Origin: a virus
DNA length: 64,000 nucleotides
UHGV virus genome: UHGV-0072281
Strand: one strand, 5' to 3'
Shown here: positions 1 to 64,000 of the stretch, in pieces
How positions within the stretch are numbered: position 1 is the stretch's first letter
Layout: the number at the start of each line of letters is the position of its first letter
Made by a program: the position numbers and the translations under genes
Notes under the pieces: model-generated
Seen by the model: the letters and a program-made list of their open reading frames with translations, nothing else
The model's database searches: none
What the model was told of the DNA's origin: nothing

Positions 1-5
1 TAACG

Positions 6-1175
6 GTGACGTTACGACGTACCAGTGCTTCTCGCGATGAGTTATTGCGCTGGACAAACCGTTTAGACTCGTTAGTGGACATGGGTCGCTATTCGACAAT
101 GACCGAGTCAGAAGCGTTTTATTATATTCCGAAGCCAGCACTGAAATTGTTGAATGCCTGTTATGTCGCCGCAGGGACTCGTGTACCGACGTTTGACGAT
201 TTTAAAGCCTATCTCAAGGCGTACTTTACACCCGACGTGTTTCGCGCTGCTAACGTTGCCGGTGGACAGGAATCTATTGCGGTTCGCTATGCACCTACTC
301 GCTTAGAGACTGTATACGACGTTCAGACACCTGCCTGGGATAAAGACGAGAACCACTGGGAAGCTACATTCGTCGTGCGTTTCTCTTATCAACGTCCTGA
401 AGAGATTGTGGTTTCGTATCCGTATATCATCAACCAGACACCGCTTCCTGATGAATATTGGCCAGAGATAGATCCACCGTGGGTGTCTAACGAAGAACTG
501 GTGTATCGTCATCCGCAACAAAAGAATCTCGATTCAACGTGGTGGATTAACGAAACCCGTCAGTATATTCGTTTACCGTATCTACTGTCACCGACAGAAC
601 AGTTCCACCGTACACATTCCCCGTTAAAAGATAAACTCTTACACGTTTTCGGAACAGACGTTGTATTTGATGAAGACAACATGAGCTCACCGAAAGTGTT
701 ATCTGTGGAGGATTTACCGTACGAGTGGAATCCAGATTTGTTGCCGTATATCGAACACTGTCGAGCAATAGACCCTACCGGGCAGACAGGTGTCTTCCGT
801 GTGGAGCTGTTCGAAGAAGGACAAATCATCGAACCGCGTTTCTATCATTGGGAAGACAATACCTTCTTTTTGAAAGGACGTGATTTAAAAGTTAACAAGA
901 GTTACTACCTAACCGAATCGGTGATGTTCGACTGGCGAGGGATGAACCTGTGGCCACTCCAGCTCTATCCTAAAGCTGCGAAGGTGTTGATAGAATGGTT
1001 ATTTCCGAAATGGGATGTACCGGACTGGTGGTGGGATAAACCCGTATTACCGCCTAGTGTTGTCGACGACATTAATAAACTGATTCCTAACGTAGAAGCC
1101 CGCGTCTTGCTGACGGTGCTGAACTCGACTGTGATTACCATGCGAGGGACAGAGAATGCTCAAAGCGAAGCGTGA
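6..1175 (+). CDS. hypothetical protein, probable virion module; 5' end may lie upstream of the window
   Basis: Long ORF open to the window edge; translationally coupled to the next gene (start of next overlaps its stop). Confidence 0.55.
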   Translation: MTLRRTSASRDELLRWTNRLDSLVDMGRYSTMTESEAFYYIPKPALKLLNACYVAAGTRVPTFDDFKAYLKAYFTPDVFRAANVAGGQESIAVRYAPTRLETVYDVQTPAWDKDENHWEATFVVRFSYQRPEEIVVSYPYIINQTPLPDEYWPEIDPPWVSNEELVYRHPQQKNLDSTWWINETRQYIRLPYLLSPTEQFHRTHSPLKDKLLHVFGTDVVFDEDNMSSPKVLSVEDLPYEWNPDLLPYIEHCRAIDPTGQTGVFRVELFEEGQIIEPRFYHWEDNTFFLKGRDLKVNKSYYLTESVMFDWRGMNLWPLQLYPKAAKVLIEWLFPKWDVPDWWWDKPVLPPSVVDDINKLIPNVEARVLLTVLNSTVITMRGTENAQSEA

Positions 1176-2526
1176 TAAGCCGTCAACATTTGAACCCGTA
1201 GACCGGCCTATCCCCGAATTAAATAAACCACAGGACGGTGTAAAAGAAACCACCAATATCGTTACGCAACCCACACGTACAACCGTTACTGATTTAGACC
1301 GTATTCCAAAGCAATACCTAATGAAGTATCTGGAGGGGTCAGCGTGGACGGTGGACTTCTTTAACTTCCTGAAAGGAAGAAACGACGCCAAGAAGTTTTT
1401 CGATTCGAAAGTGCTTACACCTGACCAACAGGTGGAGAAAATCATCGGGTTGGAGCTGCGTGTAACGTCACCTCTCGACCGAAGCCAAGACACCACGAAC
1501 AAAACGTTCAGCATGTCAGGCGCTGCAACAATTGCAAACTCGATTATCCCTAACGAAGGTTGCTTTTTCATCGCCCCTATCGGTGACGGTCGTTTCGCGT
1601 TGTTTAACGTTACCAACGTTGTGCGTATGTCGAATAACAAAGTCGCGACGTACAACATTGAATACACGTTACTTTTCGAAGTTGACCCAGAAACCGCAGA
1701 AACGATTCGTCGTTGTACCGTACGTGAATACTACTACGTTGCAGAGCGTGCCTGGACAGGTGGTGATACACTTCTCACACCGAAAGAGTACCGTGCGTTC
1801 CTGGAAGTCGTTGACGCGATTGAAGACATTGAACAGACATATGTGAAACGTTTCTACGACGGTGAAACGGCCACGTTGTTGTTCCCACACGATCGTCACA
1901 GCGACGGTTTGCGTAGCCGTGCTTACTACGACGTGTTCTTAGCGCTGTTTGTGCGTGCGGTGGGGTTACGTACCGTAGGTAAGGATATTCAGATTTATCC
2001 GCATCCACCGATGAACGTGGAAGACATTGAAACGGTGTGGACAGCGCTGCTGCAACAGTCGCCAACGTTCTTAGCAGATTACAAACGTGACAGCACGGTG
2101 TGGCAAACGAAAACTTTCCGTACGATGCAACATCGTAACTCGGTAACGTGGTCGTTGATCTCTGATACCCGGTTCTTTACGGAAGAGTTAAAGCCAGGTT
2201 ACGGGATGGCGCAACGTTTCCCCGGTCAGTGGCCAGAATGGAAACCATTTGAACCGGTTGAAGTTGAAAACTATCGTGGGAACGAAGGGGAGTCTATTCC
2301 GGCCTTCCTACCACTGTCCTTTAAACCGTATTTGCTGAGCGAGACGTTCTACGACGGTTCTTACAGTTCGTTGTTGGAATACGGCTTGTACTTGTATCTG
2401 CATAAACGTCCGCTACCGTCGGTAATTGCGTTAAAACTGTTTGAGGAAGTTTATAAGCTCCCGAAAGACGCACAGTTCTATTACATTCCGATGGTGTATC
2501 TGCTTTTAAGATATTCGAGGGATTAA
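1156..2526 (+). CDS. hypothetical protein (456 aa), probable virion module
   Basis: ATG at 1156 with GAGGGA 6 nt upstream; overlaps previous stop; long ORF. Confidence 0.6.
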   Translation: MLKAKRDKPSTFEPVDRPIPELNKPQDGVKETTNIVTQPTRTTVTDLDRIPKQYLMKYLEGSAWTVDFFNFLKGRNDAKKFFDSKVLTPDQQVEKIIGLELRVTSPLDRSQDTTNKTFSMSGAATIANSIIPNEGCFFIAPIGDGRFALFNVTNVVRMSNNKVATYNIEYTLLFEVDPETAETIRRCTVREYYYVAERAWTGGDTLLTPKEYRAFLEVVDAIEDIEQTYVKRFYDGETATLLFPHDRHSDGLRSRAYYDVFLALFVRAVGLRTVGKDIQIYPHPPMNVEDIETVWTALLQQSPTFLADYKRDSTVWQTKTFRTMQHRNSVTWSLISDTRFFTEELKPGYGMAQRFPGQWPEWKPFEPVEVENYRGNEGESIPAFLPLSFKPYLLSETFYDGSYSSLLEYGLYLYLHKRPLPSVIALKLFEEVYKLPKDAQFYYIPMVYLLLRYSRD

Positions 2527-2527
2527 T

Positions 2528-3067
2528 GTGTCAGTGAAACGTAGTGCGGCATTTATGCTGTTCCATAAGTGGGTAGCATGGCGGGTTCCTGAATGGACAA
2601 CCATTACCCAGTATATGTCGCAAGAACACGGATTGTTCTTGCCGAATGACGAAAAGAAAGCACGAGCGATTTTGTTGAATAAGAAAACGGTGTATATGCG
2701 GCCATTTGAAGTGGCGGTGTATGCAGAGACCGGTGCTGCGTTAGATGTTCACGATCCGAATGATGGTATTATCGTTTACGGGTATATCATGGAACACCTA
2801 GCAGATTGGTTACATTACATGCAAGAGCCTCATCTGACGACGCGTAAAGTGCCGATAGAAGGACTCCGCCAGTTCAACGCCTTAGCATGTAAACTTTTTC
2901 CCGTTGCTAACCGATACGGTTATTTTAAGAAACCGGAAGTGACGATGGCGACGTCGGTACAAGCGTTATTTGGAGAGGTGCGTTTAGAAACGCAGCAACA
3001 CCGTTTTAACGATACGATAATGCGTCGCATAGAAGCGATTTATCGTAAAAGGGGAGGTATACTGTAA
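2528..3067 (+). CDS. hypothetical protein (179 aa)
   Basis: GTG start with GAGGGA upstream; 1-nt gap after previous stop. Confidence 0.5.
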   Translation: MSVKRSAAFMLFHKWVAWRVPEWTTITQYMSQEHGLFLPNDEKKARAILLNKKTVYMRPFEVAVYAETGAALDVHDPNDGIIVYGYIMEHLADWLHYMQEPHLTTRKVPIEGLRQFNALACKLFPVANRYGYFKKPEVTMATSVQALFGEVRLETQQHRFNDTIMRRIEAIYRKRGGIL

Positions 3068-4386
3068 TGTCGTTTGGTCGGTTACAGAACATAGCAAACG
3101 TGCACATTGCACAAGCGGCGGGATTACCGGCCATCGAATACGTGCCTATCATTACGGTACGTGGCACAGTTATCAGCGTATTCAAAACGTTGTCGATAAT
3201 CCATGCCAGTAACTTCGCACAGGACTTAACGACTATCACCCATCTTACCGTGATGATACCGTTAAGCCAACAGCGTGTGTTAACGTCTTCCGCAGACGGG
3301 GATTTGTCCGTGAAAATTCTAATGCGGACAATGAACAAGAAAACCGTTGCGAAACTCGACTATCGGGGTATCGTCGTGAACAACCACGATCCCGATATGG
3401 AATCGCCCACGATGTTCTTAGGTGAGTCTGACCAGAAAGCGTTAGCGGTCGTCACCCTGGAGTTGATGGACGAGTCGATGTGGTTCTTACGTTGCCGTCA
3501 AGTCGGTGGGATTTATCACGAGACAGATGGTCTTAGTGTTGTTCGTGCACTGCTGGCAGATACGTTACCTACTGGTGATGCGCCAGAAGGCCAGTTGGTG
3601 GGTGTGGAGTACGAGGAAGAGGAGCAACAGCCCTATCGGGATATTTTGATTCCTGACTCGGAAAGTTTCCTGTCCGTGTTCGATTACCTTCAGAATCGTT
3701 ACGGGGTTTATAGTCAAGGTCTGGGGGTGTTCCTCTACAAACACCGTTGGTATATTTTCCAACCTTGGGACTCTAAGAAGTTTTCATCAGCGAAGAATAA
3801 GCTGGTGATTATAAACCTACCGAAAGAGAAAGCAGCGTATCTGAATAAGACCTGCCACATTGACGGTGACGTGATTTACCTGATATGTGGTGGTGATGTC
3901 CACACCTTCGAAGATAAAGACTCCTTAGCACTAAACCAAGGTACCGGTTATCGTGTGGGGTCTATCCGTGCGTTGGATGGCCGTGCGTCTTCTTTCTCGT
4001 CAGGCGATGTTTCTGCTACAACGTCAGATTCGTTCGTGTCAGCGGCTGATCCGACGCAATATCCAGGTGGGGTAGTTAACGCACCAATAGACCCGAACCA
4101 ACACTTCTCGGATACGGATAAACCGCAACGGTCTAAGTTGGCGGCGGCGAAAGGGACGCTAACAGCAACAACCTGGAACGCATCAACGTACGGCTTACTC
4201 CGTCCTGGGATGGCAGTAAAATACATTTATGCGAATAACTATGGTGTATACACGCGTTACGGAACATTAGTTGCAGAAGTTTTCCAAGGTGCAATTGATG
4301 GTGGTTCAGCGGCTTCACCACGGTTTAATACCATTAGTCAGTTGACGTTGTGGCTGACTAATGAAAATTTTACATCCACAACGTAA
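3067..4386 (+). CDS. hypothetical protein (439 aa), probable structural
   Basis: ATG preceded by GGGAGGT; coupled to the upstream gene. Confidence 0.6.
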   Translation: MSFGRLQNIANVHIAQAAGLPAIEYVPIITVRGTVISVFKTLSIIHASNFAQDLTTITHLTVMIPLSQQRVLTSSADGDLSVKILMRTMNKKTVAKLDYRGIVVNNHDPDMESPTMFLGESDQKALAVVTLELMDESMWFLRCRQVGGIYHETDGLSVVRALLADTLPTGDAPEGQLVGVEYEEEEQQPYRDILIPDSESFLSVFDYLQNRYGVYSQGLGVFLYKHRWYIFQPWDSKKFSSAKNKLVIINLPKEKAAYLNKTCHIDGDVIYLICGGDVHTFEDKDSLALNQGTGYRVGSIRALDGRASSFSSGDVSATTSDSFVSAADPTQYPGGVVNAPIDPNQHFSDTDKPQRSKLAAAKGTLTATTWNASTYGLLRPGMAVKYIYANNYGVYTRYGTLVAEVFQGAIDGGSAASPRFNTISQLTLWLTNENFTSTT

Positions 4387-4418
4387 GTTATGTCGACAGC
4401 AACCTAAAGGATTTGTTA

Positions 4419-5219
4419 ATGAGCAATTTACTTACTTTCCGCATGTCTGGTCAAACGTTAATGCAGATTGACGAGTACGAAAAAGAACATTTCGCTAAAC
4501 CGTCCAAACTGTTAGAACGTTGCTTAAAGGTTATTCCAGGCGGCGAGCACTGTCAGCTAGATTTCGTCATGGCGTCTTCTGCTGACAAAACGGTCTCTGT
4601 TATCTACACGGTTGACGGAGTACAGGGCCATCGCTTATTACCGATTGAAGAAAAAGGTTCTTTGGGTAATTTGTTGTTCTTGCACGCAATCACGACTGCG
4701 GTAGTGACGGGAGCACTGGGAGCGCAGTACGGTTTCGCCTATTGTTATTTCTACGCACAGAAGTTGGCGAATGCGGTAGTTCCAGGAGAACCAGAAACGT
4801 ATCCGAAGTATATCGAACGTTTGCTTCCGACGCATTTTGCTGAGTCTGACGACTATGAGTTCAATGCTTTCCGTTTCACGATGATTGGCGAAGCACGCGA
4901 TCCTGAAAACACCATTGCGTTACGTGCTGTTGTTCGTTACGCAGTAATTTCGTCTGACAGCGGAATGGCAAGCAACTTCAACGAAGTGTTCCCGGTTATG
5001 CAACTAGGTCCGTATATCACGTTTAACGCGTATGTACCGTTTACTTGTCAGTTAATCGGCCCGCAGGATAATGATTCTATCCTCCCGATTACTGAAGAGA
5101 AAGGTCTACATATTCGTGATGCCGTAGAAGTCATCAACGATAAACGTTTTACGATCTCATCGAAAAGCGGCATCGCCGATGAAGAACTTGCGGTTGTGAA
5201 CAAAATGCAAGTGATGTAA
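4419..5219 (+). CDS. hypothetical protein (~266 aa)
   Basis: ATG at 4419 with AAGGA 8 nt upstream (track start 4413 is a TTG); followed by terminator hairpin. Confidence 0.55.
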   Translation: MSNLLTFRMSGQTLMQIDEYEKEHFAKPSKLLERCLKVIPGGEHCQLDFVMASSADKTVSVIYTVDGVQGHRLLPIEEKGSLGNLLFLHAITTAVVTGALGAQYGFAYCYFYAQKLANAVVPGEPETYPKYIERLLPTHFAESDDYEFNAFRFTMIGEARDPENTIALRAVVRYAVISSDSGMASNFNEVFPVMQLGPYITFNAYVPFTCQLIGPQDNDSILPITEEKGLHIRDAVEVINDKRFTISSKSGIADEELAVVNKMQVM

Positions 5220-5225
5220 AATTAT

Positions 5226-5264
5226 CCCGTTACCCACAAAGGTAACGGGATGTCCTTTTATTTA
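5226..5264 (+). terminator. rho-independent terminator
   Basis: Stem cccgttacc/ggtaacggg with 6-nt loop, followed by a T-rich run. Confidence 0.6.
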
Positions 5265-5383
5265 CTCGTAAACGCGTCTTAGACGCTGTTTTACACCTTA
5301 AGACGATTAATGGTGTTTAAAAAATAAAAGGTCGTCAGAATGCGATACAGCGCGTTTTAGAGGGTGTTTTAATTAAAATATTT

Positions 5384-5424
5384 TCAGATATATATTACTT
5401 AGGTGAGAGAATTACGTAATACTC
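5384..5424 (+). promoter_or_regulatory. conserved phage promoter motif (TCAGATATATATTAC-TTAGGTGAGAG) plus downstream palindrome
   Basis: One of four near-identical copies in the window; lies after a terminator and ~50 nt before an RBS and ATG. Confidence 0.55.
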
Positions 5425-5455
5425 ATTTATCGTATACCTAATTAGGAGCTATATC

Positions 5456-5599
5456 ATGATTTCTGTAAAACACAAAAAAGCTATCTTCGCTGTTGTTATC
5501 GCTGTTGTTCTGGGTTGCCTGTACCTGGATATCGACAAAGGCTACGACACTTGCATCGACAACGGTAATTCCGTTGCGCAGTGCACTGGTCGTGGTTAA
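5456..5599 (+). CDS. small lipoprotein-like membrane peptide (47 aa)
   Basis: AGGAG RBS; hydrophobic N-terminus ending VLGC (lipobox-like); three Cys; codon usage of a highly expressed gene; own promoter and terminator. Below the length cutoff of the ORF track. Confidence 0.5.
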   Translation: MISVKHKKAIFAVVIAVVLGCLYLDIDKGYDTCIDNGNSVAQCTGRG

Positions 5600-5604
5600 T
5601 GTAT

Positions 5605-5635
5605 AAGGCACCTTCGGGTGCCCTTAATTTTTTTA
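5605..5635 (+). terminator. rho-independent terminator
   Basis: aaggcacc-ttcg-ggtgcctt hairpin followed by a T run. Confidence 0.7.
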
Positions 5636-5653
5636 TTAATTGGAGCATAAACG

Positions 5654-6469
5654 ATGATTACTATTAAAGATTATTTTCCGCGTGGGTTGAGCAATGAAAA
5701 CTTCGTTCCAACTGAAGACATTGCCATCGTTGCAGAGTCCAGCGATAAGTCTTTTAAACTCTACTTGAGTACGGCAGCAGGAAAATCCACTCTTATCCTT
5801 CGTGAACCTGAAGTGATAAGCATCTGCTCGTTTGGGGGTGGTGTAGAAGGAACGATTAACTGGTTGAAATCCAGAATGCATCGTTTGCTTATCGTGAATA
5901 CCGATCCTGTGATTCGTTTACAGCAATTGAAATCGTTGAATGAAATTATCGTCGGATTATTGGAACATGAAACGTTTGGTAATGCTGAGATTGCGGAAGC
6001 GATTAAATCTGTAGAACTAATCGAGTGGAGCGATATCGAATACGAACGTGCTGGGTTATTCGCAATGTACGGTGATGATAATCCCGTTGCGTTTGCACAA
6101 ACGTTGGATAATGTTACCGTAACAGCGCGCGTATTGTTTGGTTTACAACGTGTTGAGTTTGAACTGAAACACGTCTACGTGAGCAATAAACCGGAGATGG
6201 TGGAGACATTGATTCGTGCTTTCGCATACCCGTTAGACGGTGAATGGGAACAGCAGATTAATGAAGCGTTAGAAGCCATGCATTTCCTGGCTGAAACGTT
6301 AAGGAAGGATGAGAAATTGAAAGGTCGTGTTTATCCAGAACACGATTTTGTTTGTGAAGAATGTGGAGCACAGTATCAAATCCGTGTTCCTTTAACCGGC
6401 CTAACATTCCCGCAAGCCAACGTGCAATGTAAGGAATGTGGTCATGTTCAATACGTAGCGATTAAATAA
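5654..6469 (+). CDS. hypothetical protein with C-terminal CxxC...CxxC zinc ribbon
   Basis: ATG with GGAG upstream; C-terminal CEECG...CKECG pair. Confidence 0.6.
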   Translation: MITIKDYFPRGLSNENFVPTEDIAIVAESSDKSFKLYLSTAAGKSTLILREPEVISICSFGGGVEGTINWLKSRMHRLLIVNTDPVIRLQQLKSLNEIIVGLLEHETFGNAEIAEAIKSVELIEWSDIEYERAGLFAMYGDDNPVAFAQTLDNVTVTARVLFGLQRVEFELKHVYVSNKPEMVETLIRAFAYPLDGEWEQQINEALEAMHFLAETLRKDEKLKGRVYPEHDFVCEECGAQYQIRVPLTGLTFPQANVQCKECGHVQYVAIK

Positions 6470-6475
6470 AAGCAA

Positions 6476-6517
6476 CCCCTAATCCCGAAAAGGATTAGGG
6501 GTACACTTTATTTATTT
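6476..6517 (+). terminator. rho-independent terminator
   Basis: cccctaatcc/ggattagggg stem followed by a T-rich tract. Confidence 0.65.
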
Positions 6518-6541
6518 TCGCTCTTAAAAGGAAATTGTGTC

Positions 6542-6697
6542 ATGAGAAATGTTAATGCAATGCTTAACCAGGCATTTGTTAACCAACAGCGTTTTCAGGA
6601 ACGCTTAGCACAACTTAAAACACAACACAGACCACCACAACAAAGAGTGGTTAAGAGCAAGTTCGGCGAAATGGTTTTCGAAAGAAAATCTTTCTAA
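6542..6697 (+). CDS. small basic protein, paralogue A of a tandem triplet (51 aa)
   Basis: AAGGA RBS; shares FxERL and C-terminal F(E/T)ERxS with the next two small ORFs; own terminator. Confidence 0.45.
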   Translation: MRNVNAMLNQAFVNQQRFQERLAQLKTQHRPPQQRVVKSKFGEMVFERKSF

Positions 6698-6706
6698 TAA
6701 CCGTTA

Positions 6707-6729
6707 GGGGTGTGACAGCACCCCTTTTT
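6707..6729 (+). terminator. rho-independent terminator
   Basis: ggggtg/cacccc stem followed by TTTTT. Confidence 0.55.
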
Positions 6730-6847
6730 ACGCTTTAACTTTTCCAAAGAGAAGTTAAAGCAGTAAGGACTGTTGGCGCAGTCCTTACTTGTCATCGCTA
6801 TTACAGAAACGTGATAGCACAATTCTAATTTTTAGAGGCGATCAGAA

Positions 6848-7015
6848 ATGTTCGACAGTATTACACAAATTTTTAACACTACCGTAAACAATCACGCTCA
6901 GCAAGCGAAGTTTAATGAACGATTAAGGGAAGTTCAACAATTAGGATTAAATAAAAGATTAAAATCTTCCAATAATCCTCGAGTACAGATCTTCACCGAA
7001 AGGAGAAGTAACTGA
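6848..7015 (+). CDS. small basic protein, paralogue B (55 aa)
   Basis: AGAGG RBS; QLGxNKRLKxSxN...QIxTExRS shared with paralogue C. Confidence 0.5.
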   Translation: MFDSITQIFNTTVNNHAQQAKFNERLREVQQLGLNKRLKSSNNPRVQIFTERRSN

Positions 7016-7024
7016 TAAAAACAA

Positions 7025-7052
7025 GGTGAGCTGTTGGAGCAGCTCACCTTTT
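7025..7052 (+). terminator. rho-independent terminator
   Basis: ggtgagctg/cagctcacc stem followed by TTTT. Confidence 0.65.
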
Positions 7053-7111
7053 ACAACGCCATTACGTTTCCGTAATGGATTTCTTTAATCACCCTACAAA
7101 GAGGGCTTACC

Positions 7112-7285
7112 ATGAACAATGGTTACTACTTTACTGACAAAATGCTTGCAGAACAATATGCAGCAAAAACCAATTTACAGCAACGTATCTACGAGTATAG
7201 TCAACTCGGTGCGAATAAACGATTAAAACCATCAACCAACCGTTTCACACAGATAATCACTGAAAAAAGGAGTGAACGCTACTAA
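7112..7285 (+). CDS. small basic protein, paralogue C (57 aa)
   Basis: AGAGGG RBS; clear protein-level similarity to paralogue B. Confidence 0.5.
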   Translation: MNNGYYFTDKMLAEQYAAKTNLQQRIYEYSQLGANKRLKPSTNRFTQIITEKRSERY

Positions 7286-7420
7286 CTAATAAAAGGGGGT
7301 GTGCTACCACCCCCTACTTAGTTCAGCAGTTGTCTTTCGTTCATAAATATTAGATGTCTTGTTTTTTTTTGCTTTTCGGGACGCATAAGGGGTCGTAGGG
7401 GGAGCCGAAGCTCCCCAGAC

Positions 7421-8983
7421 TCAAAAGAGTTCGTCACCCATACCGCCTGTAAAGACGTTAATCGACGATGCAGTCACTGTTTCTTCTTTATCGCAATCCC
7501 ATGGCAGAATGCCAACTTCACGGAAAGGTATTACTGTATAATGGTAAGCTTCTTTAGTATCGATAATTGTACGGTGTTTACCACGTTGTACTTCTAAGTA
7601 ACTATGCCCATTGACAACACGTTTGTTAAAATACATCTCACCGTCAGCTTCGTTATCCAAGCTGGAGCAGTTATCGTAAAGACCGCGACCTGGTAAGTTC
7701 TTACAGAAACTTGCTGGGTCTAACGCTTTTAATTTTTTGCCTTCTGGTGAGATTTGGTGTGGCGCTAACAAGAAACCACGGTTACGTACTACCTGGATGT
7801 TTCGAGCGATACGATAAATTTCTTTAATGTCGCTACCGGCAATCCCGTTACCGTGACCTGCTTTACTGATAGTCCCGAAATAGTCTCCGCGAATCCCAGC
7901 TACATGATAACCTCGACGCTTTAAGTCCAGTATTAAGTCGTTTAAGTAATGTATTTTAAAATCTGAGTTTGTGTGTTTCTGAAAGATGTACTCCCAACCG
8001 TTAGCCCGCATTTTACTACAGAGGTAGTCCGACATTTTTGTGTTGTGTAAAGCTTTCTCTTCGTCGGTAGCGTTTTCAGAAGCAACCATAACCGGTGCTT
8101 CACCTTCAAAATGACCGTAGAGCGCTTGGTACGCATACGCCAAATTAACGTCCAGTTCGTTCTCTAAACTTAAATCGAGAATAACCGGCTGTAAATCCCC
8201 TTTAACGTTTTCCATTACCTTTTCAGGCGTATTGAATACCGGAATACTGATAGACAACAACAGACTAAAAAGCGATTTACAGTTAAAGGGCAGTGCAGGC
8301 ATTAGCCAAAGTTCTTCAGTAATCCCTTTGTTACAACCCAACATCTGGTTAATGGCTTTCCATCCGGTACGTAAACCATTACCCGCTGCTTTCTTACTGA
8401 TTGAGTCGAACACATGTACGAACGGTGCACGGTTATCCGTAATAAGTTCACCTACGAGTGAGGGAATCTTATTATGAGAGCGTTCACTGAACGTAGAGAG
8501 ACTATCTCTGAGGTCGTTGAGCGCTGTTTGTAAATCAACGCGCGTTTCGGTTCCGTTCAGTGCGCCTAACGTACGACCTAATTTTTGTTTCAGTTGTACG
8601 CCTTGAATAGCTTGACGTAATTGGAAGTAGTATTGTGCTACTTGACGGTTAAGATGCTCGATGCGTGCTTCTGGTTCTTCTGGAATATCATCTTCCAGGA
8701 ATTTGGTAATCGTATCGTATAGAGGACGTATTTGCGTAGTGGCCAGTTTCAAACGTTTCATGACGTTTGTGTGGTCGTAAGGCATACCGCCGTCTATGAT
8801 GGATGTGATGATATCCTTGATTTCGACGAGGGCGGCACGTTCGTCACCTTCCTCTACGTAATCAGGAAGCTTAGCCTCTAACAGCACTTTTCTTATGACC
8901 TCGTGATCCTTCTCAGGGTCGGTCAGCAGACTTTCAGTGTATAGTGTGGCTAATGCGGTTATCAACATCATTTTGTTATTCAT
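7421..8983 (-). CDS. hypothetical protein (520 aa)
   Basis: Long minus-strand ORF; no motif recognised. Confidence 0.6.
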   Translation of the reverse strand: MNNKMMLITALATLYTESLLTDPEKDHEVIRKVLLEAKLPDYVEEGDERAALVEIKDIITSIIDGGMPYDHTNVMKRLKLATTQIRPLYDTITKFLEDDIPEEPEARIEHLNRQVAQYYFQLRQAIQGVQLKQKLGRTLGALNGTETRVDLQTALNDLRDSLSTFSERSHNKIPSLVGELITDNRAPFVHVFDSISKKAAGNGLRTGWKAINQMLGCNKGITEELWLMPALPFNCKSLFSLLLSISIPVFNTPEKVMENVKGDLQPVILDLSLENELDVNLAYAYQALYGHFEGEAPVMVASENATDEEKALHNTKMSDYLCSKMRANGWEYIFQKHTNSDFKIHYLNDLILDLKRRGYHVAGIRGDYFGTISKAGHGNGIAGSDIKEIYRIARNIQVVRNRGFLLAPHQISPEGKKLKALDPASFCKNLPGRGLYDNCSSLDNEADGEMYFNKRVVNGHSYLEVQRGKHRTIIDTKEAYHYTVIPFREVGILPWDCDKEETVTASSINVFTGGMGDELF

Positions 8984-8996
8984 GGAGCATCCTTAA

Positions 8997-9521
8997 ATGC
9001 AAATTCGTTTTAGTCCACCGTGGGAAGTTCAGCCTAACATAGATAAAGGCGCTGCCGTTAAAAGTGTAGAATTGCTCCAGGCAGGGTTCTTTAACTGGTT
9101 ATATGACTGTCCGAATGGTTTCAGTTCTATCATCTTACCTGAAGTAAGTCGTTCTGCTATTTATAAAGCGTTAATGGCTCCGCCTGTACTTCCAGGTAAA
9201 TATTATGATCAGGTGTTACGTCTGGTCGAATCAGGCGAAAAGGTTTCCCTTGACGATTTATATGGGGAAACAATTCCTTGTCGCTTACGCTGGGTCTTTA
9301 CCCAACGTGGTGATACGATTGTGGCGTCATTTGCAGAAGCGAAGTCCGGTTCGGGTTTTTCTTCGGGTGAAGACCACGCTGCGAAAAAGATGTTCTGCGC
9401 AGAACTTTTTAAATATATGCGTACCAAGACTCGCGTCGTGGATGACTGCTTCAGTACCTCAACGCAGTTTGCCGCTAACGAAGTGCTGACGCAATTATAC
9501 GCATGTCATTTATCTCATTAA
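8997..9521 (+). CDS. hypothetical protein (174 aa)
   Basis: ATG with GGAG upstream; immediately precedes the highly expressed 761-aa gene. Confidence 0.55.
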   Translation: MQIRFSPPWEVQPNIDKGAAVKSVELLQAGFFNWLYDCPNGFSSIILPEVSRSAIYKALMAPPVLPGKYYDQVLRLVESGEKVSLDDLYGETIPCRLRWVFTQRGDTIVASFAEAKSGSGFSSGEDHAAKKMFCAELFKYMRTKTRVVDDCFSTSTQFAANEVLTQLYACHLSH

Positions 9522-9533
9522 GGTATTAAACAA

Positions 9534-11819
9534 ATGAAAGATACCCGAATCTCTAATTTAGAGAAACTCGTAGAAGCCGGTACTAGTCTGGCCCAAAACG
9601 TCATCGGCAACAACACCGCCAGCGAAATGTGGAAGACGATTGTTGCAGGCGAGTCCGTACGTAGCAACGCAAAAGTATTTGGCGCTCTGCGTGACGAAGC
9701 ATCACAGCACTATGCCAACGCTTTTGGCGGCAAGAAAATGTCTCATGCTGCGACCGTCGCTTCCGCAATGATTCTGGGCGTAGCTAACCACGGTAAAGAC
9801 CTGCAAGAACGTGTTGCCCAGGAATACGCTAAGCCGGAATTCCACACCAAGTATAACCTGGATATTGGTATCCCTGGTGCGCAAGGTGGTGATTGGGGTC
9901 GTGAGCGTATGGTTGTTGCTCAGGAATACTACAGCAACAAAGACTACGACAAAAACTTGGGCCTGACCTGGACCCTGAACGTACGTGCTCTGGAAACTCA
10001 GTCCAAGTTTGCTGAAACACTGTTCCCGACCATTACCGTTGACACCAACGATGTTGGTATTACCGTACGTACTAAAGTGACTACCGTTTCTCGCGGTATC
10101 ATGAACGCGCTGCTGAGCAAAGACGTCGTTGAAGATCATCGTCGTCCGCTGCACAACGCACTGACTGACCACACCGTTCTCCAGGACGAAGCGATCAACA
10201 TCGTTCCTTACGTAATGGAAACCGGTGAAAACCAGGAATACTTCGTAAGCGAAGATCTGGTTCCGAACGAAAAAGTTCGCCTGGGTCGTGTACCTCCGTA
10301 TCCGACTAACTACCTGAGCTTTGCAAACGACACGCTGAACCTGTTCCAGCTGTCTGCGCATCCGGGTATCGTTCAGGAAGGTTACGATGAAACTGATGAA
10401 ATCGCACCGGGTTGTGCTCTGGGCAGCCTGCTGATTTCTGTACGTAAACCGGCCGAAGAAGCGAAAGCGGGTAAATTCATCAAACTGCACGTTCGTGACA
10501 TGCAGTTCGCAACCTTCCAGCGTCCTGCTGAAGGTGACGGCCGTGAACTGGTTCTGCAATTCCGTCGTACCGCGTTCTCTCTGAATGCGAAAACCACTGA
10601 CTGGAAAGGCGACGCTATTCCGGCACTGCAAGCACTGGGCCAGAACTCCTACACCCTGCGCTACGTTATCACCATCACCATGTCCCTGTTCACCAGCGGC
10701 CAGTTCGGTGGTAAAGTAGACATTTCCGGCCACAAACTGGAAATCGAAGGTCTGTACGATGCAACTGGTAACAAAGTTGATACCAAGTCTGGTACCGGCA
10801 AAGTTATCCTGGATGGCCTGAAACTCGAACTGATGGGCTGGCGCTTCGATGGTACTCGTACCAACGAAAACCGTCGTACCCAGGGTCTGCTGCTTGACCC
10901 AATTTGGGAACAGGAAAACTACAAACTGCAATACGGTTCTCCGATTCTGACCAAGTCTCCGGTTGGTGTTGAATACGACGACACTGAACGTCTGGATGAC
11001 CTGATCTCTGCGGTGAACATCCGTAACGAACAGCTGGCTATTACTCAGACGCTGTCTTACACTGAAGCAGTACGTAACGCAGCCGCTGCGATGATCACTC
11101 CGTGGGACAAACCGGCTATCCGTGGTCTGGGCCGTCACTGGGTTGCTCCGTGGTTCAAAGAGTCTGACTACAAAGTCGATGAAGTTGTTCAGTCTCTGGA
11201 TACCAAAGAAGCGCTGATCAACGCTCGTCAGGGTCTGTTGCAGCGTATCGGTAGCCAGGTAACTCAGGCTATCCAGGATTCTCGTTTCATTCCTGCACTG
11301 CGCCTGCTGACCGCTGATCCGGACATTCTTCCGAAAGTTATTATCGCAACTGACGAACCGACTGCATCCATGCTGCTGCTGGTTCAGGGCGACCAACGTC
11401 TGCTGGGCGACCGTTATGAATACGAAGTCGTTACCACCAACGATGACCGCTGGCGTATCTACAACGCAGCTGACGATTCCTGGACTCGTCGTCTGCAATG
11501 GTTCCTGAAAGTTCCGACTGCGGACGATGGTTCCTACTGCGTACTGAACTGGGGTAACCACTTCTGGTCTCCGATCATGGTTACCAACATCAACATTCAG
11601 CGTAACGGTTCTACTTCTAAAGAACTGGCTGTACAGCCGCGTAACGCGCATATCTGCCACTGCCCGATCACTGGTCTGATTTGGGTTAAAGGCATCACCA
11701 AACTGGTTGAAGAAAAACTGGCTTACAACGTTTCTGTAGAACAGAACGGCCAGAAACAAACCGAAGGTGGTGTAGCAGGTAACCTTGCTGTCGAAGGCAA
11801 AGCTACCGCTGGTAAATAA
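9534..11819 (+). CDS. major virion structural protein, candidate major capsid protein (761 aa); tail sheath not excluded
   Basis: Codon usage sharply different from neighbours (CTG, CGT, GGT, ACC, AAA, GAA dominate); strong terminator directly downstream; size is in the range I recall for jumbo-phage capsid proteins (from memory, unverified). Confidence 0.45.
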   Translation: MKDTRISNLEKLVEAGTSLAQNVIGNNTASEMWKTIVAGESVRSNAKVFGALRDEASQHYANAFGGKKMSHAATVASAMILGVANHGKDLQERVAQEYAKPEFHTKYNLDIGIPGAQGGDWGRERMVVAQEYYSNKDYDKNLGLTWTLNVRALETQSKFAETLFPTITVDTNDVGITVRTKVTTVSRGIMNALLSKDVVEDHRRPLHNALTDHTVLQDEAINIVPYVMETGENQEYFVSEDLVPNEKVRLGRVPPYPTNYLSFANDTLNLFQLSAHPGIVQEGYDETDEIAPGCALGSLLISVRKPAEEAKAGKFIKLHVRDMQFATFQRPAEGDGRELVLQFRRTAFSLNAKTTDWKGDAIPALQALGQNSYTLRYVITITMSLFTSGQFGGKVDISGHKLEIEGLYDATGNKVDTKSGTGKVILDGLKLELMGWRFDGTRTNENRRTQGLLLDPIWEQENYKLQYGSPILTKSPVGVEYDDTERLDDLISAVNIRNEQLAITQTLSYTEAVRNAAAAMITPWDKPAIRGLGRHWVAPWFKESDYKVDEVVQSLDTKEALINARQGLLQRIGSQVTQAIQDSRFIPALRLLTADPDILPKVIIATDEPTASMLLLVQGDQRLLGDRYEYEVVTTNDDRWRIYNAADDSWTRRLQWFLKVPTADDGSYCVLNWGNHFWSPIMVTNINIQRNGSTSKELAVQPRNAHICHCPITGLIWVKGITKLVEEKLAYNVSVEQNGQKQTEGGVAGNLAVEGKATAGK

Positions 11820-11834
11820 TATCGAATAAAAAGT

Positions 11835-11872
11835 GTCTAAGCCCCAAAAGGGCTTAGACCTTTTATTTTTTT
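11835..11872 (+). terminator. strong rho-independent terminator
   Basis: gtctaagccc/gggcttagac 10-bp stem followed by a 12-nt T-rich run. Confidence 0.8.
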
Positions 11873-12000
11873 CTTTCTATTATTTTTCGGATAGATATTA
11901 TTAAAGAGAGACTGTCAGTTGGTTTAAAGGAGAGTTTATGGAAAAATTACAGTTAAAACTAAAGATATGTACCATTATTAAAACTTAATCTGGCCCTTAC

Positions 12001-13011
12001 ATGAACCGTCTTGATATTGATGTGGTACCCAGTGTTACTGACCGCTCGTTGTATCAAAAGTCAGGACTACAAAAACTCATCACTTTTGAGAATAATACTG
12101 GTGTGCCAATTTACGTCACTGAAACCAGTGGCGGTAGCTTTATTTTAACTCCGTCCAAAAGCACGGCTGATGAGCATGGGGTTGTTGTTTATGTAACGTA
12201 TCAATCGTTCGGAAATCTGGCTAACCTGAACGGGTTTGCAGAAGTCTTACCAGAAAAACAATTCACTAAATTTTGTGCAGATTTAAAGGAGAAAGGAGAG
12301 GTCACACTCCGATACGTCGTCGACGATATCGGTGCTTTATTACGTGGGGACTTGGTTGTATTGAAGCAGTTAGGATTTGCATTTTCAATTACACCAGTTC
12401 GATTAGAAAGTACACCACCGAGTGTAAGGCCAGGAGGTGAGAGAACTGAATTTACATTGGGTGTTATTGTTGTGCAGCGTTACGACGATCCCGAATTATA
12501 TCGTTGGATTAGATTCTACGGAACGCGCATGGAAGTACAACCGATTCTATCGCGGTATTACGAACCGGGTGTGTACATGGTAATAGGAGGAGGAGACAAA
12601 GTAGAAGGGAGCAGGATGATTCACTTTGAGTTCGATGACTTATTGTCACCGTTCCGTGTTTTTAAAGATAAAGAAACAGCCACTGCGTTTCGATGGCAAG
12701 AAACGTTACCGGATATTCACGAGATAAAGGAAAAGCTGGAAAGTCAATACAGAGAAAAATTAGAAAGTTTGGATTCGGCAAAAGACAAACTGGAATTAGA
12801 ACACAAAAAACAACTACAGAATTTGGCTTTAGAAAAGGAGCGTTTGACTCTAGCGTATAAACAACAAGAACTAGAAGCAAAGTCTCGGGCAGAGGCACGA
12901 AAAGAATTCTACGAGACTCGTTCTTACATTCGTAAAGATGGGTCAGACCTATTTAAATCAGTCCCTGCGTATCTGGCGGCGGGTGTCGCATTTATAGGGA
13001 TGCTAAAGTAA
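12001..13011 (+). CDS. hypothetical protein with coiled-coil region and hydrophobic C-terminus (336 aa)
   Basis: Heptad-like K/E/L-rich segment; C-terminal AYLAAGVAFIGMLK. Confidence 0.55.
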   Translation: MNRLDIDVVPSVTDRSLYQKSGLQKLITFENNTGVPIYVTETSGGSFILTPSKSTADEHGVVVYVTYQSFGNLANLNGFAEVLPEKQFTKFCADLKEKGEVTLRYVVDDIGALLRGDLVVLKQLGFAFSITPVRLESTPPSVRPGGERTEFTLGVIVVQRYDDPELYRWIRFYGTRMEVQPILSRYYEPGVYMVIGGGDKVEGSRMIHFEFDDLLSPFRVFKDKETATAFRWQETLPDIHEIKEKLESQYREKLESLDSAKDKLELEHKKQLQNLALEKERLTLAYKQQELEAKSRAEARKEFYETRSYIRKDGSDLFKSVPAYLAAGVAFIGMLK

Positions 13012-13021
13012 GGAGCGTGGC

Positions 13022-14797
13022 GTGTTTAAAGATGCAATCAGAAAGCTTAAAGAGGATGGCAAAATAGTACCCTTTAACCGAGCGATTGCGGAAGGTGTCG
13101 GTTATACCCAGGCCAAAGATGGTATACACGAACGTGTTCAGATTATCTTGAAACGTGAGCTGGATTATCATCCTGTTGATAATCCGCGTGTTCCTGAAGG
13201 GCTGGCTGTATTAGGTGTACGGTTAATGTCGCCGTTTGAAACGTTCATCTATAAGCTGTCTCGTTCTGAGAGCAGCAGAATGGATAGACGCCGTGGTGTG
13301 ATGTCCATTGCGAACACCGATGCGTATATGGTCATGTCAACATTCCGTATTCCAGGAGATTCTCGACCGATCTCAAGACCGATTAACTTACCCTTTATCC
13401 GTCGTGGTGGTTTAATGAACTATTACGGTACGACGTATCACGTTGCGCCGGTTATTCACCAGCCAGGTATCTGTCGCGAACACGGTGGGGTATTTGTTAA
13501 CTTTGACTTTAAACGTAAAGCCTCGTTGAAATTCTGTAAGCAACCTGTCCGTGTGTTAGTCAACGGTAAAAAAGAGGAGCTATTCTTACCAGGAACCAAA
13601 AACCTGTTCAAAGCGAAGAACGCAACACATCCCGATACTGACGAGAAACCGTTAATGTATTGGTTGTTCGGACGTTACGGATTTAAAGAAGCGATTAAAC
13701 GCTATACTGGTGTTGACGTAGAAATTTATCCATCGTTTAAGATCCCAGAACTCGATCTCAACGAGAAAGTTGTAATCAGTTCCGGTGAATCGAAATATAA
13801 CCGTTCGATAATGTACGCGGTTGTCGTACCCGCAGAAGCATTGCCGAACGTGGATAAAGTCGGTTGGGATCAAAACGAGCATTTATTGCTGGCTGCAATT
13901 GCTGCGTTCTTCAAAGCTGCTCACTACTATTGCAGTAAACAATCTATTAAGAACGGTAACGTCACACCGCTGCCGCCGCTGTTTACCGCAATTAACGAGT
14001 TAGCGATGGAAGACGATATTGCTAATCTGAACTCTGCTCCGATTTGGCGTGAGATTCTGGGAAGAAGTATCGTAGGACTGAAACCTTCCGATATTGAGTT
14101 AGCGCACAGTATGGCGAAACACTATACTGAATGTGATCGCTATGTTAACTCAACGTTCCGTGCAGAACTGAAGATGACCGATCCCGACATTCCAGACGAT
14201 ATGGATATGTTTGATTTCTTCTGGTATGCAACGAAACTGATGGTACGTACCCGTTTGACCAAACAGGGCGACATTCCGTCGATGTACGGAAAACGTTTAA
14301 CCGTAACTGACTACTTACTGTTAGGTGACCGTGGGTTTACACCAACGGTAGCGGCTATTCGTTTCCAGCTGGGACAAACGGAGAACCGTTCGCCGGAATC
14401 CTGCGCGAATATGATTCGTAGCGCACTCAATAAAGAAATTGTCACGAGTCTGGTACTGCGTAATATCACCGGTAATGGCGGTGTAAGTTATTTTAACGCA
14501 TCAACAGAATCCATGGTGTTAGGAGTATCCACACACGCGATCAGTCAAACTGAAACGGAATCTAAACGCAACAGCAAGGGCGGTAAAACGGTTAACCTTA
14601 ACGACCGTACGAAACACGCTTCTGCATCGCATCTGGAGTGTGGTAACGTTTATTATATTCCGAAATCATCCCCGTTCAAATGGGGTGTCCTTAACCCGTA
14701 TATGAAAACTAACCGTCAGTTAGTGATGGTTCGTAATCCAAAACTTGACGAGTTAATTCAAGCAACTGAAGAAGACATTGCGAAGATTGGCCGTTAA
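13022..14797 (+). CDS. hypothetical protein (591 aa)
   Basis: GTG start with AAGGAG 6 nt upstream; long ORF. Confidence 0.6.
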   Translation: MFKDAIRKLKEDGKIVPFNRAIAEGVGYTQAKDGIHERVQIILKRELDYHPVDNPRVPEGLAVLGVRLMSPFETFIYKLSRSESSRMDRRRGVMSIANTDAYMVMSTFRIPGDSRPISRPINLPFIRRGGLMNYYGTTYHVAPVIHQPGICREHGGVFVNFDFKRKASLKFCKQPVRVLVNGKKEELFLPGTKNLFKAKNATHPDTDEKPLMYWLFGRYGFKEAIKRYTGVDVEIYPSFKIPELDLNEKVVISSGESKYNRSIMYAVVVPAEALPNVDKVGWDQNEHLLLAAIAAFFKAAHYYCSKQSIKNGNVTPLPPLFTAINELAMEDDIANLNSAPIWREILGRSIVGLKPSDIELAHSMAKHYTECDRYVNSTFRAELKMTDPDIPDDMDMFDFFWYATKLMVRTRLTKQGDIPSMYGKRLTVTDYLLLGDRGFTPTVAAIRFQLGQTENRSPESCANMIRSALNKEIVTSLVLRNITGNGGVSYFNASTESMVLGVSTHAISQTETESKRNSKGGKTVNLNDRTKHASASHLECGNVYYIPKSSPFKWGVLNPYMKTNRQLVMVRNPKLDELIQATEEDIAKIGR

Positions 14798-14836
14798 CCA
14801 CGAAAGACGTATTAAGACCTATTAGGAGAATTAAGA

Positions 14837-16447
14837 ATGGCAAGCTACAGCGAAACTCGTGAATTTATCTTGAAAGTTGTAATGGCTAAACAGGATCAGC
14901 TGTTGAACTATCTCGTCGATGCGATGAATGCGAAAGGGATAAAAGAAGATCCGTTTGTTAATGCAGCGTGCATTGTAGGTAACTGGTATCTGCAAAACCG
15001 TCGTCCTAACGACCAGACTAACGTTGCGGTTATCGAAACCTTTAAGGCAACGCTGTATAGCCGTCTGTTAGGTTTAGGCCTGACGCCGTTGCAGCCGGAC
15101 ATTCATAGCGCGTTAGAGAAAGCGTTTGTGCTGGCGAATCAACTTGCAGAAGAAGCTCGTCGTGCCGGGCAGGGTGGATTCGGTGTACGTACTGAACCAG
15201 TTAACTTCGGTATTCAGAATTCACAGAATGCGCAACCAACCGCACCGATTCAGGGTTCTTCTGTACCAATGGCCAGCTATACTCCGGCAGGTGTAACAGT
15301 GCAACCTGTACAACCCGCTCCGGTATTCGGCGGTACTCCGCAACCTCAACCTCAGCCGCAATCGCAGCCTGCTATTATTCAGCCGGCTGTTCCGCAGGAA
15401 GTGATGAACAAAAGCAAGCCTGTGGATATGAATAAGGAAACGATGGATGATATCATTCAACGTGCTAACCGTCCTCACCATGACATTTTGCGGGTAGAAA
15501 TTGTGGAAGACTATTTAGATCACGAGCTGAAAGAAAAGATTCAGCAAAACGTTGTTTCGCCGAAAGAAGCTAACACACGCGTCAAGAATTCTGTGTATGC
15601 AGAACATCGTGACTGGGGTGATAAGGTTAGTGAACTGGTTGAAGATAACGACAAACAATATTGCTCGTATGACGATGCGGGTATCATGGTGAAAGTCGAA
15701 AGCGAATATCGTCTGTATCCGATGGCACAGACTGAAACTTCTGCGGTGTATCTCCAGGAGTTTTATAGTTCGGTTCGCCAGATTATCGACGATCTCGATA
15801 CCGTACGTGATATTGACGATATTGAAAAGCTGATGGAGCGTGTTTCTAATGACGTCTTCAGACTGCGTGACCTTGCACAACGTTTGTTAATGTACTTCCT
15901 CACCAAATCTGATGAGAATGAAACGTATCGTAGCGAATGTTCAATGTTTACTCGTCGTTTCGTTGCAACATTAACCGTGCTGGTTCACAACGCTATCTCC
16001 GTGGCATCTGCTTACGGTAAAGACGTTCCGGGTACGAAATTCGTACAATTGGAATGCTGCCTGGATGACATGACCTACTTTAAAGAGACAGTGTATGGTC
16101 GTACCATCGGTGAAAACGGCGTGAGCAAGTCTGCGGATTATTTCCGTGAAATGTTCCTGCTAATCGCACGTTCTCTGCGTAAGCTGCACATTCGTCTGAC
16201 CTGCGATAATAAAGCCATTGAACTGTCTCAGGTAACGTACACGATTTCTCTGCAAGCAGATTATCAATCCGCTAACGATCGTCATATCGTGGAAATCTCT
16301 TCGTTTGGTAATAGCTTCGAACCGATTGTTTCAATCTACGAAGTCATTAACCAGAAAGCACCAGAAGCGTTCATTAAACTTAAGACCCCGTCTCACGTTT
16401 ATTCGCTACTGAGCACAGGTGACGTTACTGCACCGGTTCGTTATTAA
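14837..16447 (+). CDS. hypothetical protein with PQ-rich linker (536 aa)
   Basis: AGGAG RBS; low-complexity PQPQPQPQSQP segment. Confidence 0.6.
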   Translation: MASYSETREFILKVVMAKQDQLLNYLVDAMNAKGIKEDPFVNAACIVGNWYLQNRRPNDQTNVAVIETFKATLYSRLLGLGLTPLQPDIHSALEKAFVLANQLAEEARRAGQGGFGVRTEPVNFGIQNSQNAQPTAPIQGSSVPMASYTPAGVTVQPVQPAPVFGGTPQPQPQPQSQPAIIQPAVPQEVMNKSKPVDMNKETMDDIIQRANRPHHDILRVEIVEDYLDHELKEKIQQNVVSPKEANTRVKNSVYAEHRDWGDKVSELVEDNDKQYCSYDDAGIMVKVESEYRLYPMAQTETSAVYLQEFYSSVRQIIDDLDTVRDIDDIEKLMERVSNDVFRLRDLAQRLLMYFLTKSDENETYRSECSMFTRRFVATLTVLVHNAISVASAYGKDVPGTKFVQLECCLDDMTYFKETVYGRTIGENGVSKSADYFREMFLLIARSLRKLHIRLTCDNKAIELSQVTYTISLQADYQSANDRHIVEISSFGNSFEPIVSIYEVINQKAPEAFIKLKTPSHVYSLLSTGDVTAPVRY

Positions 16448-16491
16448 GTTTGGATTGGGGGTGGAAACATCCCCATTTTTAAGGAGTGCGT

Positions 16492-16740
16492 ATGGCCGCT
16501 TATGTTGATTACAGTAAAGCCAAGATAGAGCTAAACGTAATTGATACCGTAGAGCGTTTAAAGCAACAACTTTCTTTGGAGTTATATCAACTTCGCGTCC
16601 GTATTCACGAGCGTGAACAACTTATTGAGAAACATCCATTATTTATCGACGAGAAGCAGGTAAAACTTATCACTGCGGAGTTAGAAGTTATGGCCGCAGA
16701 GAAACTGTTACTCGAAGAACGCATCGCTGCTATTGGTTAA
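16492..16740 (+). CDS. small coiled-coil protein (~82 aa)
   Basis: AGGAGT RBS before ATG 16492; heptad-rich sequence. Confidence 0.5.
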   Translation: MAAYVDYSKAKIELNVIDTVERLKQQLSLELYQLRVRIHEREQLIEKHPLFIDEKQVKLITAELEVMAAEKLLLEERIAAIG

Positions 16741-16750
16741 TCATCACACA

Positions 16751-16782
16751 AGGAGAGCCGAAGCTCTCCTCCTTTATTTTTA
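16751..16782 (+). terminator. rho-independent terminator
   Basis: aggagagc-cgaa-gctctcct hairpin followed by a T-rich tract. Confidence 0.7.
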
Positions 16783-16828
16783 TTCCCCAATTTATTATAG
16801 CCGCCCACTATAGTGAGGGAATGAGGAA

Positions 16829-17134
16829 ATGATTAAATATGTTGTTATTAATGTAAACTACGAACGTAGTCCACGTTTTCGCTTCGAATTACCTGAAACC
16901 AATGCAACCATGGAGTTTAATCGCTACTTTTTAGAGCATTCAAACACCAAAGTCAATCGCGGTAGATACTAGCTTATCTACTATAATGCACGTAATGAGT
17001 TACTGAAAGCCGTCAAGAAATCAGGTCAGCAAGAATTGTTAGCGAAACTGATGGCGTTTGATAACGATCCTTTAGCAATAGGAATTATGTTAGACCTTGT
17101 TATCAATAAAGACGAAATAGCGTGGTCCGAATAA
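16829..17134 (+). CDS. small ORF interrupted by one in-frame TAG (47 codons, TAG, 53 codons); readthrough candidate or pseudogene
   Basis: ATG 16829; TAG at 16970-16972 in context TAC TAG CTT; same frame stays open to TAA 17132-17134; terminator follows. Confidence 0.35.
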
Positions 17135-17138
17135 AAAA

Positions 17139-17188
17139 GCTACTCCGACCCCAGAAGGGTCGGAGTAGGCTCGAATTATTTTTTTTTT
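17139..17188 (+). terminator. bidirectional terminator between convergent genes
   Basis: tactccgaccc/gggtcggagta 11-bp stem flanked by an A run upstream and T10 downstream. Confidence 0.7.
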
Positions 17189-17193
17189 GCTAT

Positions 17194-19911
17194 TTAGAGA
17201 GTTTCATCGCTGTTGTCATCTGCACCGGTATCCGTCTCGTCCGTGCCTTCAGTTGAAACGTCTTCTTCCGTTGCCGTATCGGTTTCCGTCGTTTCATCGT
17301 CAGTCATGTCCAAGTCTTCATCACCGCCCAGATCGTCACCACCTAAGTCCTCATCGCCTCCTAAGCCGCCGTCATCTTCAGTGCCGCCGCCAAAGTCGCT
17401 GCTACCGCCGAAGTTATTGGCGTCTTCAGGATTCAGATCAGCCGCTTTTGCTAACGTTTCAACTTTCCCTGTTACACGTTTTGCCAACTGAATCAGTGTC
17501 TTAGATGCAGACGCAATTTCGTCAGAGATCATCTTAACGTTTTCACCGCGTTTCTCTTCATCGTAAATCAGGTCGAACATATCGTTCTCAATACCCTGAC
17601 TACGTAACCAGTGGCGCGCGTAGAAGGTCTTAACCATCGTCTTGAGGTCATCAGGTGACATTTCAATACCTTCGTTCTGAAGCATATTAGCAATGTCATC
17701 CGTGACCACCAGATCTGCAAGTTTCTCGATAAATTCATAGCGTTTATCGAAGAGATCAGCTTGAGATGCTGTTGCAGAAGTATCAGGTGGTGGCAAGGTG
17801 ACCTTCATACCGTTGATAAACTTCGCCATATACTCTGACGTTTGTTTTGTCATCTCTTCGCTAGATACATTCGGATTCTGCTCACGGATATACTCAACGA
17901 TAATACGGATGAGTTCTGCTTGCAGTTTCGGTGAAGCTTGCAGACTGTTTGTAACGTAGCGCGTAAGCGGGGTTGAGAGGATTTCCTGTTTCTTCACAAT
18001 CTGTTGAGTAACCAACAGCGATTTAGAATAAATCTGAGAAGCAAACTCCAGGTTCTCCGGGGTAAGTACAAGGTCAGGATCAACACACGCGATGTGACAT
18101 GTACGGCGTAACAGGTTCTCGTCAATTTGTTGATCAGGAACTTTATACTCCGGCGTGGTATCAGACACAGACACTTTGTGGCTGGCGTAGTAATCGTTAC
18201 CCGTTACGTTAAAGGCAATCCCCGCGTTAGCTCCCATTGCCCAAGCATCGTTAATATCCCCCCACATCGGTAAACGACGGTTGTAGGAGTTAAGGATATC
18301 TGATTTGGCTTGGTCGACAGTTTTTTGACCGTTTGCATCGTCCGGTGACAGCTCAATGTCGTACTGCATGTGACGTGCCGAGTTTAGTACAGATGAGTTC
18401 ATTGTCGCAAACAGCAGTGCCATCCTGACGGTGGAGATGATAAAAGAGCGTTCAGTGATAGAAACCCCGATACCATCTTCGTTAAAATCCGTTGCAAAAT
18501 AGCATAGGTTATTAACCGGAATGTAAACCACTTGAGTATGACGTTTTGCGAGATGACGCGCTAACAGAATACGGCCGAATGTTTCGGTAATATTCATGCT
18601 GATTTCTGCGCCACCTAGTGCCTGACTTAATGCGCGAGCAAATTCGTTTTCAGCGATTTCACCGCAACGTGTACTTAAACGGTTGGCGATTTCCGGGGTA
18701 ATGCGAGAAGTGTTCCCTAAGCCCAGATTAGAACGGTTAATGATGCTGTCCGTCATCCCGTCGTTATTCAGGTAGTTCATAAAGTTCGCATCGCCGTACA
18801 GCGAGGAGCGAGCATTGATGAAGTTACCCATGTCATCTACGATGGTCAGATAACCAATAGGGTTACGAACGTCATCGCCAATTACCAGTGGCAGCGTTGA
18901 CTCTGCGGGCAGTAAACGTTCGATGTATTCGATTTTGTTATTCTCATCCATTGAGATAATAGGAATATCACCGTACGTTTGTGTTTTCGGTGTTGACTTA
19001 TACGCCTCGTTTAAATCACCCAAGTTAATGAACCCTTTTTCAGCAGCGTCACGCTGACGGTCATCGAAAGATTGGTTAGGGTCGAACGGACTGCCACCGT
19101 TTGGTGTAGACGGCTTTTCATATGCGGCTTGCTCTAATTGCCCGTACAAACCCGTACGTGCGTTCTCATGCGCGATACGACGATACAAATCCGGCAGCAT
19201 GGTAATGCGCGGGTTATCGGTAATCGTGATTTCCATCTGGAATTTATCCGAGAACATCGAATCGTGCTTACCGAAATCGATTTTCAACGTCTGAGGACCA
19301 GTAACGGCTCCGTGTAAACGGTTGAGAATTGATTCCACACCAACTCGCTGCCCTTCTTTCGGCGCATTAATAGGCCCGAGAATACCAAGCTGTTGTTCGA
19401 AGAACGCCGTTTGGGAACGACGAATAGATTCAGTAGCGACCTTTGTATTCAGACCGAATAATTGGTCGAAGCCGGTATCCGAGATTATCATCACTGGACT
19501 TGCGCCTTTGGTTTTTAACGCATCGTAAATCCACTGATATAATTTCTTAGGTAGCTGACGAATGTTATCGTGATAATCACGGGTCGGTGTCAGTAGCGCG
19601 TTACGCAGATCAATGGGGATGTCCGCGAAGTTGTCGTAAATCAACGTCGTGTTGATTAAGTCTTTTGTTGATAACAGGCTCGAAGTTGCAATAGTAACGA
19701 TTGTTTCGAGTTCAGGTAACGCATCAAAGATACGTTCCGCATTTTTGATAGTACGAATACGTGAACTCGCAATTGCCGTGAGTTCTTGACGTGTTGGCGT
19801 AGAACCACCCTCGCTACGCGTACCGCGTTGTTGCTGAGGTGCTGGGCCCGTAGTTTTACGAAGAATTGCAGCTACGGCGGGGTCGCCCGTTAATTTACTA
19901 ATATCGTCCAT
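17194..19911 (-). CDS. large virion-type protein with acidic low-complexity C-terminal tail (905 aa); portal is one possibility
   Basis: Long minus-strand ORF; GGAGA RBS on minus strand; C-terminal ~70 aa are D/E/G/T-rich. Portal assignment is speculative. Confidence 0.6.
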   Translation of the reverse strand: MDDISKLTGDPAVAAILRKTTGPAPQQQRGTRSEGGSTPTRQELTAIASSRIRTIKNAERIFDALPELETIVTIATSSLLSTKDLINTTLIYDNFADIPIDLRNALLTPTRDYHDNIRQLPKKLYQWIYDALKTKGASPVMIISDTGFDQLFGLNTKVATESIRRSQTAFFEQQLGILGPINAPKEGQRVGVESILNRLHGAVTGPQTLKIDFGKHDSMFSDKFQMEITITDNPRITMLPDLYRRIAHENARTGLYGQLEQAAYEKPSTPNGGSPFDPNQSFDDRQRDAAEKGFINLGDLNEAYKSTPKTQTYGDIPIISMDENNKIEYIERLLPAESTLPLVIGDDVRNPIGYLTIVDDMGNFINARSSLYGDANFMNYLNNDGMTDSIINRSNLGLGNTSRITPEIANRLSTRCGEIAENEFARALSQALGGAEISMNITETFGRILLARHLAKRHTQVVYIPVNNLCYFATDFNEDGIGVSITERSFIISTVRMALLFATMNSSVLNSARHMQYDIELSPDDANGQKTVDQAKSDILNSYNRRLPMWGDINDAWAMGANAGIAFNVTGNDYYASHKVSVSDTTPEYKVPDQQIDENLLRRTCHIACVDPDLVLTPENLEFASQIYSKSLLVTQQIVKKQEILSTPLTRYVTNSLQASPKLQAELIRIIVEYIREQNPNVSSEEMTKQTSEYMAKFINGMKVTLPPPDTSATASQADLFDKRYEFIEKLADLVVTDDIANMLQNEGIEMSPDDLKTMVKTFYARHWLRSQGIENDMFDLIYDEEKRGENVKMISDEIASASKTLIQLAKRVTGKVETLAKAADLNPEDANNFGGSSDFGGGTEDDGGLGGDEDLGGDDLGGDEDLDMTDDETTETDTATEEDVSTEGTDETDTGADDNSDETL

Positions 19912-19922
19912 TGGGGTCTCCG

Positions 19923-22106
19923 ATGCAGAGATTTAACATATTTCGTGAACAGAACATCGCGTTGGCGAAATCACTGATTATTAAATCAGAATCAATCGCA
20001 CAACAGATGAATCTGGCAATAACCGAGAACGGCGGTTTCGTTTCCGATAACCGAAGTACGTGGCGATACTACCTGCATTTAGCAGGACAACGTCACGAAT
20101 GGGATAAGCCCATTTACATAACGTCGCTCGACACGCAAGAGCAGATAGAATTAACGACAGCCAACCTGTCCCGTCATAAAAAGACCTCAAACGTATTTCG
20201 TTCGAACGGTGAGTACATTGAGGAGCTGATCAGAACGTATCCTGACTACGCGATTTATATCCGAGGTGTGTTTAATCCGGTGGATATAAACTACGCCATC
20301 CGTGTGGCTGATTGTTCTATTCTCTATTACGACAGTTCATTAGTGGAGTCGCAAGAGACGTCACTGATGTCGAGATTGGAAGACAGAATAAGGGCAGCTC
20401 ACGTTCGCTATATGTCAGAAGGGTGGAAAGTTCACAACGATGCGTTCGTGTTAGCATTCTACTGTATTCTGTATCCGCAGCTACCCGGCATTATCGGCTA
20501 TATCCGTTCTTCTTTACAGCATACCACGGAAACACACTCGTTTTACGTGACAGAGTTCTTAGCATCACACCAAGAACTTCACGAGTTTATGCCGTATCTG
20601 ACCCAGAAACAGAAATTCATTCTTTATCGGAACATTCGTTACTGGGAACGTAACTCGGGGAAAGAGGAGATTTTCGACTGGCAGATTGATGCATTGCTGA
20701 CAGGTTGGGGGATGCCTGCGGTTGGGTATAATGTTGCACAACAGATACACGAACCGAAGGATGATGATGACTCCACGTTAACACCGTTACCGATCGGTTA
20801 TCAGCAATCGCTTAACTATACGGAAAAGGATTCTGGTCGAGACCTTGACATTGTAACGACGACAGACATTATCCAGAAGGAAGTCGCGTTAGCGTACAAT
20901 AACCCGGCGTACGAACCGGAGTATCAGGAAGACTTAGATACCCGTTTAAGTTTAACGCAATACCCTAACCTGAAAACCAAACTCATTGAAGTTACAGCAG
21001 TCGACCCAGAAGCGATTGAGCGCTTCGAGTATCTGCATAACCTCTTTAACGAATGGGTACATCTCGTCGCGAAAGGGAAATACAACATTTACCACGAGAT
21101 TCTTAACCCAACAAACGGGGATACCTTAAAGCTTAGCTCAAAAGAGTTATTGGCGCTGTTCTTATACGCGGCGTATAAAGGGTATTCTGACGTTGCGTTA
21201 GAAGAGATTCCTGCGTTCAACGTATTCGGGGTGTTAATCAAACGTTGGGTTTCGTTCGACGAAATGGAACAACATTTAATCCCGAGCTGGGAAAACCGTT
21301 TCGAAGCGTTGATTAACTATTATACCGATACACACACAGAAGTCGTCGGAACGATTCTTAGTGCTGATGAACTCTACGACACGGTTAATGAAATCATTAC
21401 CCAGAAACGTCGTCGTTGGCGTTATAGTCAAAACCGTCGGAAGATTCCTGACCGTGCTGCGGGCTTGATGCTGTTTAACTACCATTACCGTGATTATCGC
21501 TGCGATTTAAAACTGAACTACCGTAACTACGATGAGTTCTTTAAAACGTTCGGGTTAGATTATACATTGGTTTCGGCGGAGACGTGGCAAGACATTGCTA
21601 TTGATGCGTTTAACACCGCGACTAACCTGGAAACCCGTGCAACGATTTCACAGTCTGAGATTCAGCGTGCAATGGTACGATTGATGACGAAGTTGTCATC
21701 CTACACCGTACATTTTGCTGCGCGAATGGGGTCAGATTCTTACGACGTTATGGACCCGCTCTGTCCCATCTTAGGGGATATCCCTATGAGTGGGGAGGGG
21801 ACAATTACAATTATTGAACCCCTCTTAGGCGTACAGCAAGTTACGCGTCACCAGTATATATCCACCGACACTGTGTTACCGGCAGCGCCTGTTATTAAAG
21901 AACTGTCGATGCCGCAGCACATCAAACTCAGGATGAACATTTACATGGGCATCCGAGTGAAAGTAACACAGCAGGTTGTGGTGGATATTAACGAGCCGAC
22001 TACCGGGGTTGTTAAAGTGAAATCTTCGCTTGACGATTGGACGTTAAACGAACAGGTGAAAATTAACGATCTTGACGGCTTCACGCTTGACCAGCTACCT
22101 AAGTGA
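19923..22106 (+). CDS. hypothetical protein (~727 aa)
   Basis: ATG at 19923 (track start 19911 is a TTG); diverges head-to-head from the 905-aa gene with an 11-bp gap. Confidence 0.6.
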   Translation: MQRFNIFREQNIALAKSLIIKSESIAQQMNLAITENGGFVSDNRSTWRYYLHLAGQRHEWDKPIYITSLDTQEQIELTTANLSRHKKTSNVFRSNGEYIEELIRTYPDYAIYIRGVFNPVDINYAIRVADCSILYYDSSLVESQETSLMSRLEDRIRAAHVRYMSEGWKVHNDAFVLAFYCILYPQLPGIIGYIRSSLQHTTETHSFYVTEFLASHQELHEFMPYLTQKQKFILYRNIRYWERNSGKEEIFDWQIDALLTGWGMPAVGYNVAQQIHEPKDDDDSTLTPLPIGYQQSLNYTEKDSGRDLDIVTTTDIIQKEVALAYNNPAYEPEYQEDLDTRLSLTQYPNLKTKLIEVTAVDPEAIERFEYLHNLFNEWVHLVAKGKYNIYHEILNPTNGDTLKLSSKELLALFLYAAYKGYSDVALEEIPAFNVFGVLIKRWVSFDEMEQHLIPSWENRFEALINYYTDTHTEVVGTILSADELYDTVNEIITQKRRRWRYSQNRRKIPDRAAGLMLFNYHYRDYRCDLKLNYRNYDEFFKTFGLDYTLVSAETWQDIAIDAFNTATNLETRATISQSEIQRAMVRLMTKLSSYTVHFAARMGSDSYDVMDPLCPILGDIPMSGEGTITIIEPLLGVQQVTRHQYISTDTVLPAAPVIKELSMPQHIKLRMNIYMGIRVKVTQQVVVDINEPTTGVVKVKSSLDDWTLNEQVKINDLDGFTLDQLPK

Positions 22107-22113
22107 GAAAACC

Positions 22114-22641
22114 ATGGCATATCGCGTCGACTTAACGAAAACTCCGAAACAAATTCTGGTAGATCGTATTAACTACGTTTTCGGGGTATCCTATACCACT
22201 GACAACATCGATTTTAACGATAAAGGTGTGCAACCACTGACGAAAGACGAAGCCCGTCGTTATGGACTGGAATCGAAAGTGGCCGCTGACTTTAAAAACG
22301 GTGTTGCGGGGAACCAGGAATTCATCTTAACCCGTGTTGACCTGGCAGCGTTCTTAGCTGACGAACCGGTTACGGTACCGAAAGGCGAAGTAACCAGCAG
22401 CCAAGAACTGGCAGACTATATCGTTGCTCAGACCGGTATTGATTTGACCAAAGACGACATTATGATCGAGCCTATCAGTGAGGAACTCGATTCTTATGAT
22501 GTTCGCTTAGTCCCGAATCACTTATCTTTTAAAGGAACGATTCCGGTCGTATTTACTGACCCCACACCACGTACGTTGGCGTCTCTCGTGACGAAACTTG
22601 CGCTGGACGGGTTCCGCCCTGGAGAATTAATCAATGTCTAA
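22114..22641 (+). CDS. hypothetical protein (~175 aa)
   Basis: ATG at 22114 in frame with track ORF; coupled to neighbours. Confidence 0.5.
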   Translation: MAYRVDLTKTPKQILVDRINYVFGVSYTTDNIDFNDKGVQPLTKDEARRYGLESKVAADFKNGVAGNQEFILTRVDLAAFLADEPVTVPKGEVTSSQELADYIVAQTGIDLTKDDIMIEPISEELDSYDVRLVPNHLSFKGTIPVVFTDPTPRTLASLVTKLALDGFRPGELINV

Positions 22642-23521
22642 TGTCAAAGTTTACGACGGTAAACTCTCGACGGTAACACTTAATGCGATGCGTCTGGCTA
22701 CCGCATTAATTACCGGTGCCGATGTGCAATACCCACAGAAGTCCACACTGAATGAGTTTTATAAGCTCATGCAAACCCCAGTGCCGGACGGTAAAGCACG
22801 TCCCCATTTGCAGTACATGGCGATTGGTAACCGTGGCCACATGGTCGACACATCAGATGTTGTTGCTGATGTTGTTCCTGTAGCTAAAGAACCTATCGCG
22901 TCCGGGATGTTTTCACGCGTTCCGTTTGTCCTGCGTACTAAAGACAACGATTTGTCTGATGAACAGCGTAAGAACTACGCTTTCCGTACTCTGGAAACCA
23001 TCAACAAACGTGAGTATTGGGCGTACTATTTAAAACGCATTGACATGCGTGCAGTAAAAACTACCGACTACGACATTAAGCGTGAGAACGGTGTTGAAAC
23101 TGTAGAAGACTTTGTTTATACGGACACTGAACTGAACCCAGTACCGAAAGTGTTGCCGGATTACGATTACGATGATGACGGTACTGTTGCAATTCCAGAT
23201 GGCCGTTATGTGGAATCAGGTGCAGACCTGGTTATCCCGTGGACGGACTTTGATGTTCAGGAGTACATGAACGTGACCAGCATTATGCGCGGCAGCCCTC
23301 GTAGTTCGATTATCTCTGAACTGGCACTGTGCTCCGGTTTAGACCAGGTAACGTCTGGTGACTCTGCGACTGGTTCGAAGTTCAGTTACACTGAAGCTAT
23401 TGGTGTACAAGCCCTGTATTACATTTCGATGTTTACTAACCTGGCGCAGACGAACGATAAATTGTCACTGACAATCCGTATCGGTCAACCTGCGCCGTTC
23501 TTCTTAGGGACAGCGAATTAA
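22634..23521 (+). CDS. hypothetical protein (295 aa)
   Basis: GGAGA RBS; overlaps upstream stop. Confidence 0.55.
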   Translation: MSNVKVYDGKLSTVTLNAMRLATALITGADVQYPQKSTLNEFYKLMQTPVPDGKARPHLQYMAIGNRGHMVDTSDVVADVVPVAKEPIASGMFSRVPFVLRTKDNDLSDEQRKNYAFRTLETINKREYWAYYLKRIDMRAVKTTDYDIKRENGVETVEDFVYTDTELNPVPKVLPDYDYDDDGTVAIPDGRYVESGADLVIPWTDFDVQEYMNVTSIMRGSPRSSIISELALCSGLDQVTSGDSATGSKFSYTEAIGVQALYYISMFTNLAQTNDKLSLTIRIGQPAPFFLGTAN

Positions 23522-24165
23522 TGTTGATTCCTGAGCCGAGACTTCCCGATAAGATGGTCAGGATCGCGGCGATAGACCCCGGTACGAGCCATCTCGGGAT
23601 GGCGGTGTTGGATTGGGAATATGGCAGCGACCAAGCCGAAGTGGTGTGGGCTGATACTATGCATGTATTAGACCCAACACATCCAAGTGCGTTTGCAGAA
23701 TGTGTTGGTAAACGCGACGATCGCTTAGTAAAACTCGAAGCGTGCTACCGTGAGTTTCTTCGGATTGCGCGTCCGACGTTCGTTGCAACAGAAACGCCGT
23801 TCATGCGGCGGGCAAAACTCTCCGCGTATGAATCTGGCGTAGAGTTACAGCTGATGCTGAGACGGGCGTTATGGGACGTGTTTCCAGAGAAGGTGCTACA
23901 CGGGTTCAATCCGATTATTGTAAAATCATTCGTCGGTGTGGAAGCGAAAGGAACGGACAAAACAGATATGTTTCGTGCCGTAACGAAGTTGTATCGCGAC
24001 CACGCGTTGATTGACATTACGACTTTGGACGAGCACAGTATCGATGCCGTGGCGGTGGGGAATATCTTTGTCAGGGTAAACCTGTTAAACTTGAATAGTC
24101 TCCTACCGCCAAAACAAAAGTCTATTAAGACAGCAAAACGGCGGAGAAGACGTCGGAGGAAATAG
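23521..24165 (+). CDS. RuvC-like Holliday junction resolvase with poly-Arg C-terminal tail
   Basis: N-terminal IAAIDPGTSHLGMAV matches the RuvC GIDPG motif; ATETPF acidic motif; DEHSIDAVAVG matches the RuvC D-x-H-x-x-D-A-x-A catalytic motif; ends KRRRRRRRK. True start may be ATG 23554. Confidence 0.6.
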   Translation: MLIPEPRLPDKMVRIAAIDPGTSHLGMAVLDWEYGSDQAEVVWADTMHVLDPTHPSAFAECVGKRDDRLVKLEACYREFLRIARPTFVATETPFMRRAKLSAYESGVELQLMLRRALWDVFPEKVLHGFNPIIVKSFVGVEAKGTDKTDMFRAVTKLYRDHALIDITTLDEHSIDAVAVGNIFVRVNLLNLNSLLPPKQKSIKTAKRRRRRRRK

Positions 24166-24167
24166 CG

Positions 24168-24746
24168 ATGTCGCAACCAACACAAGACGTGTCGGCCGCA
24201 ATTCTTGACATTCTTATCCAAGCGGGGAACAGAAAGTTAAGTAAAGAGCAGTCCGAAGAACTGTCTAAGATTCTCAAAGACAACTTCGGTGACGAAATCT
24301 CTGTAGACGTAACACGGTCGGGTACAAAGATTCTGTCGGAGTTACGTCCAACGCTTCTTGAGAACCTCGGAAAGATGGCGGAAAACTTTCAGCAGCAAGC
24401 CACAAACGCTGTAGAGAGTTTAGGTGACGAAGTAAGCAAAGAAACGATGTTGACACTGTGGCCGAAACTTGCTGGCGCACAGAAGTTCATTATTGTTCTG
24501 CTTGCATTCGCCACTGTTGTCGTGACAGGCTTCTTAGCGTACGACACTCATCAGAACTTTCCAAAAGACAGCATGGAAGTGTTGTTTGTATCCTTACTTC
24601 CGCTGTTCGGATTGGTAGTGTTCTCAACGTGGCCAATTAAAACATTGGCTTACAAGTCGTTGGAGATTGCTACCAAAGTCGTCGAGAAGAAACTTGAGAA
24701 ATCAGGTCAGGTCATCGCGAAGCCAGAAACAAAGACAACGAAATAA
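24168..24746 (+). CDS. membrane protein with two predicted transmembrane helices (192 aa)
   Basis: GGAGGA RBS; hydrophobic segments FIIVLLAFATVVVTGFLAY and VLFVSLLPLFGLVVFSTWPI. Confidence 0.6.
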   Translation: MSQPTQDVSAAILDILIQAGNRKLSKEQSEELSKILKDNFGDEISVDVTRSGTKILSELRPTLLENLGKMAENFQQQATNAVESLGDEVSKETMLTLWPKLAGAQKFIIVLLAFATVVVTGFLAYDTHQNFPKDSMEVLFVSLLPLFGLVVFSTWPIKTLAYKSLEIATKVVEKKLEKSGQVIAKPETKTTK

Positions 24747-24752
24747 AACCAA

Positions 24753-24790
24753 CCTCTACCTTCGGGTAGAGGTTTTCTTCTTTTTATTTT
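24753..24790 (+). terminator. rho-independent terminator
   Basis: cctctacc-ttcg-ggtagagg hairpin followed by a long T-rich run. Confidence 0.75.
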
Positions 24791-24834
24791 ACAATTTTTG
24801 ATCATACTGTGAGACTTCTAGCGAGGAGATTTAG

Positions 24835-25521
24835 ATGAAGGAATTGCAATTAAGAAAGCGTACTACTCTTATCCCCCTTAAGGAACTAAAACAGTGTCCC
24901 GTTTTCTACTCACCGAAAGATCACCTAGATTTATCTAAAGAGAAAAAGATTATTATTTCTGCCTTCCGAGAAGTAATCAATCTTCGTTATTTCGCGGCAC
25001 CAATGGATTGTGCTATCGAACATGCTATGTTGGATGGAAGAACGTCGCTTACAGTTTACGATTTGTTAGAAGAAAAGAATATCGGTATTGAAACTGGTAT
25101 ACTGAGAGTAAACAAAAATGAGTTATTAGAAAGTCAAAAACAACTAATGACAGGTGTTCAATTACTCTTAGAGCAATATGGCTTCTATTCGGAAAAACCA
25201 ACTTCTGCGGTATCTACACAACCCATCATCTGTGACCATGGGTTTGAGGTAGAATGGAAAACAATTCGAGGGCAAGATTTTATTTTAATACATTGGTTCG
25301 TTCCCTATCTTTGGAAAGAGCGTACCACAGTTTATGCTTTACTTGAATTCGCTGTCTACTGGAGCATTTATAAAAAAGAACGTGCTACTGCAATGAAAAC
25401 GGTAATGACCACACCGTTAAATCAACTTTTTACCTCTGGGTTAGAAACAGATTTTAACGAACTATGTACAACTATTTTCAAGATGGAGTATGGCTATGCA
25501 CCAGTTGGATATAACCGCTGA
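24835..25521 (+). CDS. hypothetical protein (228 aa)
   Basis: GGAGA RBS; first gene after a terminator. Confidence 0.55.
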   Translation: MKELQLRKRTTLIPLKELKQCPVFYSPKDHLDLSKEKKIIISAFREVINLRYFAAPMDCAIEHAMLDGRTSLTVYDLLEEKNIGIETGILRVNKNELLESQKQLMTGVQLLLEQYGFYSEKPTSAVSTQPIICDHGFEVEWKTIRGQDFILIHWFVPYLWKERTTVYALLEFAVYWSIYKKERATAMKTVMTTPLNQLFTSGLETDFNELCTTIFKMEYGYAPVGYNR

Positions 25522-25972
25522 TAAAATCTCCGCTAAATTTCCACAATTACGTGAATACATCAACGACTTAAATTCAATTCGGGAAACACCGGTTAGAATT
25601 ACGTTAGCAGTTGAAGATGATATTACTCACGGTATTGCGATCTGGGAGCCGGGGAATCTTATTTATCTGGTGGTGGCGGAAGGTTCTCGACGTTTCGGTG
25701 TTGGTTCGTTTTTATTGCAATATGTTCAATTGAATTCCGATCGTCAAATGGTGACGTGCCGTGTCCACCCTTCGAACATTGACGGCCTGTGTTTCTTTTC
25801 GAAAAAGGGCTACCAGATTGACCGTTGGTATATCGCCAGCGACTCTCGTCGGTATTTTCGTATGACGAACGGTAACGTTGTTTCGTCATACGCCCCGCCG
25901 GAAGAAGGATATTTGGTGGATTTTATCGAAAACACGCCCATCTTTCTCTCTGTTGCGGATAAAATTTATTAA
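25490..25972 (+). CDS. GNAT-family N-acetyltransferase (probable)
   Basis: RRFGVGSFLL resembles GNAT motif A (R/Q-x-x-G-x-G/A); size ~160 aa. Confidence 0.45.
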   Translation: MAMHQLDITADKISAKFPQLREYINDLNSIRETPVRITLAVEDDITHGIAIWEPGNLIYLVVAEGSRRFGVGSFLLQYVQLNSDRQMVTCRVHPSNIDGLCFFSKKGYQIDRWYIASDSRRYFRMTNGNVVSSYAPPEEGYLVDFIENTPIFLSVADKIY

Positions 25973-25988
25973 CCGTTGAGAGTCTAAA

Positions 25989-26465
25989 ATGATACGTGTC
26001 GAATATGAGACGCGGTGCTTAGAAGACAATCGAGCAAAAGCATTACGTTGTGTTGAAATCGTCCCCGCACACGAACTGGATATTCAAGCTGGTAAGGTTC
26101 GGGGCGTTCCGGTTAAGATCGTACAACACAGCCATTGTTCGCAATATAAAGAGAAAGCTGTCCCAGTAGTACGTTCCAGTAAACGAGAAGACTTTTCAGA
26201 ACTCCGTAAGTGTTTTCAACGACACTACCGCCGGAGTAAATGGAAGGTGTTGGTATTAATGTTAGTCGACGATTTCATTAAAGACCTGGTTTGGGAAGAA
26301 GTGCTTAAAGAGCGTGGTTTTCAACCCAAACCGTTCTCGTATCACTGGGAACGTTTCAAAAAGAAATACCACGAGTCATTGCGTTGGTCTCCGAACACAC
26401 GGAATATGATGCCACGTTTGGAATCAATGCCTTGGCTTCGTGTTTATCTCGATGAGGTAAACTGA
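25989..26465 (+). CDS. hypothetical protein (158 aa)
   Basis: ORF with RBS; no recognised motif. Confidence 0.5.
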   Translation: MIRVEYETRCLEDNRAKALRCVEIVPAHELDIQAGKVRGVPVKIVQHSHCSQYKEKAVPVVRSSKREDFSELRKCFQRHYRRSKWKVLVLMLVDDFIKDLVWEEVLKERGFQPKPFSYHWERFKKKYHESLRWSPNTRNMMPRLESMPWLRVYLDEVN

Positions 26466-26854
26466 TGAAACGTTTTATTACCCCCTTTCTAATGTTACTT
26501 TCGTTTTCTGTATTAGCGGATTTTAAACCTTGTGATATCAGTCGTTACGAACCCGCTGTTCCTGGTGATAAACCAGTCGTGTTTAAAGCAGGTGACCAAC
26601 CCGTAACTGCGGTTCAAAACGAAGAGTTTGCAGTGGTGAACTACGGCAAAACGGAGTTATGCCCTGCGGGTGGATTTTATCTGGTGAACATCAAACGTCG
26701 GACTTACCAGTTTGTTGATCCGGGTAGCTGCTCTGCAACGGTTAAGGTAACGTTAGAAACCGTACCTTACACGAATAAAAACATTAATATACAACGTTTA
26801 ACCTTTTATGCGGGTGATGAAATCACAGCACGTTATCCGTTATACGGGTATTAG
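26465..26854 (+). CDS. secreted or periplasmic small protein with signal peptide (129 aa)
   Basis: N-terminal MKRFITPFLMLLSFSVLA; four Cys in the mature part. Confidence 0.55.
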   Translation: MKRFITPFLMLLSFSVLADFKPCDISRYEPAVPGDKPVVFKAGDQPVTAVQNEEFAVVNYGKTELCPAGGFYLVNIKRRTYQFVDPGSCSATVKVTLETVPYTNKNINIQRLTFYAGDEITARYPLYGY

Positions 26855-26877
26855 TGATTACCCCCCACGGAGTTCGT

Positions 26878-27516
26878 ATGTCTTTTGTAATTGATTTCGA
26901 CGTTGGCCACAGACAGAACTTACTTAATCTCGTTAGTTATTGTAACAGCGACAGTGTACGGAAAAAGCTTTCGGCTGAAAAGGTGGATGTTACGCTCGTC
27001 GGTGCCCCAACACCGGAAGGGCGTTATAAGGTAAAGTTAACGAATCGTAATGATATTAACGATGCGGTAATGATTACCTACACAAAACTTCAACTGAACG
27101 ACTTCCTTGAGATTCCTGCCAAGTATCTTGATTGGTTTGATTTCGAAAACGGACAACCTAAGAACTACGATACGTGGGCAGCTTCCGCTAAAGTCGCCGT
27201 AGAGAAAATGTGCCAAGACCGAGGTATGGTGTTATCGCGAGCATGGGATACCGGTTCGCAATGCCATATCGACTACGATGAATCAATCGAACGGTACGTG
27301 GTCATTTACGAGTGCGACTCTTTTATTTATAGTGCGAGAAACCGATTCATCTTACCTCTACACTTAGGGCAGGTGATTAAAGACACGACATTAGACGGTC
27401 TTGATTACAATAACGAACTGAACAAGAAACCTTTGGCGGATTTGGACGGCGAGTTAGAAGTGTGGATGGGTCAGGCGCTGGTTGAGACAGTAGTCTTAAG
27501 CGGCCTGGAAGTGTAA
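26878..27516 (+). CDS. hypothetical protein (~212 aa)
   Basis: ATG 26878 with ACGGAG upstream (track start 26854 is a GTG). Confidence 0.5.
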   Translation: MSFVIDFDVGHRQNLLNLVSYCNSDSVRKKLSAEKVDVTLVGAPTPEGRYKVKLTNRNDINDAVMITYTKLQLNDFLEIPAKYLDWFDFENGQPKNYDTWAASAKVAVEKMCQDRGMVLSRAWDTGSQCHIDYDESIERYVVIYECDSFIYSARNRFILPLHLGQVIKDTTLDGLDYNNELNKKPLADLDGELEVWMGQALVETVVLSGLEV

Positions 27517-27529
27517 TAGTAACGGTGGG

Positions 27530-27568
27530 TAGAGAGAGCTTTCGGGCTCTCTCTACTTTTCTTTTTTT
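27530..27568 (+). terminator. rho-independent terminator
   Basis: tagagagagc/gctctctcta stem followed by a T-rich run. Confidence 0.7.
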
Positions 27569-27597
27569 CATTATCGACGGTCTTTATGGAGGTGACT

Positions 27598-28152
27598 ATG
27601 AAAGAATATAGAATTGCGATCATCGGGTCTCGAGAAACGCCAGAAGACGTTATGCAGGAAATGTTAGAAACGTTACGGGAAGGGTTTCGAATCTTACGAA
27701 AGAAAGGCTATACGATTACCACCCGTTCTGGCGGGTGTTATAAAGGACCAGACCAACTTCAGTTTATGTTAGCACGCACAGAGGACGTTAAGAGCGTTTG
27801 TTACCTGCCGGATGAAAAGAAAATGTGGTTAGGGAAAATACACCCTAAGGTAGAGTTCCGTTATATCGCACAAGACGTTCAGTACCGCGCAATCGTTGCT
27901 TCACTTCACCCAAACCCAGATAAGCTCTCGCCGATTGCCTGGGCGTTACACGGGCGTAATCTGAATATCATCGCAGGGGATTGTTTAGACGAGCCGGTAG
28001 ACACAGTATATTACTTTAGCGACCACGACAAACACGGGAACGCAAAAGGTGGCACCGCAATGGGTGTGAAATACGCGAAGTCAATCGACGTTCCTTGTTA
28101 TTATCATACCACCGATCGGGATAAGTGGTTGGAAAGCCTTCGTTTATTATGA
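27598..28152 (+). CDS. Rossmann-fold protein, DprA/SLOG-like (tentative)
   Basis: IAIIGSRE followed by ITTRSGGCYKGPD resembles the DprA/LOG-type nucleotide-binding core; GGAGGT RBS. Confidence 0.35.
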   Translation: MKEYRIAIIGSRETPEDVMQEMLETLREGFRILRKKGYTITTRSGGCYKGPDQLQFMLARTEDVKSVCYLPDEKKMWLGKIHPKVEFRYIAQDVQYRAIVASLHPNPDKLSPIAWALHGRNLNIIAGDCLDEPVDTVYYFSDHDKHGNAKGGTAMGVKYAKSIDVPCYYHTTDRDKWLESLRLL

Positions 28153-28323
28153 ACTTGACTTTAACCGCTTTACAAAGGAAACCTCGATAAGCGTCGTAGT
28201 TGAGTTCAGCGATTCACCGTGCGATGGGGTATATCCCCAATCTGATGGGAACAGAAGTTACTGCGTATCCGTTAGCAGGGTGAACTGGGTAAAAGTAAGA
28301 TCAAAGCAAACGAGTAAATTATC

Positions 28324-29457
28324 ATGTCAACGTTAGATAGCGACTTAGAAGTGCTTTGTGACGATTACGACCGACTCGTAGCGTTAGAATCCATTGGAGT
28401 AAAAGACAATTATCCGGCTATCGTTGCTATCCGTAAACGTTGGCTTTTGGATGATGTGGTTGTTGCGTCAGAGTCTGCGGCCATGATGCACCGTGCGCAG
28501 TTTTTGTCAGATACGGAACCTGATAAAGGGATTGGCAAAGCGGCGGCGCGACTCACCGGACGTGCGGTTCGTGGCGTAAGTCGGGTTGCAGGGCGTGCTG
28601 CTAGTGCAGGCGCAAAAGCATCAGCGAGTTTCGCAGGTAAACATTCCAAACAACTTGCTTTACGTTTTGTGGACTTTGCTGAAGCTGCGGGTAAAGAAGT
28701 CATTAAGGAATTAAAAGAAGCGACGTCTAAAGCAACGACCTTAGAACGCAAACTGCAAAGGTTAAATGCACGTCTAAGTTTAATCGATGACAAAGACACC
28801 TTAAAACCGGTTGACTGCGACACGGGAAGCTGGACGACTAAAGTTTGTTTAGAAGACAAACCTAACGTAAAAGCGTGTATTGAGTTCAGTAAGAACCTGA
28901 GCGCATTGGATGCGATGGTCAACGAGTACACCGTTAAAACGCGCACCATTATCGGTAAGAGCAAGAAAGTTACCGAGAGTGGTTTGGAGAAAGTAGGCCG
29001 GTCAACGAACTGGGCGATTAAACGTAGCGCAGGGTTGTTCGGTATTATTGATCCGTTTAAAACGGTGAAAGCGTATCCGTGGCCAGGTAACGTGGTGGTC
29101 GTTGAACACAACGGCGGTAAGATTGAGTGGGCGATTGCTCGTGATGGCGATTTTGGCCACACAATCAAATCGCTGAACTTACACGAAATCGGTTCGGCGC
29201 TCGAAGCCGTTGAAAACATTATCCGTGCTTTACGTCATCGTGGTACGAAGCGACGTAGCGTTGGTTATACCGGTATTTACGATGAAATTCAGCGAATGAA
29301 AAAAGAACTGAAATCGTTAGACGGTCGTGAGTTACGCGATGCTACCGTTCGGTATAAAAACGCACTGCGTTTAGAAGATGCGTTTACTACCTCGTTAGTG
29401 CGTGTTGCGGAGGGCTTACTGGAATGGTGCAGGTTATCGCTGATTGAGGTTAAATAA
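28324..29457 (+). CDS. hypothetical protein (377 aa)
   Basis: Sense ORF in the plus-strand gene series; basic Ala/Arg-rich N-terminal region. Confidence 0.55.
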   Translation: MSTLDSDLEVLCDDYDRLVALESIGVKDNYPAIVAIRKRWLLDDVVVASESAAMMHRAQFLSDTEPDKGIGKAAARLTGRAVRGVSRVAGRAASAGAKASASFAGKHSKQLALRFVDFAEAAGKEVIKELKEATSKATTLERKLQRLNARLSLIDDKDTLKPVDCDTGSWTTKVCLEDKPNVKACIEFSKNLSALDAMVNEYTVKTRTIIGKSKKVTESGLEKVGRSTNWAIKRSAGLFGIIDPFKTVKAYPWPGNVVVVEHNGGKIEWAIARDGDFGHTIKSLNLHEIGSALEAVENIIRALRHRGTKRRSVGYTGIYDEIQRMKKELKSLDGRELRDATVRYKNALRLEDAFTTSLVRVAEGLLEWCRLSLIEVK

Positions 29458-29924
29458 TGCGTATCACTATTATTCTCAAACCCGACAGTAAATACGGAAG
29501 GTTATACGGCGACCAGGTACTCAAACTGCACAACATGTTGTTCGCAGAAGAGAAACTGCGTATTAGTCAGTTAACCGGTCGTGACACGTTCAACCCAATT
29601 GAACACCTAGAAGAGATTTGGCCTCAAGATTATCTCTGTGCGTGTGCGGTGGATGACAACGAACAGCTTCTGGGATTTATGACGTTCTCATTGGGTTCTT
29701 GCTCAAAAGACACGTTTGTTTACATCGGGAATTACTATGTGATTCCTGAAGCACGTTCTCAAGGGGTAGGGCGTGCGCTTATGGACAAAGTCCGTGAATA
29801 CGGAAAGTCCAAAGGTTGTGGTTGGATGAGTCTGGATGTGTTAGACAACAACGTTAAAGCTATCTCCTTGTATGAGAAAATGGGATTCCGTACCGAATGC
29901 AGGGAAATGATAAAGGAAATCTAA
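29457..29924 (+). CDS. GNAT-family N-acetyltransferase
   Basis: ARSQGVGRALMDKV (motif A) and NVKAISLYEKMGF (motif B-like); 155 aa. Confidence 0.7.
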   Translation: MRITIILKPDSKYGRLYGDQVLKLHNMLFAEEKLRISQLTGRDTFNPIEHLEEIWPQDYLCACAVDDNEQLLGFMTFSLGSCSKDTFVYIGNYYVIPEARSQGVGRALMDKVREYGKSKGCGWMSLDVLDNNVKAISLYEKMGFRTECREMIKEI

Positions 29925-29925
29925 A

Positions 29926-30558
29926 ATGGCTGTAAGATTCGTACCGTTTCACGACGGGTCTAGATATACTTTTGGTGTAGAGCGTTACGCTGTGGGTTTT
30001 CGTCCTGGTTGGAGAGTGGTACGAATCGATAAAACGTGTTGGTGTTTACCGACCAGCATTTTTGATTACTTTACACCTGAAGCTTTAACGCGGTTTGTTT
30101 CTCTGGGTTCACCCACGCAACGTGCTGCGTGGGAAAAGAAAATTCGTTGCCGTTATTTGGGTAAAACACGAAACGCGACGGTACGTGGTGTTTATCACGT
30201 AGGGAGTCGTTGGTTACACGTTGAATCAACACATCCCCGTTGTGCAGTTACACCCTTTAACGGTGAATATCACGGTCAGGTGTATACCGGAATACATTTT
30301 GCGTTCCCGGATAACCCTGACCTTAATTATTTTCTGGCTACCCCGAAAGACGTTACATTAGCCACGTTCTATAAATACCTTTTGTTCTATCCTGCGTACG
30401 TCGTTGCAGAATACGAACACAAAGCATTTCCTCTGCCTTACGGTAGAGACAGGAGATTAGCAGGATGTTCTATCGAGAACTTCAGCAATACACCGACGCT
30501 CTCCGAAAAGCGACCATCGATGCTCACAACAACCTCAGAGATGTCGTTAGCGTTATAG
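29926..30558 (+). CDS. hypothetical protein (210 aa)
   Basis: ORF with RBS; 3' end overlaps the next ORF, so exact boundaries are uncertain. Confidence 0.45.
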   Translation: MAVRFVPFHDGSRYTFGVERYAVGFRPGWRVVRIDKTCWCLPTSIFDYFTPEALTRFVSLGSPTQRAAWEKKIRCRYLGKTRNATVRGVYHVGSRWLHVESTHPRCAVTPFNGEYHGQVYTGIHFAFPDNPDLNYFLATPKDVTLATFYKYLLFYPAYVVAEYEHKAFPLPYGRDRRLAGCSIENFSNTPTLSEKRPSMLTTTSEMSLAL

Positions 30559-30836
30559 AACAGTGTTCGGATGTATTGTATGCGGAAACGATTGAAACGC
30601 CAACCCACGACGGTGTGAAATCGCTCCAGCTACACGTTTGTAGTAAACACGGCAGTCTGTCGTTAAACTTCCGTGTAGGTTTAGATTATTACATGGTTCG
30701 CAAGAGCTATTTAAGTTGTGACGGTGACCTCTATCCGGTTGTCTGGAACAACGACTATTCTAAGTTTGTTTATCCACTTGAAGAACACCGACGCACGGTT
30801 TATGAATTTGTGAAAGCTGTTCTCGAGGGGTTCTAA
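30465..30836 (+). CDS. hypothetical protein (123 aa)
   Basis: ORF in the gene series; start uncertain. Confidence 0.4.
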   Translation: MFYRELQQYTDALRKATIDAHNNLRDVVSVIEQCSDVLYAETIETPTHDGVKSLQLHVCSKHGSLSLNFRVGLDYYMVRKSYLSCDGDLYPVVWNNDYSKFVYPLEEHRRTVYEFVKAVLEGF

Positions 30837-30849
30837 AGAGGGTATTGTG

Positions 30850-31455
30850 ATGTCAGAGATGATTCTCGACTCATTACTGCTGATTACGGTGGCGTATATC
30901 AACAAAACCGGTAAGCTACCAAAGCGTGGGGTGACGATTGAGCGGGAGGGATTTAAGCACCGCTACCCGTTAACGAAAGTTCTCGATTTGGCAGCGCGGT
31001 TAGCGAAGATGCGTAGACCGACGTCAGACGCAGCACCGAAGTACGTATTAGTGGTACTTCAACGTGCGATTTCTGAAGTTCGTCGTGCGCGTCGTCGTGC
31101 CTCGTTTCGCTTTTATCCAAACTCTACGCAACAGGTTGTGGGGGTCTATAACGAAATGGTTGTTGATTTACGTGCCGAACACTGTAACGTTACGGGACTT
31201 GCGTATAACCGCCTCAAACGCATTCTGGACAACTCAGACGCGTTTACCACACCGCAAGAAGGTCAAGCGGCTTTAGCGCTTCTACGTGGCGCTGAGCTCG
31301 TTATTGTGGACACCGCAGTACAGGCCGCAAGAATGCAGCACTATCTTGCTAAGCAAGGGTTAGTTTTACTGTGTGTAGCGTCTGCACAGGCTGCTAATCT
31401 TACCGGACCGGAAAAGTCAGAAGTGTGGAGTGGTCCGATTGTTGACCATCAATAA
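30850..31455 (+). CDS. hypothetical protein (~201 aa)
   Basis: ATG 30850; followed by terminator. Confidence 0.5.
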   Translation: MSEMILDSLLLITVAYINKTGKLPKRGVTIEREGFKHRYPLTKVLDLAARLAKMRRPTSDAAPKYVLVVLQRAISEVRRARRRASFRFYPNSTQQVVGVYNEMVVDLRAEHCNVTGLAYNRLKRILDNSDAFTTPQEGQAALALLRGAELVIVDTAVQAARMQHYLAKQGLVLLCVASAQAANLTGPEKSEVWSGPIVDHQ

Positions 31456-31462
31456 AACCTTA

Positions 31463-31496
31463 CCCCTACCTAACGGTAGGGGCGGGTTTCTTTTTT
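31463..31496 (+). terminator. rho-independent terminator
   Basis: cccctacc/ggtagggg stem followed by T-rich tract. Confidence 0.7.
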
Positions 31497-31593
31497 ATCC
31501 TAAAATTTATTACAACCAATAGCTATTATGTGAACGCCGGTATGGAATAAAGAAGTATCGGTTTAAATTTTTGTGCGTAAAGGTAAAACAATA

Positions 31594-32217
31594 ATGCTTA
31601 AGACAGTGTCTATTGATGGCCCTGACTTTTCTGGGAAATCGACGTTGTGCAAAATAGTAAAAGGTATGCTGGAATCTGCGGGGTTAAAGGTCTGCATCCG
31701 TAATCACCCTACGACGGAGACCGAAGCGGGTATCCGCGCGCGCAGTTTAGTCGTTCAGTCCGCAGCAAAAGCAAAAATTGCCGAAGCGATGTGCGACGAT
31801 TTCCTCCACACGCTAGACCATGTTGTTGACGATTACGATGTTGTTATTTTCGACAGGTTCTGTCCCTCTACAGTCGTTTACCAGGGCGTCGACGGTAAAG
31901 ACGAAGTTTTCCGACGTAAGCTAACGCGTCATTTCCACGCACCAGATTTGTACGTTTGGACAGATGTGGATTACGACGGCGCAGTAGCACGCTTTAAGAA
32001 ACGGGTAGAAGAACAAGGTAAGAATTGGGACGATGAGGTTCTTACCGTTAAGTATTTAAAAGACAACCAAAGCTGGGAAGCGTTACGTGATCACTACCGT
32101 TTCGCCCACCACATTCTCACTGAAGGCGGTTGTCTGCACCATTTATTACTCGTGAAGCAAGACGACGATTACCGTTTAAAAGCGGCTGAAATCGTTGCTT
32201 GTATTTTAGAGAATTAA
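31594..32217 (+). CDS. tmk: thymidylate (dNMP) kinase
   Basis: P-loop SIDGPDFSGKST near the N-terminus; DRFCPSTVVYQG matches the Tmk DR-x-x-S-T-x-x-YQG motif. Confidence 0.6.
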   Translation: MLKTVSIDGPDFSGKSTLCKIVKGMLESAGLKVCIRNHPTTETEAGIRARSLVVQSAAKAKIAEAMCDDFLHTLDHVVDDYDVVIFDRFCPSTVVYQGVDGKDEVFRRKLTRHFHAPDLYVWTDVDYDGAVARFKKRVEEQGKNWDDEVLTVKYLKDNQSWEALRDHYRFAHHILTEGGCLHHLLLVKQDDDYRLKAAEIVACILEN

Positions 32218-32224
32218 TCACATA

Positions 32225-32259
32225 CCCCTACCTTCGGGTAGGGGGTTATTTAATTTTTT
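32225..32259 (+). terminator. rho-independent terminator
   Basis: cccctacc-ttcg-ggtagggg hairpin followed by T-rich tract. Confidence 0.7.
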
Positions 32260-32260
32260 C

Positions 32261-32300
32261 TCAGATATATATTACCTTAGTGAGATTACACAGTAATCTC
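32261..32300 (+). promoter_or_regulatory. conserved phage promoter motif plus 8-bp hairpin (gagattac/gtaatctc)
   Basis: Copy 2 of TCAGATATATATTACC; directly after a terminator; precedes the XRE regulator gene. Confidence 0.55.
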
Positions 32301-32334
32301 TTACGACTTGTTCTACAGATTAGGATTAATTATC

Positions 32335-32694
32335 ATGGCTTACAATCACAACTCTATTGTTTTAGCAAAACGTAAATTCGGTCTTCATCTTTCTTACGTG
32401 ATTCGTCATTTGACAGCGAAAGACATTACACAGCGTGAACTTGCCCAGCTTGCGAAAGTTTCACAACCGGTTATTTCATCTATTAAGAACGAACGCAGCG
32501 AATGCCTGAGTCTCCCAATAATGATGAAGGTTGCTGATGCGATTCGTCTGAAATATCAGATTACGTTTAATTCTGTTAAAGGGAGTTGCTCAGTAACGGT
32601 TCACGTAGAGTCTGCGTTGGACTACGTTGCAAATACGTCCCTTAAACGTACAGCGAAGAATATTCGTTTTGTTACTAACGGCGCAACACACTAA
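32335..32694 (+). CDS. XRE-family helix-turn-helix transcriptional regulator
   Basis: ITQRELAQLAKVSQPVISSIKN is a typical HTH_3 (Cro/CI-type) motif; first gene after the promoter motif. Confidence 0.65.
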   Translation: MAYNHNSIVLAKRKFGLHLSYVIRHLTAKDITQRELAQLAKVSQPVISSIKNERSECLSLPIMMKVADAIRLKYQITFNSVKGSCSVTVHVESALDYVANTSLKRTAKNIRFVTNGATH

Positions 32695-32715
32695 CCAACC
32701 TAAAGGAGTATTATC

Positions 32716-33402
32716 ATGGCACCGAAAACTAAGAAAACTGAAGTTAAAGAAACTGAAGAAAAACCGGTTAACTTCTATAATGACGAACAGGTTAAGCAGA
32801 CTGAGCCTAGCAAGAAGCTTGCGCTTATGCCGCCTACCACAGAAATACACGGGGATAAAATCTTAAGTTACACTCCGCGCATGAGTTTAGCGATCGATAT
32901 TTACCATTACCCGGTATTCGACCTGTACACGCTTGTCTGTCGACTCGACGATGAGATACTGGCAGTCGTTCCAGGTATCCACAAAGAAAAACTGCTTACG
33001 GGTTCAGTCATTAGCGAGATTTTCCTGCGCCTGATGTTTAAATCAGACGATAAGAGAATCAGCCAGATTGCTGGTAAAATGACTGACTTCTTTGTTGAGG
33101 CTTCAACGTGGTTAGGCTTTCACCCAACGGCTTATTTCATTTTCGACACCAAAATGTTGTATGCTGAAATGGGCGACAGCGTTAAGTATCCTATCTTACT
33201 TAATGAAGAAGTCGTTCCGTTTTCCCTTTCCAGTCCTAACAAACATCTTCGCTTTCATCCGGCGTTAGAAAGCCTGATCGAACACCAACGGTTGGAAAAA
33301 TATTACGCTTATCATCGCATGTTCTTTGAGCTTCTGCGTGATAAATTAAGAGGCAAAGTTCCAGATTCTAGTGTATCGTTCACTAGTTCTAAGCTTTGGT
33401 AG
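32716..33402 (+). CDS. hypothetical protein (228 aa)
   Basis: AAGGAG RBS. Confidence 0.55.
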   Translation: MAPKTKKTEVKETEEKPVNFYNDEQVKQTEPSKKLALMPPTTEIHGDKILSYTPRMSLAIDIYHYPVFDLYTLVCRLDDEILAVVPGIHKEKLLTGSVISEIFLRLMFKSDDKRISQIAGKMTDFFVEASTWLGFHPTAYFIFDTKMLYAEMGDSVKYPILLNEEVVPFSLSSPNKHLRFHPALESLIEHQRLEKYYAYHRMFFELLRDKLRGKVPDSSVSFTSSKLW

Positions 33403-33415
33403 TTTGTAACAAACA

Positions 33416-33441
33416 GGGAGCTTCGGCTCCCTTTTTCTTTT
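33416..33441 (+). terminator. rho-independent terminator
   Basis: gggagc-ttcg-gctccc hairpin followed by a T run. Confidence 0.75.
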
Positions 33442-33488
33442 TACAACTTTTTCTTTTGTTGTGAGGAAAGCCGATAAGGAGTATTAAA

Positions 33489-34475
33489 ATGGTATATCGT
33501 AAAACGATAGAAAGAACCTCTTCTGATTTAACAGTAGGACGCTTAGCCCGTAGAGATATTCGCAATCCTCAACTTCAGGCATGTTTAATGGGTCCTAACG
33601 GTGCGGTGATTCGTGAAGCACTGTGTAATACCGAGCTGAATACGTTCTCTTTACAAAAAGGAAAAACAATCCAAGGGTTTATCATCACAAAACACATTTA
33701 CGGTGATCCAACGTTACACTGCTTGTATATGCACGAAATTGTACCAGGCTGTTTGAACAAACTGAGTCTTCTATTGGTACTTGACTATACGGGTTTTACG
33801 TACCTTAACCGAATTGCCAGAGGCGTGGAAGAAATTGCTGAGCTTAACGATTTAGGGTTTAGACATACCCACACAGCATATCGTTTAGGTACACGTACGC
33901 TATCGGATGTCACTTTACCGACGAACGTGAAGAACGTCTCCGGCGACTTCTATAAAGACTTAACCGGAGCACAACGTGAGCAGCTCATGACATTGTTTGG
34001 CACTAGTGTCGTTGAAAATATCAATGCTGACCCTGTAACGCGTTCTCGACAAATAATGCCGCAAGTTGAAACATTGGTGGAGTTAGTGCGGCACGTCAAT
34101 CACTACACTTACGTTTGGATGGGCGGTAATGACGTTGTGGGTGTGGTGCAAGTTAAATCACGTAATCTTAGTGAGTGCGAACTAAAAGCCATTGCGGTAA
34201 GTGAATCACACCGGGGCCGTGGGATTGGGCGTGCGTTGCTGTATCGTGCTTTACAGATTGCATCGACAACAGCGGCACCATTAGAAATAGGGTGTTACAA
34301 TAACAATTCAGCATTTAGACACCTGGCTGTAGATTTGTTTAAATTCCGTCCCTACGAGTACGAATTTGTTTTAGTGCGCGACGACGATGTCGTCAGTTGG
34401 GAGCGTCGGAAAAACCGCGTCGCGTTAGTGTTAGGCGACGAAATGTCAACGTTACAAGGCGGAATTAATGCATAA
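33489..34475 (+). CDS. two-domain protein with C-terminal GNAT acetyltransferase domain (328 aa)
   Basis: C-terminal HRGRGIGRALLYRALQIA (GNAT motif A); N-terminal ~200 aa unassigned; stop overlaps the dam start. Confidence 0.55.
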   Translation: MVYRKTIERTSSDLTVGRLARRDIRNPQLQACLMGPNGAVIREALCNTELNTFSLQKGKTIQGFIITKHIYGDPTLHCLYMHEIVPGCLNKLSLLLVLDYTGFTYLNRIARGVEEIAELNDLGFRHTHTAYRLGTRTLSDVTLPTNVKNVSGDFYKDLTGAQREQLMTLFGTSVVENINADPVTRSRQIMPQVETLVELVRHVNHYTYVWMGGNDVVGVVQVKSRNLSECELKAIAVSESHRGRGIGRALLYRALQIASTTAAPLEIGCYNNNSAFRHLAVDLFKFRPYEYEFVLVRDDDVVSWERRKNRVALVLGDEMSTLQGGINA

Positions 34476-35283
34476 ACCAATTATAAAGTGGATGGGTGGC
34501 AAATCGCGGATCATCGACACCTTACTACAAGTCTTACCTGAACGTACAACATTCGTTGAACCGTTTGTTGGTGCAGGGTCGGTGTTTTTGAACACACGTT
34601 ATAAACGTTACATTCTTGCTGACTCTAACCCTGACTTAATACAGTTGCTGAACGTGGCGAAAGACCAACCTGAAGAACTTATCTTAAAGTCGAAACCGCT
34701 ATTCGAAGACGGTAACGATTGTATTAAGTATATGGAGAGACGAGAACTGTTTAATCGCGAAACGGATATGGCCCCGTTAGACCGTGCTGCAATGTTTCTG
34801 TACTTAATGCGTCATGGTTTTAACGGGATGTGTCGTTACAACGGCGGCGGAGGTTTTAACGTTCCGTTTGGTCGCTATCCTAACGGTGTGTATTACCCGT
34901 TAGAAGAGATTCGTGGTTGGGCTAAACGTTGTCAAGAACCGGAATACTTAGAAATTGTTTGTGAAGATTTCCGAACAGTTTTAGAGCGTACACCGGAAGA
35001 CAGCGTGATTTACGCAGACCCACCTTATATACCGCTCTCAGAGACCGCTAAACACGCCCAATACCATCGGAAGGAGTTTTCCCAGGCTGACCATCGGGAA
35101 CTCGCCAGAGCGCTGTTTAAGCAGGTTGAGAAGGGGAATAGCGTTGTGTTGTCCAATGCAGATACGTTACTAACGCGTGAGATTTATTACGGGTTCGAAT
35201 GGCGTTCTGTGGAAGTAGGGCGGTATATGGGTGCATCGGGCGCTGCTCGTAAAACGGTAACGGAATTGTTAGGAGTGCTCTAA
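34468..35283 (+). CDS. dam: DNA adenine methyltransferase (Dam family, GATC-type)
   Basis: IKWMGGKSRIID...VEPFVGAGSVFLN (AdoMet binding) and DPPY catalytic motif; close to E. coli Dam as recalled from memory. Confidence 0.85.
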   Translation: MHKPIIKWMGGKSRIIDTLLQVLPERTTFVEPFVGAGSVFLNTRYKRYILADSNPDLIQLLNVAKDQPEELILKSKPLFEDGNDCIKYMERRELFNRETDMAPLDRAAMFLYLMRHGFNGMCRYNGGGGFNVPFGRYPNGVYYPLEEIRGWAKRCQEPEYLEIVCEDFRTVLERTPEDSVIYADPPYIPLSETAKHAQYHRKEFSQADHRELARALFKQVEKGNSVVLSNADTLLTREIYYGFEWRSVEVGRYMGASGAARKTVTELLGVL

Positions 35284-36056
35284 TGCGTATAGTGGATATC
35301 CACGATTATCGTAATGACCATTTAGCGATTGGTGTAGAAGGTAAAATGGTTTCGTTAACCCGTGTACGTAAAGGGTTAATGGAAAAGGAAATCATTCGGG
35401 AATCTGAAGACCCTACTTTTATCATCCTTTCGAATACTAACCAGTTACAGGGCATCTTTTCAGGGCGTGCAGACGGTAAGATTTTCTATATGTCCGCGAT
35501 CGTTGTGTTTGCGAAGAAGAACATCAACTTCGCCCAACTCAAACGTTTGTTAAACGTGAAGATGTTCGATGTCACGTACCCTGCTAACGACCTAAAACGT
35601 CGTAATCAATTAATGACGTTTTTAGGTATGCAACCAACGTCTATCGATTATGACCTTACGATTACTGAAAAGCCGGAAGTGCGCACTGACTTACCTGACG
35701 TAGACGATGTTGAATCCTTAACGTTAGAAGAGACGTTTACGATTCCTAAGGTTGTTAATGTCAACCTGGACACGCACTGTTTAGGGTTGTTAGCCGTAGG
35801 TGCAGCAGAAGGGTTGTGTTGTCGTAAAGACGGTAAGGTTGAAGGTATCTTAGTCTATTCGAAAATCAACGAAAAGACATTTGCCACCGAAGGCTTTTTC
35901 TATAACGATTGCACTTACGGAAACGCTCTACTAACCACGTATTTCCGTATTGCTTATCTGAAAGGCGCAACTGTACGCCTCACGTTTCCATACACAGCTC
36001 CACCGTCTATGGGTGGAGTTGAGGTAGAAGCATTAACCGGTCACTTTATCTTTTAA
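35283..36056 (+). CDS. hypothetical protein (257 aa)
   Basis: Coupled to dam (ATG overlaps its stop). Confidence 0.55.
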   Translation: MRIVDIHDYRNDHLAIGVEGKMVSLTRVRKGLMEKEIIRESEDPTFIILSNTNQLQGIFSGRADGKIFYMSAIVVFAKKNINFAQLKRLLNVKMFDVTYPANDLKRRNQLMTFLGMQPTSIDYDLTITEKPEVRTDLPDVDDVESLTLEETFTIPKVVNVNLDTHCLGLLAVGAAEGLCCRKDGKVEGILVYSKINEKTFATEGFFYNDCTYGNALLTTYFRIAYLKGATVRLTFPYTAPPSMGGVEVEALTGHFIF

Positions 36057-36065
36057 GGACGATGA

Positions 36066-36293
36066 ATGGAAATCAAACGTATTGTAACCAAAAACAAACA
36101 GATTGTTTACGTCGCAGGTGATAACGAATTCTCGGCGGTAATTAACAGCGAAAATGCGCTCATTATCGGTTATCCGGGTAAAGTTATTACGCGCAGTCAC
36201 CAACGTGCGATTGACAAACTTATCGCGAAAGCGAAAGCGCGCGACGGTGTTGGTTCAGTACAAACCCACACAGGGTTAACGCTGACCCTCTAG
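36066..36293 (+). CDS. small hypothetical protein (75 aa)
   Basis: Short ORF in the gene series; ends with TAG. Confidence 0.45.
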   Translation: MEIKRIVTKNKQIVYVAGDNEFSAVINSENALIIGYPGKVITRSHQRAIDKLIAKAKARDGVGSVQTHTGLTLTL

Positions 36294-36332
36294 TCAGCAG
36301 GTAATATGACCTCTTAACTGGAGACTTTAATA

Positions 36333-36839
36333 ATGAGTGAGACTCTGGATTTTAATCAGCTCGAACAACACGATTTTGATCTCGGTGTTCGTGATATCGA
36401 TGCTGATCATGAAACACGTTGTAAAGAGCTGTTTAACCGTTACGGTCAGCTCATCACCGGTGCCTCTGATGACACCGAATTCAGTTTAGATGAGTTTGAA
36501 AAAGTTTTGTCGTGTTTTATCACCGATTGCCTGGCGAAGAAAGCGTTACTTGTAGAACTGAACTTAGACTCCGTCGAACCTACCGATGCCCACGCGGTGT
36601 TGAAAGAATCCATTATCCCAACTGATGAGATTATGGACACGGTAGCAGGTATTCGTGGTACGTTTGAAACCGCTGTAGATGAATACACGGAACAGCTTCG
36701 TGAGTCAGGACTGACGTTGTGTGCGCCAGCAGGCGAGCAATTACCGTCCGACGCAGAAACTGAAGAAGCGCGTAGCCGCTTAGCACGTTATGTTATCACG
36801 TCTATCTTGGTAGATGATCGCGAAGAGAATCTGCTGTAA
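36333..36839 (+). CDS. strongly acidic protein (168 aa), DNA-mimic candidate
   Basis: High D+E content throughout; own terminator. Confidence 0.5.
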   Translation: MSETLDFNQLEQHDFDLGVRDIDADHETRCKELFNRYGQLITGASDDTEFSLDEFEKVLSCFITDCLAKKALLVELNLDSVEPTDAHAVLKESIIPTDEIMDTVAGIRGTFETAVDEYTEQLRESGLTLCAPAGEQLPSDAETEEARSRLARYVITSILVDDREENLL

Positions 36840-36845
36840 GCTGCA

Positions 36846-36880
36846 CCCTCTCTCCAGACGGAGAGAGGGTGTATTTTTTT
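36846..36880 (+). terminator. rho-independent terminator
   Basis: ccctctctcc-agac-ggagagaggg hairpin followed by a T run. Confidence 0.75.
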
Positions 36881-36935
36881 ACGCGTATAGCCGTAGTTAT
36901 GCACAAGTAAACAAAATTAATTGAGGAACAATCTG

Positions 36936-37253
36936 ATGTGGTTAAGTGCTATTCATCGCGATTTACCGAAAACGGCAGTGAGTTTTGCTAAGAAAACTCC
37001 TGTTCCTAACGTTGGTGTTGCTAAATTTGAACGAGTGGAAGAGGGGCAATTCGTTGTAACGGATCATAAAGAAAACGAATTTATGTTGTATCATCCAGAA
37101 GTGGATACCTCTGAAATTTGTGAGGGTGTTTTTTTATTGTCCTGGCAAGACCCTGAAACTAAAGAGTGGAAGTGGTGCACCGCTAAACCATTAAAAGAAA
37201 TCGAAAACGGTTATGGGATTGGAGAAATTTATGTCGAACCAGAACCACACTAA
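36936..37253 (+). CDS. hypothetical protein (~105 aa)
   Basis: ATG 36936 with GAGGA 8 nt upstream. Confidence 0.5.
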   Translation: MWLSAIHRDLPKTAVSFAKKTPVPNVGVAKFERVEEGQFVVTDHKENEFMLYHPEVDTSEICEGVFLLSWQDPETKEWKWCTAKPLKEIENGYGIGEIYVEPEPH

Positions 37254-37298
37254 TTTCGATATAACATCAGCATTGCGTTGTTAACGGTCTAAAAAATT

Positions 37299-37332
37299 TA
37301 AGATATATTTCATCTATGTGAGAATTCTCACT
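37299..37332 (+). promoter_or_regulatory. degenerate copy of the promoter motif plus 14-bp palindrome gtgagaattctcac
   Basis: taAGATATATttcatctatGTGAGA followed by a perfect palindrome, 25 nt upstream of the ATG at 37355. Confidence 0.35.
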
Positions 37333-37354
37333 TAACTAAATGGAGTAATCTAAA

Positions 37355-37624
37355 ATGGCTAAGATTTACATTGTTGAAAAACGTTCAGGTAATGTTCTTT
37401 CTTATCACGAAGAAGGCAAACCCGAAAGAGTTAAAACGCTCAAGCTTGAAGGTTTTGATGTGAAAAGCCTGCGTAAAGGCGTGAAGATTACTTTCAAAGG
37501 TTTGATTCGTGCAAGTAACTTACACATCATTAAAACGGACGGAACGATGGTTGCATTAGCACCGGCTACCGCTGCGAAAACGACAGCCGGTCGGGGTTGC
37601 TACGGCAGCAGTCGTAAGATTTAA
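37355..37624 (+). CDS. small hypothetical protein (89 aa)
   Basis: ORF between promoter-like element and terminator. Confidence 0.5.
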   Translation: MAKIYIVEKRSGNVLSYHEEGKPERVKTLKLEGFDVKSLRKGVKITFKGLIRASNLHIIKTDGTMVALAPATAAKTTAGRGCYGSSRKI

Positions 37625-37631
37625 GCAGTGC

Positions 37632-37668
37632 CCCTCTCTCCTAGCGGAGAGAGGGTACTTTTATTTTT
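37632..37668 (+). terminator. rho-independent terminator, near-duplicate of the one at 36846
   Basis: ccctctctcc-tagc-ggagagaggg hairpin followed by a T run. Confidence 0.75.
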
Positions 37669-37682
37669 CTTCGAGGTGTGTG

Positions 37683-38171
37683 ATGACAACGGTATTAGTA
37701 ACAAAGGATTACATTTTAGCTGATCGTTTAGTGGAATATAGTGGAACAGTTAAAGAATTGCCCAAACTACACAAACACAAAAACAAGTTTGTTTTCTACA
37801 CGGGGGAACGTGTACTGGACACCGAGTTTTGGAAAATGTCGATGACCGTTACTATAGAAAAATATTTAGACGAGGATAAACGCAAGAAAGTTGAGCCGTT
37901 GCTTGTGGAACTTTTCGAAAAAGAGCAATTGTTTGATCAAATCGTCATTTTTACGGTCAGAGAAACCTATTGGCTAGGATTAGTATCAGATAAGTTTAAA
38001 ACGTTTGTAATAAATAAAAATGCGGTCTGGACGACGGGATCTGGTGGCGGCTTTGCGCGGGCAGCTTGGGCAACAGGAATATCAGAAAAGAAAATTATGC
38101 CATTGGTAGGATCAATTGATACAGCATCATCACAAACGTACGACTTGTTTTACAGGAAGCATTTACGATGA
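37683..38171 (+). CDS. hypothetical protein (~162 aa)
   Basis: GAGGT RBS before ATG 37683. Confidence 0.5.
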   Translation: MTTVLVTKDYILADRLVEYSGTVKELPKLHKHKNKFVFYTGERVLDTEFWKMSMTVTIEKYLDEDKRKKVEPLLVELFEKEQLFDQIVIFTVRETYWLGLVSDKFKTFVINKNAVWTTGSGGGFARAAWATGISEKKIMPLVGSIDTASSQTYDLFYRKHLR

Positions 38172-38689
38172 AAATAAATGCGGTTTTAATTGGCGATGAA
38201 ATATTCGTTAATACAAAAACACAATATATGTGTTACGAAGGTATTACTGTAATAGACGATTATTACGGTAAATACGGTTGGTGGGTTCCGTCTCCTAATT
38301 CTTTACGATTAGAAGAGGCATTAACTGCCGAAGAGAACAAACTGGATGACGAATGGACTTATATCAGCTCCGTAATTGACGTCAGTGGACGAATTAAAGA
38401 CGTCTTCTGGGCTAAAGATATAGGGTGGCGTGTTACACTACACCAACCAACCCCGGTAAGATTGCTCTACGACCACGCCGATACTTCAGAGTTAGCGTTT
38501 ACCATTGAGACGCTCTCGGTACGTAAAGATTTAGATAACGTAGGTAAAGGGAAGTGGTCTATTGAACGCGTAGAGGAAATTCTTAGTCACTTTAAAGCCA
38601 ACAACAAATTTAAACGTTGGTGCACGTTACCTGAATTAGTAGAGGAGTTGAAAAAGCGGGATTGCAAGCCGCTACCTTTTAATCCGTAA
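38168..38689 (+). CDS. hypothetical protein (173 aa)
   Basis: Start overlaps upstream stop. Confidence 0.5.
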   Translation: MKINAVLIGDEIFVNTKTQYMCYEGITVIDDYYGKYGWWVPSPNSLRLEEALTAEENKLDDEWTYISSVIDVSGRIKDVFWAKDIGWRVTLHQPTPVRLLYDHADTSELAFTIETLSVRKDLDNVGKGKWSIERVEEILSHFKANNKFKRWCTLPELVEELKKRDCKPLPFNP

Positions 38690-38733
38690 CTTTTTACGAA
38701 TGTAGCTATTTTAATGATTAGGAGAATATAGAG

Positions 38734-39129
38734 ATGACAGCAATACTAGGTGTAATGACAAGAAAAGCCGATGCCATTGAAACGTTTATTGAACAATACA
38801 ACAACTCACCGTATACGCGTTTTAGATTGCATAAACCGAAGAATAGTACAGAATGGGTTCGTTGGTTTAGGATTTGGGATAAAACAATAAGTAAAATTGA
38901 TCCGTTATTTAGAATAACGGTTGAACCTGCTTATTGGATAGTAATGGAAATTTCGCTATTGCGTATTATCGAAAAACGTCCTATTGACACAAAGACGATG
39001 TTTGGGAATGATACGTATAAAATGTTGACTAACGGTTTTGTAGGTAATGGAGAACACACTTTGTATCAGGCGATGCTGGAAATGTGTTTGTTCGATTTAG
39101 TTACATACGAATTGGAGATTTCAAAATGA
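38734..39129 (+). CDS. hypothetical protein (131 aa)
   Basis: AGGAGA RBS. Confidence 0.5.
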   Translation: MTAILGVMTRKADAIETFIEQYNNSPYTRFRLHKPKNSTEWVRWFRIWDKTISKIDPLFRITVEPAYWIVMEISLLRIIEKRPIDTKTMFGNDTYKMLTNGFVGNGEHTLYQAMLEMCLFDLVTYELEISK

Positions 39130-39590
39130 ATTGCTTCGAATCTAAAGAAATTGTTGAGTTGTTTAAACAGCGTGAGAAAACCTCTTTCCGTGACTTGTAC
39201 GATTCTGATTATCGTCCACTATTTGCGGTATTGTTGAAACTGGATAAAGAACCCGAAATCGCGTTAGCAGAAGTCCAACACCATCATGTCAGTTTCGTGT
39301 TAACTGAAAACAAGGAACGTTGGGTAGATGACATACTGAACCGTATCGCGCTTTTGGAAACGCCACATCGCTGGGAAGTGGTTATTCAGAAATCGTTGTT
39401 CCCGCGTGAAGACATTTTCAACAACTATCGTCCGAAACAATATTACAACCACGATGGGTCGCCAAAACGTGCTTTCCTGGCACCCCAGCATTTCGTAACC
39501 TACGTAACGTTGCGTTACAAAGACACCGTGGTGCCGTTTGACACCTATTTGGAAATGCGTGAGATAATTTTAGGGAAGAATCCGATATGA
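39126..39590 (+). CDS. hypothetical protein (~154 aa)
   Basis: ATGA overlap with upstream stop; GGAGA upstream. Confidence 0.5.
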   Translation: MNCFESKEIVELFKQREKTSFRDLYDSDYRPLFAVLLKLDKEPEIALAEVQHHHVSFVLTENKERWVDDILNRIALLETPHRWEVVIQKSLFPREDIFNNYRPKQYYNHDGSPKRAFLAPQHFVTYVTLRYKDTVVPFDTYLEMREIILGKNPI

Positions 39591-40069
39591 TTCAATTTTG
39601 TGTTGACGCAGAAAGATTGGCGTCATTTAAAGAGCGTGCTCAGTTTGCAGTTAAAAACGGTTACATTGAGAAAGGTGTTCGTGATACTTGTAAACTAATC
39701 AACGACCATCCGCACCTGGCGACAATGTGGAGCTGTGAAGGCCACGGTATGTATTCTAAGTCGCCTGGAATTCTGCACATTGTTTTTGCAACAGATGCTA
39801 TTGGAAGCCAGCTTCCAATGCAGATTACGTCTGAACTTGCAAAATGCGATCTGCCCAATTTCTGGAATCTTAGTTTGCGTCGCCTTTTTTTACCTGACGA
39901 ATTTTCGGATTTGGTATATCTTGAACCCGATTACGGGTTAAACACAGACGACACTTCCTACTGGGCTTGGAGAGTCGGATACATGCGCTTGATTAATCGT
40001 CCTGCGTTAGTTGAAGCACGACAAGCTCTTTATAAAGCATTTCACACAGTATTAGTTGAGAATAAATAA
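39587..40069 (+). CDS. hypothetical protein (160 aa)
   Basis: ATGA overlap with upstream gene. Confidence 0.5.
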   Translation: MIQFCVDAERLASFKERAQFAVKNGYIEKGVRDTCKLINDHPHLATMWSCEGHGMYSKSPGILHIVFATDAIGSQLPMQITSELAKCDLPNFWNLSLRRLFLPDEFSDLVYLEPDYGLNTDDTSYWAWRVGYMRLINRPALVEARQALYKAFHTVLVENK

Positions 40070-40761
40070 TGGCTACCAAGCAAAAGAAACCTCGTAACAA
40101 AAAGTATAACCCGAAAGCAGCTGCTAACCGTACAGCACACGCCATTGCTGAAAATGCGCTAAACCGCATTACTTTCGTCGGTAGCTCTATTCGCCCCATC
40201 GGCCCGTATGCAGGACGCGGTTTCCAGTTTACAACGTCGCCGCGTATGCGCATGGCAGCCACCGATATGTTAATCGGTGGTTTGTTTGATGAACCGCGTA
40301 ATTGGAAGCTATGGGTTGCGCATTTGTACGAGATGGATAATGGCGTACAAGCAGAAACCATCGTTGCAACACTTGACGATTATACGTTGGGTGATTTCTG
40401 TCAACATGGTGATAAAATCATTAAGTCGCTACGTGAGACAGAAGAAAATTACTTCGGTTATGCTTTTGTTGCTGCACCTAACGAACGTTATGATTTCGAC
40501 CAGGGAGAAGAGCGCTTACTGGAAAACTTCATGCATTCTGGACTGTTAGACAAATCCTTACACTTACCTGAAGAAGAACTGGTGGTTACGCGTAAGGATA
40601 TGGTAACGTTGCTACTAGCCGATCGTGGTCGTTTTGATATTACTGAACCCCATGTACGTAAAGTACAGAAACTCGTGGATAAAGTAGACGAAACTGACCT
40701 GGACACTAACGAAGTCGCAACACGACTTCAGTCTGTGGTAAACCAGATTGAGGATTACTAA
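40069..40761 (+). CDS. hypothetical protein with basic N-terminus (230 aa)
   Basis: N-terminal KQKKPRNKKYNPK; coupled start. Confidence 0.5.
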   Translation: MATKQKKPRNKKYNPKAAANRTAHAIAENALNRITFVGSSIRPIGPYAGRGFQFTTSPRMRMAATDMLIGGLFDEPRNWKLWVAHLYEMDNGVQAETIVATLDDYTLGDFCQHGDKIIKSLRETEENYFGYAFVAAPNERYDFDQGEERLLENFMHSGLLDKSLHLPEEELVVTRKDMVTLLLADRGRFDITEPHVRKVQKLVDKVDETDLDTNEVATRLQSVVNQIEDY

Positions 40762-40763
40762 AC

Positions 40764-41294
40764 GTGATAGCGAGACTTATGAGTTGGTTTAAGCAATGTC
40801 GGGCAAAGGCGGTCGAATGGCCGCCTATTACGCACGATGAAAAGGTGGTTGCTTTTCTGAATTATAACAAAGACTTGAAGAGATTAGGCGAGTTAATGCG
40901 CTTAACGGAATGTCAGGTTTTTGCTAAGATTTCAAGTAGTGCTTTACGTAAACAGGTAATTCCCTACCTATCCTTTTCAGGGCAGGTTTATGCAATAACA
41001 GCAGAAGAATTTTTATCGATGGTGGGCAATGAAACCCCACGTATACGGTACTCGGTTGCGGGTTCATCTGATGCGGTCGGTACAGTTGATTTCGGACGGT
41101 TGTATCAGAGCATTAAAAGTGTGGGGCATATACATGTTAAGCGATTATCAGAAACTTCTGTAGTGATTTATCATCGCACTGAGCACGATTTGTTAGGGTG
41201 TGTTATAAGGCTAACAAATTTACATAGTTTTTACGTTGATTTACTTACAGAGTTTTATCCAGAATCATGGTGCTATATAGATGAAAATAAATGA
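40764..41294 (+). CDS. hypothetical protein (176 aa)
   Basis: Track start is a GTG; ATG 40779 is an alternative. Confidence 0.45.
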   Translation: MIARLMSWFKQCRAKAVEWPPITHDEKVVAFLNYNKDLKRLGELMRLTECQVFAKISSSALRKQVIPYLSFSGQVYAITAEEFLSMVGNETPRIRYSVAGSSDAVGTVDFGRLYQSIKSVGHIHVKRLSETSVVIYHRTEHDLLGCVIRLTNLHSFYVDLLTEFYPESWCYIDENK

Positions 41295-41493
41295 CGGATA
41301 TATCATCTCAGCAATTGTTTCAACTGCGTTGATTGTAGCGATGTTGATGTTCTACGTTAAGACGTTCGACGAATCACGTAGAGAGTCCCTTTATCGTGAA
41401 TGTATGTCAGGTACTACTGTAGATAACCCACGTTACGCTGAATTAGTAATGGCGTGTACGGAATACGCTAAACGAATGGGAGGCGGACGATGA
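41281..41493 (+). CDS. small membrane-anchored protein (70 aa)
   Basis: N-terminal hydrophobic helix IISAIVSTALIVAMLMF; paralogous to the next gene. Confidence 0.5.
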   Translation: MKINDGYIISAIVSTALIVAMLMFYVKTFDESRRESLYRECMSGTTVDNPRYAELVMACTEYAKRMGGGR

Positions 41494-41687
41494 AAATTTG
41501 GTTGCCGATTGTAGTTTTTATCCTTATCGCAGGGGCACTAGCGAACGCCGAGTACGAGAGTCGTGTTTTAGAAACGAAACGCATGTTGTATCTGAATTGT
41601 ATAAAGGATTATACACCAGGCACAGAGCTTCATGCACAGGCTGTAAAAAGCTGTGCATTGATGGCTGAATCACAGACTCGCTCCTAA
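41490..41687 (+). CDS. small signal-peptide or membrane-anchored protein (65 aa)
   Basis: MKIWLPIVVFILIAGALANA; shares ESR...Y..C...A.C pattern with the previous gene. Confidence 0.5.
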   Translation: MKIWLPIVVFILIAGALANAEYESRVLETKRMLYLNCIKDYTPGTELHAQAVKSCALMAESQTRS

Positions 41688-42061
41688 TGCGTATCTGGAC
41701 GCTACAACTTGCTAAGTGGCGGTTAGCTAAGCAGAAAGGATTTCACGCAGTGGATATTACTGTGAAGTCAGGGCGAAAGGAACTCGCCCCCGACTGGGAT
41801 TTCCTAATGGCGTATAAAGTTTCTGCCCAGGACGCTACCGCTGAACGTGAGTACACGATAAAGTATTTGTACAAACTCGAACAACTGTTAGATACTGATG
41901 CCGAAGTTTTAGTGTCGTTACTCAGGCACGATGACTTGGTTTTGATGTGTTATTGTCCCGCAGGTAAGTTTTGTCATCGTTACTTACTGGCGAACAAACT
42001 TCAAGAAGTAGGAATGATATTCGGTATCGACGTTGAGTTATGTGGAGAATTAACCGAATGA
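41687..42061 (+). CDS. hypothetical protein, possibly DUF488-like
   Basis: MCYCPAGKFCHRYLLANKL resembles the DUF488 C-x-C...CHR signature as I recall it. Confidence 0.35.
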   Translation: MRIWTLQLAKWRLAKQKGFHAVDITVKSGRKELAPDWDFLMAYKVSAQDATAEREYTIKYLYKLEQLLDTDAEVLVSLLRHDDLVLMCYCPAGKFCHRYLLANKLQEVGMIFGIDVELCGELTE

Positions 42062-42495
42062 AAGTAAAAGCAGCAGTAGAAGTTATTCCCAAAAAAGAAA
42101 TCGTAGTGTGTTCCGGTTTAGTATTCGAGCTGCCGCGCACTGAATGTTATAATAGCACCAATCCTGAAACGATAATTAGACGCCTTTCAAGACATTGCCT
42201 AAACTACTGTCAAGTTGTTACACCGACAAAGGATGGCGATATAGTCCAAGAACATTTGATTATTAATGAACTCGTGGGCGGTGTCCTTAACGGAATGGAG
42301 CTTGAAGAAGTGAATGGTTCGTTAAAGCTTTATGCCAACTTTCGTCCATGTGGACCACTGGGCAATAAAGTAAATGAATTTATTCAGTCACACGGGTATG
42401 TAAAGCTTAAACCACGTTTACACTATATCGATTCTAAAGTAGCTATGATTTCAGCTATCGATATTGACCTATCAAAACCTTCTGAAAATCACTAA
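42058..42495 (+). CDS. hypothetical protein (~145 aa)
   Basis: ATGA overlap with upstream stop. Confidence 0.5.
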   Translation: MKVKAAVEVIPKKEIVVCSGLVFELPRTECYNSTNPETIIRRLSRHCLNYCQVVTPTKDGDIVQEHLIINELVGGVLNGMELEEVNGSLKLYANFRPCGPLGNKVNEFIQSHGYVKLKPRLHYIDSKVAMISAIDIDLSKPSENH

Positions 42496-42526
42496 CCGTC
42501 CTTGATTTTCAGCTACAGATTAGTTT

Positions 42527-42572
42527 CCTACCGCCCGATTCTATGGGCGGTAGGTGTTTTATTTTTTTTTTT
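42527..42572 (+). terminator. rho-independent terminator
   Basis: cctaccgccc/gggcggtagg 10-bp stem followed by a T-rich tract. Confidence 0.75.
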
Positions 42573-42588
42573 GATCTTGGAGGGTTAA

Positions 42589-43152
42589 GTGGCCACATCT
42601 TACGTACCTGATTTGAGTCTGACCTCAGCAGAGCTAGTGGTCGCTTTAATCAATCATGATAACGGGTTACAGCTTACGCTAAACGAAATCCGTATTAGCG
42701 GAACCGTAACAAACCCATCACCAACAACTTCGCGTCGTAACACCATCACCGAAATCAGTAAAATCAGAAAACCGGATGGTGCGTCTGTTGTGGTCTACTA
42801 CGACAGACTTGACGCCGATGAGGTATTAACGTCTGAACCTATTTTGATTTCGTTAGACGGTACCGAAGCGAATATCCGTGACGTTCTGAGTGTTGTAAAT
42901 GAACACTGCGGTACGAACTTACAGCCTGAAGACTTACGCGTTTCTGATATTACTTCAGGTAACGATCCTATTGCCGTTAACGTTGCCGACGATTCACCTG
43001 CGTGGATGAATGCGTTTATGGTGACGTTATTTGATAAAACTGAGCGTGCGTTAGCGAACGAAGAAGATGAAATCTTCTGCATCGGTGACGATAGCGTTCT
43101 TACCTTTGAGGTTCCAGATGACGACTCAGCTGAAGAAAACCCGACTACATGA
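42589..43152 (+). CDS. fibre-associated protein, paralogue 1 of a four-member family
   Basis: GTG start with GGAGGG upstream; shares PDLSLTS, VNHD, NLQ-x-DL and C-x-GDDSVLTF with the 48883 gene; precedes fibre 1. Confidence 0.55.
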   Translation: MATSYVPDLSLTSAELVVALINHDNGLQLTLNEIRISGTVTNPSPTTSRRNTITEISKIRKPDGASVVVYYDRLDADEVLTSEPILISLDGTEANIRDVLSVVNEHCGTNLQPEDLRVSDITSGNDPIAVNVADDSPAWMNAFMVTLFDKTERALANEEDEIFCIGDDSVLTFEVPDDDSAEENPTT

Positions 43153-43357
43153 ACTTGATGATTTTTACCGGTAATGGAGGACAAAGCAAACTTTTATCAA
43201 GACTTAGCAAACCAAAATCATGAAAACGCGAAATTGAACATCGCTTTCACGTTAGAAGATGATGTATTAAAACCAGGGCAATAGTAACCCGCTTATAAAA
43301 AATTGGGGGGTAAACTACTCTCCTGATCTTTTAGCTCCCGATAGAGAATTAAATATC

Positions 43358-46300
43358 ATGGCTAAAGCGGTAAAGAAAATTCGTTTACACGATTTACGTC
43401 CATACACCGGTGATATCGGTGAAGGCGTTTTACTTTTCTCCAAGGATGAGAAAGATTATAAGTTACCAGTCCGTGAGGTTATTGCAGATATTGACACCGT
43501 ACGTAATGCGGTGGCTGATGCACAAACAGCAGCAGCACAATCACAAGAAGCTGCAACTCAGGCTACGCAAGCAAAAGTTTTAGCAGAAGCAGCAAAACAA
43601 CAAACTGACACAGTTGCGGCAACGGTTGCACAACAAGCGCAAACCGTAACCGAAAAAGCAACAGAAGTCAGTACAAAACATACCGAAGTGTTAGCCGCGA
43701 AAACGGCGGTAGACGCTCAGGCTGTGTCCATTAATGAGAAAGCACAAGCGGTAGCGACAAGTGAGGCAAACGTCACACAAGCAGAAACTACCGTTACGAA
43801 GAAAGCAGAAACTGTTGCCACACAAGCCGGGCGGGTCGAACAGTCACTTACGGCAGTTAACGAAGCTGTTGCGTCGGTAGAGTCGTCGAAAGCTGCCGTA
43901 GAAGCTAAAGCAACACAAGTTACTTCAGACAAAGAAACCGCAGAGAATGCGGCAACTCGTTCTGAGGCAGCCGCTAAGCGTGCGGAAGAAATCGTTGCTC
44001 AAGGTACTGTTGATGCAACAACGACCAGTAAAGGTGTCGTTAAACTTAATAATACCTTAACCAGTGACTCTGTTACTGAAGCGGCTACACCGTCAACGGT
44101 TAAGCAGTTAAATGATGAATTGCAGTTAAAAGCAAACCGTCACAACCCAACTTTTACCGGTGTGGTAAAAGCACCGACTCCTGCTTCGGATTCTAACGAC
44201 ACGAGCGTCTCAACGACTGCATGGGTACGGCAAGCGATTGCTGAATTAGTGGACTCTTCACCCGAGACGTTAGATACGTTATCAGAAATTGCAGCCGCGT
44301 TAGGAAACGATCCTAACTTTGCGACAACGATAACGAACCAACTAGCGGGTAAACAGCCGTTAAGTCCGTTACTGACAGCGATTGCCGCAGTCACCACCGC
44401 TGCAAACAAACTCCCTTACTTTACCGGTAGTAATCAGGTAGGGTTAGCGGATTTCACCTCGACTGCTCGCGAATTATTAGCGAAAGGGTCGACGGCCGAT
44501 ATCATCAGCTTCCTGGGGTTGAAAACCACCGTTGATAAAGCTGCGGGCGCTATGCAACGTAGTTCTAACGGTGCCGATATTCCCGATAAAGCCACCTTCG
44601 CGAAGAACATCGGGTTGTCAGCAGAGACGTACCTGAAGTTTAATGGGGAGATGCCAGTAGATGCAGACATCAACACCTTCGGCCCGGTTGAAGCGTTTAT
44701 GGGCGTTTGGTCTAAAGCCACGTCTACGAACGCAACAGTTGCAAAGAATTTTCCAGAAGAAAACGCAGTTGGTTGTTTAGAAGTTTTCAAAGCGGGTAAC
44801 TACAGCGGAAGTCAACGTTTTACTGTACGTAACGGTAACATCTATACACGTCATCTTACTGCTGCATGGAATGGGACAAACGGTCCTTGGTCAGAATGGC
44901 GTAATGTTGCTGGTTCCGCCAGAACGTTGAACGAACAAAATAATCTGAATGACTTGGGTGGTGAGGCCGCACTAGGTGTTTGGAGAAACAGTTCGAGTAC
45001 ATTAGCAACAACCGCGCTGAATTATCCTGAAGAAGGCTCTTTTGCCCAGGGCGTATTAGAAGTTCTCAAAGGTGGCAACTATAGTTACACACAACGCTAC
45101 ACTACCCGCAGAGGCAATGTATACGTTCGTTGTCTACAAGCCACGTGGGACGCTTCAAACCCGCAATGGGAAGAATGGCGCTGTGTTGGTCATCAATCTG
45201 TCAGCACATATTTCGAAGGCGATCTCGACACGTTAACTTCGCCTAACCGTTATAGCATTACTGATAAAGCGACAAACGTTCCTTTAATCGACGGTACTAA
45301 AATTATCGGTATCTTGGACGTCAGTCGTCGTTTTGATAACATTAGTGTCGAACAAAAATTCACCTCGTTTGGTTCTGGGAGCAAAACTACAGGGCGTATT
45401 TTCACACGTGTATTCTCCGGTCAATCAAACGGTAAATGGAGTGAGTGGCGAGAGGTTTTCACCTCGTATTCACTTCCGTTAGTTTTAGGTATCGGTGGGG
45501 TTGCAGCTAAGGTTGACCCGTTAGACTGGCAAACCTACGACTTCGTTCCTGGACAGATGTTAACGACGCCGTTGAACACCATGAAAAACATTCCTGCAGG
45601 AATGGATTGGGGTACTATTGACGGTAACTTAGTTAACATCCTTGTAGGGCCGTCTGACGACACCGGTACTGGTCGGAGTATGCTGGTTTGGCGTAGCACA
45701 GTGTCTGTTGCTAACTATCGCTTCTTTGCGGTACGTATCGCTGGTGAGAAGGGTAGTCGTACGATTACGCCGCGTCAGATGCCTGTGTTGAACGCAGCGC
45801 ACACCTGGTCAGAGAAACAAACGTTCTCTAAAGGTTTAGCGGGTGAATTAACCGGTAATGCTTCTTCAGCAACGAAACTTCAAACAGCCCGTTTAATCGG
45901 CGGCGTAAGTTTCGACGGCACCAAGGACATTGCACTCCCTGGCGTTAACGCACAAGGTACGCAGAACACCACTGGGAATGCGGCTACCGCAACCAAATTA
46001 CAAACGGCTAGAAATATCAACGGTGTGAAATTCGATGGCTCTGGAGACATCAATATCAACACCTTAGTAGGTCGTGGACGTGTCACTGCTCTGGCTGGAT
46101 CAAACAAAGGTACACCTGGTATCCAGATGTACGAGGTTTACAATAACGGTTATCCGACCGCGTATGGTAATTTACTGCATTTAGGTGGTGCTACTGCCGT
46201 AGGTGAAGGTGAACTACTGATCGGTTGGTCTGGTACCAGTGGCGCACACGCACCTGTTTATATCCGTAGTCGTCGAGACACTACAGATGCGCCGTGGTCA

Positions 46301-47674
46301 GAATGGGCGCAAGTTTATACTGCACGAGACAGCATTCCGGGTGTCAACACCACAGGTAATCAGGATACGACCGGAAACGCAGCTACCGCTACAAAACTTA
46401 AAACCACACGTAAAATAGGCGGGGTTAATTTTGACGGAACGGGTGATATTAACCTACCAGGTGTAAACCAGCAGGGCAACCAGAACACAACAGGTAACGC
46501 TGCGACAGCGACTAAACTCCAGACTGCCCGAAATATTGGTGGTGTGGCTTTCGATGGTACTAAAGACATCAGTTTACCTGGGGTAAACCAAACAGGGAAT
46601 CAGTCAACTACGGGGAACGCTGCTACTGCAACGAAGTTGCAGACAGCAAGAAGTATCAACAACGTACCATTCGATGGTTCGAAAGATATTACTCTAACGC
46701 CAAGTAATATCGGTGCGGCTGCCTCCTCAATGACTTGGTTAAATACCGGGGATAATGGTGCAGCGCTTAGTACAGATTCTTTTATTACTTTGTTGCAAAA
46801 TAACGGGGCTTTTAATTCCAGAACTTGGATAGCCCGATGCTCTTGGGCGTATGCTCAAAATGGCGTGATTCCAGATAGTGAAACAAAGTGCGGTACTATT
46901 CCACTTGCAGGCTCAGTTATTGAAGTTGTAAGTTTTGGGATGACCAACTACACCATTCGTATCACAACCCCTACGACGACATCGGTTAGCGGAGCAAAAA
47001 CCAACTCTGAGTTTATTTATTGCTATAATGGTAAAGATTATTCTCCAGGTTGGCGACGGCAGTATAACACTGTTAATAAACCGTCTGCTAGTGACGTTGG
47101 CGCTCTACCAACTGGTGGCGGTACTGTCAGTGGCGATTTGACGGTTAATGGTAAACTGGTTACGAAAAATGCCGATTTTCGAATTGCTTACGGTAGTTAC
47201 GGTTTCATTTTACGTAACGATGGCAATAGCACCTATTTCTTAGTAACAGCATCTGGTCAAGCTGCAACGGGTTCCTGGAATAACTTACGACCGATGTATT
47301 TTAGCAACTCTACCGGTCAAGTAACCTTCGGGCACAACGTTACTGGTAACGGGAACGGTTCGTTTAACGACGTACAGATTCGTTCTGACCGTCGTAACAA
47401 ACGTAATCTGGTGAAACTGGATAATGCATTAGACCGTTTAGAACTCCTTACCGGGTATCTGTACGAAGTTCAACATCCTGACGATGGATGGAATACTTCG
47501 GTAGGCTTAATTGCCCAGGATGCATTAGTTGCGTTACCTGAATTGGTTACTGAAGACGATGACGCTATTTCTGGTGAAAAACGTTTACGTTTGAACTATA
47601 ATGGTGTTATTGCGTTGTTGGTAGAGGGCATTAAAGACCTTCGTCGTGAGCTTAAGGAACTCAAGGGGAAATAA
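43358..47674 (+). CDS. long tail fibre protein (gp37-like distal fibre) with C-terminal intramolecular chaperone (peptidase S74-type) domain
   Basis: 1438 aa; Ala/Gln-rich coiled-coil N-terminal region; five copies of TGNAATATKLQTAR-I-GV-FDG-KDI; three ~70-aa tandem domains; C-terminal SDRRNKRNLVKLD...YNGVIALLVEGIKDL matches the self-cleaving chaperone signature. Confidence 0.85.
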   Translation: MAKAVKKIRLHDLRPYTGDIGEGVLLFSKDEKDYKLPVREVIADIDTVRNAVADAQTAAAQSQEAATQATQAKVLAEAAKQQTDTVAATVAQQAQTVTEKATEVSTKHTEVLAAKTAVDAQAVSINEKAQAVATSEANVTQAETTVTKKAETVATQAGRVEQSLTAVNEAVASVESSKAAVEAKATQVTSDKETAENAATRSEAAAKRAEEIVAQGTVDATTTSKGVVKLNNTLTSDSVTEAATPSTVKQLNDELQLKANRHNPTFTGVVKAPTPASDSNDTSVSTTAWVRQAIAELVDSSPETLDTLSEIAAALGNDPNFATTITNQLAGKQPLSPLLTAIAAVTTAANKLPYFTGSNQVGLADFTSTARELLAKGSTADIISFLGLKTTVDKAAGAMQRSSNGADIPDKATFAKNIGLSAETYLKFNGEMPVDADINTFGPVEAFMGVWSKATSTNATVAKNFPEENAVGCLEVFKAGNYSGSQRFTVRNGNIYTRHLTAAWNGTNGPWSEWRNVAGSARTLNEQNNLNDLGGEAALGVWRNSSSTLATTALNYPEEGSFAQGVLEVLKGGNYSYTQRYTTRRGNVYVRCLQATWDASNPQWEEWRCVGHQSVSTYFEGDLDTLTSPNRYSITDKATNVPLIDGTKIIGILDVSRRFDNISVEQKFTSFGSGSKTTGRIFTRVFSGQSNGKWSEWREVFTSYSLPLVLGIGGVAAKVDPLDWQTYDFVPGQMLTTPLNTMKNIPAGMDWGTIDGNLVNILVGPSDDTGTGRSMLVWRSTVSVANYRFFAVRIAGEKGSRTITPRQMPVLNAAHTWSEKQTFSKGLAGELTGNASSATKLQTARLIGGVSFDGTKDIALPGVNAQGTQNTTGNAATATKLQTARNINGVKFDGSGDININTLVGRGRVTALAGSNKGTPGIQMYEVYNNGYPTAYGNLLHLGGATAVGEGELLIGWSGTSGAHAPVYIRSRRDTTDAPWSEWAQVYTARDSIPGVNTTGNQDTTGNAATATKLKTTRKIGGVNFDGTGDINLPGVNQQGNQNTTGNAATATKLQTARNIGGVAFDGTKDISLPGVNQTGNQSTTGNAATATKLQTARSINNVPFDGSKDITLTPSNIGAAASSMTWLNTGDNGAALSTDSFITLLQNNGAFNSRTWIARCSWAYAQNGVIPDSETKCGTIPLAGSVIEVVSFGMTNYTIRITTPTTTSVSGAKTNSEFIYCYNGKDYSPGWRRQYNTVNKPSASDVGALPTGGGTVSGDLTVNGKLVTKNADFRIAYGSYGFILRNDGNSTYFLVTASGQAATGSWNNLRPMYFSNSTGQVTFGHNVTGNGNGSFNDVQIRSDRRNKRNLVKLDNALDRLELLTGYLYEVQHPDDGWNTSVGLIAQDALVALPELVTEDDDAISGEKRLRLNYNGVIALLVEGIKDLRRELKELKGK

Positions 47675-47677
47675 AGG

Positions 47678-48220
47678 ATGGCAGTTGTTGAAGTTCCAGG
47701 TTATATCGGTTCTTCTGCAAAGGAAGTTACTGGCGAAGAGATGATGTCTGAAGCGATGACCGAACTCGGCGTTGTCGTACCAGGGATGATGTCTGAAATG
47801 GCAGGTCTGTCAATGGGTTGCTATGTAACGTTTGAGGAGTGGACTACCGTTGAAGATGGCCTTGATGTTCGATGGATCGGTGCGTCTACTTCCGAGTGGA
47901 CAGACGGCTACGGCAAACCGGTCGTTAAAGGAAAAATATCCGGGGCGAAGATGTTTGGTTTGAATGTCGAAGCGGAGCTGATCGGAATGCACTATAAAAA
48001 GCATCCGCGATTCCCTTGGTCAGTCGAACTAAAATGTCGCTGCGAAAAAGGTAGCAATTTCAGTTATACGTTAGACGGTGTAAGCGGTTCTGTATCGAGT
48101 GATGGTACCGGTACAACCGGAATGCAAATTCGTACATTCAAATTTAACAATTTCAGTGCAGCATTTAAGGAAAAGATAGAGCAAGTTGGTGTCAAGATGC
48201 CAACATCACGTAAATATTAA
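47678..48220 (+). CDS. gp38-like tail fibre adhesin, copy 1
   Basis: N-terminus MAVVEVPGYIGSSAKEVTGEEMMSEA...MMSEMAGLSMGC closely matches the conserved N-terminal attachment domain of T2-type gp38 adhesins (recalled from memory); directly follows the fibre gene. Confidence 0.55.
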   Translation: MAVVEVPGYIGSSAKEVTGEEMMSEAMTELGVVVPGMMSEMAGLSMGCYVTFEEWTTVEDGLDVRWIGASTSEWTDGYGKPVVKGKISGAKMFGLNVEAELIGMHYKKHPRFPWSVELKCRCEKGSNFSYTLDGVSGSVSSDGTGTTGMQIRTFKFNNFSAAFKEKIEQVGVKMPTSRKY

Positions 48221-48227
48221 AAGAGTA

Positions 48228-48253
48228 GCGTAGGGGTGACCTCCCCCCTACGC
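48228..48253 (+). other. hairpin followed by a G10 tract in place of a T run
   Basis: gcgtagggg/cccctacgc stem; its C6 run could alternatively pair with the downstream G10. Confidence 0.5.
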
Positions 48254-48264
48254 GAATCTTAACA

Positions 48265-48274
48265 GGGGGGGGGG
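48265..48274 (+). repeat. homopolymeric G10 tract, 3 nt upstream of the adhesin-2 start codon
   Basis: Ten consecutive G at -12 to -3 relative to ATG 48277. Confidence 0.9.
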
Positions 48275-48276
48275 TA

Positions 48277-48780
48277 ATGGCGGTTAACTCGGGTTGGGTC
48301 GGTTCTTCGGCTAAGAGCGAAACGGGCGAACAGTGGATGAGCGCTGCGGGTGCCAAATTGGGATTGGGTAAACCTTTTATGATGAGTCAAATGGTGGGAC
48401 GATCTATGGGCTGTAAAATTTCAACTGCTGCATATAGTGATTCTTTAGGTAAGAAATGGGGTGCTGTGGGATCAAGTTGGCCATTAACTCAGAAAAATCA
48501 GGGAACCATTCAAAACGCGGGTAACTGCGGGGTGGGAACTTTAGTAGGTATAGAGTTACAATTAACGACGGTAGTTGCCAACGCAACGCCTACTCTAGCG
48601 GTCTATTTACAAGGCGGCAGGGCCTCTAACATCACTGCAAATCTAGGCGGTAACACTTGTGCGCTGACCTATCAGCAGGTTATTAATGGCCAACATTATT
48701 ACTGGACCAATAACATTAGTGCCGCGTTCCAAAACGTGATGAAATCGACCGGTACACTAAGAGATTTCAAAATTAGTTAA
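48277..48780 (+). CDS. gp38-like tail fibre adhesin, copy 2 (divergent C-terminal domain)
   Basis: N-terminus MAVNSGWVGSSAKSETGEQWMSAA...MMSQMVGRSMGC paralogous to copy 1; Gly/Asn/Thr-rich C-terminal region; flanked by G10 tracts. Confidence 0.55.
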   Translation: MAVNSGWVGSSAKSETGEQWMSAAGAKLGLGKPFMMSQMVGRSMGCKISTAAYSDSLGKKWGAVGSSWPLTQKNQGTIQNAGNCGVGTLVGIELQLTTVVANATPTLAVYLQGGRASNITANLGGNTCALTYQQVINGQHYYWTNNISAAFQNVMKSTGTLRDFKIS

Positions 48781-48817
48781 TTATTTTTCAAACGAATGTG
48801 TTTGAAAACGTAATCGA

Positions 48818-48827
48818 GGGGGGGGGG
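48818..48827 (+). repeat. second homopolymeric G10 tract
   Basis: Ten consecutive G, 55 nt upstream of the GTG start at 48883. Confidence 0.9.
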
Positions 48828-48882
48828 TGAAGTGTTTTTAGCCAACATTTTATGTCTCCCCAACCGTAGGAGGTAAATATAC

Positions 48883-49395
48883 GTGGAACAATTCACGCCA
48901 GATTTGTCGTTAACTTCACTTAACATGGTTATTTCACTGGTTAACCATGACCTCCAACTTGACTTGCAAGAGAATGAGGTCGAAGTCAGTGACGTAAAGA
49001 CCAGTGACGAAATGGAACGTGACACCACTGCTGTTGTAAAGATAAAACGTTCTGGTAACAGAACGTTACAAATCTACTACAACCGTTTAACTGCAGAGCG
49101 GTGGTTAAACCGACAACCTGTACTTGTAAAAGTAACAGGCGAAGGGTTTAATGCGCACGATCTAATCGAATCCATCAACACCGTTTGTGGTGCTAACTTA
49201 CAAACCGACGATTTAACCGACCAGTCGTTCACGGTGGGTAAAGACGCGGTAATATTTAGCATCGCTCCGAGTTCCCTCGGCTACAAAGGTCAGTTCTCCG
49301 TGGTGGTTTTCGGTCCAGATGAAACACCGTGTGGTATCGGTGACGATTCTGTCGTGCTAACGTTTGACAATAAAATCTTAACCTTTGGAGAGTAA
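48883..49395 (+). CDS. fibre-associated protein, paralogue 2
   Basis: GTG start with AGGAGGT upstream; paralogous to 42589; precedes fibre 2. Confidence 0.55.
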   Translation: MEQFTPDLSLTSLNMVISLVNHDLQLDLQENEVEVSDVKTSDEMERDTTAVVKIKRSGNRTLQIYYNRLTAERWLNRQPVLVKVTGEGFNAHDLIESINTVCGANLQTDDLTDQSFTVGKDAVIFSIAPSSLGYKGQFSVVVFGPDETPCGIGDDSVVLTFDNKILTFGE

Positions 49396-49398
49396 TAG

Positions 49399-51531
49399 AT
49401 GAGTCAGCCAATTGGAAAGAAGCGTATTCATGAGCTGGAAACATTTGAAGGTGAATTAGCAGGAGTCGTTCTGCTGATGTCCAAAGACGACAAAGAATAT
49501 AAACTTGACGCATCTCGTTTACAAAACGATAAGCTGTATCTAGCTTGCGGTACACCTTTTCCTAAACTAGTATTCCAAAACGATAAAACACTTTACAATA
49601 TTAATCCGTACAGTGACTACGACACTTATGAAGTTTCTGCAAATAAAGGTCGGGTATCTAAAGTTACTCGTGCCACATTTAGCGTGATGGCTGGGTCTTT
49701 ATCGGTTGGCGAGAAAATACAACTTACAGTTACGCGCAATGGCGTACCATTTCAATTTGAAGTTACCGTATCGGGACCGCGTATCACTACTCCCACTTGG
49801 ACACTTCCAGTTAATGGCGGTAAATTGAGCGTAACGCCAACCTTTGAAGTAACTGACTATCAAGCCTATCCATATACCAACACCGGTAATCAACAGACCG
49901 CTGCCAGTTGGGAAATTTCCACTAGTGAAGATTTCTCAACTACAGTTTTCCAATCACTGAACGACACCGTCAACAAAACAACCATCAGTATCCCAGAAGG
50001 TAAGTTAGAACCAGGTCAAACTTACTACGCACGTGTTCGCTTCCATAACGCAGTAACCGAAAGTGATTGGTCCGTTGTTCAATTCTCAGTCGGCGAAGCA
50101 TTTATTCAGCGTCCTGCACTGATCGAACCCACCGTAGACATGGTGTTAAGCGCATCGAATATTACACTTAAAACTGATGTTTTTAAATGGGTCGGTGACG
50201 AACCTGCGGAGACCCACGTATCGACTGACTGGCAGGTTACTTACGGTAGCAACGATTTTGACGAAATGAATAATCTCGTTAACCAATTAGAAGATGCGAT
50301 TAACCTGACGTCGCTTAAATTACCGTCTGATCGGGTTTACGTTAATAACAGTTATCGTGCACGCGTGCGTTTTCGTGGTGAGAGAAGCGTCAGTGATTGG
50401 TCTGAACCTTTAACGTTCCGTGTAAGTCGCGGGAACGTACCAACAAGTGAATTCCAGTCAATTTCTGCTTCTGGATTTACAGGTAATTCAATCGGTGCTG
50501 AGTTGGCATGTACTGACGACGGTTTGCTGTTTGCTGCTACTGGCGTTGCACAGAAAGCGAAATTCTTACATATCTTTAAGAAAGACTTCCCGTCTTACAA
50601 CAAAGTTGCCTCTTTAACAGCTGCTACTGAGGTTGACGCAGACAGAGATGGTCGCTGTCCGGTCAGTATGTCAGCCGACGGTAAGATTATTGTTGTCGGT
50701 GTTAGCGCATCTAAAGCTAACGAAGACCACGGCGAAGTTATCGTTTACCGTAACCCAGATAACGCTGAGTGGAGTACAATCAACGGAATAACTTTAGCGG
50801 GATTACCCACAGAAGGGTTCCATGGCCTTGCAGTAAAACTGTCAAAAGACGGCAATCGTTTGATTGTGGGTAACGGTACGAAAGTGCTGTCTATGTATTC
50901 CAATACCGATCAATTTGCTACACGTACGGCTGTGTCGCCGACACTAAGTGCCGAAGACGCCACTTGTGGTGGTATTGGTAGCATTGCAATGTCTGAAGAC
51001 GGTAACGGTTTAGTGCTTGGCGAAACTAACGGAACGAAATTCCACGTACTGGCTTGGGAATCGGATAGTTGGGTGACTAAGGCATCTATTACACCAAAAG
51101 ACTTGACTGAGAAAGCAACGATTAAAGTCGCTGCTTCTTCTGACTTGTCTACGATTCTTGTTTCTGTAGTTGAGACACACAAATACTACGTTTACAAGAA
51201 AACCGGTGATAGTTGGTCTCTGTTCCAAACCTTGGATTATACCGAACTGGATTACTCCATTACTTCTACCCGTTACCCGACGGGAGACATTAATGTTGCG
51301 CCTTCCGGAAGCTGGTTAATTTTCGGTATGGTGGGTTCGTTGGGTTCTATTTTCGAATTTCGTAATAGTACCTACCAACGACAAAATAGCATTTACGGCA
51401 GTAGTCTTAGCGATCCTGAGAATTACCACTTCTATACGTCACAAGCCATCAGTGCACAAAACGATTTGTTCGTCGGTGCTGATGTTAAAGAAAGTGCTTC
51501 GTACTTCCCACAAATCAAAGTTTACATGTAA
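49399..51531 (+). CDS. second tail fibre or receptor-binding protein (710 aa)
   Basis: N-terminal ~45 aa homologous to fibre 1 (KKRIHELE...GVVLLMSKDDKEYKL); two tandem domains ending Y-ARVRF...SDWS; C-terminal repeated S-x-DG-x-x-IVVG blade-like motifs. Confidence 0.7.
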   Translation: MSQPIGKKRIHELETFEGELAGVVLLMSKDDKEYKLDASRLQNDKLYLACGTPFPKLVFQNDKTLYNINPYSDYDTYEVSANKGRVSKVTRATFSVMAGSLSVGEKIQLTVTRNGVPFQFEVTVSGPRITTPTWTLPVNGGKLSVTPTFEVTDYQAYPYTNTGNQQTAASWEISTSEDFSTTVFQSLNDTVNKTTISIPEGKLEPGQTYYARVRFHNAVTESDWSVVQFSVGEAFIQRPALIEPTVDMVLSASNITLKTDVFKWVGDEPAETHVSTDWQVTYGSNDFDEMNNLVNQLEDAINLTSLKLPSDRVYVNNSYRARVRFRGERSVSDWSEPLTFRVSRGNVPTSEFQSISASGFTGNSIGAELACTDDGLLFAATGVAQKAKFLHIFKKDFPSYNKVASLTAATEVDADRDGRCPVSMSADGKIIVVGVSASKANEDHGEVIVYRNPDNAEWSTINGITLAGLPTEGFHGLAVKLSKDGNRLIVGNGTKVLSMYSNTDQFATRTAVSPTLSAEDATCGGIGSIAMSEDGNGLVLGETNGTKFHVLAWESDSWVTKASITPKDLTEKATIKVAASSDLSTILVSVVETHKYYVYKKTGDSWSLFQTLDYTELDYSITSTRYPTGDINVAPSGSWLIFGMVGSLGSIFEFRNSTYQRQNSIYGSSLSDPENYHFYTSQAISAQNDLFVGADVKESASYFPQIKVYM

Positions 51532-51540
51532 GGAAACGCG

Positions 51541-52101
51541 ATGAAATATGCTTATTTAAAAGACGGTAATGTGATCGACTGGAATGTTACCGAAGACATG
51601 ATTGCTTTGCGTGGCCACACTGTAGATATTTATACGCCTGTAGTAGAATCTGCTAAACCGGTTGTTAACCCTGATTGTTATATCGTGTTCGAAACAACAC
51701 CAAAACTGGTAAAAGGCAAGCTGGTTCAACAGTGGGTGACTGAAGTGCTGCCTAAAGAAACGGTAGTACGTAACCAGAAGGCACGTTTAGCGGAAATTCG
51801 TTATGCGAAAGAAACTGCCGGGATTACGTTTAAAGACCAAACTATTCCTACGACACGTGATGTACGTTATCAGTTAATTCAGTCTAAACACGTTGATTCT
51901 ACGCAACCTATTAACTGGAAGCTAGGCGATACGTGGCTAAGTCTTACTCAGGAAGACATTGATGCGCTGCTGGTTGCAATCGCAACTTATGTTGAGAAAT
52001 GCTACGCGGCAGAACGCACAGTCTCCGAGAAAATCACTAAGGTGAAAGCACCTGAAAAACTGGATGTAGAAACCTTATTTAACGACGCTTTCGCAGCGTA
52101 A
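51541..52101 (+). CDS. possible tail fibre assembly or chaperone protein (186 aa)
   Basis: Position directly after a fibre gene; faint resemblance to Tfa-type chaperones. Weak. Confidence 0.3.
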   Translation: MKYAYLKDGNVIDWNVTEDMIALRGHTVDIYTPVVESAKPVVNPDCYIVFETTPKLVKGKLVQQWVTEVLPKETVVRNQKARLAEIRYAKETAGITFKDQTIPTTRDVRYQLIQSKHVDSTQPINWKLGDTWLSLTQEDIDALLVAIATYVEKCYAAERTVSEKITKVKAPEKLDVETLFNDAFAA

Positions 52102-52105
52102 CACG

Positions 52106-52147
52106 GTAGCAGGGGCTAAGCCCCTGCTACCTTTTTCTTTATTTTTT
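52106..52147 (+). terminator. rho-independent terminator
   Basis: gtagcagggg-ctaag-cccctgctac hairpin followed by a long T-rich run. Confidence 0.8.
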
Positions 52148-52148
52148 C

Positions 52149-52192
52149 TCAGATATATATTACCTAGAGGAGAGTGAAATTTACATTCACTC
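52149..52192 (+). promoter_or_regulatory. conserved phage promoter motif plus hairpin (gagtgaa/ttcactc)
   Basis: Copy 3 of TCAGATATATATTACCTAG; directly after a terminator. Confidence 0.55.
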
Positions 52193-52221
52193 CATTAGTT
52201 ATAGCCGAAAAGGAGGATTAG

Positions 52222-53073
52222 ATGTATCACCCGTATTATCTCCCGCACATTCTAGCAAATAGAGACCCTGGTTATTACTACGAACAAACAAAAGGATCTT
52301 TTAATCGGCTCTACATTCGCGAATTTAATACTGATGAAATGACCGATGACCAGTATCTGGAGTATCTAAAAGACCTCTACGGTTTTTCAAAATCGAATAA
52401 AGGTGGCTTTGGACGTTCCGCAGTTATTAGAGTTGGTGAATATCGTCATTTGGCTAAGCCCGTTACGTATCCTATTGTTACACGCGCTTATACATCGGAT
52501 AGGCAATATATTGCTGAACTAAAATTTCCTTTACGGATAGACGGGCCACAAATTAGCGCTATAGAAGTAGAAATTCAACCAATTGCTGAAGACTATATTG
52601 AAGTCTACTTCAAGAAAGCTAAAGAGGTACTCGAGGAGGGTTTAAGCTACTATGAAGAAGGAACGATTTGTCTTCTTTCGTTACTCACGAAGGCTTATGT
52701 CACAGCAAATTTCCGTATCTCCGACTCCAGTGACTATAACACATTTACCCCCTCTAAGGCAAAACCTGTTTATTGGGACGATCAGTTAGTCGACAGACAA
52801 CGCTGGCTTACTATCTTAGATAAAGTAAAATTCGAACCCCCTAAACACACTGAAGACAACTTTATTCTATCCCACAACTTCGAACCGATCTATATTCCGA
52901 CGCATTTTGAGCAAGCCTTACGTCATCGATTGAAGTATGTGTTGGAATTACGGTACGGGAAGATAAATGGGCTAACTTGTTCTGGTGAATTGAGTGAAGA
53001 AGAACGCGAGAAGATAAAAATCGTGTTTGATAAGTTGGTTGAAGATTACATTAAGAAGGAAGGACAGTTATGA
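52222..53073 (+). CDS. hypothetical protein (283 aa)
   Basis: AAGGAGGA RBS; first gene after the promoter motif. Confidence 0.6.
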   Translation: MYHPYYLPHILANRDPGYYYEQTKGSFNRLYIREFNTDEMTDDQYLEYLKDLYGFSKSNKGGFGRSAVIRVGEYRHLAKPVTYPIVTRAYTSDRQYIAELKFPLRIDGPQISAIEVEIQPIAEDYIEVYFKKAKEVLEEGLSYYEEGTICLLSLLTKAYVTANFRISDSSDYNTFTPSKAKPVYWDDQLVDRQRWLTILDKVKFEPPKHTEDNFILSHNFEPIYIPTHFEQALRHRLKYVLELRYGKINGLTCSGELSEEEREKIKIVFDKLVEDYIKKEGQL

Positions 53074-53513
53074 AACCAAATACTACTAACGGCATTATGT
53101 TACTTTGTGATTCTGAAACGTTAGCAAACCGTATTCGTGGTTTGATGCAAGTACGTTGGCAGCAAAAGGTTCGCGTGGATTATGCTGCTCCGTTTGTTCA
53201 CGTTAGTTGGTTGCCAGAAGCTAACGATTTCAAAGAAAATATCACCACGAAAAGAATTAAAAATTGGTTAATGGCAATCATTAACAAACAGATTACCGTT
53301 ATCAATTTCCAGTTGTTCGGTAGTAAAGAGGAACATGATACCTTAAAACGCTGTTTAAGGGGATTGGATCTTGCCTTTTCTGTTCGTGGAAATTGTTACA
53401 CAGCGTTCTTCATCGGTTCTCTCGAGTTATTTCAGGGAACATTAAACATTCAACTAAAAGAAGATTACGGGATTGTAAATAAGATTGATTTCGAATTCCC
53501 AGCAATGATTTAA
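53070..53513 (+). CDS. hypothetical protein (147 aa)
   Basis: ATGA overlap with upstream gene. Confidence 0.5.
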   Translation: MKPNTTNGIMLLCDSETLANRIRGLMQVRWQQKVRVDYAAPFVHVSWLPEANDFKENITTKRIKNWLMAIINKQITVINFQLFGSKEEHDTLKRCLRGLDLAFSVRGNCYTAFFIGSLELFQGTLNIQLKEDYGIVNKIDFEFPAMI

Positions 53514-53524
53514 GGAGTAGTAGC

Positions 53525-54352
53525 ATGTTACAGTTCGAACTCACCGAAGAAAGAAAAGTCGTTAACGAGTTTAAAATTTCCCCTATCCCTACCGAAAAAC
53601 AAATTAAAGAAATCGCTGAGTTACAAAATAAGTACAGCTTTTACTATAAAGTTAAATCGGAAACATTTAATATTTTCTGGACCGAAGACGAGGTCAATTT
53701 CCCTAACAAACTCATTAATGCGGCTCTAGATATTTTAGTACGGCCTGTTGAGACGTCTAAAGATCCAGAACAAACCACTTGTAGGTTGAAAGTCGAGCGC
53801 CCAGCGAAGGATGTTGCTTACTTCACAGACGAGATTCTACTTACCTCCAAACAGGCAGGTAAAATTGGATCAATATTATACCTTTTTTACAGCGACAAAT
53901 TCACTTATCTGGTTGAAAACAACGTACTTAAAGTGAACTATGAATATGCTAGTTATCGTGTTCTTTTAAATCAACTATTGGAAGACATAGAGGGAGAAAA
54001 TGTTCTGGTATTTACAGTTGAATATATTAGCAAAGCCGATGCTGGCGAGTTTATCCGCCGCGTGAAAGATGAACTCGAAGACCGTGAATTTATGATTTAT
54101 CAAAGCAAATATCTTGAAGGTAACTTGAATCTCTTGATCAGAAACGAATCATGGATTCTTAAAGTTTTGGAATCCCATGCGCAGAAAATTAAGAGAGGCA
54201 GTGATTGTTTTAAACAAATTTTCGAGAAATACGAAACGGAAATTAGACAACGGCTTGCATCCCACTGGGCCGTAGATCAGGATGTGGAATACGCCCAGCT
54301 ATTTGATAAGTTTTATAACGAGATGAGGAGGGTTTGGGATCTTAAACAATAG
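53525..54352 (+). CDS. hypothetical protein (275 aa)
   Basis: ORF with AGGAG upstream. Confidence 0.55.
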   Translation: MLQFELTEERKVVNEFKISPIPTEKQIKEIAELQNKYSFYYKVKSETFNIFWTEDEVNFPNKLINAALDILVRPVETSKDPEQTTCRLKVERPAKDVAYFTDEILLTSKQAGKIGSILYLFYSDKFTYLVENNVLKVNYEYASYRVLLNQLLEDIEGENVLVFTVEYISKADAGEFIRRVKDELEDREFMIYQSKYLEGNLNLLIRNESWILKVLESHAQKIKRGSDCFKQIFEKYETEIRQRLASHWAVDQDVEYAQLFDKFYNEMRRVWDLKQ

Positions 54353-54432
54353 GCCGAAGATCATTTCCGTAAGTATTAAACAGGGGGATTTACGTCCCCT
54401 CAACACAGAGCAAACCCCTAAAGGAGCATTAA

Positions 54433-54948
54433 ATGTCAGTAAATATTAACATGAATCTTTATACTAAACGTGAACGTCAGATTCTGGCGAATCAACCCGG
54501 TGTTACGACTATTGACGGTAAACCCATTGACCGTTTAAAAGTTATCGTTGCGCGAAATTGCCATGAACGCGATTGGGACATTACCTACTTCCGTTGTTGT
54601 TCGGTCGCAAACGCGCTTACCCAACTCTCCAACTACCACCCAGGGCCGTTATTAAAAGACTGGGTTTGGTTAGTACCCAAAACACCTTCGGCGATTGAAT
54701 ACCCCTCAGGGTTGGTTTATATCCGTCCTGTTGCTTATCCAGAACGTCTGAAAGAGTATCTTGAAGTTATCTGGAACCGTCCTCGTAAAGAGCTGGTGAC
54801 GATCATTAATTTACTGCAACAGATCGATATCCCCGGAGTTTTGAATTTGAAACTCACGTCTCGCGATATTAACCAGGCTTACTGGGAACTAGAGTGGACA
54901 GAACCGAAATTCGAAAACACTAACCGTATTTTCTTGCACCGGGGGTAA
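54433..54948 (+). CDS. hypothetical protein (171 aa)
   Basis: AAGGAG RBS. Confidence 0.55.
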   Translation: MSVNINMNLYTKRERQILANQPGVTTIDGKPIDRLKVIVARNCHERDWDITYFRCCSVANALTQLSNYHPGPLLKDWVWLVPKTPSAIEYPSGLVYIRPVAYPERLKEYLEVIWNRPRKELVTIINLLQQIDIPGVLNLKLTSRDINQAYWELEWTEPKFENTNRIFLHRG

Positions 54949-54950
54949 AA

Positions 54951-55232
54951 ATGTTAAATTGGTTGTTGGGTTTAATTAACTCACGTCAACAGGAGCTTTA
55001 TAAAGAAAACACACGATTACGGCAGGAACTTAATAACAATCGTCAGACCAAACGACAATTAATTCGGATGGTAAAACAACAGGCGCGTTGTATACGGGAT
55101 ATCGATTATCAGTATCACCGTCTGAATACCTTAGACCCAACAACAAAAGCTTTAGGTAGTACGATTGGACACGCACGTAAAGTCAGTCACGATGCGTTAG
55201 TTCGAATCGATACAATAGAAGAGAAACTGTGA
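54951..55232 (+). CDS. small hypothetical protein (93 aa)
   Basis: Coupled to upstream gene. Confidence 0.45.
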   Translation: MLNWLLGLINSRQQELYKENTRLRQELNNNRQTKRQLIRMVKQQARCIRDIDYQYHRLNTLDPTTKALGSTIGHARKVSHDALVRIDTIEEKL

Positions 55233-55275
55233 TTAGCACTCCCTCGGTTTTCCCGAGGGAGATAAGGTGTTTTGC

Positions 55276-55665
55276 ATGAAGCGTTTATCTTACTTAAAAA
55301 GACGTTTGTTACTAAAGGTCCAATTATTCATCAATGGGAAAGTTAAAAACTGGCTATGTGGTGAAAGGGTACAACGTATCGTCAGTGAGGGCGACTGGTA
55401 TACGGAAATCGTGGTTTCCCCAAATGGCGAGCTTATAAACGTTACCATTCGTGACGTTTTGGTTAAGATTGGCAGGGAAGGTGGTTTGCTGTTTGAATCG
55501 GAAACTACAAAAGTCGTTGCTAAACAATTGAAAGAAGGTCGGATTATATTCAACGTTGCTGCCCAAAAATACTACGACAATTTATTCGAATGTCAACGAG
55601 CAATAGGCAGAATGACTCGTGAGATGCGAAGAATGCACATCACGGAGATCACTATAGGAGTTTAA
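55276..55665 (+). CDS. hypothetical protein (~129 aa)
   Basis: ATG 55276 (track start is a GTG). Confidence 0.45.
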   Translation: MKRLSYLKRRLLLKVQLFINGKVKNWLCGERVQRIVSEGDWYTEIVVSPNGELINVTIRDVLVKIGREGGLLFESETTKVVAKQLKEGRIIFNVAAQKYYDNLFECQRAIGRMTREMRRMHITEITIGV

Positions 55666-55667
55666 CG

Positions 55668-55976
55668 ATGGAAAATAAAATCGCAAACACAACGGCACCT
55701 GAGAACATCGTCAACTATATTCTCAGTGGCGGGTTATTAGAAGACAACAAAGAAACGTGCGATAAACTCGTTTCACAACTACTGCCTATTCGTTCAGAAT
55801 ACTGCGAAATCGTTATCTTAGGTTCTGAGTATTGCGTACGTTCTTACTGTCGTCGTTTCGAAGCCTTACGCGTTCCACGTACGTTAGGTGGCGTGATACT
55901 CTTAGTCTCTAACTTTCACAGTGCACACGTTCGTGTTGCAACCTGGATTGCAAACGGTGGCGATAATGGTTTTTAA
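55668..55976 (+). CDS. hypothetical protein (102 aa)
   Basis: Coupled start. Confidence 0.45.
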   Translation: MENKIANTTAPENIVNYILSGGLLEDNKETCDKLVSQLLPIRSEYCEIVILGSEYCVRSYCRRFEALRVPRTLGGVILLVSNFHSAHVRVATWIANGGDNGF

Positions 55977-56077
55977 TTTATTTAAACGTAAGGAATGTCC
56001 TGTCTGCGAAACCTGCGAAAAAAATTATCTCTACGCAAGATGAGCTAATCAAACAGCAAGATAAGTTGCTCACTGAA

Positions 56078-56254
56078 ATGGGCGAACTCTATTTTAAACT
56101 TTGTGCTATTACCGAACTGGTTAGTGAAGGTGTGTTAACGAAAGACGGTGGATTAGAGTTGGTCAAGAAGGCAACGATTCACTGTCGTCCTGAAGTAGAA
56201 AAATATAAACTTGAAGTGAAACGTGAAATGTGGGAGATTATTAATGAAGCGTGA
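56078..56254 (+). CDS. small hypothetical protein (~58 aa)
   Basis: ATG 56078 in frame with track ORF; weak. Confidence 0.35.
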   Translation: MGELYFKLCAITELVSEGVLTKDGGLELVKKATIHCRPEVEKYKLEVKREMWEIINEA

Positions 56255-56525
56255 AACAGTTGTATTTCGTAGTAATGGTGATGTGGTTTTGTATCGTGGT
56301 AAGAAACGTATTCGTACGTTAGAATACCGTGAAGCAAAACGTTTTGTTGAAGAGTGTGCATGGTTAATGCATTACGAAGGGAACTATCGTGCTATCTTAG
56401 AAGCTCCGCGTTTAGAACGTGCGGTTGCACAGATGGCAATAGGTAATCCTAAGAACTGTTACCTGGCCCGTAAGCCAAAATACTTACAGCGTCTTTCGTT
56501 AGGCAGCTTTATTGCTGGATTTTAA
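56244..56525 (+). CDS. small hypothetical protein (~93 aa)
   Basis: ATG overlaps upstream stop. Confidence 0.4.
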   Translation: MKRETVVFRSNGDVVLYRGKKRIRTLEYREAKRFVEECAWLMHYEGNYRAILEAPRLERAVAQMAIGNPKNCYLARKPKYLQRLSLGSFIAGF

Positions 56526-56536
56526 TAAAAATAATT

Positions 56537-56578
56537 TCAGATATATATTACCTAGGTGAGAGTTCAGTTACTCTCACT
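56537..56578 (+). promoter_or_regulatory. conserved phage promoter motif plus hairpin (gtgagagt/actctcac)
   Basis: Copy 4 of TCAGATATATATTACCTAGGTGAGAG. Confidence 0.55.
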
Positions 56579-56607
56579 TAACCAAAACCATTTTAGGAGC
56601 ATATACC

Positions 56608-57102
56608 ATGAACTTCACTAGACTTGACTACACTAACGAATTAGTCGACAAAGAAAAATACAAATTCACCGTTGGCTTGGGTTACGGATTACTGGACGTA
56701 GAAAAAGACGTCCTGCACAAAGAATTCCGTGAACAGTTCGGTGCTCTGTTCTGCGCAGGTTTCCGCAGAAACACTATCGATATCGGTTATAGCGCAACAG
56801 CGTATACCGACGAAGAAATGTTTAAGCTGGTAACACAGATTATCGGTACGCGTGGAGCCAAACGACTCAACTATTCCAACGAACTTGTTTCGAAAGAACA
56901 TTACAAGTTCACCGTTAGACTACCTGTTCCCCTCACAGAAGAGGATAAGAACATCCTCTATAAAGCCCTTCAAACCGAATTCGGTAAAACGCTCAAAGTA
57001 GGGTTCCGTAATCGTAGTATCGATATCGGAATTAGTGTAGACGTATGCAGTGACGATGACCTTTACGAACTAGTTTCGGAAGTTATCGGAAAACATCTTT
57101 AA
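56608..57102 (+). CDS. hypothetical protein built from two tandem ~80-aa repeats (164 aa)
   Basis: AGGAG RBS; the two halves align (L-x-Y-x-NELV-x-KE-x-YKFTV...FG...GFR-x-x-IDIG...LVS...IG). Confidence 0.6.
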   Translation: MNFTRLDYTNELVDKEKYKFTVGLGYGLLDVEKDVLHKEFREQFGALFCAGFRRNTIDIGYSATAYTDEEMFKLVTQIIGTRGAKRLNYSNELVSKEHYKFTVRLPVPLTEEDKNILYKALQTEFGKTLKVGFRNRSIDIGISVDVCSDDDLYELVSEVIGKHL

Positions 57103-57145
57103 CGTAAATTAACACTTCGACTTGTAAATCTAAAAGGAAAATAAA

Positions 57146-57937
57146 ATGGCTACTTTAACTATTGCTAATACTCTTACTCCTCGTAAAATGAAACGTCTTA
57201 CGACTTTTATCTCTCGCTGCACACCTAGCGTCAAATTGGAAACGACCTCTGACAAAATCACGTTTTGGACTTATAGTGACGTAGAACTTGAAACTGTGAA
57301 AGGGTTTGTTAATGGGCTAGTTGAAAATACCGCATCATCACTCGTTATTAGCTTCACTAGCGAAAATAGCGAGATGAACGAAGCAACAATTTCGGATGCA
57401 ATCTATTACGCGACTGGCAATAATTTTGATACCGCCGACAGACTTAATCTTTCTAATAACCTTTGTAAAATCGACGACAAGACTTACATCCTGTATTTTA
57501 ATAGTCCGTTCCCACAAATCGGAGGTTTTAAACATTATCTTTCAATGAAACCTATCTTGGGTATAGAAGTTTTCTCTACGGATCTTGAAGACAATGTACA
57601 GCTAAACCGTATTCGTTATCGTGGTAAACGTCCAACCGAAACAGATTCTGAATACGGTGCTTGTGCTGAATGTATTCTGGTTCATAAAGATCGCTTCGCT
57701 TACTACAACCAAGACGATATTGAACGTCTTGTAGAAGCCGTCAATTTATACACTCGCGATTTTGCATTCCGATTGGTTTATAACACTTATCCGAATGGTG
57801 TAACGGCTTTCTATATCCCTCCCTACCTTTTCGACAAGGTTTATTGTATTCTGTCTAAAGAACTGGAAAAAATTAAACCGGTTTTCGTGGGCGAAGACGC
57901 TATGGCTTATATCAGGAGTGGTGCTAATGTCCTCTAA
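57146..57937 (+). CDS. hypothetical protein (263 aa)
   Basis: AAGGAAA upstream of ATG. Confidence 0.55.
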   Translation: MATLTIANTLTPRKMKRLTTFISRCTPSVKLETTSDKITFWTYSDVELETVKGFVNGLVENTASSLVISFTSENSEMNEATISDAIYYATGNNFDTADRLNLSNNLCKIDDKTYILYFNSPFPQIGGFKHYLSMKPILGIEVFSTDLEDNVQLNRIRYRGKRPTETDSEYGACAECILVHKDRFAYYNQDDIERLVEAVNLYTRDFAFRLVYNTYPNGVTAFYIPPYLFDKVYCILSKELEKIKPVFVGEDAMAYIRSGANVL

Positions 57938-58358
57938 ACTTAAAGATGAATTGCGTGATTACATTCGTAAATACCCAGCCAGTATTCCGGTACTGGCTTC
58001 ACTCTCTCTGTCGGGTATGGACCTTAATACCTTAACGGTAGAAAAATTCCACGAAGTGGTAAAATCATCGTACCAAATTGTTACCGATATGTCAGTGCGG
58101 AAACGTGCTGACTACCCAGACGGTGATTTCGGTACGGAGATGTTCACAGACTACGCAGTTGCGTATCTGATGGGACGTCACTTTATCGATAAACTCAATA
58201 CGGCTGTAGAAGGAGAAACAGTTTCGGAAATTGTCAATGCTTGGCAACAACGTACTGTGAGTGATGCTTACTGTCGTCAAGCCTTAAAGAAAATGTCGGC
58301 AGTAGCGCTAACCAATGACCAACGTGCTTTAGAGTTCCTTAAGCACAATTACGAATAA
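57918..58358 (+). CDS. hypothetical protein, paralogue of the 59642 gene (146 aa)
   Basis: Shared LKD-x-x-R-x-YIR, KR-x-R-x-x-YP-x-G and C-terminal L-x-x-L-x-HN pattern. Confidence 0.5.
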   Translation: MVLMSSKLKDELRDYIRKYPASIPVLASLSLSGMDLNTLTVEKFHEVVKSSYQIVTDMSVRKRADYPDGDFGTEMFTDYAVAYLMGRHFIDKLNTAVEGETVSEIVNAWQQRTVSDAYCRQALKKMSAVALTNDQRALEFLKHNYE

Positions 58359-58379
58359 TTTACCAAAAGGAAAAGTACC

Positions 58380-64000: not shown

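What the first reader, a model, noticed from the sequence alone, without database searches (positions are those of the whole stretch)
16829..17134. Small ORF with a single in-frame TAG and 53 further open codons before a terminator
TAG at 16970-16972 (context TAC TAG CTT) splits a continuous 101-codon frame that ends at TAA 17132, immediately followed by a strong bidirectional terminator. The tail is chance-open with probability only around 0.1. Could be programmed readthrough giving two isoforms, dependence on a suppressor tRNA elsewhere in the genome, or a recent nonsense mutation.
Basis: seen in the sequence. Interest (0 to 1): 0.5.

Follow-up and report, generated by a model that had tools for sequence, protein, structure and literature searches.

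The report
Recent amber mutation in small phage gene
A single G-to-A change has turned a conserved tryptophan codon into a stop in a small gene of unknown function next to the portal gene of a giant enterobacterial phage; this is an ordinary recent nonsense mutation, not programmed readthrough or recoding.

Summary
ATG 16829, an in-frame TAG at 16970-16972, 53 more open codons to TAA 17132-17134, then a strong bidirectional terminator hairpin.

The window is part of a SPN3US/phiEaH2-like ("Seoul-like") jumbo phage. The interrupted frame is the orthologue of an uninterrupted ~100-codon hypothetical gene (PHROG 10389; SPN3US ACQ60_gp186, phiEaH2 gp004). That gene sits at the same place, convergent with the portal gene, in every relative examined.

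- **Codon 48:** it is TGG (Trp) in 17 of 17 related loci at 82-97% nucleotide identity. It is Trp or Phe in all phage orthologues down to 34% identity.
- **Private change:** the G-to-A at 16971 is the only base in the first 297 nt of the gene (all but the last three codons) that no relative shares.
- **Tail:** it is under purifying selection in relatives (dN/dS about 0.14) and shows no decay here.
- **Rest of the window:** no other annotated gene among the 79 syntenic ORFs compared is interrupted. About seven other ORFs end in TAG.
- **tRNAs:** none in the window. A complete 222-kb relative at 97% identity has only tRNA-Ile.

Best reading: a very recent, probably real, amber loss-of-function allele. 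It likely yields a 47-residue fragment that cannot complete the fold. Readthrough, suppressor dependence and code reassignment are not supported. Interest is low.

The parts
16751..16770 (+). Terminator-like hairpin plus T-run that ends the upstream 84-aa gene (16486-16740). It isolates the small gene as its own short transcription unit.
   Evidence: 8-bp stem, 5 GC pairs, followed by CCTTTATTTT; -13.6 kcal/mol, z = -3.4.
16771..16828 (+). Conserved upstream leader, with GAGGG at 16815-16819 and AGGA at 16824-27 as Shine-Dalgarno candidates before the ATG. The promoter is not identified.
   Evidence: Nearly invariant in 4 relatives (alignment A1). No sigma-70-type match on the plus strand.
16829..16972 (+). 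Truncated ORF of 47 codons plus TAG. It is the N-terminal half (predicted strand-strand-helix) of the PHROG 10389 protein.
   Evidence: The exact 47-aa product is on record on 4-7 contigs, including NCBI DAY64696.1.
16970..16972 (+). Amber codon TAG created by a G-to-A transition at 16971 in an otherwise invariant TGG (Trp48).
   Evidence: TGG in 17/17 related loci. It is the only window-private base in the first 297 nt of the gene. See also alignment A1 and A3.
16973..17134 (+). Orphaned C-terminal half (53 codons plus TAA). It is intact and homologous to residues 49-101 of the full-length orthologues.
   Evidence: dN/dS is about 0.14 among relatives and 0.03-0.25 for the window against relatives.
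17138..17188 (.). Bidirectional intrinsic terminator shared with the convergent portal gene. Hairpin 17140-17168, A-run 17133-17138 (the U-tract for the minus strand), T-run 17179-17188.
   Evidence: The hairpin is conserved in relatives.
17194..19911 (-). Portal protein gene (context). It is convergent with the small gene and fixes the synteny with SPN3US gp81 and the phiEaH2 portal gene.
   Evidence: 72-75% aa identity; annotated as portal or virion structural protein; portal = gp81 in PMC5105663.

Best explanation
The 101-codon frame is one gene: the orthologue of a conserved ~100-aa non-structural hypothetical protein (PHROG 10389) of SPN3US/phiEaH2-like jumbo phages. In this metagenome-derived genome (JGI 3300045988, contig Ga0495776_071432) a single G-to-A transition at 16971 changed the conserved Trp48 codon TGG to the amber codon TAG.

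Inferred consequences:
- Translation stops after 47 residues. The predicted fold is strand-strand-helix-strand-helix-helix-strand, and Trp48 opens the third strand. The fragment therefore lacks two of four strands and two of three helices, and is most likely non-functional.
- The gene stands alone between two terminators and is followed only by a convergent gene, so premature termination has no polar effect on neighbours.
- The mutation is very recent, or the allele is a rare variant, because the orphaned tail carries no private change.

Shown here: the base change, its uniqueness, conservation of the tail, absence of any recoding signal, and absence of a suppressor tRNA in a complete close relative.
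Inferred, not shown: loss of function, dispensability of the gene, and that the base call is real.
For: - **Synteny and homology.** Uninterrupted 99-102-aa genes sit in the same position, convergent with the portal gene, in phiEaH2, SPN3US and Asesino, in Huxley, Caitlin, ChrisDB and pEa_SNUABM_29, and in 48 phage records by tblastn.
- **Codon 48.** It is TGG in 17/17 related loci representing 10 distinct alleles. 16971 is the only position in the first 297 nt where the window differs from all of them.
- **Closest allele.** P0020 is 99% identical to the Trp-restored product (its only other difference is L89H) and is seen on 31 contigs, including Shigella flexneri isolates. At DNA level it differs at 6 of 306 nt.
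- **Selection on the tail.** dN/dS is 0.14 in the tail and 0.10 in the head among relatives.
- **Rest of the window.** tblastn of 85 ORFs from the 97%-identical relative NZ_CP173450.1 gave 79 hits. Only this annotated gene has an internal stop. The three other flagged ORFs are 49-51 codons long and unannotated.
- **TAG usage.** TAG terminates 8 of 84 greedy-selected ORFs, this one included.
- **tRNAs.** None in the window. Only tRNA-Ile in the complete relative.
- **Structure.** The model has pLDDT 81.7, with Trp48 at the start of strand 3.
- **Independent records.** The 47-aa product is recorded by four sources (JGI, Logan, ENA, NCBI) on contigs of different lengths up to 226,156 bp. This argues against a one-off assembly error.
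Against: - No reads are available, so a consensus base error or a minority variant fixed by the assembler cannot be excluded.
- The 4-7 contigs carrying the allele have the same neighbouring proteins over +/-10 kb. They may all derive from one sample, or even one deposited contig.
- Loss of function is inferred from a predicted structure only.
- The strong conservation of the gene (hundreds of intact copies, dN/dS about 0.1) sits a little uneasily with a viable null allele. Some readthrough, or a defective or minority genome, remains possible.
- Only 64 kb of this genome, plus a 97% relative, were scanned for tRNAs, not this genome's remaining ~160 kb.
Confidence: 0.8

Rival explanations
1. 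Sequencing, assembly or consensus artefact, or a minority variant. The phage population in the sample actually carries TGG, and the deposited contig records a miscalled or minor-allele A.
For: It is a single-base difference and the only private base in the gene. All contigs carrying it look like one strain. The gene is otherwise strongly conserved.
Against: The exact 47-aa product is recorded from JGI, Logan, ENA and NCBI, on contigs of at least two different lengths (200,862 and 226,156 bp). This suggests more than one assembly. The rest of the 64-kb window shows no other interrupted annotated gene, so the assembly is not error-prone.
Confidence: 0.12
2. Functional translation through the TAG. 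This would come either from a suppressor tRNA (phage-borne elsewhere in the genome, or in the host) or from leaky termination, giving a short and a full-length isoform.
For: The tail is intact and in frame. The gene is conserved, so a complete null might be costly. About 160 kb of this particular genome was not available for a tRNA scan.
Against: - The stop is not conserved in any relative, so it is not a programmed feature of the family.
- There is no tRNA in the window, and only tRNA-Ile in the complete 97% relative.
- About seven other ORFs end in TAG.
- Only one interrupted gene was found among 79.
- SPN3US amber mutants fail on sup- hosts (PMC5105663).
- From general knowledge, not tested here: a pyrimidine 3' of UAG is a poor suppression context in enterobacteria, and natural isolates rarely carry amber suppressors.
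Confidence: 0.05
3. Genome-wide TAG reassignment (code-15-like recoding, as in some gut phages), with TAG read as an amino acid in some genes.
For: The source is a gut-associated uncultivated phage genome, a setting where TAG recoding is known (general knowledge).
Against: TAG ends about seven other well-delimited ORFs that are followed directly by the next gene. Only one in-frame TAG appears in 79 compared ORFs. Relatives use TGG at the site. There is no suppressor tRNA.
Confidence: 0.01
4. The 47-codon ORF is the true gene and the open tail is chance.
For: An open run of 53 codons has a chance probability of about 0.04-0.05, and similar patterns occur elsewhere in the window.
Against: The tail aligns over its whole length with the C-terminal half of intact orthologues. 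It includes the near-invariant motif PLAIGIM (invariant L, I, G and M). It shows a purifying-selection signature.
Confidence: 0.01

Closest known systems
Amber (nonsense) alleles of phage genes, for example the hydroxylamine-induced amber mutants of Salmonella phage SPN3US (Thomas et al. 2016, PMC5105663)
   Same: A one-step change of a sense codon to TAG in a SPN3US-type jumbo phage. That paper reports amber codons arising from both Gln and Trp codons. Translation truncates unless a suppressor host is used.
   Different: This one is natural (a metagenome-derived genome), not induced. It lies in a small gene that the three SPN3US papers checked do not discuss (no mention of gp80 in PMC5105663, PMC5694885 or PMC10052503; the name gp80 is inferred from portal = gp81). 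Its phenotype is unknown.
PHROG 10389; SPN3US ACQ60_gp186 (YP_009153374.1), phiEaH2 G173_gp004, Asesino gp96, Huxley gp93
   Same: Same family (E = 2.8e-30 over residues 1-95). Same length when read through. Same position, convergent with the portal gene, and same terminator arrangement.
   Different: All of those are uninterrupted. The window's copy has TAG at the conserved Trp48.
Programmed stop-codon readthrough (for example the Q-beta A1 protein)
   Same: An in-frame stop followed by an open, coding-looking extension.
   Different: In programmed cases the stop is conserved and the extension is an add-on domain. Here the stop is unique to one genome and splits a single small domain in the middle.
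TAG-recoded phages (genetic code 15) with suppressor tRNAs
   Same: An in-frame TAG in a phage from a gut-type sample.
   Different: There is no suppressor tRNA. TAG is used as a terminator. Only one in-frame TAG was found in about 80 genes.

Membership tests
Nonsense (amber) mutation of an otherwise intact gene | Homologous position in relatives is a sense codon one base change away | tested here: met
   TGG in 17/17 related loci. TGG to TAG is one G-to-A transition. Trp or Phe in 13 aligned orthologues.
Nonsense (amber) mutation of an otherwise intact gene | Sequence after the stop is homologous, in frame, to the remainder of the intact protein | tested here: met
   Residues 49-101 align without gaps to the orthologues. 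dN/dS is about 0.14 among relatives.
Nonsense (amber) mutation of an otherwise intact gene | The allele is real in the DNA, not a base-call error | not testable with these tools
   No reads are available. Indirect support: the 47-aa product is recorded by four sources on contigs of different lengths, but these may come from one sample.
Programmed translational readthrough | The stop codon at the readthrough site is conserved among relatives | tested here: not met
   No relative has a stop here.
Programmed translational readthrough | Two protein isoforms are produced | not testable with these tools
   Needs proteomics or a reporter assay.
Stop-codon reassignment (TAG recoding) or a phage-encoded amber suppressor | A tRNA with anticodon CUA is encoded by the phage | tested here: not met
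   0 tRNAs in the window. The complete 221,873-bp relative at 97% identity has only tRNA-Ile. The remaining ~160 kb of this exact genome was not available.
Stop-codon reassignment (TAG recoding) or a phage-encoded amber suppressor | Many in-frame TAGs in conserved genes, and TAG avoided as a terminator | tested here: not met
   One interrupted annotated gene among 79 compared. 8 of 84 ORFs end in TAG.
PHROG 10389 (unknown function) | Significant full-length profile match | tested here: met
   E = 2.8e-30, protein residues 1-95 against profile positions 1-94 of 101, using the Trp-restored translation. No Pfam family.
SPN3US/phiEaH2-like ('Seoul-like') chimallivirus-type jumbo phages | phiKZ-type major capsid protein, portal and syntenic head-gene block | tested here: met
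   PF25620 PhiKZ_MCP on the 761-aa gene at 9534-11819. Portal 72-75% identical to phiEaH2 and SPN3US. Same gene order. Chimallin itself was not looked for.

The most novel reading that the evidence does not exclude
The amber allele is real and adaptive. Knocking out this small conserved protein, or reducing it to trace readthrough levels, may help the phage in a particular host. It could, for example, escape a defence system that senses this protein, or shift the balance towards the persistent, non-lytic carriage reported for Seoul-like jumbo phages. This would make the allele a natural pointer to the gene's function.
Probability: 0.05. Interest if true: 0.35.

Novelty: already known. Interest (0 to 1): 0.08.

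Why it matters
It matters little biologically. It is a useful negative result, because it shows this window has no readthrough signal, no suppressor dependence and no alternative genetic code.

Practical value:
- The 47-aa ORF called by pipelines (for example NCBI DAY64696.1) should be annotated as a disrupted copy of a ~100-aa gene.
- If the allele is real, it hints that this widely conserved PHROG 10389 gene is dispensable for propagation of a Seoul-like jumbo phage, at least in some hosts. That could be tested in the SPN3US genetic system.

Tried and rejected
- **Megablast of the locus against the phage collection:** no match. Relatives were reached through proteins instead.
- **Exact search for the TAG-containing 35-mer in IMG/VR:** none found.
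- **Degenerate 21-mer scan of metagenome contigs:** this gave one TAG-bearing hit, L010. It shares no other similarity with the window. By my own rough estimate about two chance hits were expected, so it was discarded.
- **GTDB species-representative genomes:** no relative found.
- **Listing the other six contigs that carry the 47-aa product:** I could not list them separately. The look-up collapses places with the same neighbours, even with 10-kb flanks. Independence of the samples therefore remains open.
- **Reinitiation to make a C-terminal fragment:** considered and rejected. The only in-frame starts in the tail (TTG 17036, ATG at about 17051) have no convincing Shine-Dalgarno sequence. 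This comes from reading directly and was not tested further.
- **Lab-made amber mutant:** considered and rejected. The source is a metagenome-derived contig, and it is only 72% identical in the portal protein to SPN3US.

Full report
**1. The observation**

Reading the window directly confirms every coordinate.
- ATG is at 16829 and TAG at 16970-16972, in the context TAC TAG CTT.
- The same frame stays open for 53 more codons, to TAA at 17132-17134.
- A strong hairpin follows at 17140-17168 (extended stem 17138-17171). It folds at -24.2 kcal/mol, z = -5.7, and none of 200 shuffles folds as well.
- The hairpin has an A-run before it and a run of ten T after it. It is a canonical terminator for the convergent minus-strand gene and a slightly less canonical one for the plus strand.
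- A second hairpin plus T-run at 16751-16770 closes the upstream 84-aa gene. The small ORF is therefore a stand-alone unit between two terminators.

The chance of 53 open codons is about 0.04-0.05. That alone means little, because 64 stops in the six frames of the window have at least 45 open codons on both sides.

**2. What the window is**

The minus-strand 905-aa gene at 17194-19911 is 72-75% identical to the portal or virion structural protein of Erwinia phage phiEaH2, Asesino and Salmonella phage SPN3US. The 761-aa gene at 9534-11819 carries the PhiKZ_MCP domain.

The window is 100% identical to JGI 3300045988 contig Ga0495776_071432, which is 200,862 bp long.

Relatives at about 97% nucleotide identity are:
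- ~222-kb circular 'plasmids' of E. coli 98232 (NZ_CP173450.1) and Enterobacter ludwigii (NZ_CP134650.1);
- ~225-kb contigs in IMG/VR and in gut metagenomes.

Intact copies of this gene are also named in many Salmonella, Shigella and E. coli isolate assemblies. This matches the 'Seoul-like persistent jumbo phages' described in bioRxiv 10.1101/2024.12.31.630880.

**3. What the interrupted frame is**

In phiEaH2, SPN3US and Asesino an uninterrupted 100-102-codon 'hypothetical protein' lies in exactly this position, convergent with the portal gene. The same holds for Huxley, Caitlin, ChrisDB and pEa_SNUABM_29. tblastn finds the gene in 48 phage records, all Seoulvirus, Erskinevirus, Machinavirus or similar.

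The Trp-restored translation matches PHROG 10389, of unknown function, at E = 2.8e-30 over residues 1-95. It has no Pfam match.

In the multiple alignment the TAG falls on a Trp. That Trp is invariant down to 39% identity and is replaced by Phe in the two most distant orthologues. The tail contains the most conserved motif of the family (D/E-x-L-A-I-G-I-M).

**4. The mutation**

- **Unique change.** Across 17 related loci (10 distinct alleles, 82-97% identical in their flanks), codon 48 is always TGG. No relative has any stop. Position 16971 is the only base in the first 297 nt at which the window differs from all relatives (alignment).
- **Closest allele.** P0020 is seen on 31 contigs, including Shigella flexneri isolates. 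It differs at 6 of 306 nt, has Trp48 and has one other amino-acid difference.
- **Selection.** Among relatives both halves of the gene are under purifying selection (dN/dS 0.10 in the head, 0.14 in the tail). The window's tail against relatives gives 0.03-0.25, so there is no sign of relaxed constraint.

The change is therefore a single, very recent G-to-A transition in a gene that is otherwise maintained.

**5. Tests of the alternatives**

- **Recoding.** A greedy gene set of 84 ORFs uses TAA 57, TGA 19 and TAG 8 times. TAG is thus an ordinary terminator for about seven other ORFs.
- **Other disruptions.** tblastn of 85 ORFs from the syntenic 64 kb of NZ_CP173450.1 against the window gave 79 hits. 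Only this annotated gene has an internal stop. The other three flagged ORFs are 49-51 codons long and unannotated. The assembly is therefore clean and the genome is not decaying.
- **Suppressor tRNA.** ARAGORN finds none in the window. It finds a single tRNA-Ile in the whole 221,873-bp relative, in agreement with the RefSeq annotation.
- **Literature.** SPN3US amber mutants grow only on suppressor hosts (PMC5105663). That clade therefore carries no effective amber suppressor of its own.
- **Programmed readthrough.** This is excluded as a family trait, because the stop is not conserved.

**6. Consequence for the protein (inferred)**

An AlphaFold2 model was built from 12 homologues, with P0020 as the target. 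It has mean pLDDT 81.7 and pTM 0.75. The elements are:
- strands 3-8 and 15-20;
- helix 25-37;
- strand 48-50;
- helices 51-65 and 68-79;
- strand 84-88;
- a disordered tail from residue 91.

Trp48 opens the third strand. A 47-residue product would keep only two strands and one helix of a single compact domain, so it is unlikely to fold or function.

The gene is monocistronic and followed only by a terminator and a convergent gene, so there is no polarity on neighbours.

**7. Is the base real?**

The exact 47-aa product is on record from JGI, Logan, ENA and NCBI (DAY64696.1, 'MAG TPA Caudoviricetes sp.'). It is found on 4-7 contigs of different lengths up to 226,156 bp. This argues against a one-off assembly slip.

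All of these contigs share the same neighbours over +/-10 kb, so they may stem from one sample. Without reads, I leave about 12% for an error or a minority variant.

**8. Verdict**

This is an ordinary amber loss-of-function allele of a conserved gene of unknown function in a Seoul-like jumbo phage.

It is not novel in kind and its interest is low. The residual value is in annotation (the 47-aa ORF is a disrupted gene) and as a hint that the PHROG 10389 gene may be dispensable.

Noticed in passing
whole window; L016-L021 (NZ_CP173450.1); H75 (NZ_CP134650.1): The phage in the window has ~97%-identical relatives deposited as circular ~222-kb 'plasmids' of E. coli 98232 and Enterobacter ludwigii. 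Intact copies of this small gene occur on ~225-kb contigs in many Salmonella, Shigella and E. coli isolate assemblies. This matches the 'Seoul-like persistent jumbo phages' already described in bioRxiv 10.1101/2024.12.31.630880.
   Followed up: partly
window 16829-17134 compared with flanks; L022-L027: There is a local mosaic. The small gene is 98% identical (6 of 306 nt differ) to the allele of a lineage whose flanking genes are only 82-86% identical to the window. The window's 97%-identical relatives carry more divergent alleles of this gene. This suggests a short recombination patch.
   Followed up: partly
window 9702-11759 (- strand), inside the major capsid gene 9534-11819 (+): A 685-codon antisense ORF lies in codon register with the major capsid gene. 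The capsid gene almost completely avoids TTA, CTA and TCA codons (1, 0 and 1 of 762, against 21, 5 and 14 of 906 in the portal gene). That avoidance removes antisense stops. The open antisense frame is also long in relatives, at 556-765 codons. It is most likely a codon-bias by-product, not a gene.
   Followed up: yes
L020 1420-1496 (NZ_CP173450.1 150822-150896): The only tRNA in the complete relative is a tRNA-Ile that ARAGORN reads with anticodon AAT, which is unusual for bacteria and phages. The corresponding region is outside the window.
   Followed up: no
window 16486-16740 and the equivalent slot in SPN3US (L002 7144-7410): The slot upstream of the small gene holds unrelated small genes in different lineages. 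The window has an 84-aa gene (my reading of its sequence: coiled-coil-like). SPN3US has an 88-aa gene. phiEaH2 and Asesino have none. BFVD hits of 86-88 aa with the same predicted fold as the PHROG 10389 protein raise the possibility that the SPN3US-type neighbour is a structural paralogue.
   Followed up: no
L010 (Ga0315533_1000021) 1011-1031: An exact 21-mer containing the TAG variant occurs in an unrelated 190-kb metagenome contig. It shares no other similarity with the window, so it is a chance match.
   Followed up: yes

What the first reader, a model, noticed from the sequence alone, without database searches (positions are those of the whole stretch)
36846..37668. Near-identical terminator hairpins reused at different sites
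The hairpins at 36846 and 37632 share the stem ccctctctcc/ggagagaggg and differ only in the loop. Several other terminators share a cgaa or ttcg tetraloop on a GC stem (16751, 24753, 32225, 33416). This suggests copying of terminator modules during genome evolution.
Basis: seen in the sequence. Interest (0 to 1): 0.2.

Follow-up and report, generated by a model that had tools for sequence, protein, structure and literature searches.

The report
Twin phage terminators with flipping loops
Two neighbouring transcription stop signals in a giant Salmonella-type phage are copies of one hairpin, and their loops differ because hairpin loops in this phage group repeatedly flip to their reverse complement; the element is ordinary, but its evolutionary history can be traced step by step.

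Summary
Positions 36846-36869 and 37632-37655 carry CCCTCTCTCC-NNNN-GGAGAGAGGG. Each sits 5-8 nt after a + strand stop codon and is followed by a T-run (-27 and -23 kcal/mol). The window is a ~225-kb jumbo phage distantly related to SPN3US.

Relatives always have terminators at these two sites. Only this clade has the same stem at both. In 41 related public sequences the stem is essentially invariant, and the inferred ancestral state is the identical 24-mer with loop GTTT at both sites. Composition-preserving nulls give P=0.005-0.01 for such a stem match. One-off copying is therefore supported. It recurs in SPN3US: 5 pairs share an arm of at least 10 nt, against 0.05 expected.

The loops diverged by inversion plus point changes, and every intermediate is observed:
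- hp1: GTTT to AAAC (exact reverse complement) to AGAC.
- hp2: GTTT to GTTA to TAAC (exact reverse complement) to TAGC.

Exact loop flips also occur at 5 of 22 other orthologous terminators. One of them is 16751, whose cgaa is an inverted ttcg.

The shared ttcg/cgaa loops on unrelated stems reflect a family-wide preference for UUCG tetraloops, not copying. These are ordinary intrinsic terminators. The loop flipping is a modestly interesting by-product.

The parts
36333..36839 (+). Gene ending just before hp1; homologue of SPN3US gp109, function unknown
   Evidence: ORF; PHROG 8221, E=9e-56; syntenic with SPN3US_0109
36844..36871 (+). hp1: terminator hairpin. Core CCCTCTCTCC-agac-GGAGAGAGGG at 36846-36869; 12-bp perfect stem in this genome
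   Evidence: -27.4 kcal/mol; present at the orthologous site in all 41 related sequences
36872..36882 (+). T-rich tail of hp1 (tatttttttac)
   Evidence: relatives read tgtatttatttt
36936..37253 (+). First gene of the unit bracketed by the two hairpins; homologue of SPN3US gp110
   Evidence: PHROG 9789, E=6e-37; 83 homologues
37254..37290 (+). Remnant left by deletion of the gp111 homologue
   Evidence: Alignment with L006/L007, which keep a ~100-codon gene here; a 101-103-aa ORF is called here in most of the L287-L319 loci (those fetched with P0027, P0053, P0056, P0059) but not in the P0001 and P0004 groups
37291..37354 (+). Nearly invariant promoter-like stretch plus 5' leader palindrome GTGAGAATTCTCAC (37318-37331), upstream of the gp112 homologue
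   Evidence: Only one variable column (A/C near 37297) from GTCTAAAAAA to the ATG across 5 genomes, while the flanking coding DNA varies; resembles the repeated promoter-like motif
37355..37624 (+). Gene ending just before hp2; homologue of SPN3US gp112
   Evidence: PHROG 12339, E=1e-17
37632..37655 (+). hp2: terminator hairpin CCCTCTCTCC-tagc-GGAGAGAGGG
   Evidence: -23.3 kcal/mol; same stem at the orthologous site in every related sequence that reaches it (locus L286 ends before the site)
37656..37670 (+). T-rich tail of hp2 (tacttttatttttct), containing TTAT
16751..16770 (+). Unrelated terminator AGGAGAGC-cgaa; its loop is the inverted form of the ttcg found in relatives A, C and D
24751..24774 (+). 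Unrelated terminator AACCTCTACC-ttcg, unchanged in 4 relatives
31463..31482 (+). Terminator CCCCTACC-taac; shares its 8-bp stem with the next terminator downstream
   Evidence: An 8-mer match alone is not significant (P~0.3)
32225..32244 (+). Terminator CCCCTACC-ttcg after the thymidylate kinase gene. A different stem occupies this site in relatives C and D
33415..33432 (+). Unrelated terminator AGGGAGC-ttcg. Relatives C and D have GGGGAAC-ttcg, i.e. two compensatory pair changes

Best explanation
hp1 and hp2 are factor-independent transcription terminators: a stable RNA hairpin followed by a U-run. They close two successive short transcription units of a ~225-kb jumbo phage related to SPN3US. 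By inference from relatives, the genes are transcribed by phage-encoded multisubunit RNA polymerases. The two sites are old: every relative examined has a terminator there. The shared sequence is not old. In the ancestor of this clade one hairpin, or a third one, was copied over the other. This was probably a short gene-conversion or template-switch tract of about 24-27 nt bounded by the stop-codon region and the common TTTATTTT tail. It left the identical 24-mer CCCTCTCTCC-GTTT-GGAGAGAGGG at both sites. Since then the stems have been held constant by the need to pair. The loops contribute nothing to predicted stability and have drifted by two processes. One is inversion of the loop to its reverse complement; the likely cause is intrastrand template switching at the perfect inverted repeat during replication. 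The other is single-base change. The paths are hp1: GTTT to AAAC to AGAC, and hp2: GTTT to GTTA to TAAC to TAGC. Shown here: hairpin anatomy, positional conservation, stem invariance, the loop states and their exact reverse-complement relations, and the excess of identical stems. Inferred: actual termination in vivo, the molecular mechanism of copying and flipping, and the direction of the copy.
For: Anatomy. Positional conservation with different stems in outgroups: SPN3US has GCCTCCTTGCC-cacg and CCCTACCTAAC-ttcg; the Erwinia phage has ACCTCACC-ttcg and a CCTACTCC-type stem; eight further IMG/VR genomes and two assembly lineages behave the same way. Clade-wide identity: the stem is the same at both sites in 4 IMG/VR genomes and in 37 loci from public assemblies. 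The only change is one G.U wobble at hp1 in 3 loci. Six of the 42 sequences still carry GTTT at both sites. Chance: P=0.005-0.01 for the stem alone. None of 121 bacterial hairpins with this same stem has a GTTT loop. IMG/VR-wide, the hairpin occurs only at these two sites of this clade, plus one unrelated contig. Copying is general in the family: in SPN3US, CCCTCTTACC-ttcg occurs 3 times, and two further pairs share arms of 10-11 nt, one of them with a shared 10-nt flank and an exactly reverse-complemented loop. Loop inversion at the very sites of the finding: hp1 GTTT (31 sequences) / AAAC (6) / AGAC (5); hp2 GTTT / GTTA / GTCT against TAAC / TAGC / TATC. GTTT/AAAC and GTTA/TAAC are exact reverse complements. 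They separate genomes that are 98-99% identical over 4.3 kb. The same flips occur at 5224, 6762, 16751, 59587 and 60080, and near-flips at 27529 and 7294, among 22 orthologous terminators. Loops are energetically neutral: predicted change 0.0-0.1 kcal/mol at hp1 and hp2, and at most 1.8 elsewhere. Literature: mapped 3' ends show hairpin-plus-U terminators with pyrimidine-rich 5' arms, 4-nt loops and a TTAT tail in the jumbo phages phiKZ and 201phi2-1 (PMC10914365; PMC11512511). 'Loop inversion only' is a recognised footprint of template switching (PMC8794818).
Against: There is no transcript 3'-end data for this phage, so termination is inferred from anatomy and from distant relatives. Terminator stems in this family come from a narrow alphabet (C/T-rich 5' arm, G/A-rich 3' arm). 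The very same stem also occurs more than 120 times in unrelated bacteria, against roughly 0.5 expected from size alone (my own estimate: 596 Gb divided by 4^20). Convergence is therefore not absurd. Similarity outside the hairpin is weak: upstream only TAAGC..TGC, which is absent at hp1 in relatives C and D, and downstream only the generic T-rich tail. Neither outgroup stem identifies donor and recipient. Flips might in part be spread by recombination between co-circulating phages rather than arise repeatedly, so the event count is uncertain. Some of the 42 sequences are the same genome held in two databases; for example, L304 is the same contig as IMG/VR relative D.
Confidence: 0.75

Rival explanations
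1. Convergence. The two hairpins reached the same stem independently, because terminators of these phages are selected from a narrow sequence space (C/T-rich arm, tetraloop, G/A-rich arm, T-rich tail) set by the phage RNA polymerases.
For: Arms are strongly pyrimidine- or purine-rich: in the 15 pyrimidine-type arms of the window, C 79, T 32, A 25, G 12. phiKZ terminators share a motif of the same architecture. The identical stem arises in many unrelated bacteria. CCCTACC-like stems recur across the family at non-orthologous sites.
Against: Nulls that keep this composition still give P=0.005-0.01 for the stem. The inferred ancestral loops were also identical and of a non-preferred type, GTTT. 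SPN3US has a roughly 100-fold excess of identical arms, one pair with shared flanks. Outgroups show no gradual approach to this stem at either site.
Confidence: 0.15
2. PeSL-like recombination module. The two direct repeats bracket a small gene cassette and serve as crossover points for inserting, deleting or circularising the cassette, as the promoter/stem-loop repeats of T4-like phages do.
For: The 24-nt direct repeats lie 786 bp apart and flank 2-3 small genes of unknown function. Gene content between them varies, since the gp111 homologue is present or absent. Composite terminator-promoter modules do exist elsewhere in the window, at 32225-32279 and 52105-52167.
Against: The cassette is syntenic in every relative out to 35% protein identity. 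The gp111 deletion has its end points inside the cassette (37254-37290), not at the hairpins. The repeat contains no promoter, and hp2 is only 24 nt from the next start codon. No genome lacking the cassette was found among the 42 sequences. PeSLs are defined by a sigma-70 promoter plus a stem-loop (PMC2839356).
Confidence: 0.05
3. Sequence-specific recognition. The identical stems are kept identical because a phage protein or RNase recognises this particular helix at both ends of the unit, for example for coordinated processing or autoregulation.
For: 20 stem nucleotides at 2 sites are invariant in about 40 genomes that differ by up to 17% elsewhere. The hairpin occurs only at these two sites in each genome.
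Against: Several unrelated terminators are just as invariant across the same genomes: 6475, 11835, 24751, 42527. Loops, the usual protein-contact surface of a hairpin, vary freely. The one stem change seen is a pairing-preserving G.U wobble. That is what plain structural selection predicts.
Confidence: 0.05

Closest known systems
Conserved intrinsic terminators of phiKZ-like jumbo phages (phiKZ: 61 mapped terminators with motif BCCYCCCCHWWDGGGRRGGBYTTATKYYGT, PMC10914365; 201phi2-1, PMC11512511)
   Same: Pyrimidine-rich 5' arm, 4-nt loop, purine-rich 3' arm, T-rich tail often containing TTAT, placed just after genes, many per genome. The host phage is of the same broad jumbo type with its own RNA polymerases.
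   Different: The phiKZ consensus itself does not match anywhere in the window with up to 3 mismatches. Stems here are longer (10-12 bp) and diverse. Only two sites share a sequence, rather than dozens.
C(UUCG)G hairpins in phage T4 intercistronic regions (Tuerk et al. 1988, recalled from memory, not checked here)
   Same: Extra-stable UUCG tetraloops closed by C-G are the preferred terminator loop in this phage family: 19 of 63 hairpins in SPN3US, and several in the window.
   Different: hp1 and hp2 do not use UUCG. Their loops (GTTT and derivatives) have no special stability.
Minute hairpin-loop inversions in plastid spacers (e.g. trnH-psbA, PMC2903610, seen only as a title and abstract) and 'loop inversion only' template-switch mutations in rRNA hairpins (PMC8794818)
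   Same: The loop is replaced by its exact reverse complement while the stem stays unchanged. This recurs among close relatives and occurs at transcript-end hairpins.
   Different: Here it is seen in a lytic jumbo phage, at tetraloops on 8-12-bp stems, and at a high frequency: 5 exact cases in 22 sites among 5 genomes, plus both sites of the finding.
PeSLs, the promoter-early/stem-loop cassettes of T4-like phages (PMC2839356, PMC4122927)
   Same: Repeated terminator-type hairpins between small genes of unknown function in a large virulent phage. Repeats like these could support recombination.
   Different: No promoter lies within the repeated part. There are only two copies. Indel end points do not coincide with the hairpins, and the cassette is stably syntenic.
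Repetitive extragenic palindromes (REP/BIME) of bacteria (recalled from memory)
   Same: Copies of one hairpin placed after genes.
   Different: REPs occur in tens to hundreds of copies and are spread by a dedicated transposase. Here there are two copies per ~225 kb, and the hairpin has no other copy anywhere in those phage genomes.

Membership tests
Intrinsic (factor-independent) terminator | G+C-rich hairpin that folds far better than shuffled sequence | tested here: met
   -27.4 and -23.3 kcal/mol, z = -6.3 and -4.6, with 0 of 200 shuffles as stable
Intrinsic (factor-independent) terminator | T-run directly after the 3' arm on the coding strand | tested here: met
   tatttttttac and tacttttatttttct; both pass the terminator scan
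Intrinsic (factor-independent) terminator | Lies just downstream of a co-oriented gene, and the position is conserved in relatives | tested here: met
   5-8 nt after the stop codons. A terminator hairpin is present at both sites in every relative examined down to 35% protein identity
Intrinsic (factor-independent) terminator | Transcript 3' ends map to the T-run | not testable with these tools
   No RNA data for this phage. Mapped only for the distant relatives phiKZ and 201phi2-1
phiKZ-type conserved terminator motif | Match to BCCYCCCCHWWDGGGRRGGBYTTATKYYGT | tested here: not met
   0 matches in the window with up to 3 mismatches. By eye, hp2 differs at 6 or more positions
phiKZ-type conserved terminator motif | General architecture: Y-rich arm, 4-nt loop, R-rich arm, TTAT tail | tested here: met
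   hp2 fully. hp1 carries TTAT in relatives but not in the window. TTAT is in the tail of 12 of 19 window terminators, against 41% of T-rich 16-mers, so the enrichment is weak
PeSL (T4-type promoter/stem-loop cassette) | The repeated unit combines a promoter with the stem-loop | tested here: not met
   The repeat is the hairpin only. hp2 is 24 nt from the next start codon. No sigma-70-like site lies beside either hairpin
PeSL (T4-type promoter/stem-loop cassette) | Insertions, deletions or replacements between relatives have the motif at their borders | tested here: not met
   The only indel, the gp111 homologue, has internal end points. The cassette is present in all 42 sequences
Mobile repeated hairpin (REP/MITE-like) | Many dispersed copies per genome | tested here: not met
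   Exactly two copies in each of three ~221-225-kb IMG/VR contigs and in a fourth, 152-kb contig, and two in the window
Template-switch loop inversion | Loop equals the exact reverse complement of the orthologous loop, with the stem unchanged and loop length kept | tested here: met
   hp1 GTTT/AAAC and hp2 GTTA/TAAC. Also sites 5224, 6762, 16751, 59587 and 60080
Template-switch loop inversion | Arises during replication by intrastrand template switching | not testable with these tools
   The mechanism is inferred from the footprint only (PMC8794818)
Known RNA family | Match to an Rfam model at gathering score | tested here: not met
   0 matches in the whole window

The most novel reading that the evidence does not exclude
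Terminator hairpins of this jumbo-phage clade may be hot spots of replication template switching. Under this reading, loops invert at a per-hairpin rate several times the per-site substitution rate, with flips separating genomes that are 99% identical. Occasionally a whole hairpin is overwritten by a copy of another terminator. Loop flipping plus ectopic copying would then be the main mode of terminator evolution in these phages, and perhaps in large virulent phages generally, rather than stepwise compensatory substitution. It would also give a natural read-out of hairpin or cruciform formation on replicating phage DNA.
Probability: 0.45. Interest if true: 0.45.

Novelty: new member of a known kind. 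Interest (0 to 1): 0.3.

Why it matters
For annotation, these are two ordinary terminators, and nothing about the genes around them changes. The wider point is methodological and evolutionary.

- Identical terminator stems within a phage genome can be real paralogues rather than compositional look-alikes.
- Differences confined to a hairpin loop should be read as possible inversions, not as four independent substitutions. Otherwise loop flips inflate divergence estimates and mislead alignments and phylogenies of intergenic DNA, as they do for plastid barcodes.
- About 40 near-identical public genomes of this phage carry every intermediate state. They form a convenient natural data set for measuring template-switch rates in a phage that replicates with its own machinery.

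Tried and rejected
**Searches that led nowhere**
- The megablast search against 50,697 phage records found nothing. Only a distant blastn search identified the SPN3US group.
- The metagenome-wide scan for the stem with a 3-9 nt loop returned 120 or more unrelated hits and no relative of the window.
- The bacterial-genome scan likewise returned only unrelated hairpins. Its one use was to show that the stem arises convergently.
- Rfam has no match in the window, and there are no tRNAs.

**Ideas tested and dropped**
- Tandem gene duplication as the source of the twin terminators: rejected. The genes upstream of each pair are not paralogues.
- A mobile cassette or PeSL reading: rejected on synteny and on the indel borders.
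- Literal membership of the phiKZ terminator motif: rejected.
- Continuing concerted evolution keeping the two stems identical: not needed, because unrelated terminators are equally invariant over the same divergence.
- A single template-switch event producing both the loop flip and the extra A that lengthens the window's hp1 stem: dropped. Loci L283 and L286 have the AGAC loop with a C at that position, so these were separate steps.
- The second identical-stem pair (31463/32225) as a copy: left open. An 8-mer match is expected by chance in about 30% of nulls, and the SPN3US orthologue of 32225 (CCCTCTTACC-ttcg) resembles it.
- Adjacency of copies as a rule: not general. The SPN3US copies lie 27-113 kb apart.

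Full report
**1. What is in the sequence**

- hp1 (36846-36869) reads CCCTCTCTCC-agac-GGAGAGAGGG.
- hp2 (37632-37655) reads CCCTCTCTCC-tagc-GGAGAGAGGG.

In the window, hp1 is flanked by CA...TG, which makes a 12-bp perfect stem over 36844-36871.

Each hairpin begins 5-8 nt after the stop codon of a + strand gene (ORFs 36333-36839 and 37355-37624). Each is followed by a T-run. Both are among the best hits of the terminator scan, which finds 27 sites in 30-45 kb against 15.1 +/- 3.7 in shuffles. As RNA they fold at -27.4 and -23.3 kcal/mol, and none of 200 shuffles does as well.

The pattern with any 4-nt loop occurs twice in the window even with 3 mismatches allowed, against 0 expected.

**2. 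What genome this is**

Nearly all genes lie on the + strand. There is no close match among 50,697 deposited phage genomes. A sensitive search finds about 70% identity to the SPN3US group of Salmonella jumbo phages and to Erwinia jumbo phages, and gene order matches SPN3US gp105-gp117.

Four IMG/VR contigs of 152-225 kb are close relatives, at 95.3, 93.5, 83.0 and 83.5% nucleotide identity to the window. A protein search with the gene lying between the hairpins found 83 homologues. Most sit on 220-226-kb contigs in Salmonella, E. coli and Shigella assemblies and in gut metagenomes, and one of them is 100% identical.

**3. The sites are old, the shared sequence is not**

In SPN3US the two orthologous positions carry terminator hairpins with unrelated stems: GCCTCCTTGCC-cacg-GGTGAGGAGGT and CCCTACCTAAC-ttcg-GTTAGGTAGGG. 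The Erwinia phage has ACCTCACC-ttcg and a CCTACTCC-type stem. Eight further IMG/VR genomes and two assembly lineages at 35-59% protein identity also have terminators at both sites, and none has CCCTCTCTCC.

By contrast, every member of the window's clade has this stem at both sites. That covers the four IMG/VR genomes and 37 loci from public assemblies spanning gp110 identities of 67-100%. The only stem change seen is one A-to-G at hp1 in three loci, and it keeps pairing as G.U.

Six of the 42 sequences have the complete identical 24-mer, with loop GTTT, at both sites. GTTT is also the state from which all other loops derive with the fewest steps.

**4. Chance or copy?**

Terminator arms in this phage are compositionally narrow. 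I therefore used nulls that keep each arm's composition, or the pooled composition of pyrimidine-type and purine-type arms. The probability that any two of the window's 26 terminator-like hairpins share a 10-nt arm is 0.005 and 0.010 respectively.

Four further observations point towards copying:
- The ancestral loops were also identical and of a non-preferred kind.
- None of 121 bacterial hairpins with the same stem has a GTTT loop.
- Across 2.9 million IMG/VR contigs the hairpin occurs only at these two sites of these phages, plus one unrelated contig.
- The genes upstream of the two hairpins are not paralogues, so the hairpin alone was copied.

Similarity outside the hairpin is slight: TAAGC..TGC upstream, and the generic TTTATTTT tail downstream. 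The copied tract was therefore only about 24-27 nt.

It has 63 terminator-like hairpins, and 5 pairs share at least 10 nt of arm against 0.054 expected; 0 of 3000 shuffles reached 5. These pairs include CCCTCTTACC-ttcg at three sites. Another pair (137590 and 186744) shares a 10-nt flank and has exactly reverse-complementary loops.

Copying of terminator hairpins to other terminator sites is thus a recurrent feature of this phage family. Convergence remains possible but is the weaker reading. In its favour, the same stem occurs more than 120 times in unrelated bacteria, where size alone predicts about 0.5 by my own estimate.

**5. Why the loops differ**

Aligning the five closest genomes shows that around hp2 the loop is almost the only thing that varies, and it changes at all four positions at once.

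A census of 22 orthologous terminators in those genomes explains this. At five sites the loop of one genome is the exact reverse complement of the loop in another, with the stem untouched:

| Site | One form | Other form |
|---|---|---|
| 5224 | CACAAA | TTTGTG |
| 6762 | TTGGCG | CGCCAA |
| 16751 | CGAA | TTCG |
| 59587 | TTTA | TAAA |
| 60080 | TTCG | CGAA |

Sites 27529 and 7294 are one step away from such a flip.

The larger sample settles the two hairpins of the finding. Loop counts among the 42 sequences:

| Hairpin | Forward type | Inverted type |
|---|---|---|
| hp1 | GTTT 31 | AAAC 6, AGAC 5 |
| hp2 | GTTT 7, GTTA 6, GTCT 9 | TAAC 11, TAGC 5, TATC 3 |

One locus (L286) ends before hp2, so hp2 has 41 entries.

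AAAC is the exact reverse complement of GTTT, and TAAC is the exact reverse complement of GTTA. The window's loops therefore follow from the common ancestor by one inversion plus one or two single-base changes, and every intermediate is present in living genomes:
- hp1: GTTT to AAAC to AGAC.
- hp2: GTTT to GTTA to TAAC to TAGC.

Flipped and unflipped forms separate genomes that are 98-99% identical over 4.3 kb. Flips are therefore frequent, or are readily exchanged between genomes. They are predicted to be neutral for folding: the change is 0.0-0.1 kcal/mol at hp1 and hp2, and at most 1.8 kcal/mol elsewhere.

**6. The ttcg and cgaa loops**

The stems at 16751, 24751, 32225 and 33415 are unrelated to each other. 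ttcg is the favoured loop throughout the family, with 19 ttcg and 4 cgaa among 63 hairpins in SPN3US. This matches the well-known stability of C(UUCG)G hairpins in phage T4, which I cite from memory.

The cgaa at 16751 is an inverted ttcg, because relatives A, C and D have ttcg there. The cgaa at 7399 belongs to a - strand gene and reads ttcg on that strand.

**7. How it most likely works**

The hairpins are intrinsic terminators that end two short transcription units. By analogy with SPN3US, which encodes several RNA polymerase subunits, transcription is by phage polymerases.

In the jumbo phages phiKZ and 201phi2-1, mapped 3' ends lie at hairpin-plus-U terminators with a pyrimidine-rich arm, a 4-nt loop, a purine-rich arm and a TTAT tail (PMC10914365; PMC11512511). 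The hairpins here have that architecture but do not match the phiKZ consensus.

The inversion footprint is the one described for intrastrand template switching at perfect inverted repeats (PMC8794818). It is familiar from plastid spacer hairpins (PMC2903610). The same kind of short template switch or conversion between two terminators, seeded by their similar tails, would account for the copying. These mechanisms are inferred, not shown.

**8. Rivals**

- **PeSL-type recombination cassette** (PMC2839356). This fails because the repeat holds no promoter, the cassette is syntenic throughout the family, and the one indel inside it (loss of the gp111 homologue) has internal borders.
- **Sequence-specific recognition of the helix.** This is not needed. 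Unrelated terminators are equally invariant, and the loops vary freely.
- **Assembly artefact.** This is unlikely. Each orientation recurs in independent assemblies from several sources with consistent flanks, and 24-nt hairpins are far shorter than sequencing reads.

**9. Verdict**

The element is an ordinary pair of terminators in a known kind of phage. The added value is a fully documented history: one ancient copy, then repeated loop flips. The analysis also indicates that loop inversion and terminator copying are common in this phage family.

Noticed in passing
window 5380-5402, 32257-32279, 52145-52167, 56533-56555: A ~20-nt motif, TTTCAGATATATATTACCTAG, occurs four times on the + strand just upstream of genes; the core 12-mer is exact twice. 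Each copy is followed at once by a small leader hairpin. It looks like a phage-specific promoter. From memory, it resembles the AT-rich TATATTAC early-promoter consensus reported for phiKZ. SPN3US and the Erwinia phage have cagatagat(g/a)ttat at matching places.
   Followed up: partly
window 32225-32279 and 52105-52167: At two places a terminator hairpin, its T-run and the promoter-like motif abut directly. They share about 25 nt (ttttttctcagatatatattacct). These are composite terminator-promoter modules, closer in design to T4 PeSLs than the hairpins of the finding.
   Followed up: no
window 37291-37354: This intergenic stretch is nearly invariant (one variable column, A/C near 37297) in five genomes whose flanking coding DNA differs by up to 17%. 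It contains a variant of the promoter-like motif and the palindrome GTGAGAATTCTCAC at 37318-37331.
   Followed up: partly
window 37254-37290: A gene of about 100 codons (homologue of SPN3US gp111) has been deleted here in the window and its nearest relatives. It is present in most other members of the clade.
   Followed up: yes
window 6475-7420: About 950 bp with no ORF of 100 aa or more is packed with seven hairpins. Some resemble each other: 6762 and 7023 share CTG-ttggNg-CAG, and 6706 and 7294 share AGGGG(G)TG. One of them (6762) shows an exact loop flip, and 7023 shows two compensatory pair changes against relative B. SPN3US has tiny genes and similar hairpins in the same place. No Rfam match.
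   Followed up: partly
window 31463-31482 and 32225-32244: This is a second pair of successive terminators with an identical 8-bp stem (CCCCTACC), 762 bp apart. It is not significant on its own (P~0.3). Relatives C and D carry a completely different stem at the second site (GGTACCACC-caac), so a terminator has been replaced at an orthologous position.
   Followed up: partly
SPN3US JN641803.1: 67345, 94154, 180981; 113924/160009; 137590/186744 (loci L146, L147, L281): SPN3US reuses identical terminator hairpins at distant sites. One 24-mer occurs three times. The pair 137590/186744 has a shared 10-nt flank but exactly reverse-complementary loops.
   Followed up: yes
loci L148-L267 (bacterial genomes): The same hairpin stem with a 4-nt loop occurs at least 120 times in unrelated bacteria. 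Several copies lie within single genomes, for example 4 in a Gemmatimonadota MAG, 4 in an Alphaproteobacteria MAG and 3 in a Thermoanaerobaculia MAG, which suggests repeated-hairpin families there.
   Followed up: no
loci L283-L319; proteins P0001-P0058: This uncatalogued ~225-kb phage turns up as whole 220-226-kb contigs in many Salmonella, E. coli and Shigella isolate assemblies and in gut metagenomes. It has no close relative in the deposited phage collection. That suggests a carrier state or frequent co-purification with isolates.
   Followed up: no
window 37680-38171: The gene after hp2 has a weak match to an HslV-family peptidase group (phrog_1040, E=3e-6).
   Followed up: no
window 9702-11759 (- strand): A 685-codon open frame runs antisense through the gene that, by synteny with SPN3US gp75, is the presumed major capsid gene (9534-11819, +). 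It is probably a by-product of codon usage.
   Followed up: no

What the first reader, a model, noticed from the sequence alone, without database searches (positions are those of the whole stretch)
41281..41687. Two adjacent paralogous small membrane-anchored Cys-containing proteins
The 70-aa and 65-aa products each have an N-terminal hydrophobic anchor followed by ESR...Y-x-x-C...A-x-C. A duplicated pair of tiny periplasm-facing proteins could be spanin-like, immunity or exclusion factors.
Basis: seen in the sequence. Interest (0 to 1): 0.35.

Follow-up and report, generated by a model that had tools for sequence, protein, structure and literature searches.

The report
Paired exported disulfide-hairpin phage proteins
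Two tiny neighbouring genes of a giant Salmonella/E. coli phage encode diverged copies of one small protein module, a two-helix hairpin with a conserved cysteine pair that is sent to the space outside the inner membrane; it belongs to a large phage family whose job nobody has tested.

Summary
ORFs 41281-41493 (70 aa, P1) and 41490-41687 (65 aa, P2) are real genes under purifying selection (dN/dS 0.11-0.20). They are translationally coupled, and the tandem is kept in diverged relatives.

Pairwise BLAST sees no similarity. Profile methods link both proteins to each other and to a large uncharacterised phage family (PHROG 10627-like, 699 clusters, no Pfam). That family consists of exported proteins, mostly lipoproteins, built as a two-helix hairpin with an invariant Cys pair.

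P1 has a 20-residue uncleaved signal-anchor. P2 has a typical cleavable signal peptide, so it is probably periplasmic and soluble rather than anchored. Related jumbo phages carry the same kind of pair at the syntenic site:
- SPN3US gp116 and gp118.
- CR5_125 and CR5_126, both lipoproteins with the inner-membrane-retention Asp at +2.

The spanin reading fails: P2 has no lipobox, P1's ectodomain is only 44 aa, and no lysis genes are nearby in any context examined. Function is unknown. My best guess is a periplasmic factor acting at the outer face of the inner membrane, Spackle-like in logic, for superinfection exclusion or envelope protection; lysis control is the main rival. No solved structure or characterised protein matches. 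Interest is modest.

The parts
41281..41493 (+). P1 CDS, 70 aa: N-terminal signal-anchor plus a two-Cys helical hairpin
   Evidence: ORF. 33 homologue clusters. Cys41 and Cys59 invariant. dN/dS 0.11-0.15.
41299..41358 (+). P1 residues 7-26 (YIISAIVSTALIVAMLMFYV): 20-residue hydrophobic segment with no small residues at -3/-1, predicted to be an uncleaved type II signal-anchor
   Evidence: Hydropathy scan. N-in/C-out orientation is inferred from homology to exported domains.
41368..41475 (+). P1 residues 30-65: hairpin domain D-x3-R-x2-LYxxC-x17-C-x3-A. Cys codons at 41401-41403 and 41455-41457.
   Evidence: Aligned to the family core with both Cys in register. PHROG 10627 is P1's only PHROG hit (E 0.12).
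41478..41483 (+). GGGAGG ribosome-binding site, 6 nt upstream of the P2 ATG and inside the end of P1
   Evidence: Read from the sequence.
41490..41687 (+). P2 CDS, 65 aa: signal peptide plus a two-Cys helical hairpin
   Evidence: ORF. 51 homologue clusters. Cys37 and Cys55 invariant. dN/dS 0.13-0.20.
41490..41549 (+). P2 residues 1-20: signal peptide with n-region MK, a 15-residue h-region, and c-region A-N-A followed by E21. Relatives have A-S-A followed by D or E.
   Evidence: Sequence and alignment A2. Cleavage is inferred from the -3/-1 rule and not tested. One relative (P0084, A-T-V) fits the rule poorly.
41550..41684 (+). P2 mature domain, residues 21-65: helix, loop (DYTPGTE), helix. 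Cys codons at 41598-41600 and 41652-41654.
   Evidence: AlphaFold2 model with mean pLDDT 78, helices 4-38 and 46-63. hhalign to the family gives P = 2.6e-4.
37632..37655 (+). Strong intrinsic-terminator-like hairpin marking the upstream edge of the 11-gene unit (37680-42495) that contains P1 and P2
42527..42554 (+). Strong intrinsic-terminator-like hairpin closing the same unit

Best explanation
P1 and P2 are a tandem pair of diverged paralogues of a large, uncharacterised phage family of Sec-exported mini-proteins. The module is a two-helix hairpin whose helices carry one conserved cysteine each, most likely forming an intramolecular disulfide in the periplasm.

Predicted placement (inferred, not shown):
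- P1 stays in the inner membrane through an uncleaved signal-anchor, with its 44-residue hairpin in the periplasm.
- P2 is exported and probably released by signal peptidase as a soluble periplasmic hairpin of about 45 residues.
- The two genes are co-transcribed and translationally coupled inside an 11-gene non-structural operon.

Proposed function (inference): they act at the periplasmic face of the inner membrane of the infected cell as an envelope-directed accessory factor. The most likely role is to exclude superinfecting phages or protect the envelope by binding a periplasmic target, such as an incoming tail-tip or lysozyme component or a host envelope protein. This is the logic of T4 Spackle/Imm or of the streptococcal lipoprotein Ltp.

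My confidence in the structural and family description is about 0.8. My confidence in the exclusion/protection function is about 0.35-0.4.
For: Real, selected genes kept as a tandem.

Same module in both proteins, and membership of the PHROG-10627-like superfamily:
- Three profile-profile comparisons give P between 2.6e-4 and 5.6e-4, always in the same register with both Cys aligned.
- An independent family profile ranks P1 and P2 first and second among 386 window ORFs.
- P1's only PHROG hit is phrog_10627.

Exported location:
- Of 178 family representatives, at least 148 have a lipobox. The rest have signal peptides or N-terminal TM anchors.
- The profile finds 699 clusters at E <= 1e-3, all of them small single-domain proteins.

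Hairpin fold: AlphaFold2 models of P2 (pLDDT 78) and of the archetype P0121 (pLDDT 91).

Synteny:
- SPN3US gp116 (signal-anchor, same C-x17-C spacing) and gp118 (cleaved signal peptide) lie downstream of the same neighbour gene.
- Cronobacter phage CR5 and Erwinia phage Phobos have, one gene after that same neighbour, an overlapping tandem of two family lipoproteins. Both carry Asp at +2, the E. coli inner-membrane retention rule.

Context fits accessory or early genes rather than lysis genes. Members sit in arrays of small genes, beside nucleotide-metabolism genes, or next to a prophage integrase.

Precedent: T4 Spackle is an early, signal-peptide-exported, 75-residue all-helical protein with one disulfide that blocks the tail lysozyme of superinfecting phage (PMC7677548).
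Against: - No family member has a tested function.
- No significant sequence or fold match to Spackle or to any solved structure.
- No match in PADLOC.
- The highly conserved loop of the main family (LPxGPxxTxYNDWDEVV) is missing from P1 and P2, whose loop is five residues shorter. Their target may therefore differ from the main family's, or the link may be weaker than I think.
- The homology statistics are individually modest: hhalign probabilities are 30-42%, and P2 has no PHROG hit.
- Expression timing is unknown. The conserved promoter-like 15-mer found four times in the window is not upstream of this operon.
- P1's orientation is ambiguous by the positive-inside rule. It rests on homology alone.
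- The disulfide was not measured, because model coordinates could not be read.
Confidence: 0.38

Rival explanations
1. Lysis control. The pair regulates or assists envelope disruption, for example as an antiholin-like periplasmic sensor or binder in the manner of T4 RI (a membrane-tethered then released small periplasmic domain), or as an accessory to a holin or spanin encoded elsewhere.
For: - P1 has type II topology with a small helical periplasmic domain. Pairing it with a released paralogue recalls the logic of RI.
- In Erwinia phages Asesino and Stratton, a 58-aa two-TM protein (holin-like in size) sits immediately upstream of the family member.
- Lysis genes of SPN3US-like phages are poorly defined.
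Against: - No endolysin, holin or spanin family appears beside any member in the contexts examined.
- The spanin criteria fail. There is no lipobox in P2, and P1's ectodomain is about 44 aa with no long coiled coil.
- No sequence hit to any PDB chain.
- Prophage copies next to an integrase fit a moron or exclusion role better than a lysis role.
Confidence: 0.2
2. Host-envelope manipulation unrelated to exclusion or lysis. The hairpins bind and inhibit or redirect a conserved host periplasmic or inner-membrane protein, such as a peptidoglycan hydrolase, a protease, an envelope-stress sensor, or a pilus or secretion component, to condition the cell for giant-phage replication.
For: - The main family's loop is nearly invariant across phages of Pseudomonas, Xanthomonas, Erwinia, Cronobacter and marine hosts. 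This argues for a conserved host target rather than a fast-evolving phage target.
- Members lie among early-type accessory genes.
Against: - P1 and P2 lack that conserved loop.
- No partner is known.
- No defence or anti-defence model matches.
Confidence: 0.25
3. The resemblance between P1 and P2 is convergent or due to chance. They are two unrelated small exported proteins that happen to have two cysteines at the same spacing.
For: - BLASTP finds no alignment.
- hhalign probabilities are only 30-42%.
- Short helical hairpins are easy to mimic.
Against: - The two profiles rank each other near the top, and an independent family profile ranks P1 and P2 first and second among 386 ORFs.
- The alignment register is identical in all comparisons.
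- Tandem or near-tandem pairs of clear family members occupy the syntenic site in CR5, Phobos and SPN3US.
Confidence: 0.1

Closest known systems
PHROG 10627 (unknown function) and SPN3US gp116 (PHROG 28359) / gp118; CR5_125 and CR5_126
   Same: - N-terminal export signal followed by [FY]-x-x-C ... [VI]-x-x-C-x3-A on two helices.
- Same genomic neighbourhood in SPN3US-like jumbo phages.
- Occurs as two diverged copies per genome.
- gp116 shares the signal-anchor and the exact C-x17-C spacing.
   Different: - Most members are lipoproteins with a 22-residue inter-Cys segment, the LPxGPxxTxYNDWDEVV loop and often a second outer Cys pair. P1 and P2 have a 17-residue segment, lack that loop and have no lipobox.
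- Neither P1 nor P2 reaches usual thresholds against the PHROG model (E 0.12 for P1, no hit for P2).
- The family itself has no known function.
T4 Spackle (gp61.3), a periplasmic superinfection-exclusion protein
   Same: A small phage protein exported by a cleavable signal peptide, all-helical, with one intramolecular disulfide, acting in the periplasm of the infected cell (PMC7677548).
   Different: - Spackle is a five-helix bundle of 75 residues.
- No sequence or fold similarity was detected.
- Its target, the gp5 lysozyme, is specific to T-even phages.
T4 RI antiholin
   Same: A small protein with an N-terminal membrane-tethering segment and a short helical periplasmic domain containing cysteines (from my own knowledge of RI).
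   Different: - No sequence match.
- RI works with holin T within a defined lysis-inhibition system, and no holin partner is evident here.
- The family's genomic contexts are not lysis cassettes.
Two-component spanins (Rz/Rz1 type)
   Same: Two small adjacent or overlapping genes encoding envelope proteins, with cysteines that form periplasmic disulfides.
   Different: - An o-spanin must be a lipoprotein, and P2 has no lipobox.
- An i-spanin needs a long coiled-coil ectodomain, and P1 has about 44 residues.
- Only signal-peptide-level PHROG noise links the family's lipoproteins to spanin models (E 0.02-0.2).
Membrane-tethered exclusion lipoproteins (Ltp of phage TP-J34; Cor and Llp of lambdoid phages and T5)
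   Same: Small phage-encoded proteins tethered to a membrane and facing the extracytoplasmic space. They block entry of further phages. The CR5 and Phobos family members are lipoproteins predicted to stay on the inner membrane.
   Different: - Cor and Llp are outer-membrane lipoproteins that mask FhuA. Ltp is a double helix-turn-helix protein from a Gram-positive host.
- There is no homology.
- P1 and P2 are not lipoproteins.

Membership tests
PHROG-10627-like exported two-Cys hairpin superfamily | N-terminal export or tethering signal (lipobox, signal peptide or TM anchor) | tested here: met
   P1 has a 20-residue hydrophobic anchor. P2 has a signal peptide with A-N-A|E. All three targeting modes occur in the family.
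PHROG-10627-like exported two-Cys hairpin superfamily | Core [FY]-x-x-C ... C-x3-A on two helices, with both Cys invariant | tested here: met
   Both Cys align to the family's invariant Cys in hmmsearch and hhalign. The AlphaFold2 model is a hairpin.
PHROG-10627-like exported two-Cys hairpin superfamily | Conserved loop LPxGPxxTxYNDW[DS]EVV with 22 residues between the Cys | tested here: not met
   P1 and P2 have 17 residues between the Cys and lack the motif. SPN3US gp116 shares this short-loop form.
PHROG-10627-like exported two-Cys hairpin superfamily | Statistically significant profile match | tested here: inconclusive
   - E 0.0026 and 0.0093 against 386 window ORFs.
- hhalign P between 2.6e-4 and 5.6e-4, but probability only 30-42%.
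- Against the PHROG model, E 0.12 for P1 and no hit for P2.
Two-component spanin (i-spanin + o-spanin) | o-spanin is an outer-membrane lipoprotein with a lipobox Cys | tested here: not met
   P2 has no Cys before residue 37, and P1 none before residue 41.
Two-component spanin (i-spanin + o-spanin) | i-spanin is a type II membrane protein with a long coiled-coil periplasmic domain | tested here: not met
   P1's ectodomain is about 44 residues and aligns to a hairpin.
Two-component spanin (i-spanin + o-spanin) | Located in or near a lysis cassette | tested here: not met
   The neighbours are DUF488-N3a, a prohead-protease paralogue and PHROGs of unknown function. Family members elsewhere are never beside endolysin families.
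T4 Spackle | Sequence or fold similarity to the Spackle helical bundle | tested here: not met
T4 Spackle | Inhibits a tail-associated lysozyme and is expressed early | not testable with these tools
   Needs biochemistry and time-resolved expression data.
T4 RI antiholin | Sequence similarity to RI and a cognate holin partner | tested here: not met
   No PDB sequence hit to RI chains. No holin was identified next to the pair.
Cor / Llp outer-membrane exclusion lipoproteins | Lipobox and outer-membrane sorting | tested here: not met
   P1 and P2 have no lipobox. The enterobacterial lipoprotein relatives (CR5, Phobos) have Asp at +2, which predicts inner-membrane retention.

The most novel reading that the evidence does not exclude
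The pair could represent a previously unrecognised class of phage periplasmic effectors: an inner-membrane-anchored hairpin plus a soluble hairpin working together, perhaps as a heterodimer. Its role would be to block a step specific to giant-phage entry, such as tail-tip lysozyme action or the membrane remodelling that accompanies genome delivery, or to time lysis in nucleus-forming phages. The 699-cluster lipoprotein family would be the broader version, aimed at a conserved Gram-negative envelope target.
Probability: 0.2. Interest if true: 0.6.

Novelty: new variant of a known kind. Interest (0 to 1): 0.35.

Why it matters
Small exported phage proteins are how infected cells are sealed against rival phages and how lysis is timed, yet few have been characterised. 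This analysis ties two orphan mini-genes to a family of at least 699 sequence clusters that has an almost invariant loop, no Pfam entry, no solved structure and no tested member. That gives a concrete and cheap experimental handle: SPN3US gp116 and gp118 sit in a genetically tractable phage. The handle could reveal an envelope-level function of jumbo phages and of many other Gram-negative phages. On present evidence the finding is an ordinary pair of accessory genes of unknown function, not a new system.

Tried and rejected
- Megablast of the region against 50,697 phage records: no match.
- tblastn of P1 and P2 against the same records: only noise.
- Pfam, PHROGs, NCBIfam and PADLOC for P1 and P2: nothing significant. 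For family members, NCBIfam and Pfam gave only signal-peptide or lipobox-level hits to Cor, TrbK, EexN, LysC and spanin models. I do not count these as homology.
- PDB sequence search with the family profile: no hit below E 0.29.
- BFVD: returned only uncharacterised members of the same family.
- Literature: the SPN3US papers mention gp118 only for its length and never mention gp116. The motif string NDWDEVV occurs in no paper.
- Expression timing: I looked for a promoter motif. The conserved 15-mer is absent from this operon, and sigma-70-like sites are at chance level.

Full report
**What the window is.** The neighbour ORF 40069-40761 is 61-64% identical to a protein of Salmonella phage SPN3US and its relatives. 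It has weaker matches in Erwinia, Cronobacter, Klebsiella and other jumbo phages. Megablast of the region finds nothing in 50,697 phage records. The window is therefore an uncultured relative of the SPN3US-like giant phages. Close homologues of the two target proteins come from contigs of about 222-230 kb, several deposited under Salmonella, E. coli or Shigella assemblies.

**The observation.**
- ORFs 41281-41493 (P1, 70 aa) and 41490-41687 (P2, 65 aa) are present as described.
- P1's stop overlaps P2's start (ATGA). P2's stop overlaps the start of the next gene, a DUF488-N3a protein. A GGGAGG site lies 6 nt before the P2 start.
- Strong terminator-like hairpins at 37632-37655 and 42527-42554 bracket an 11-gene unit that contains the pair.
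- Both genes are real. There are 33 and 51 homologue clusters, and the cysteines are invariant.
- Two diverged relatives, L013 and L014, keep the same 70 + 65 aa overlapping tandem followed by DUF488.
- Nei-Gojobori dN/dS is 0.11-0.15 for P1 and 0.13-0.20 for P2.

- hhalign of the two family alignments aligns exactly the Cys-pair region (31 columns, P = 4.3e-4, probability 34%).
- Against all 386 six-frame ORFs of at least 35 aa in the window, the P1 profile's best non-self hit is P2. The P2 profile ranks P1 second.
- The shared core is L-Y-x-x-C-x11-A-x-x-V-x-x-C, with the cysteines 18 positions apart in both proteins.

**A larger family.**
- In SPN3US, the syntenic stretch after the same neighbour gene holds two similar proteins. 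gp116 (69 aa) has an N-terminal anchor, F-R-M-C and the identical C-x17-C spacing. gp118 (110 aa) has a signal peptide ending AHA|A and F-L-E-C-x21-C.
- A profile of these proteins plus Erwinia and Pseudomonas phage relatives recovered further proteins. These are secreted proteins or lipoproteins of 80-110 aa with F-x-x-C-[ML]-x-x-LPAGP-x-x-T-x-YNDWDEVV-x-x-C-x3-A, often with a second, outer Cys pair.
- They belong to PHROG 10627 (unknown function). gp116 is PHROG 28359 (unknown function). There is no Pfam or NCBIfam family.
- A full HMMER scan of 1.84 billion representatives found 699 clusters at E <= 1e-3 and 322 at E <= 1e-10. All are small and single-domain.
- Of 178 representatives, at least 148 have a lipobox. 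The others have a signal peptide or an N-terminal TM anchor. The Cys-Cys distance is 23 in 142 of them, against 18 in P1, P2 and gp116.

**Do P1 and P2 belong to it?**
- I built a profile from 32 family members, deliberately without P1, P2 or gp116, and searched it against the 386 window ORFs. P1 (E 0.0026) and P2 (E 0.0093) are the top two hits, and the next is at 0.51. Both cysteines align to the family's, with a five-residue shorter loop.
- hhalign against a 150-sequence family alignment gives P = 5.6e-4 for P1 and 2.6e-4 for P2, in the same register.
- Of 38,880 PHROGs, the only one P1 touches is 10627 (E 0.12). P2 touches none.
- Each test is modest, but they agree with each other and with synteny. 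I rate superfamily membership at about 0.8 and class the pair as a short-loop variant that lacks the family's signature loop.

**Pairs are a recurring theme.** Cronobacter phage CR5 and Erwinia phage Phobos (Derbicusvirus) carry two overlapping family genes one gene downstream of the same neighbour. In CR5 these are CR5_125 and CR5_126, and both match PHROG 10627 at about 1e-31. All four proteins are lipoproteins with Asp directly after the lipid-modified Cys. By the established +2 rule for E. coli lipoprotein sorting, Asp at that position predicts retention on the inner membrane. This matches P1 and gp116, which use a transmembrane anchor instead. The module therefore appears to work at the periplasmic face of the inner membrane, or free in the periplasm. 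It does not appear to work on the outer membrane.

**Structure.**
- AlphaFold2 models P2 as a helix (continuing from the signal peptide), a loop at 39-45 and a second helix at 46-63 (pLDDT 78).
- The archetype P0121 is modelled at pLDDT 91 as two helices (30-43 and 57-70) clamped by a short beta-bridge.
- Among predicted viral structures, only uncharacterised members of the same family match.
- I could not read coordinates, so the disulfide is inferred from conservation, helix positions and the exported location.

**Function.** Nothing in the databases or the literature assigns one. The SPN3US papers describe gp117, which lies between gp116 and gp118, as a diverged paralogue of the prohead protease. 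They mention gp118 only for its length (PMC5694885). gp116 and gp118 do not appear in the main text of the paper on SPN3US essential genes and head structure.

Genomic contexts of eight or nine family members are of three kinds:
- arrays of small genes in large lytic phages;
- a block next to nucleotide-metabolism genes;
- in one prophage, the small-gene block beside the integrase.

None is next to an endolysin, holin or spanin family. Within the window, P1 and P2 are the only clear exported proteins in their neighbourhood.

**Spanin reading rejected.** P2 has no lipobox, P1's ectodomain is about 44 residues, and there is no lysis context.

**Preferred mechanism.** The closest analogue in logic is T4 Spackle: an early, signal-peptide-exported, 75-residue helical protein with one disulfide that inhibits the tail lysozyme of superinfecting phage (PMC7677548). 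There is no sequence or fold similarity, so this is analogy and not membership. I commit to a periplasmic exclusion or envelope-protection role at about 0.38. The rivals are host-envelope manipulation (about 0.25), lysis control (about 0.2), and chance resemblance between unrelated proteins (about 0.1).

**Novelty and interest.** The pair is a divergent, short-loop, non-lipoprotein variant of a catalogued but functionally unknown phage family. The family is of moderate interest because of its size, its nearly invariant loop, and the absence of any Pfam entry, solved structure or tested member. The specific finding is an ordinary pair of accessory genes. Interest 0.35.

Noticed in passing
window 5384-5398, 32261-32275, 52149-52163, 56537-56551 (all + strand): The exact 15-mer TCAGATATATATTAC occurs four times (0.08 expected by chance). 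It sits within a longer conserved block of about 27 nt (TTTCAGATATATATTACCTAGGTGAGAG). Each copy is intergenic, 3 of 4 lie just after a terminator-like hairpin, and all are 40-70 nt before a + strand gene. It is probably a phage-specific promoter, possibly for the virion RNA polymerase (early genes) as in phiKZ-like phages. That last point is from memory and was not tested.
   Followed up: partly
window 5456-5599 (+): A 47-aa stand-alone gene (PHROG 8574, E 3e-23, unknown function) with an AGGAG ribosome-binding site, the promoter-like motif upstream and a terminator downstream. The product is MISVKHKKAIFAVVIAVVLGC|LYLDIDKGYDTCIDNGNSVAQCTGRG. It has a lipobox-like VVLGC, and the rest of the protein carries a further Cys pair, so it is a possible tiny lipoprotein or membrane peptide.
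   Followed up: partly
window 42040-42495 (+): A 151-aa homologue of SPN3US gp117, which the literature describes as a diverged paralogue of the S80 prohead protease (PHROG 7478, E 4e-6; PMC5694885). Here it lies after the DUF488 gene rather than between the two hairpin genes as in SPN3US.
   Followed up: partly
window 41687-42061 (+): A DUF488-N3a protein (Pfam PF22751, E 1e-11) whose start overlaps the stop of P2. This arrangement is conserved in relatives L013 and L014.
   Followed up: no
(homologue sources): Near-identical copies of P1 and P2 lie on contigs of about 220-230 kb deposited under Salmonella enterica, E. coli and Shigella genome assemblies. This jumbo phage lineage is therefore repeatedly co-sequenced with enterobacterial isolates, through a carrier state, pseudolysogeny or contamination.
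   Followed up: no
L002 7748-7924 (Asesino gp133); L003 8221-8397 (Stratton gp137); L004 7348-7542 and 10998-11216: Small two-TM proteins of 58-72 aa lie next to, or within about 3 kb of, the family member in Erwinia jumbo phages. They are holin-like in size and topology but have no annotated function (PHROG 32826, unknown). No equivalent lies next to P1 and P2.
   Followed up: partly
window 22072-22641, 42589-43152, 48883-49395 (+): Three paralogous 'virion structural protein' genes (PHROG 2935 / DUF7941) are scattered through the window. Two of them directly precede tail-fibre genes.
   Followed up: no
window 43358-47674 (+): A 1438-aa tail-fibre-like protein with several near-identical internal repeats of the type NxTGNAATATKLQTAR-x-I-x-GV-x-FDG[ST].
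   Followed up: no
window 9702-11759 (-): A 685-aa open frame runs antisense within the 761-aa + strand ORF 9534-11819. It is probably a non-coding shadow frame, but it is unusually long.
   Followed up: no

What the first reader, a model, noticed from the sequence alone, without database searches (positions are those of the whole stretch)
43358..47674. Fibre 1 combines a coiled-coil shaft, a triplicated ~70-aa domain, five 40-aa repeats and a self-cleaving C-terminal chaperone
The C-terminal ~96 aa starting at S-DRRNKRNL (near nt 47384) carry the signature of an intramolecular chaperone that autocleaves after folding. Five near-identical TGNAATATKLQTAR-I-GV-FDG-KDI units (nt ~45855-46700) and three beta-rich domain copies (nt ~44700-45455) are likely recombination substrates for shaft-length or specificity change.
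Basis: partly seen in the sequence, partly recalled or inferred. Interest (0 to 1): 0.5.

Follow-up and report, generated by a model that had tools for sequence, protein, structure and literature searches.

The report
Self-cleaving jumbo-phage tail fibre with adhesins
This gene encodes a long, mosaic tail fibre of a roughly 225-kb enterobacterial jumbo phage; its last 96 residues are a self-removing folding chaperone, and its tip is then most likely capped by one of two small adhesins encoded just downstream, a known design in a new host genome.

Summary
ORF 43358-47674 encodes a 1438-aa fibre with a heptad coiled coil (aa 41-220), three knob-like domains of about 91 aa (aa 430-700), five 40-aa repeats split 2+3 around a 93-aa insert, and a C-terminal Peptidase_S74 chaperone starting at S1343 (nt 47384).

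The S74 call passes every computational test: Pfam above cutoff, an invariant Lys at +5 with a conserved Ser, alignment to the experimentally cleaved S16 gp37 site, and a predicted fold matching 3gw6 and 7dc3.

Two downstream genes (47678-48220, 48277-48780) carry the Gp38_N docking domain, so this is a T2/S16-type "gp37 + gp38 adhesin" fibre, and receptor specificity probably lies in the adhesins.

The "recombination substrate" idea is only partly right. Relatives have 4, 5 or 6 repeat units, and distal-module swaps begin in the last unit. But the units share only 48-67% nucleotide identity, and no exact repeat exceeds 12 nt.

The genome fits the recently described Bapsvirus-like jumbo phages. 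Verdict: an ordinary new member of a known kind. Two side leads remain: two adhesins for one fibre, and length-variable poly-G tracts around these genes.

The parts
43358..47674 (+). Tail fibre gene, 1438 aa (152.7 kDa precursor; predicted mature 1-1342 = 141.8 kDa)
43358..43465 (+). N-terminal ~36-aa anchor shared with fibre 2 (49399-51531) and with a 153-aa protein in relatives
   Evidence: 44% identity, E 2.6e-6 to fibre 2; 50% identity, E 1e-10 to the L001 153-aa protein
43478..44017 (+). Ala/Thr/Gln-rich heptad coiled-coil shaft (aa 41-220)
   Evidence: 3.50-residue periodicity, 0/2000 shuffles; weak SMC/Rad50 hits
44018..44137 (+). Phage_fiber_2 repeat (aa 221-260)
   Evidence: PF03406, E 1.5e-10
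44645..45457 (+). Three tandem ~91-aa beta-rich knob-like domains (aa 430-518, 524-611, 612-700), each ending in W(S/E)EW
   Evidence: self-similarity; homologues named 'pyocin knob domain-containing protein'; model pLDDT ~75-88 per domain; Foldseek 6cl5 R1 pyocin fibre prob 1.0, low TM
45851..46090 (+). 40-aa repeat units 1-2 (aa 832-911)
46091..46369 (+). 93-aa insert domain between repeat blocks (aa 912-1004), with a PWSEW motif; possibly a fourth knob-like domain
   Evidence: only suggestive
46370..46729 (+). 40-aa repeat units 3-5 (aa 1005-1124); this block has 2-4 units in relatives
46706..47146 (+). P1/Mu S-like distal module (aa 1117-1263), exchanged among relatives
   Evidence: PDB 8ju3, domain E 1.5e-27; identity drops to 10-60% in relatives
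46994..47299 (+). Gp34_trimer domain (aa 1213-1314)
   Evidence: PF21446, E 1.7e-22; T4 gp34 structures 4uxe/5nxf
47189..47383 (+). S16 gp37-like tip preceding the cleavage site (aa 1278-1342); predicted adhesin dock
   Evidence: 6f45_A; docking role inferred
47384..47674 (+). Peptidase_S74 intramolecular chaperone (aa 1343-1438, 10.87 kDa), S1343/K1348 dyad; predicted cleavage R1342|S1343
47678..48220 (+). Adhesin 1 (180 aa): Gp38_N docking domain plus a near-orphan C-terminal part; ATG lies 4 nt after the fibre stop
   Evidence: (PF21721, E 4.4e-11)
48277..48780 (+). Adhesin 2 (167 aa): Gp38_N docking domain, N-terminus aligns to S16 gp38 residues 1-62
   Evidence: E 1.2e-20; 6f45_D, E 3.4e-4
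42589..43152 (+). DUF7941 virion protein heading the fibre module (a paralogue at 48883-49395 heads the fibre 2 module)

Best explanation
The gene encodes a homotrimeric long tail fibre of a Chimalliviridae-type jumbo phage, built as a mosaic of modules found in P2 H, P1/Mu S, T-even gp34/gp37 and pyocin fibres. A short N-terminal anchor fixes it to the baseplate or an adaptor. A trimeric coiled coil, knob domains and 40-aa repeats form the shaft. The last 96 residues are an S74-type intramolecular chaperone: three copies nucleate folding of the preceding interdigitated beta-helix, then Ser1343 with Lys1348 cuts the chain between R1342 and S1343 and the 10.9-kDa piece leaves. The newly exposed tip then binds, through the conserved Gp38_N helical domain, a single monomer of one of the two small adhesins encoded downstream, and that adhesin contacts the host receptor. 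Shown here: the domain composition, the conserved dyad, the predicted S74 fold, homology to the cleaved S16 gp37, and the presence of Gp38_N genes. Inferred: the cleavage itself, adhesin docking, and which adhesin is used.
For: Pfam Peptidase_S74 scores 37.4 bits against a cutoff of 22, at aa 1343-1397, starting at profile position 1. In 36 diverse homologues K1348 is invariant, S1343 and D1344 are conserved in at least 90%, and the GLIAQ and LNYNG motifs are kept. A profile of these homologues hits S16 gp37 6f45_A (E 1.6e-39), MYRF 7dc3 (E 8.5e-8) and, weakly (E 0.15), the GA-1 chaperone 3gud, whose chain begins at the aligned SD. The AF2 model has pLDDT 83-95 over aa 1343-1438, and its only significant PDB fold matches are 7dc3 (prob 1.0) and the endosialidase chaperone 3gw6 (prob 0.90-0.98 across chains). 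S16 gp37 is reported to cleave at DLNVS^SDRRIKK, releasing a 113-aa IMC and exposing the gp38 dock (PMC7917993); the window has NDVQIR^SDRRNKRN at the aligned position. Both downstream ORFs pass Pfam Gp38_N, and adhesin 2 aligns to S16 gp38 residues 1-62. A relative (L001) whose fibre is 98% identical over aa 1301-1350 is followed by a classic Gp38_N+GP38 adhesin. All 120 listed relatives keep SD.R.K 96-97 aa from the C-terminus. The paradigm 'IMC-bearing gp37 lacks its own receptor-binding tip and uses gp38' is stated in the literature.
Against: No experiment shows cleavage or adhesin binding for this protein. The segment before the cleavage site aligns only weakly to the S16 gp37 dock and was modelled with pLDDT below 50 as a monomer. 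Adhesin 1 has none of the three docking tryptophans (Y9, M22, M37 instead) and adhesin 2 has two of three. Neither adhesin has the polyglycine GP38 domain. The exchangeable P1/Mu S-like module could itself bind receptor.
Confidence: 0.8

Rival explanations
1. The fibre's own distal body (the P1/Mu S-like module plus the Gp34_trimer domain, aa 1117-1342) is the receptor-binding determinant. The two Gp38_N proteins would act mainly as assembly factors or accessory caps rather than as the specificity-determining adhesins.
For: The aa 1101-1250 module is exchanged among otherwise 85-97% identical relatives, as a receptor-binding domain would be. It is homologous to the distal part of P1/Mu S fibres. 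Adhesin 1 lacks all three docking Trp. Some T-even records name gp38 homologues 'distal long tail fiber assembly catalyst'.
Against: Both ORFs match the adhesin-type Gp38_N model, with conserved N-termini and divergent C-termini, which is the signature of a dock plus a variable binding part. Relatives carry a bona fide polyglycine GP38 adhesin in the same slot. The adhesin slot itself is swapped or lost among relatives with 96% identical fibres.
Confidence: 0.15
2. One reading: the 40-aa repeats and the triplicated domains are active homologous-recombination substrates that frequently change shaft length or specificity within this phage.
For: Unit number is 4, 5 or 6 among 120 relatives, always in 40-aa steps. 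L002 lacks exactly the orthologue of window unit 4. The distal-module breakpoint lies in the last unit, after the conserved TGNAATATKLQTAR motif.
Against: Units share 48-67% nt identity with in-register exact matches of 9 nt or less; only 5 of 32 identical-residue codons are identical between the most similar pair of units. The longest exact direct repeat in the gene is 12 nt, and TRF finds no array. The extra unit in L001 is 66-71% identical to its neighbours, so it is old. Knob copy number never varies.
Confidence: 0.15
3. The S74 domain acts only as a folding and trimerisation module and stays attached, so no new tip is exposed.
For: Cleavage was not observed here.
Against: The Ser and Lys residues at the S74 cleavage-site positions are present with the spacing seen in the family. 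The closest characterised relative, S16 gp37, cleaves at the aligned site. Gp38_N genes downstream imply an exposed dock.
Confidence: 0.05

Closest known systems
Salmonella phage S16 / T2-type long tail fibre tip: gp37 with C-terminal IMC plus gp38 adhesin (PDB 6f45)
   Same: C-terminal S74 chaperone with an SDRRxK cleavage motif at the aligned site; sequence homology of the tip and IMC (profile E 1.6e-39); an adhesin gene with the Gp38_N docking domain immediately downstream.
   Different: The host genome is a Chimalliviridae-type jumbo phage, not Straboviridae. The fibre is one 1438-aa chain rather than the gp34-37 set. Two Gp38_N genes follow instead of one. Neither has the polyglycine GP38 domain, and the docking tryptophans are partly or wholly replaced.
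Endosialidase / GA-1 neck appendage / T5 pb1 C-terminal intramolecular chaperone domains (MEROPS S74, PDB 3gw6, 3gud) and the MYRF ICA domain (7dc3)
   Same: Pfam family, Ser-x4-Lys dyad at the domain's first residue, predicted fold.
   Different: Only 14-23% sequence identity to the solved structures; here the domain is coupled to a separate adhesin rather than to an enzymatic spike.
Stx-converting phage (e.g. P13374, phi191) collagen-repeat tail fibre plus 'tail fibre adhesin' cassette
   Same: The IMC is 82% identical in protein (fragment aa 65-176). The first ~145 nt of adhesin 2 are 85.5% identical in DNA to the Stx-phage adhesin genes and 89% identical to Escherichia phage CMS-2020a, with the adhesin gene directly after the fibre.
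   Different: The shaft is entirely different (collagen repeats versus coiled coil, knobs and 40-aa repeats), and the window has an extra adhesin gene inserted between the fibre and this adhesin.
P2 gpH, P1 S, Goslar fibre and R-type pyocin fibres
   Same: aa 248-1118 is 52% identical to the Goslar fibre. About half of aa 388-1345 aligns at 51% identity to P2 H. The 40-aa ATKLxTxR...FDG repeats and pyocin-knob-like domains are shared.
   Different: In P2, P1 and Mu, assembly of the fibre tip depends on a separately encoded chaperone (own knowledge, not tested here); this fibre instead ends in a gp37-type tip with a self-cleaving IMC.

Membership tests
Peptidase S74 / C-terminal intramolecular chaperone domain | Match to the curated family model above its gathering score | tested here: met
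   PF13884, 37.4 bits vs cutoff 22, E 3.1e-9, profile positions 1-57 of 58 at aa 1343-1397
Peptidase S74 / C-terminal intramolecular chaperone domain | Serine at the first residue of the domain and lysine five residues downstream (catalytic dyad per established knowledge of endosialidase and MYRF) | tested here: met
   S1343 and K1348; K invariant and S at least 90% conserved in 36 homologues; the 3gud chain starts at the aligned SD
Peptidase S74 / C-terminal intramolecular chaperone domain | S74-type fold | tested here: met
   Predicted model only: pLDDT 83-95; Foldseek top hits 7dc3 prob 1.0 (TM 0.52-0.55 on target) and 3gw6 prob 0.90-0.98, with nothing else significant
Peptidase S74 / C-terminal intramolecular chaperone domain | Autoproteolytic release after trimerisation | not testable with these tools
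   Needs virion or recombinant protein analysis
T2/S16-type gp37-gp38 fibre tip | Distal fibre homologous to gp37 tip with IMC and aligned cleavage site | tested here: met
   6f45_A E 2.6e-14 (single sequence) and 1.6e-39 (profile); SDRRNK aligned to SDRRIK; S16 cleavage site from PMC7917993
T2/S16-type gp37-gp38 fibre tip | Adjacent downstream gene with the Gp38 N-terminal attachment domain | tested here: met
   Two genes: PF21721 E 4.4e-11 and 1.2e-20, both above cutoff 25; they are the only two in the window
T2/S16-type gp37-gp38 fibre tip | Three conserved tryptophans on the attachment helices | tested here: inconclusive
   Adhesin 2 has W7, W20 and Met in place of the third; adhesin 1 has Y9, M22, M37. 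The classic GP38 adhesin of L001 has all three (that of L003 is annotated without its first ~22 residues and shows two)
T2/S16-type gp37-gp38 fibre tip | Polyglycine-sandwich receptor-binding domain (Pfam GP38, PF05268) | tested here: not met
   No PF05268 hit in either window adhesin; it is present in the slot-1 adhesins of L001 and L003. The window adhesins belong to the shorter phrog_1121 class
Pyocin knob domain | Sequence or fold match of the ~91-aa domains to R-pyocin fibre knobs | tested here: inconclusive
   Homologues are named 'pyocin knob domain-containing protein' by NCBI. Foldseek 6cl5_A prob 1.0, 23% identity over 195 columns, but TM only 0.19-0.20 for a monomer multi-domain model. 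No Pfam or NCBIfam hit on the window protein itself

The most novel reading that the evidence does not exclude
One fibre, two interchangeable tips. Because one gp38 monomer caps one gp37 trimer in S16, the two Gp38_N adhesins would compete for the same exposed dock, giving each virion a mixed set of fibre tips and hence two receptor specificities. The length-variable poly-G tracts immediately upstream of the fibre, adhesin 2 and the next fibre module would act as slippage-prone switches that tune which tip is made. That would be a contingency-locus style host-range bet-hedging system in a nucleus-forming jumbo phage.
Probability: 0.12. Interest if true: 0.65.

Novelty: new member of a known kind. 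Interest (0 to 1): 0.3.

Why it matters
The result shows that the T-even "self-cleaving gp37 plus separate gp38 adhesin" design has been grafted onto the fibre of a Chimalliviridae-type jumbo phage that is common in Salmonella, E. coli and Enterobacter assemblies. The adhesin slot is the most rapidly exchanged part of the locus. For host-range prediction or engineering of these phages, the small downstream genes should be examined first, rather than the 1438-aa fibre. The result also corrects a tempting inference: protein-level repeats here are not DNA-level repeats.

Tried and rejected
Megablast of the gene against 50,697 phage records found nothing. Single-sequence phmmer of the C-terminus against the PDB did not reach the classical S74 structures at E up to 10; a profile and a fold search were needed. 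NCBIfam gave only spurious SMC/Rad50 coiled-coil hits far below cutoff. TRF and direct-repeat searches on the DNA found no array, which rejects the 'near-identical' DNA repeat idea. A fourth knob copy at aa 905-1000 could not be established. The monomer AF2 model of the segment before the cleavage site was unusable (pLDDT below 50), so the adhesin dock could not be examined structurally. The knob-region fold search returned many beta-propeller and lectin hits with TM below 0.25, which I treat as non-informative. I considered that the ~222-kb 'plasmid' records might indicate a new lifestyle, but this has already been published as bacterial assembly-associated phage sequences / Bapsvirus. Sigma-70 promoter scanning was at or below the shuffle expectation and is not informative for a phage with its own RNA polymerases.
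Full report
**Observation**

SDRRNK begins at aa 1343, which is nt 47384. That leaves 96 residues (10.87 kDa) to the stop codon.

Five TGNA(A/S)(T/S)ATKL units start at aa 832, 872, 1005, 1045 and 1085. They form two blocks (2 + 3) separated by a 93-aa insert rather than one array.

Self-comparison shows three tandem domains of about 91 aa. Copies 1-2 match at E 1e-21, 1-3 at E 1.8e-5 and 2-3 at E 7e-4. An HMM built from the three copies marks them at aa 430-518, 524-611 and 612-700. The stated ~70-aa size is therefore too small. The insert between the repeat blocks shares the PWSEW..VYT motif, but its relation to the knobs is only suggestive (rank 3 of 1001 against shuffles).

The coiled coil is real. 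Residues 41-220 are 27% Ala with no Pro, and hydrophobic residues show a periodicity peak at exactly 3.50 residues that none of 2000 shuffles reaches.

**What the protein is**

Pfam finds three domains:
- Phage_fiber_2 at aa 221-260;
- Gp34_trimer at aa 1213-1314 (E 1.7e-22);
- Peptidase_S74 at aa 1343-1397 (37.4 bits against a cutoff of 22).

PHROGs gives 62 tail-fibre families covering different segments. PDB sequence matches are P1/Mu-type S fibre (8ju3, aa 1117-1263, domain E 1.5e-27), Mu S (5yvq), T4 gp34 and S16 gp37 (6f45_A, aa 1278-1436).

No phage record shares the DNA. At the protein level, the best partial relatives are:
- the Goslar fibre (aa 248-1118, 52% identity);
- P1 S;
- P2 H (about half of aa 388-1345 aligned, 51% identity).

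The gene is thus a mosaic of well-known fibre modules.

**The S74 test**

- Thirty-six diverse homologues of the last 176 residues were aligned. K1348 is invariant, S1343 and D1344 are conserved in at least 90%, and the GLIAQ and LNYNG motifs are kept.
- A profile of this alignment hits S16 gp37 (E 1.6e-39), another phage fibre (8jov), the MYRF autoprocessing domain 7dc3 (E 8.5e-8) and, weakly (E 0.15), the GA-1 chaperone 3gud, whose chain begins at the aligned SD.
- An AlphaFold2 model has pLDDT 83-95 across aa 1343-1438.
- The only significant fold matches to that model in the PDB are 7dc3 (probability 1.0) and the endosialidase intramolecular chaperone 3gw6 (probability 0.90-0.98 across chains).
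- S16 gp37 is reported to autocleave at DLNVS^SDRRIKK, releasing the IMC and exposing the gp38 dock (PMC7917993). The window protein has NDVQIR^SDRRNKRN at the aligned position.
- All 120 listed close relatives keep an SD.R.K motif 96-97 residues from the end.

Actual cleavage remains an inference.

The two ORFs immediately downstream (47678-48220 and 48277-48780) both pass Pfam Gp38_N (E 4.4e-11 and 1.2e-20) and PHROG 'tail fiber adhesin'. Adhesin 2 aligns to residues 1-62 of S16 gp38. They are the only Gp38_N genes in the window, and the fibre carries the only S74 domain. The adhesin 1 ATG lies 4 nt after the fibre stop.

In S16, one gp38 monomer caps the gp37 trimer through three tryptophans (PMC6851490). 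Adhesin 2 keeps two of the three and adhesin 1 none (Y9, M22, M37). Neither has the polyglycine GP38 domain.

Related loci confirm the pairing:
- A fibre 98% identical over aa 1301-1350 is followed by a classic Gp38_N+GP38 adhesin plus a ~170-aa Gp38_N protein (L001).
- L003, whose distal fibre part is divergent, has the same two-gene arrangement.
- L002 and L007 have only the ~170-aa type, directly after the fibre.

So the first slot is a gained, lost and swapped adhesin position, while the second is the conserved one. Adhesin 1 of this window is nearly an orphan. Among 1.84 billion representatives only its own cluster matches full-length, and most of the other ten hits cover only the docking domain.

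The IMC is 82% identical in protein to that of Stx-phage fibres. The start of adhesin 2 is 85.5% identical in DNA to the Stx-phage adhesin genes and 89% to Escherichia phage CMS-2020a. This indicates horizontal exchange of the cassette.

**The recombination claim**

At the DNA level the five units are 48-67% identical. In-register exact matches are 9 nt or shorter, and only 5 of 32 identical-residue codons are identical in the most similar pair of units. The longest exact direct repeat in the whole gene is 12 nt, and TRF reports nothing.

Nevertheless, relatives carry 4, 5 or 6 units, always in 40-aa steps, with the second block holding 2-4 units. Unit orthology shows that L002 lacks exactly the window's unit 4. 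The extra unit of L001 is only 66-71% identical to its neighbours, so it is old rather than a recent duplication.

Module exchange among relatives occurs at three places: aa 401-700 (the knob region, much more divergent in some relatives), aa 1101-1250, and an insertion point near aa 1251-1300. The distal breakpoint falls in the last repeat unit, after the conserved motif. The repeats are therefore evolutionary joints between modules, not present-day homologous-recombination hot spots.

**Genome context**

The capsid and helicase region is about 77% identical in DNA to the Erwinia phages Asesino, Stratton and phiEaH2 and to SPN3US-like Salmonella phages. Full-length fibre relatives sit on ~220-227-kb contigs from Salmonella, E. 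coli and Enterobacter assemblies. These include circular 'plasmid' records NZ_CP134650.1 and NZ_CP173450.1, and a human gut metagenome. This fits the proposed genus Bapsvirus (PMC12768965). I infer that assignment from size, hosts and relatedness; I did not test it.

**Verdict**

This is a correctly spotted but ordinary S74-bearing fibre, best described as a T2/S16-type gp37-plus-adhesin system transplanted into a jumbo phage. The novelty is modest: a new member of a known kind. Two leads deserve follow-up: two adhesin genes serving one fibre, and the variable poly-G tracts around them.

Noticed in passing
window 43305-43310, 48265-48274, 48818-48827 (also L001-L008, L010, L011): The only G/C homopolymers of 8 or more in the 64-kb window are two G10 tracts bracketing the adhesin-2 gene. 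One lies 2 nt before its TAATG start and one lies upstream of the next DUF7941/fibre module. A G6 lies 47 nt upstream of the fibre ATG. About 0.03 G10 tracts are expected by chance. Orthologous tracts differ in length among close relatives: upstream of the fibre 6, 6, 9, 9, 10, 10 or an interrupted GGGGGAGG; upstream of adhesin 2 7, 9, 9, 10; third site 8-10. Two loci encoding the identical fibre protein differ (G10 vs G9, G7 vs G9). This could be slippage-prone contingency tracts (compare PMC12633550) or homopolymer assembly error.
   Followed up: partly
window 47678-48220 vs L001, L002, L003, L005, L007: The adhesin slot directly after the fibre is the most plastic part of the locus. It holds a near-orphan 180-aa protein here and in L004-L006, a classic polyglycine GP38 in L001 and L003, and is absent in L002 and L007 even though the L007 fibre is 96% identical.
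   Followed up: yes
window 43153-43357 vs L001 2453-5922: Relatives carry a 153-aa protein (sharing the fibre N-terminal anchor motif, 50% identity over 42 aa) and a 1001-aa 'phage tail protein' between the DUF7941 gene and the S74 fibre. The window lacks this ~3.4-kb pair, so this phage probably displays one fibre type fewer.
   Followed up: partly
window 42589-43152 and 48883-49395; 49399-51531; 51541-52101: Two DUF7941 paralogues (33% identity) each head a fibre module. Fibre 2 (710 aa, Ig-like domain plus beta-propeller-like hits) shares its first 36 aa with fibre 1 and is followed by a DUF4376 protein.
   Followed up: partly
whole window; NZ_CP134650.1, NZ_CP173450.1: The genome type occurs as ~222-kb circular 'non-mobilizable plasmids' and ~220-227-kb contigs in Enterobacter, E. 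coli and Salmonella isolate assemblies and in a human gut metagenome. This matches the published bacterial assembly-associated jumbo phages (proposed Bapsvirus, Chimalliviridae).
   Followed up: yes
window 48228-48253: A perfect GC-rich hairpin (GCGTAGGGG...CCCCTACGC) lies between the two adhesin genes, without a T-tail on the + strand. Its G-run is expanded to G10 in L004.
   Followed up: no
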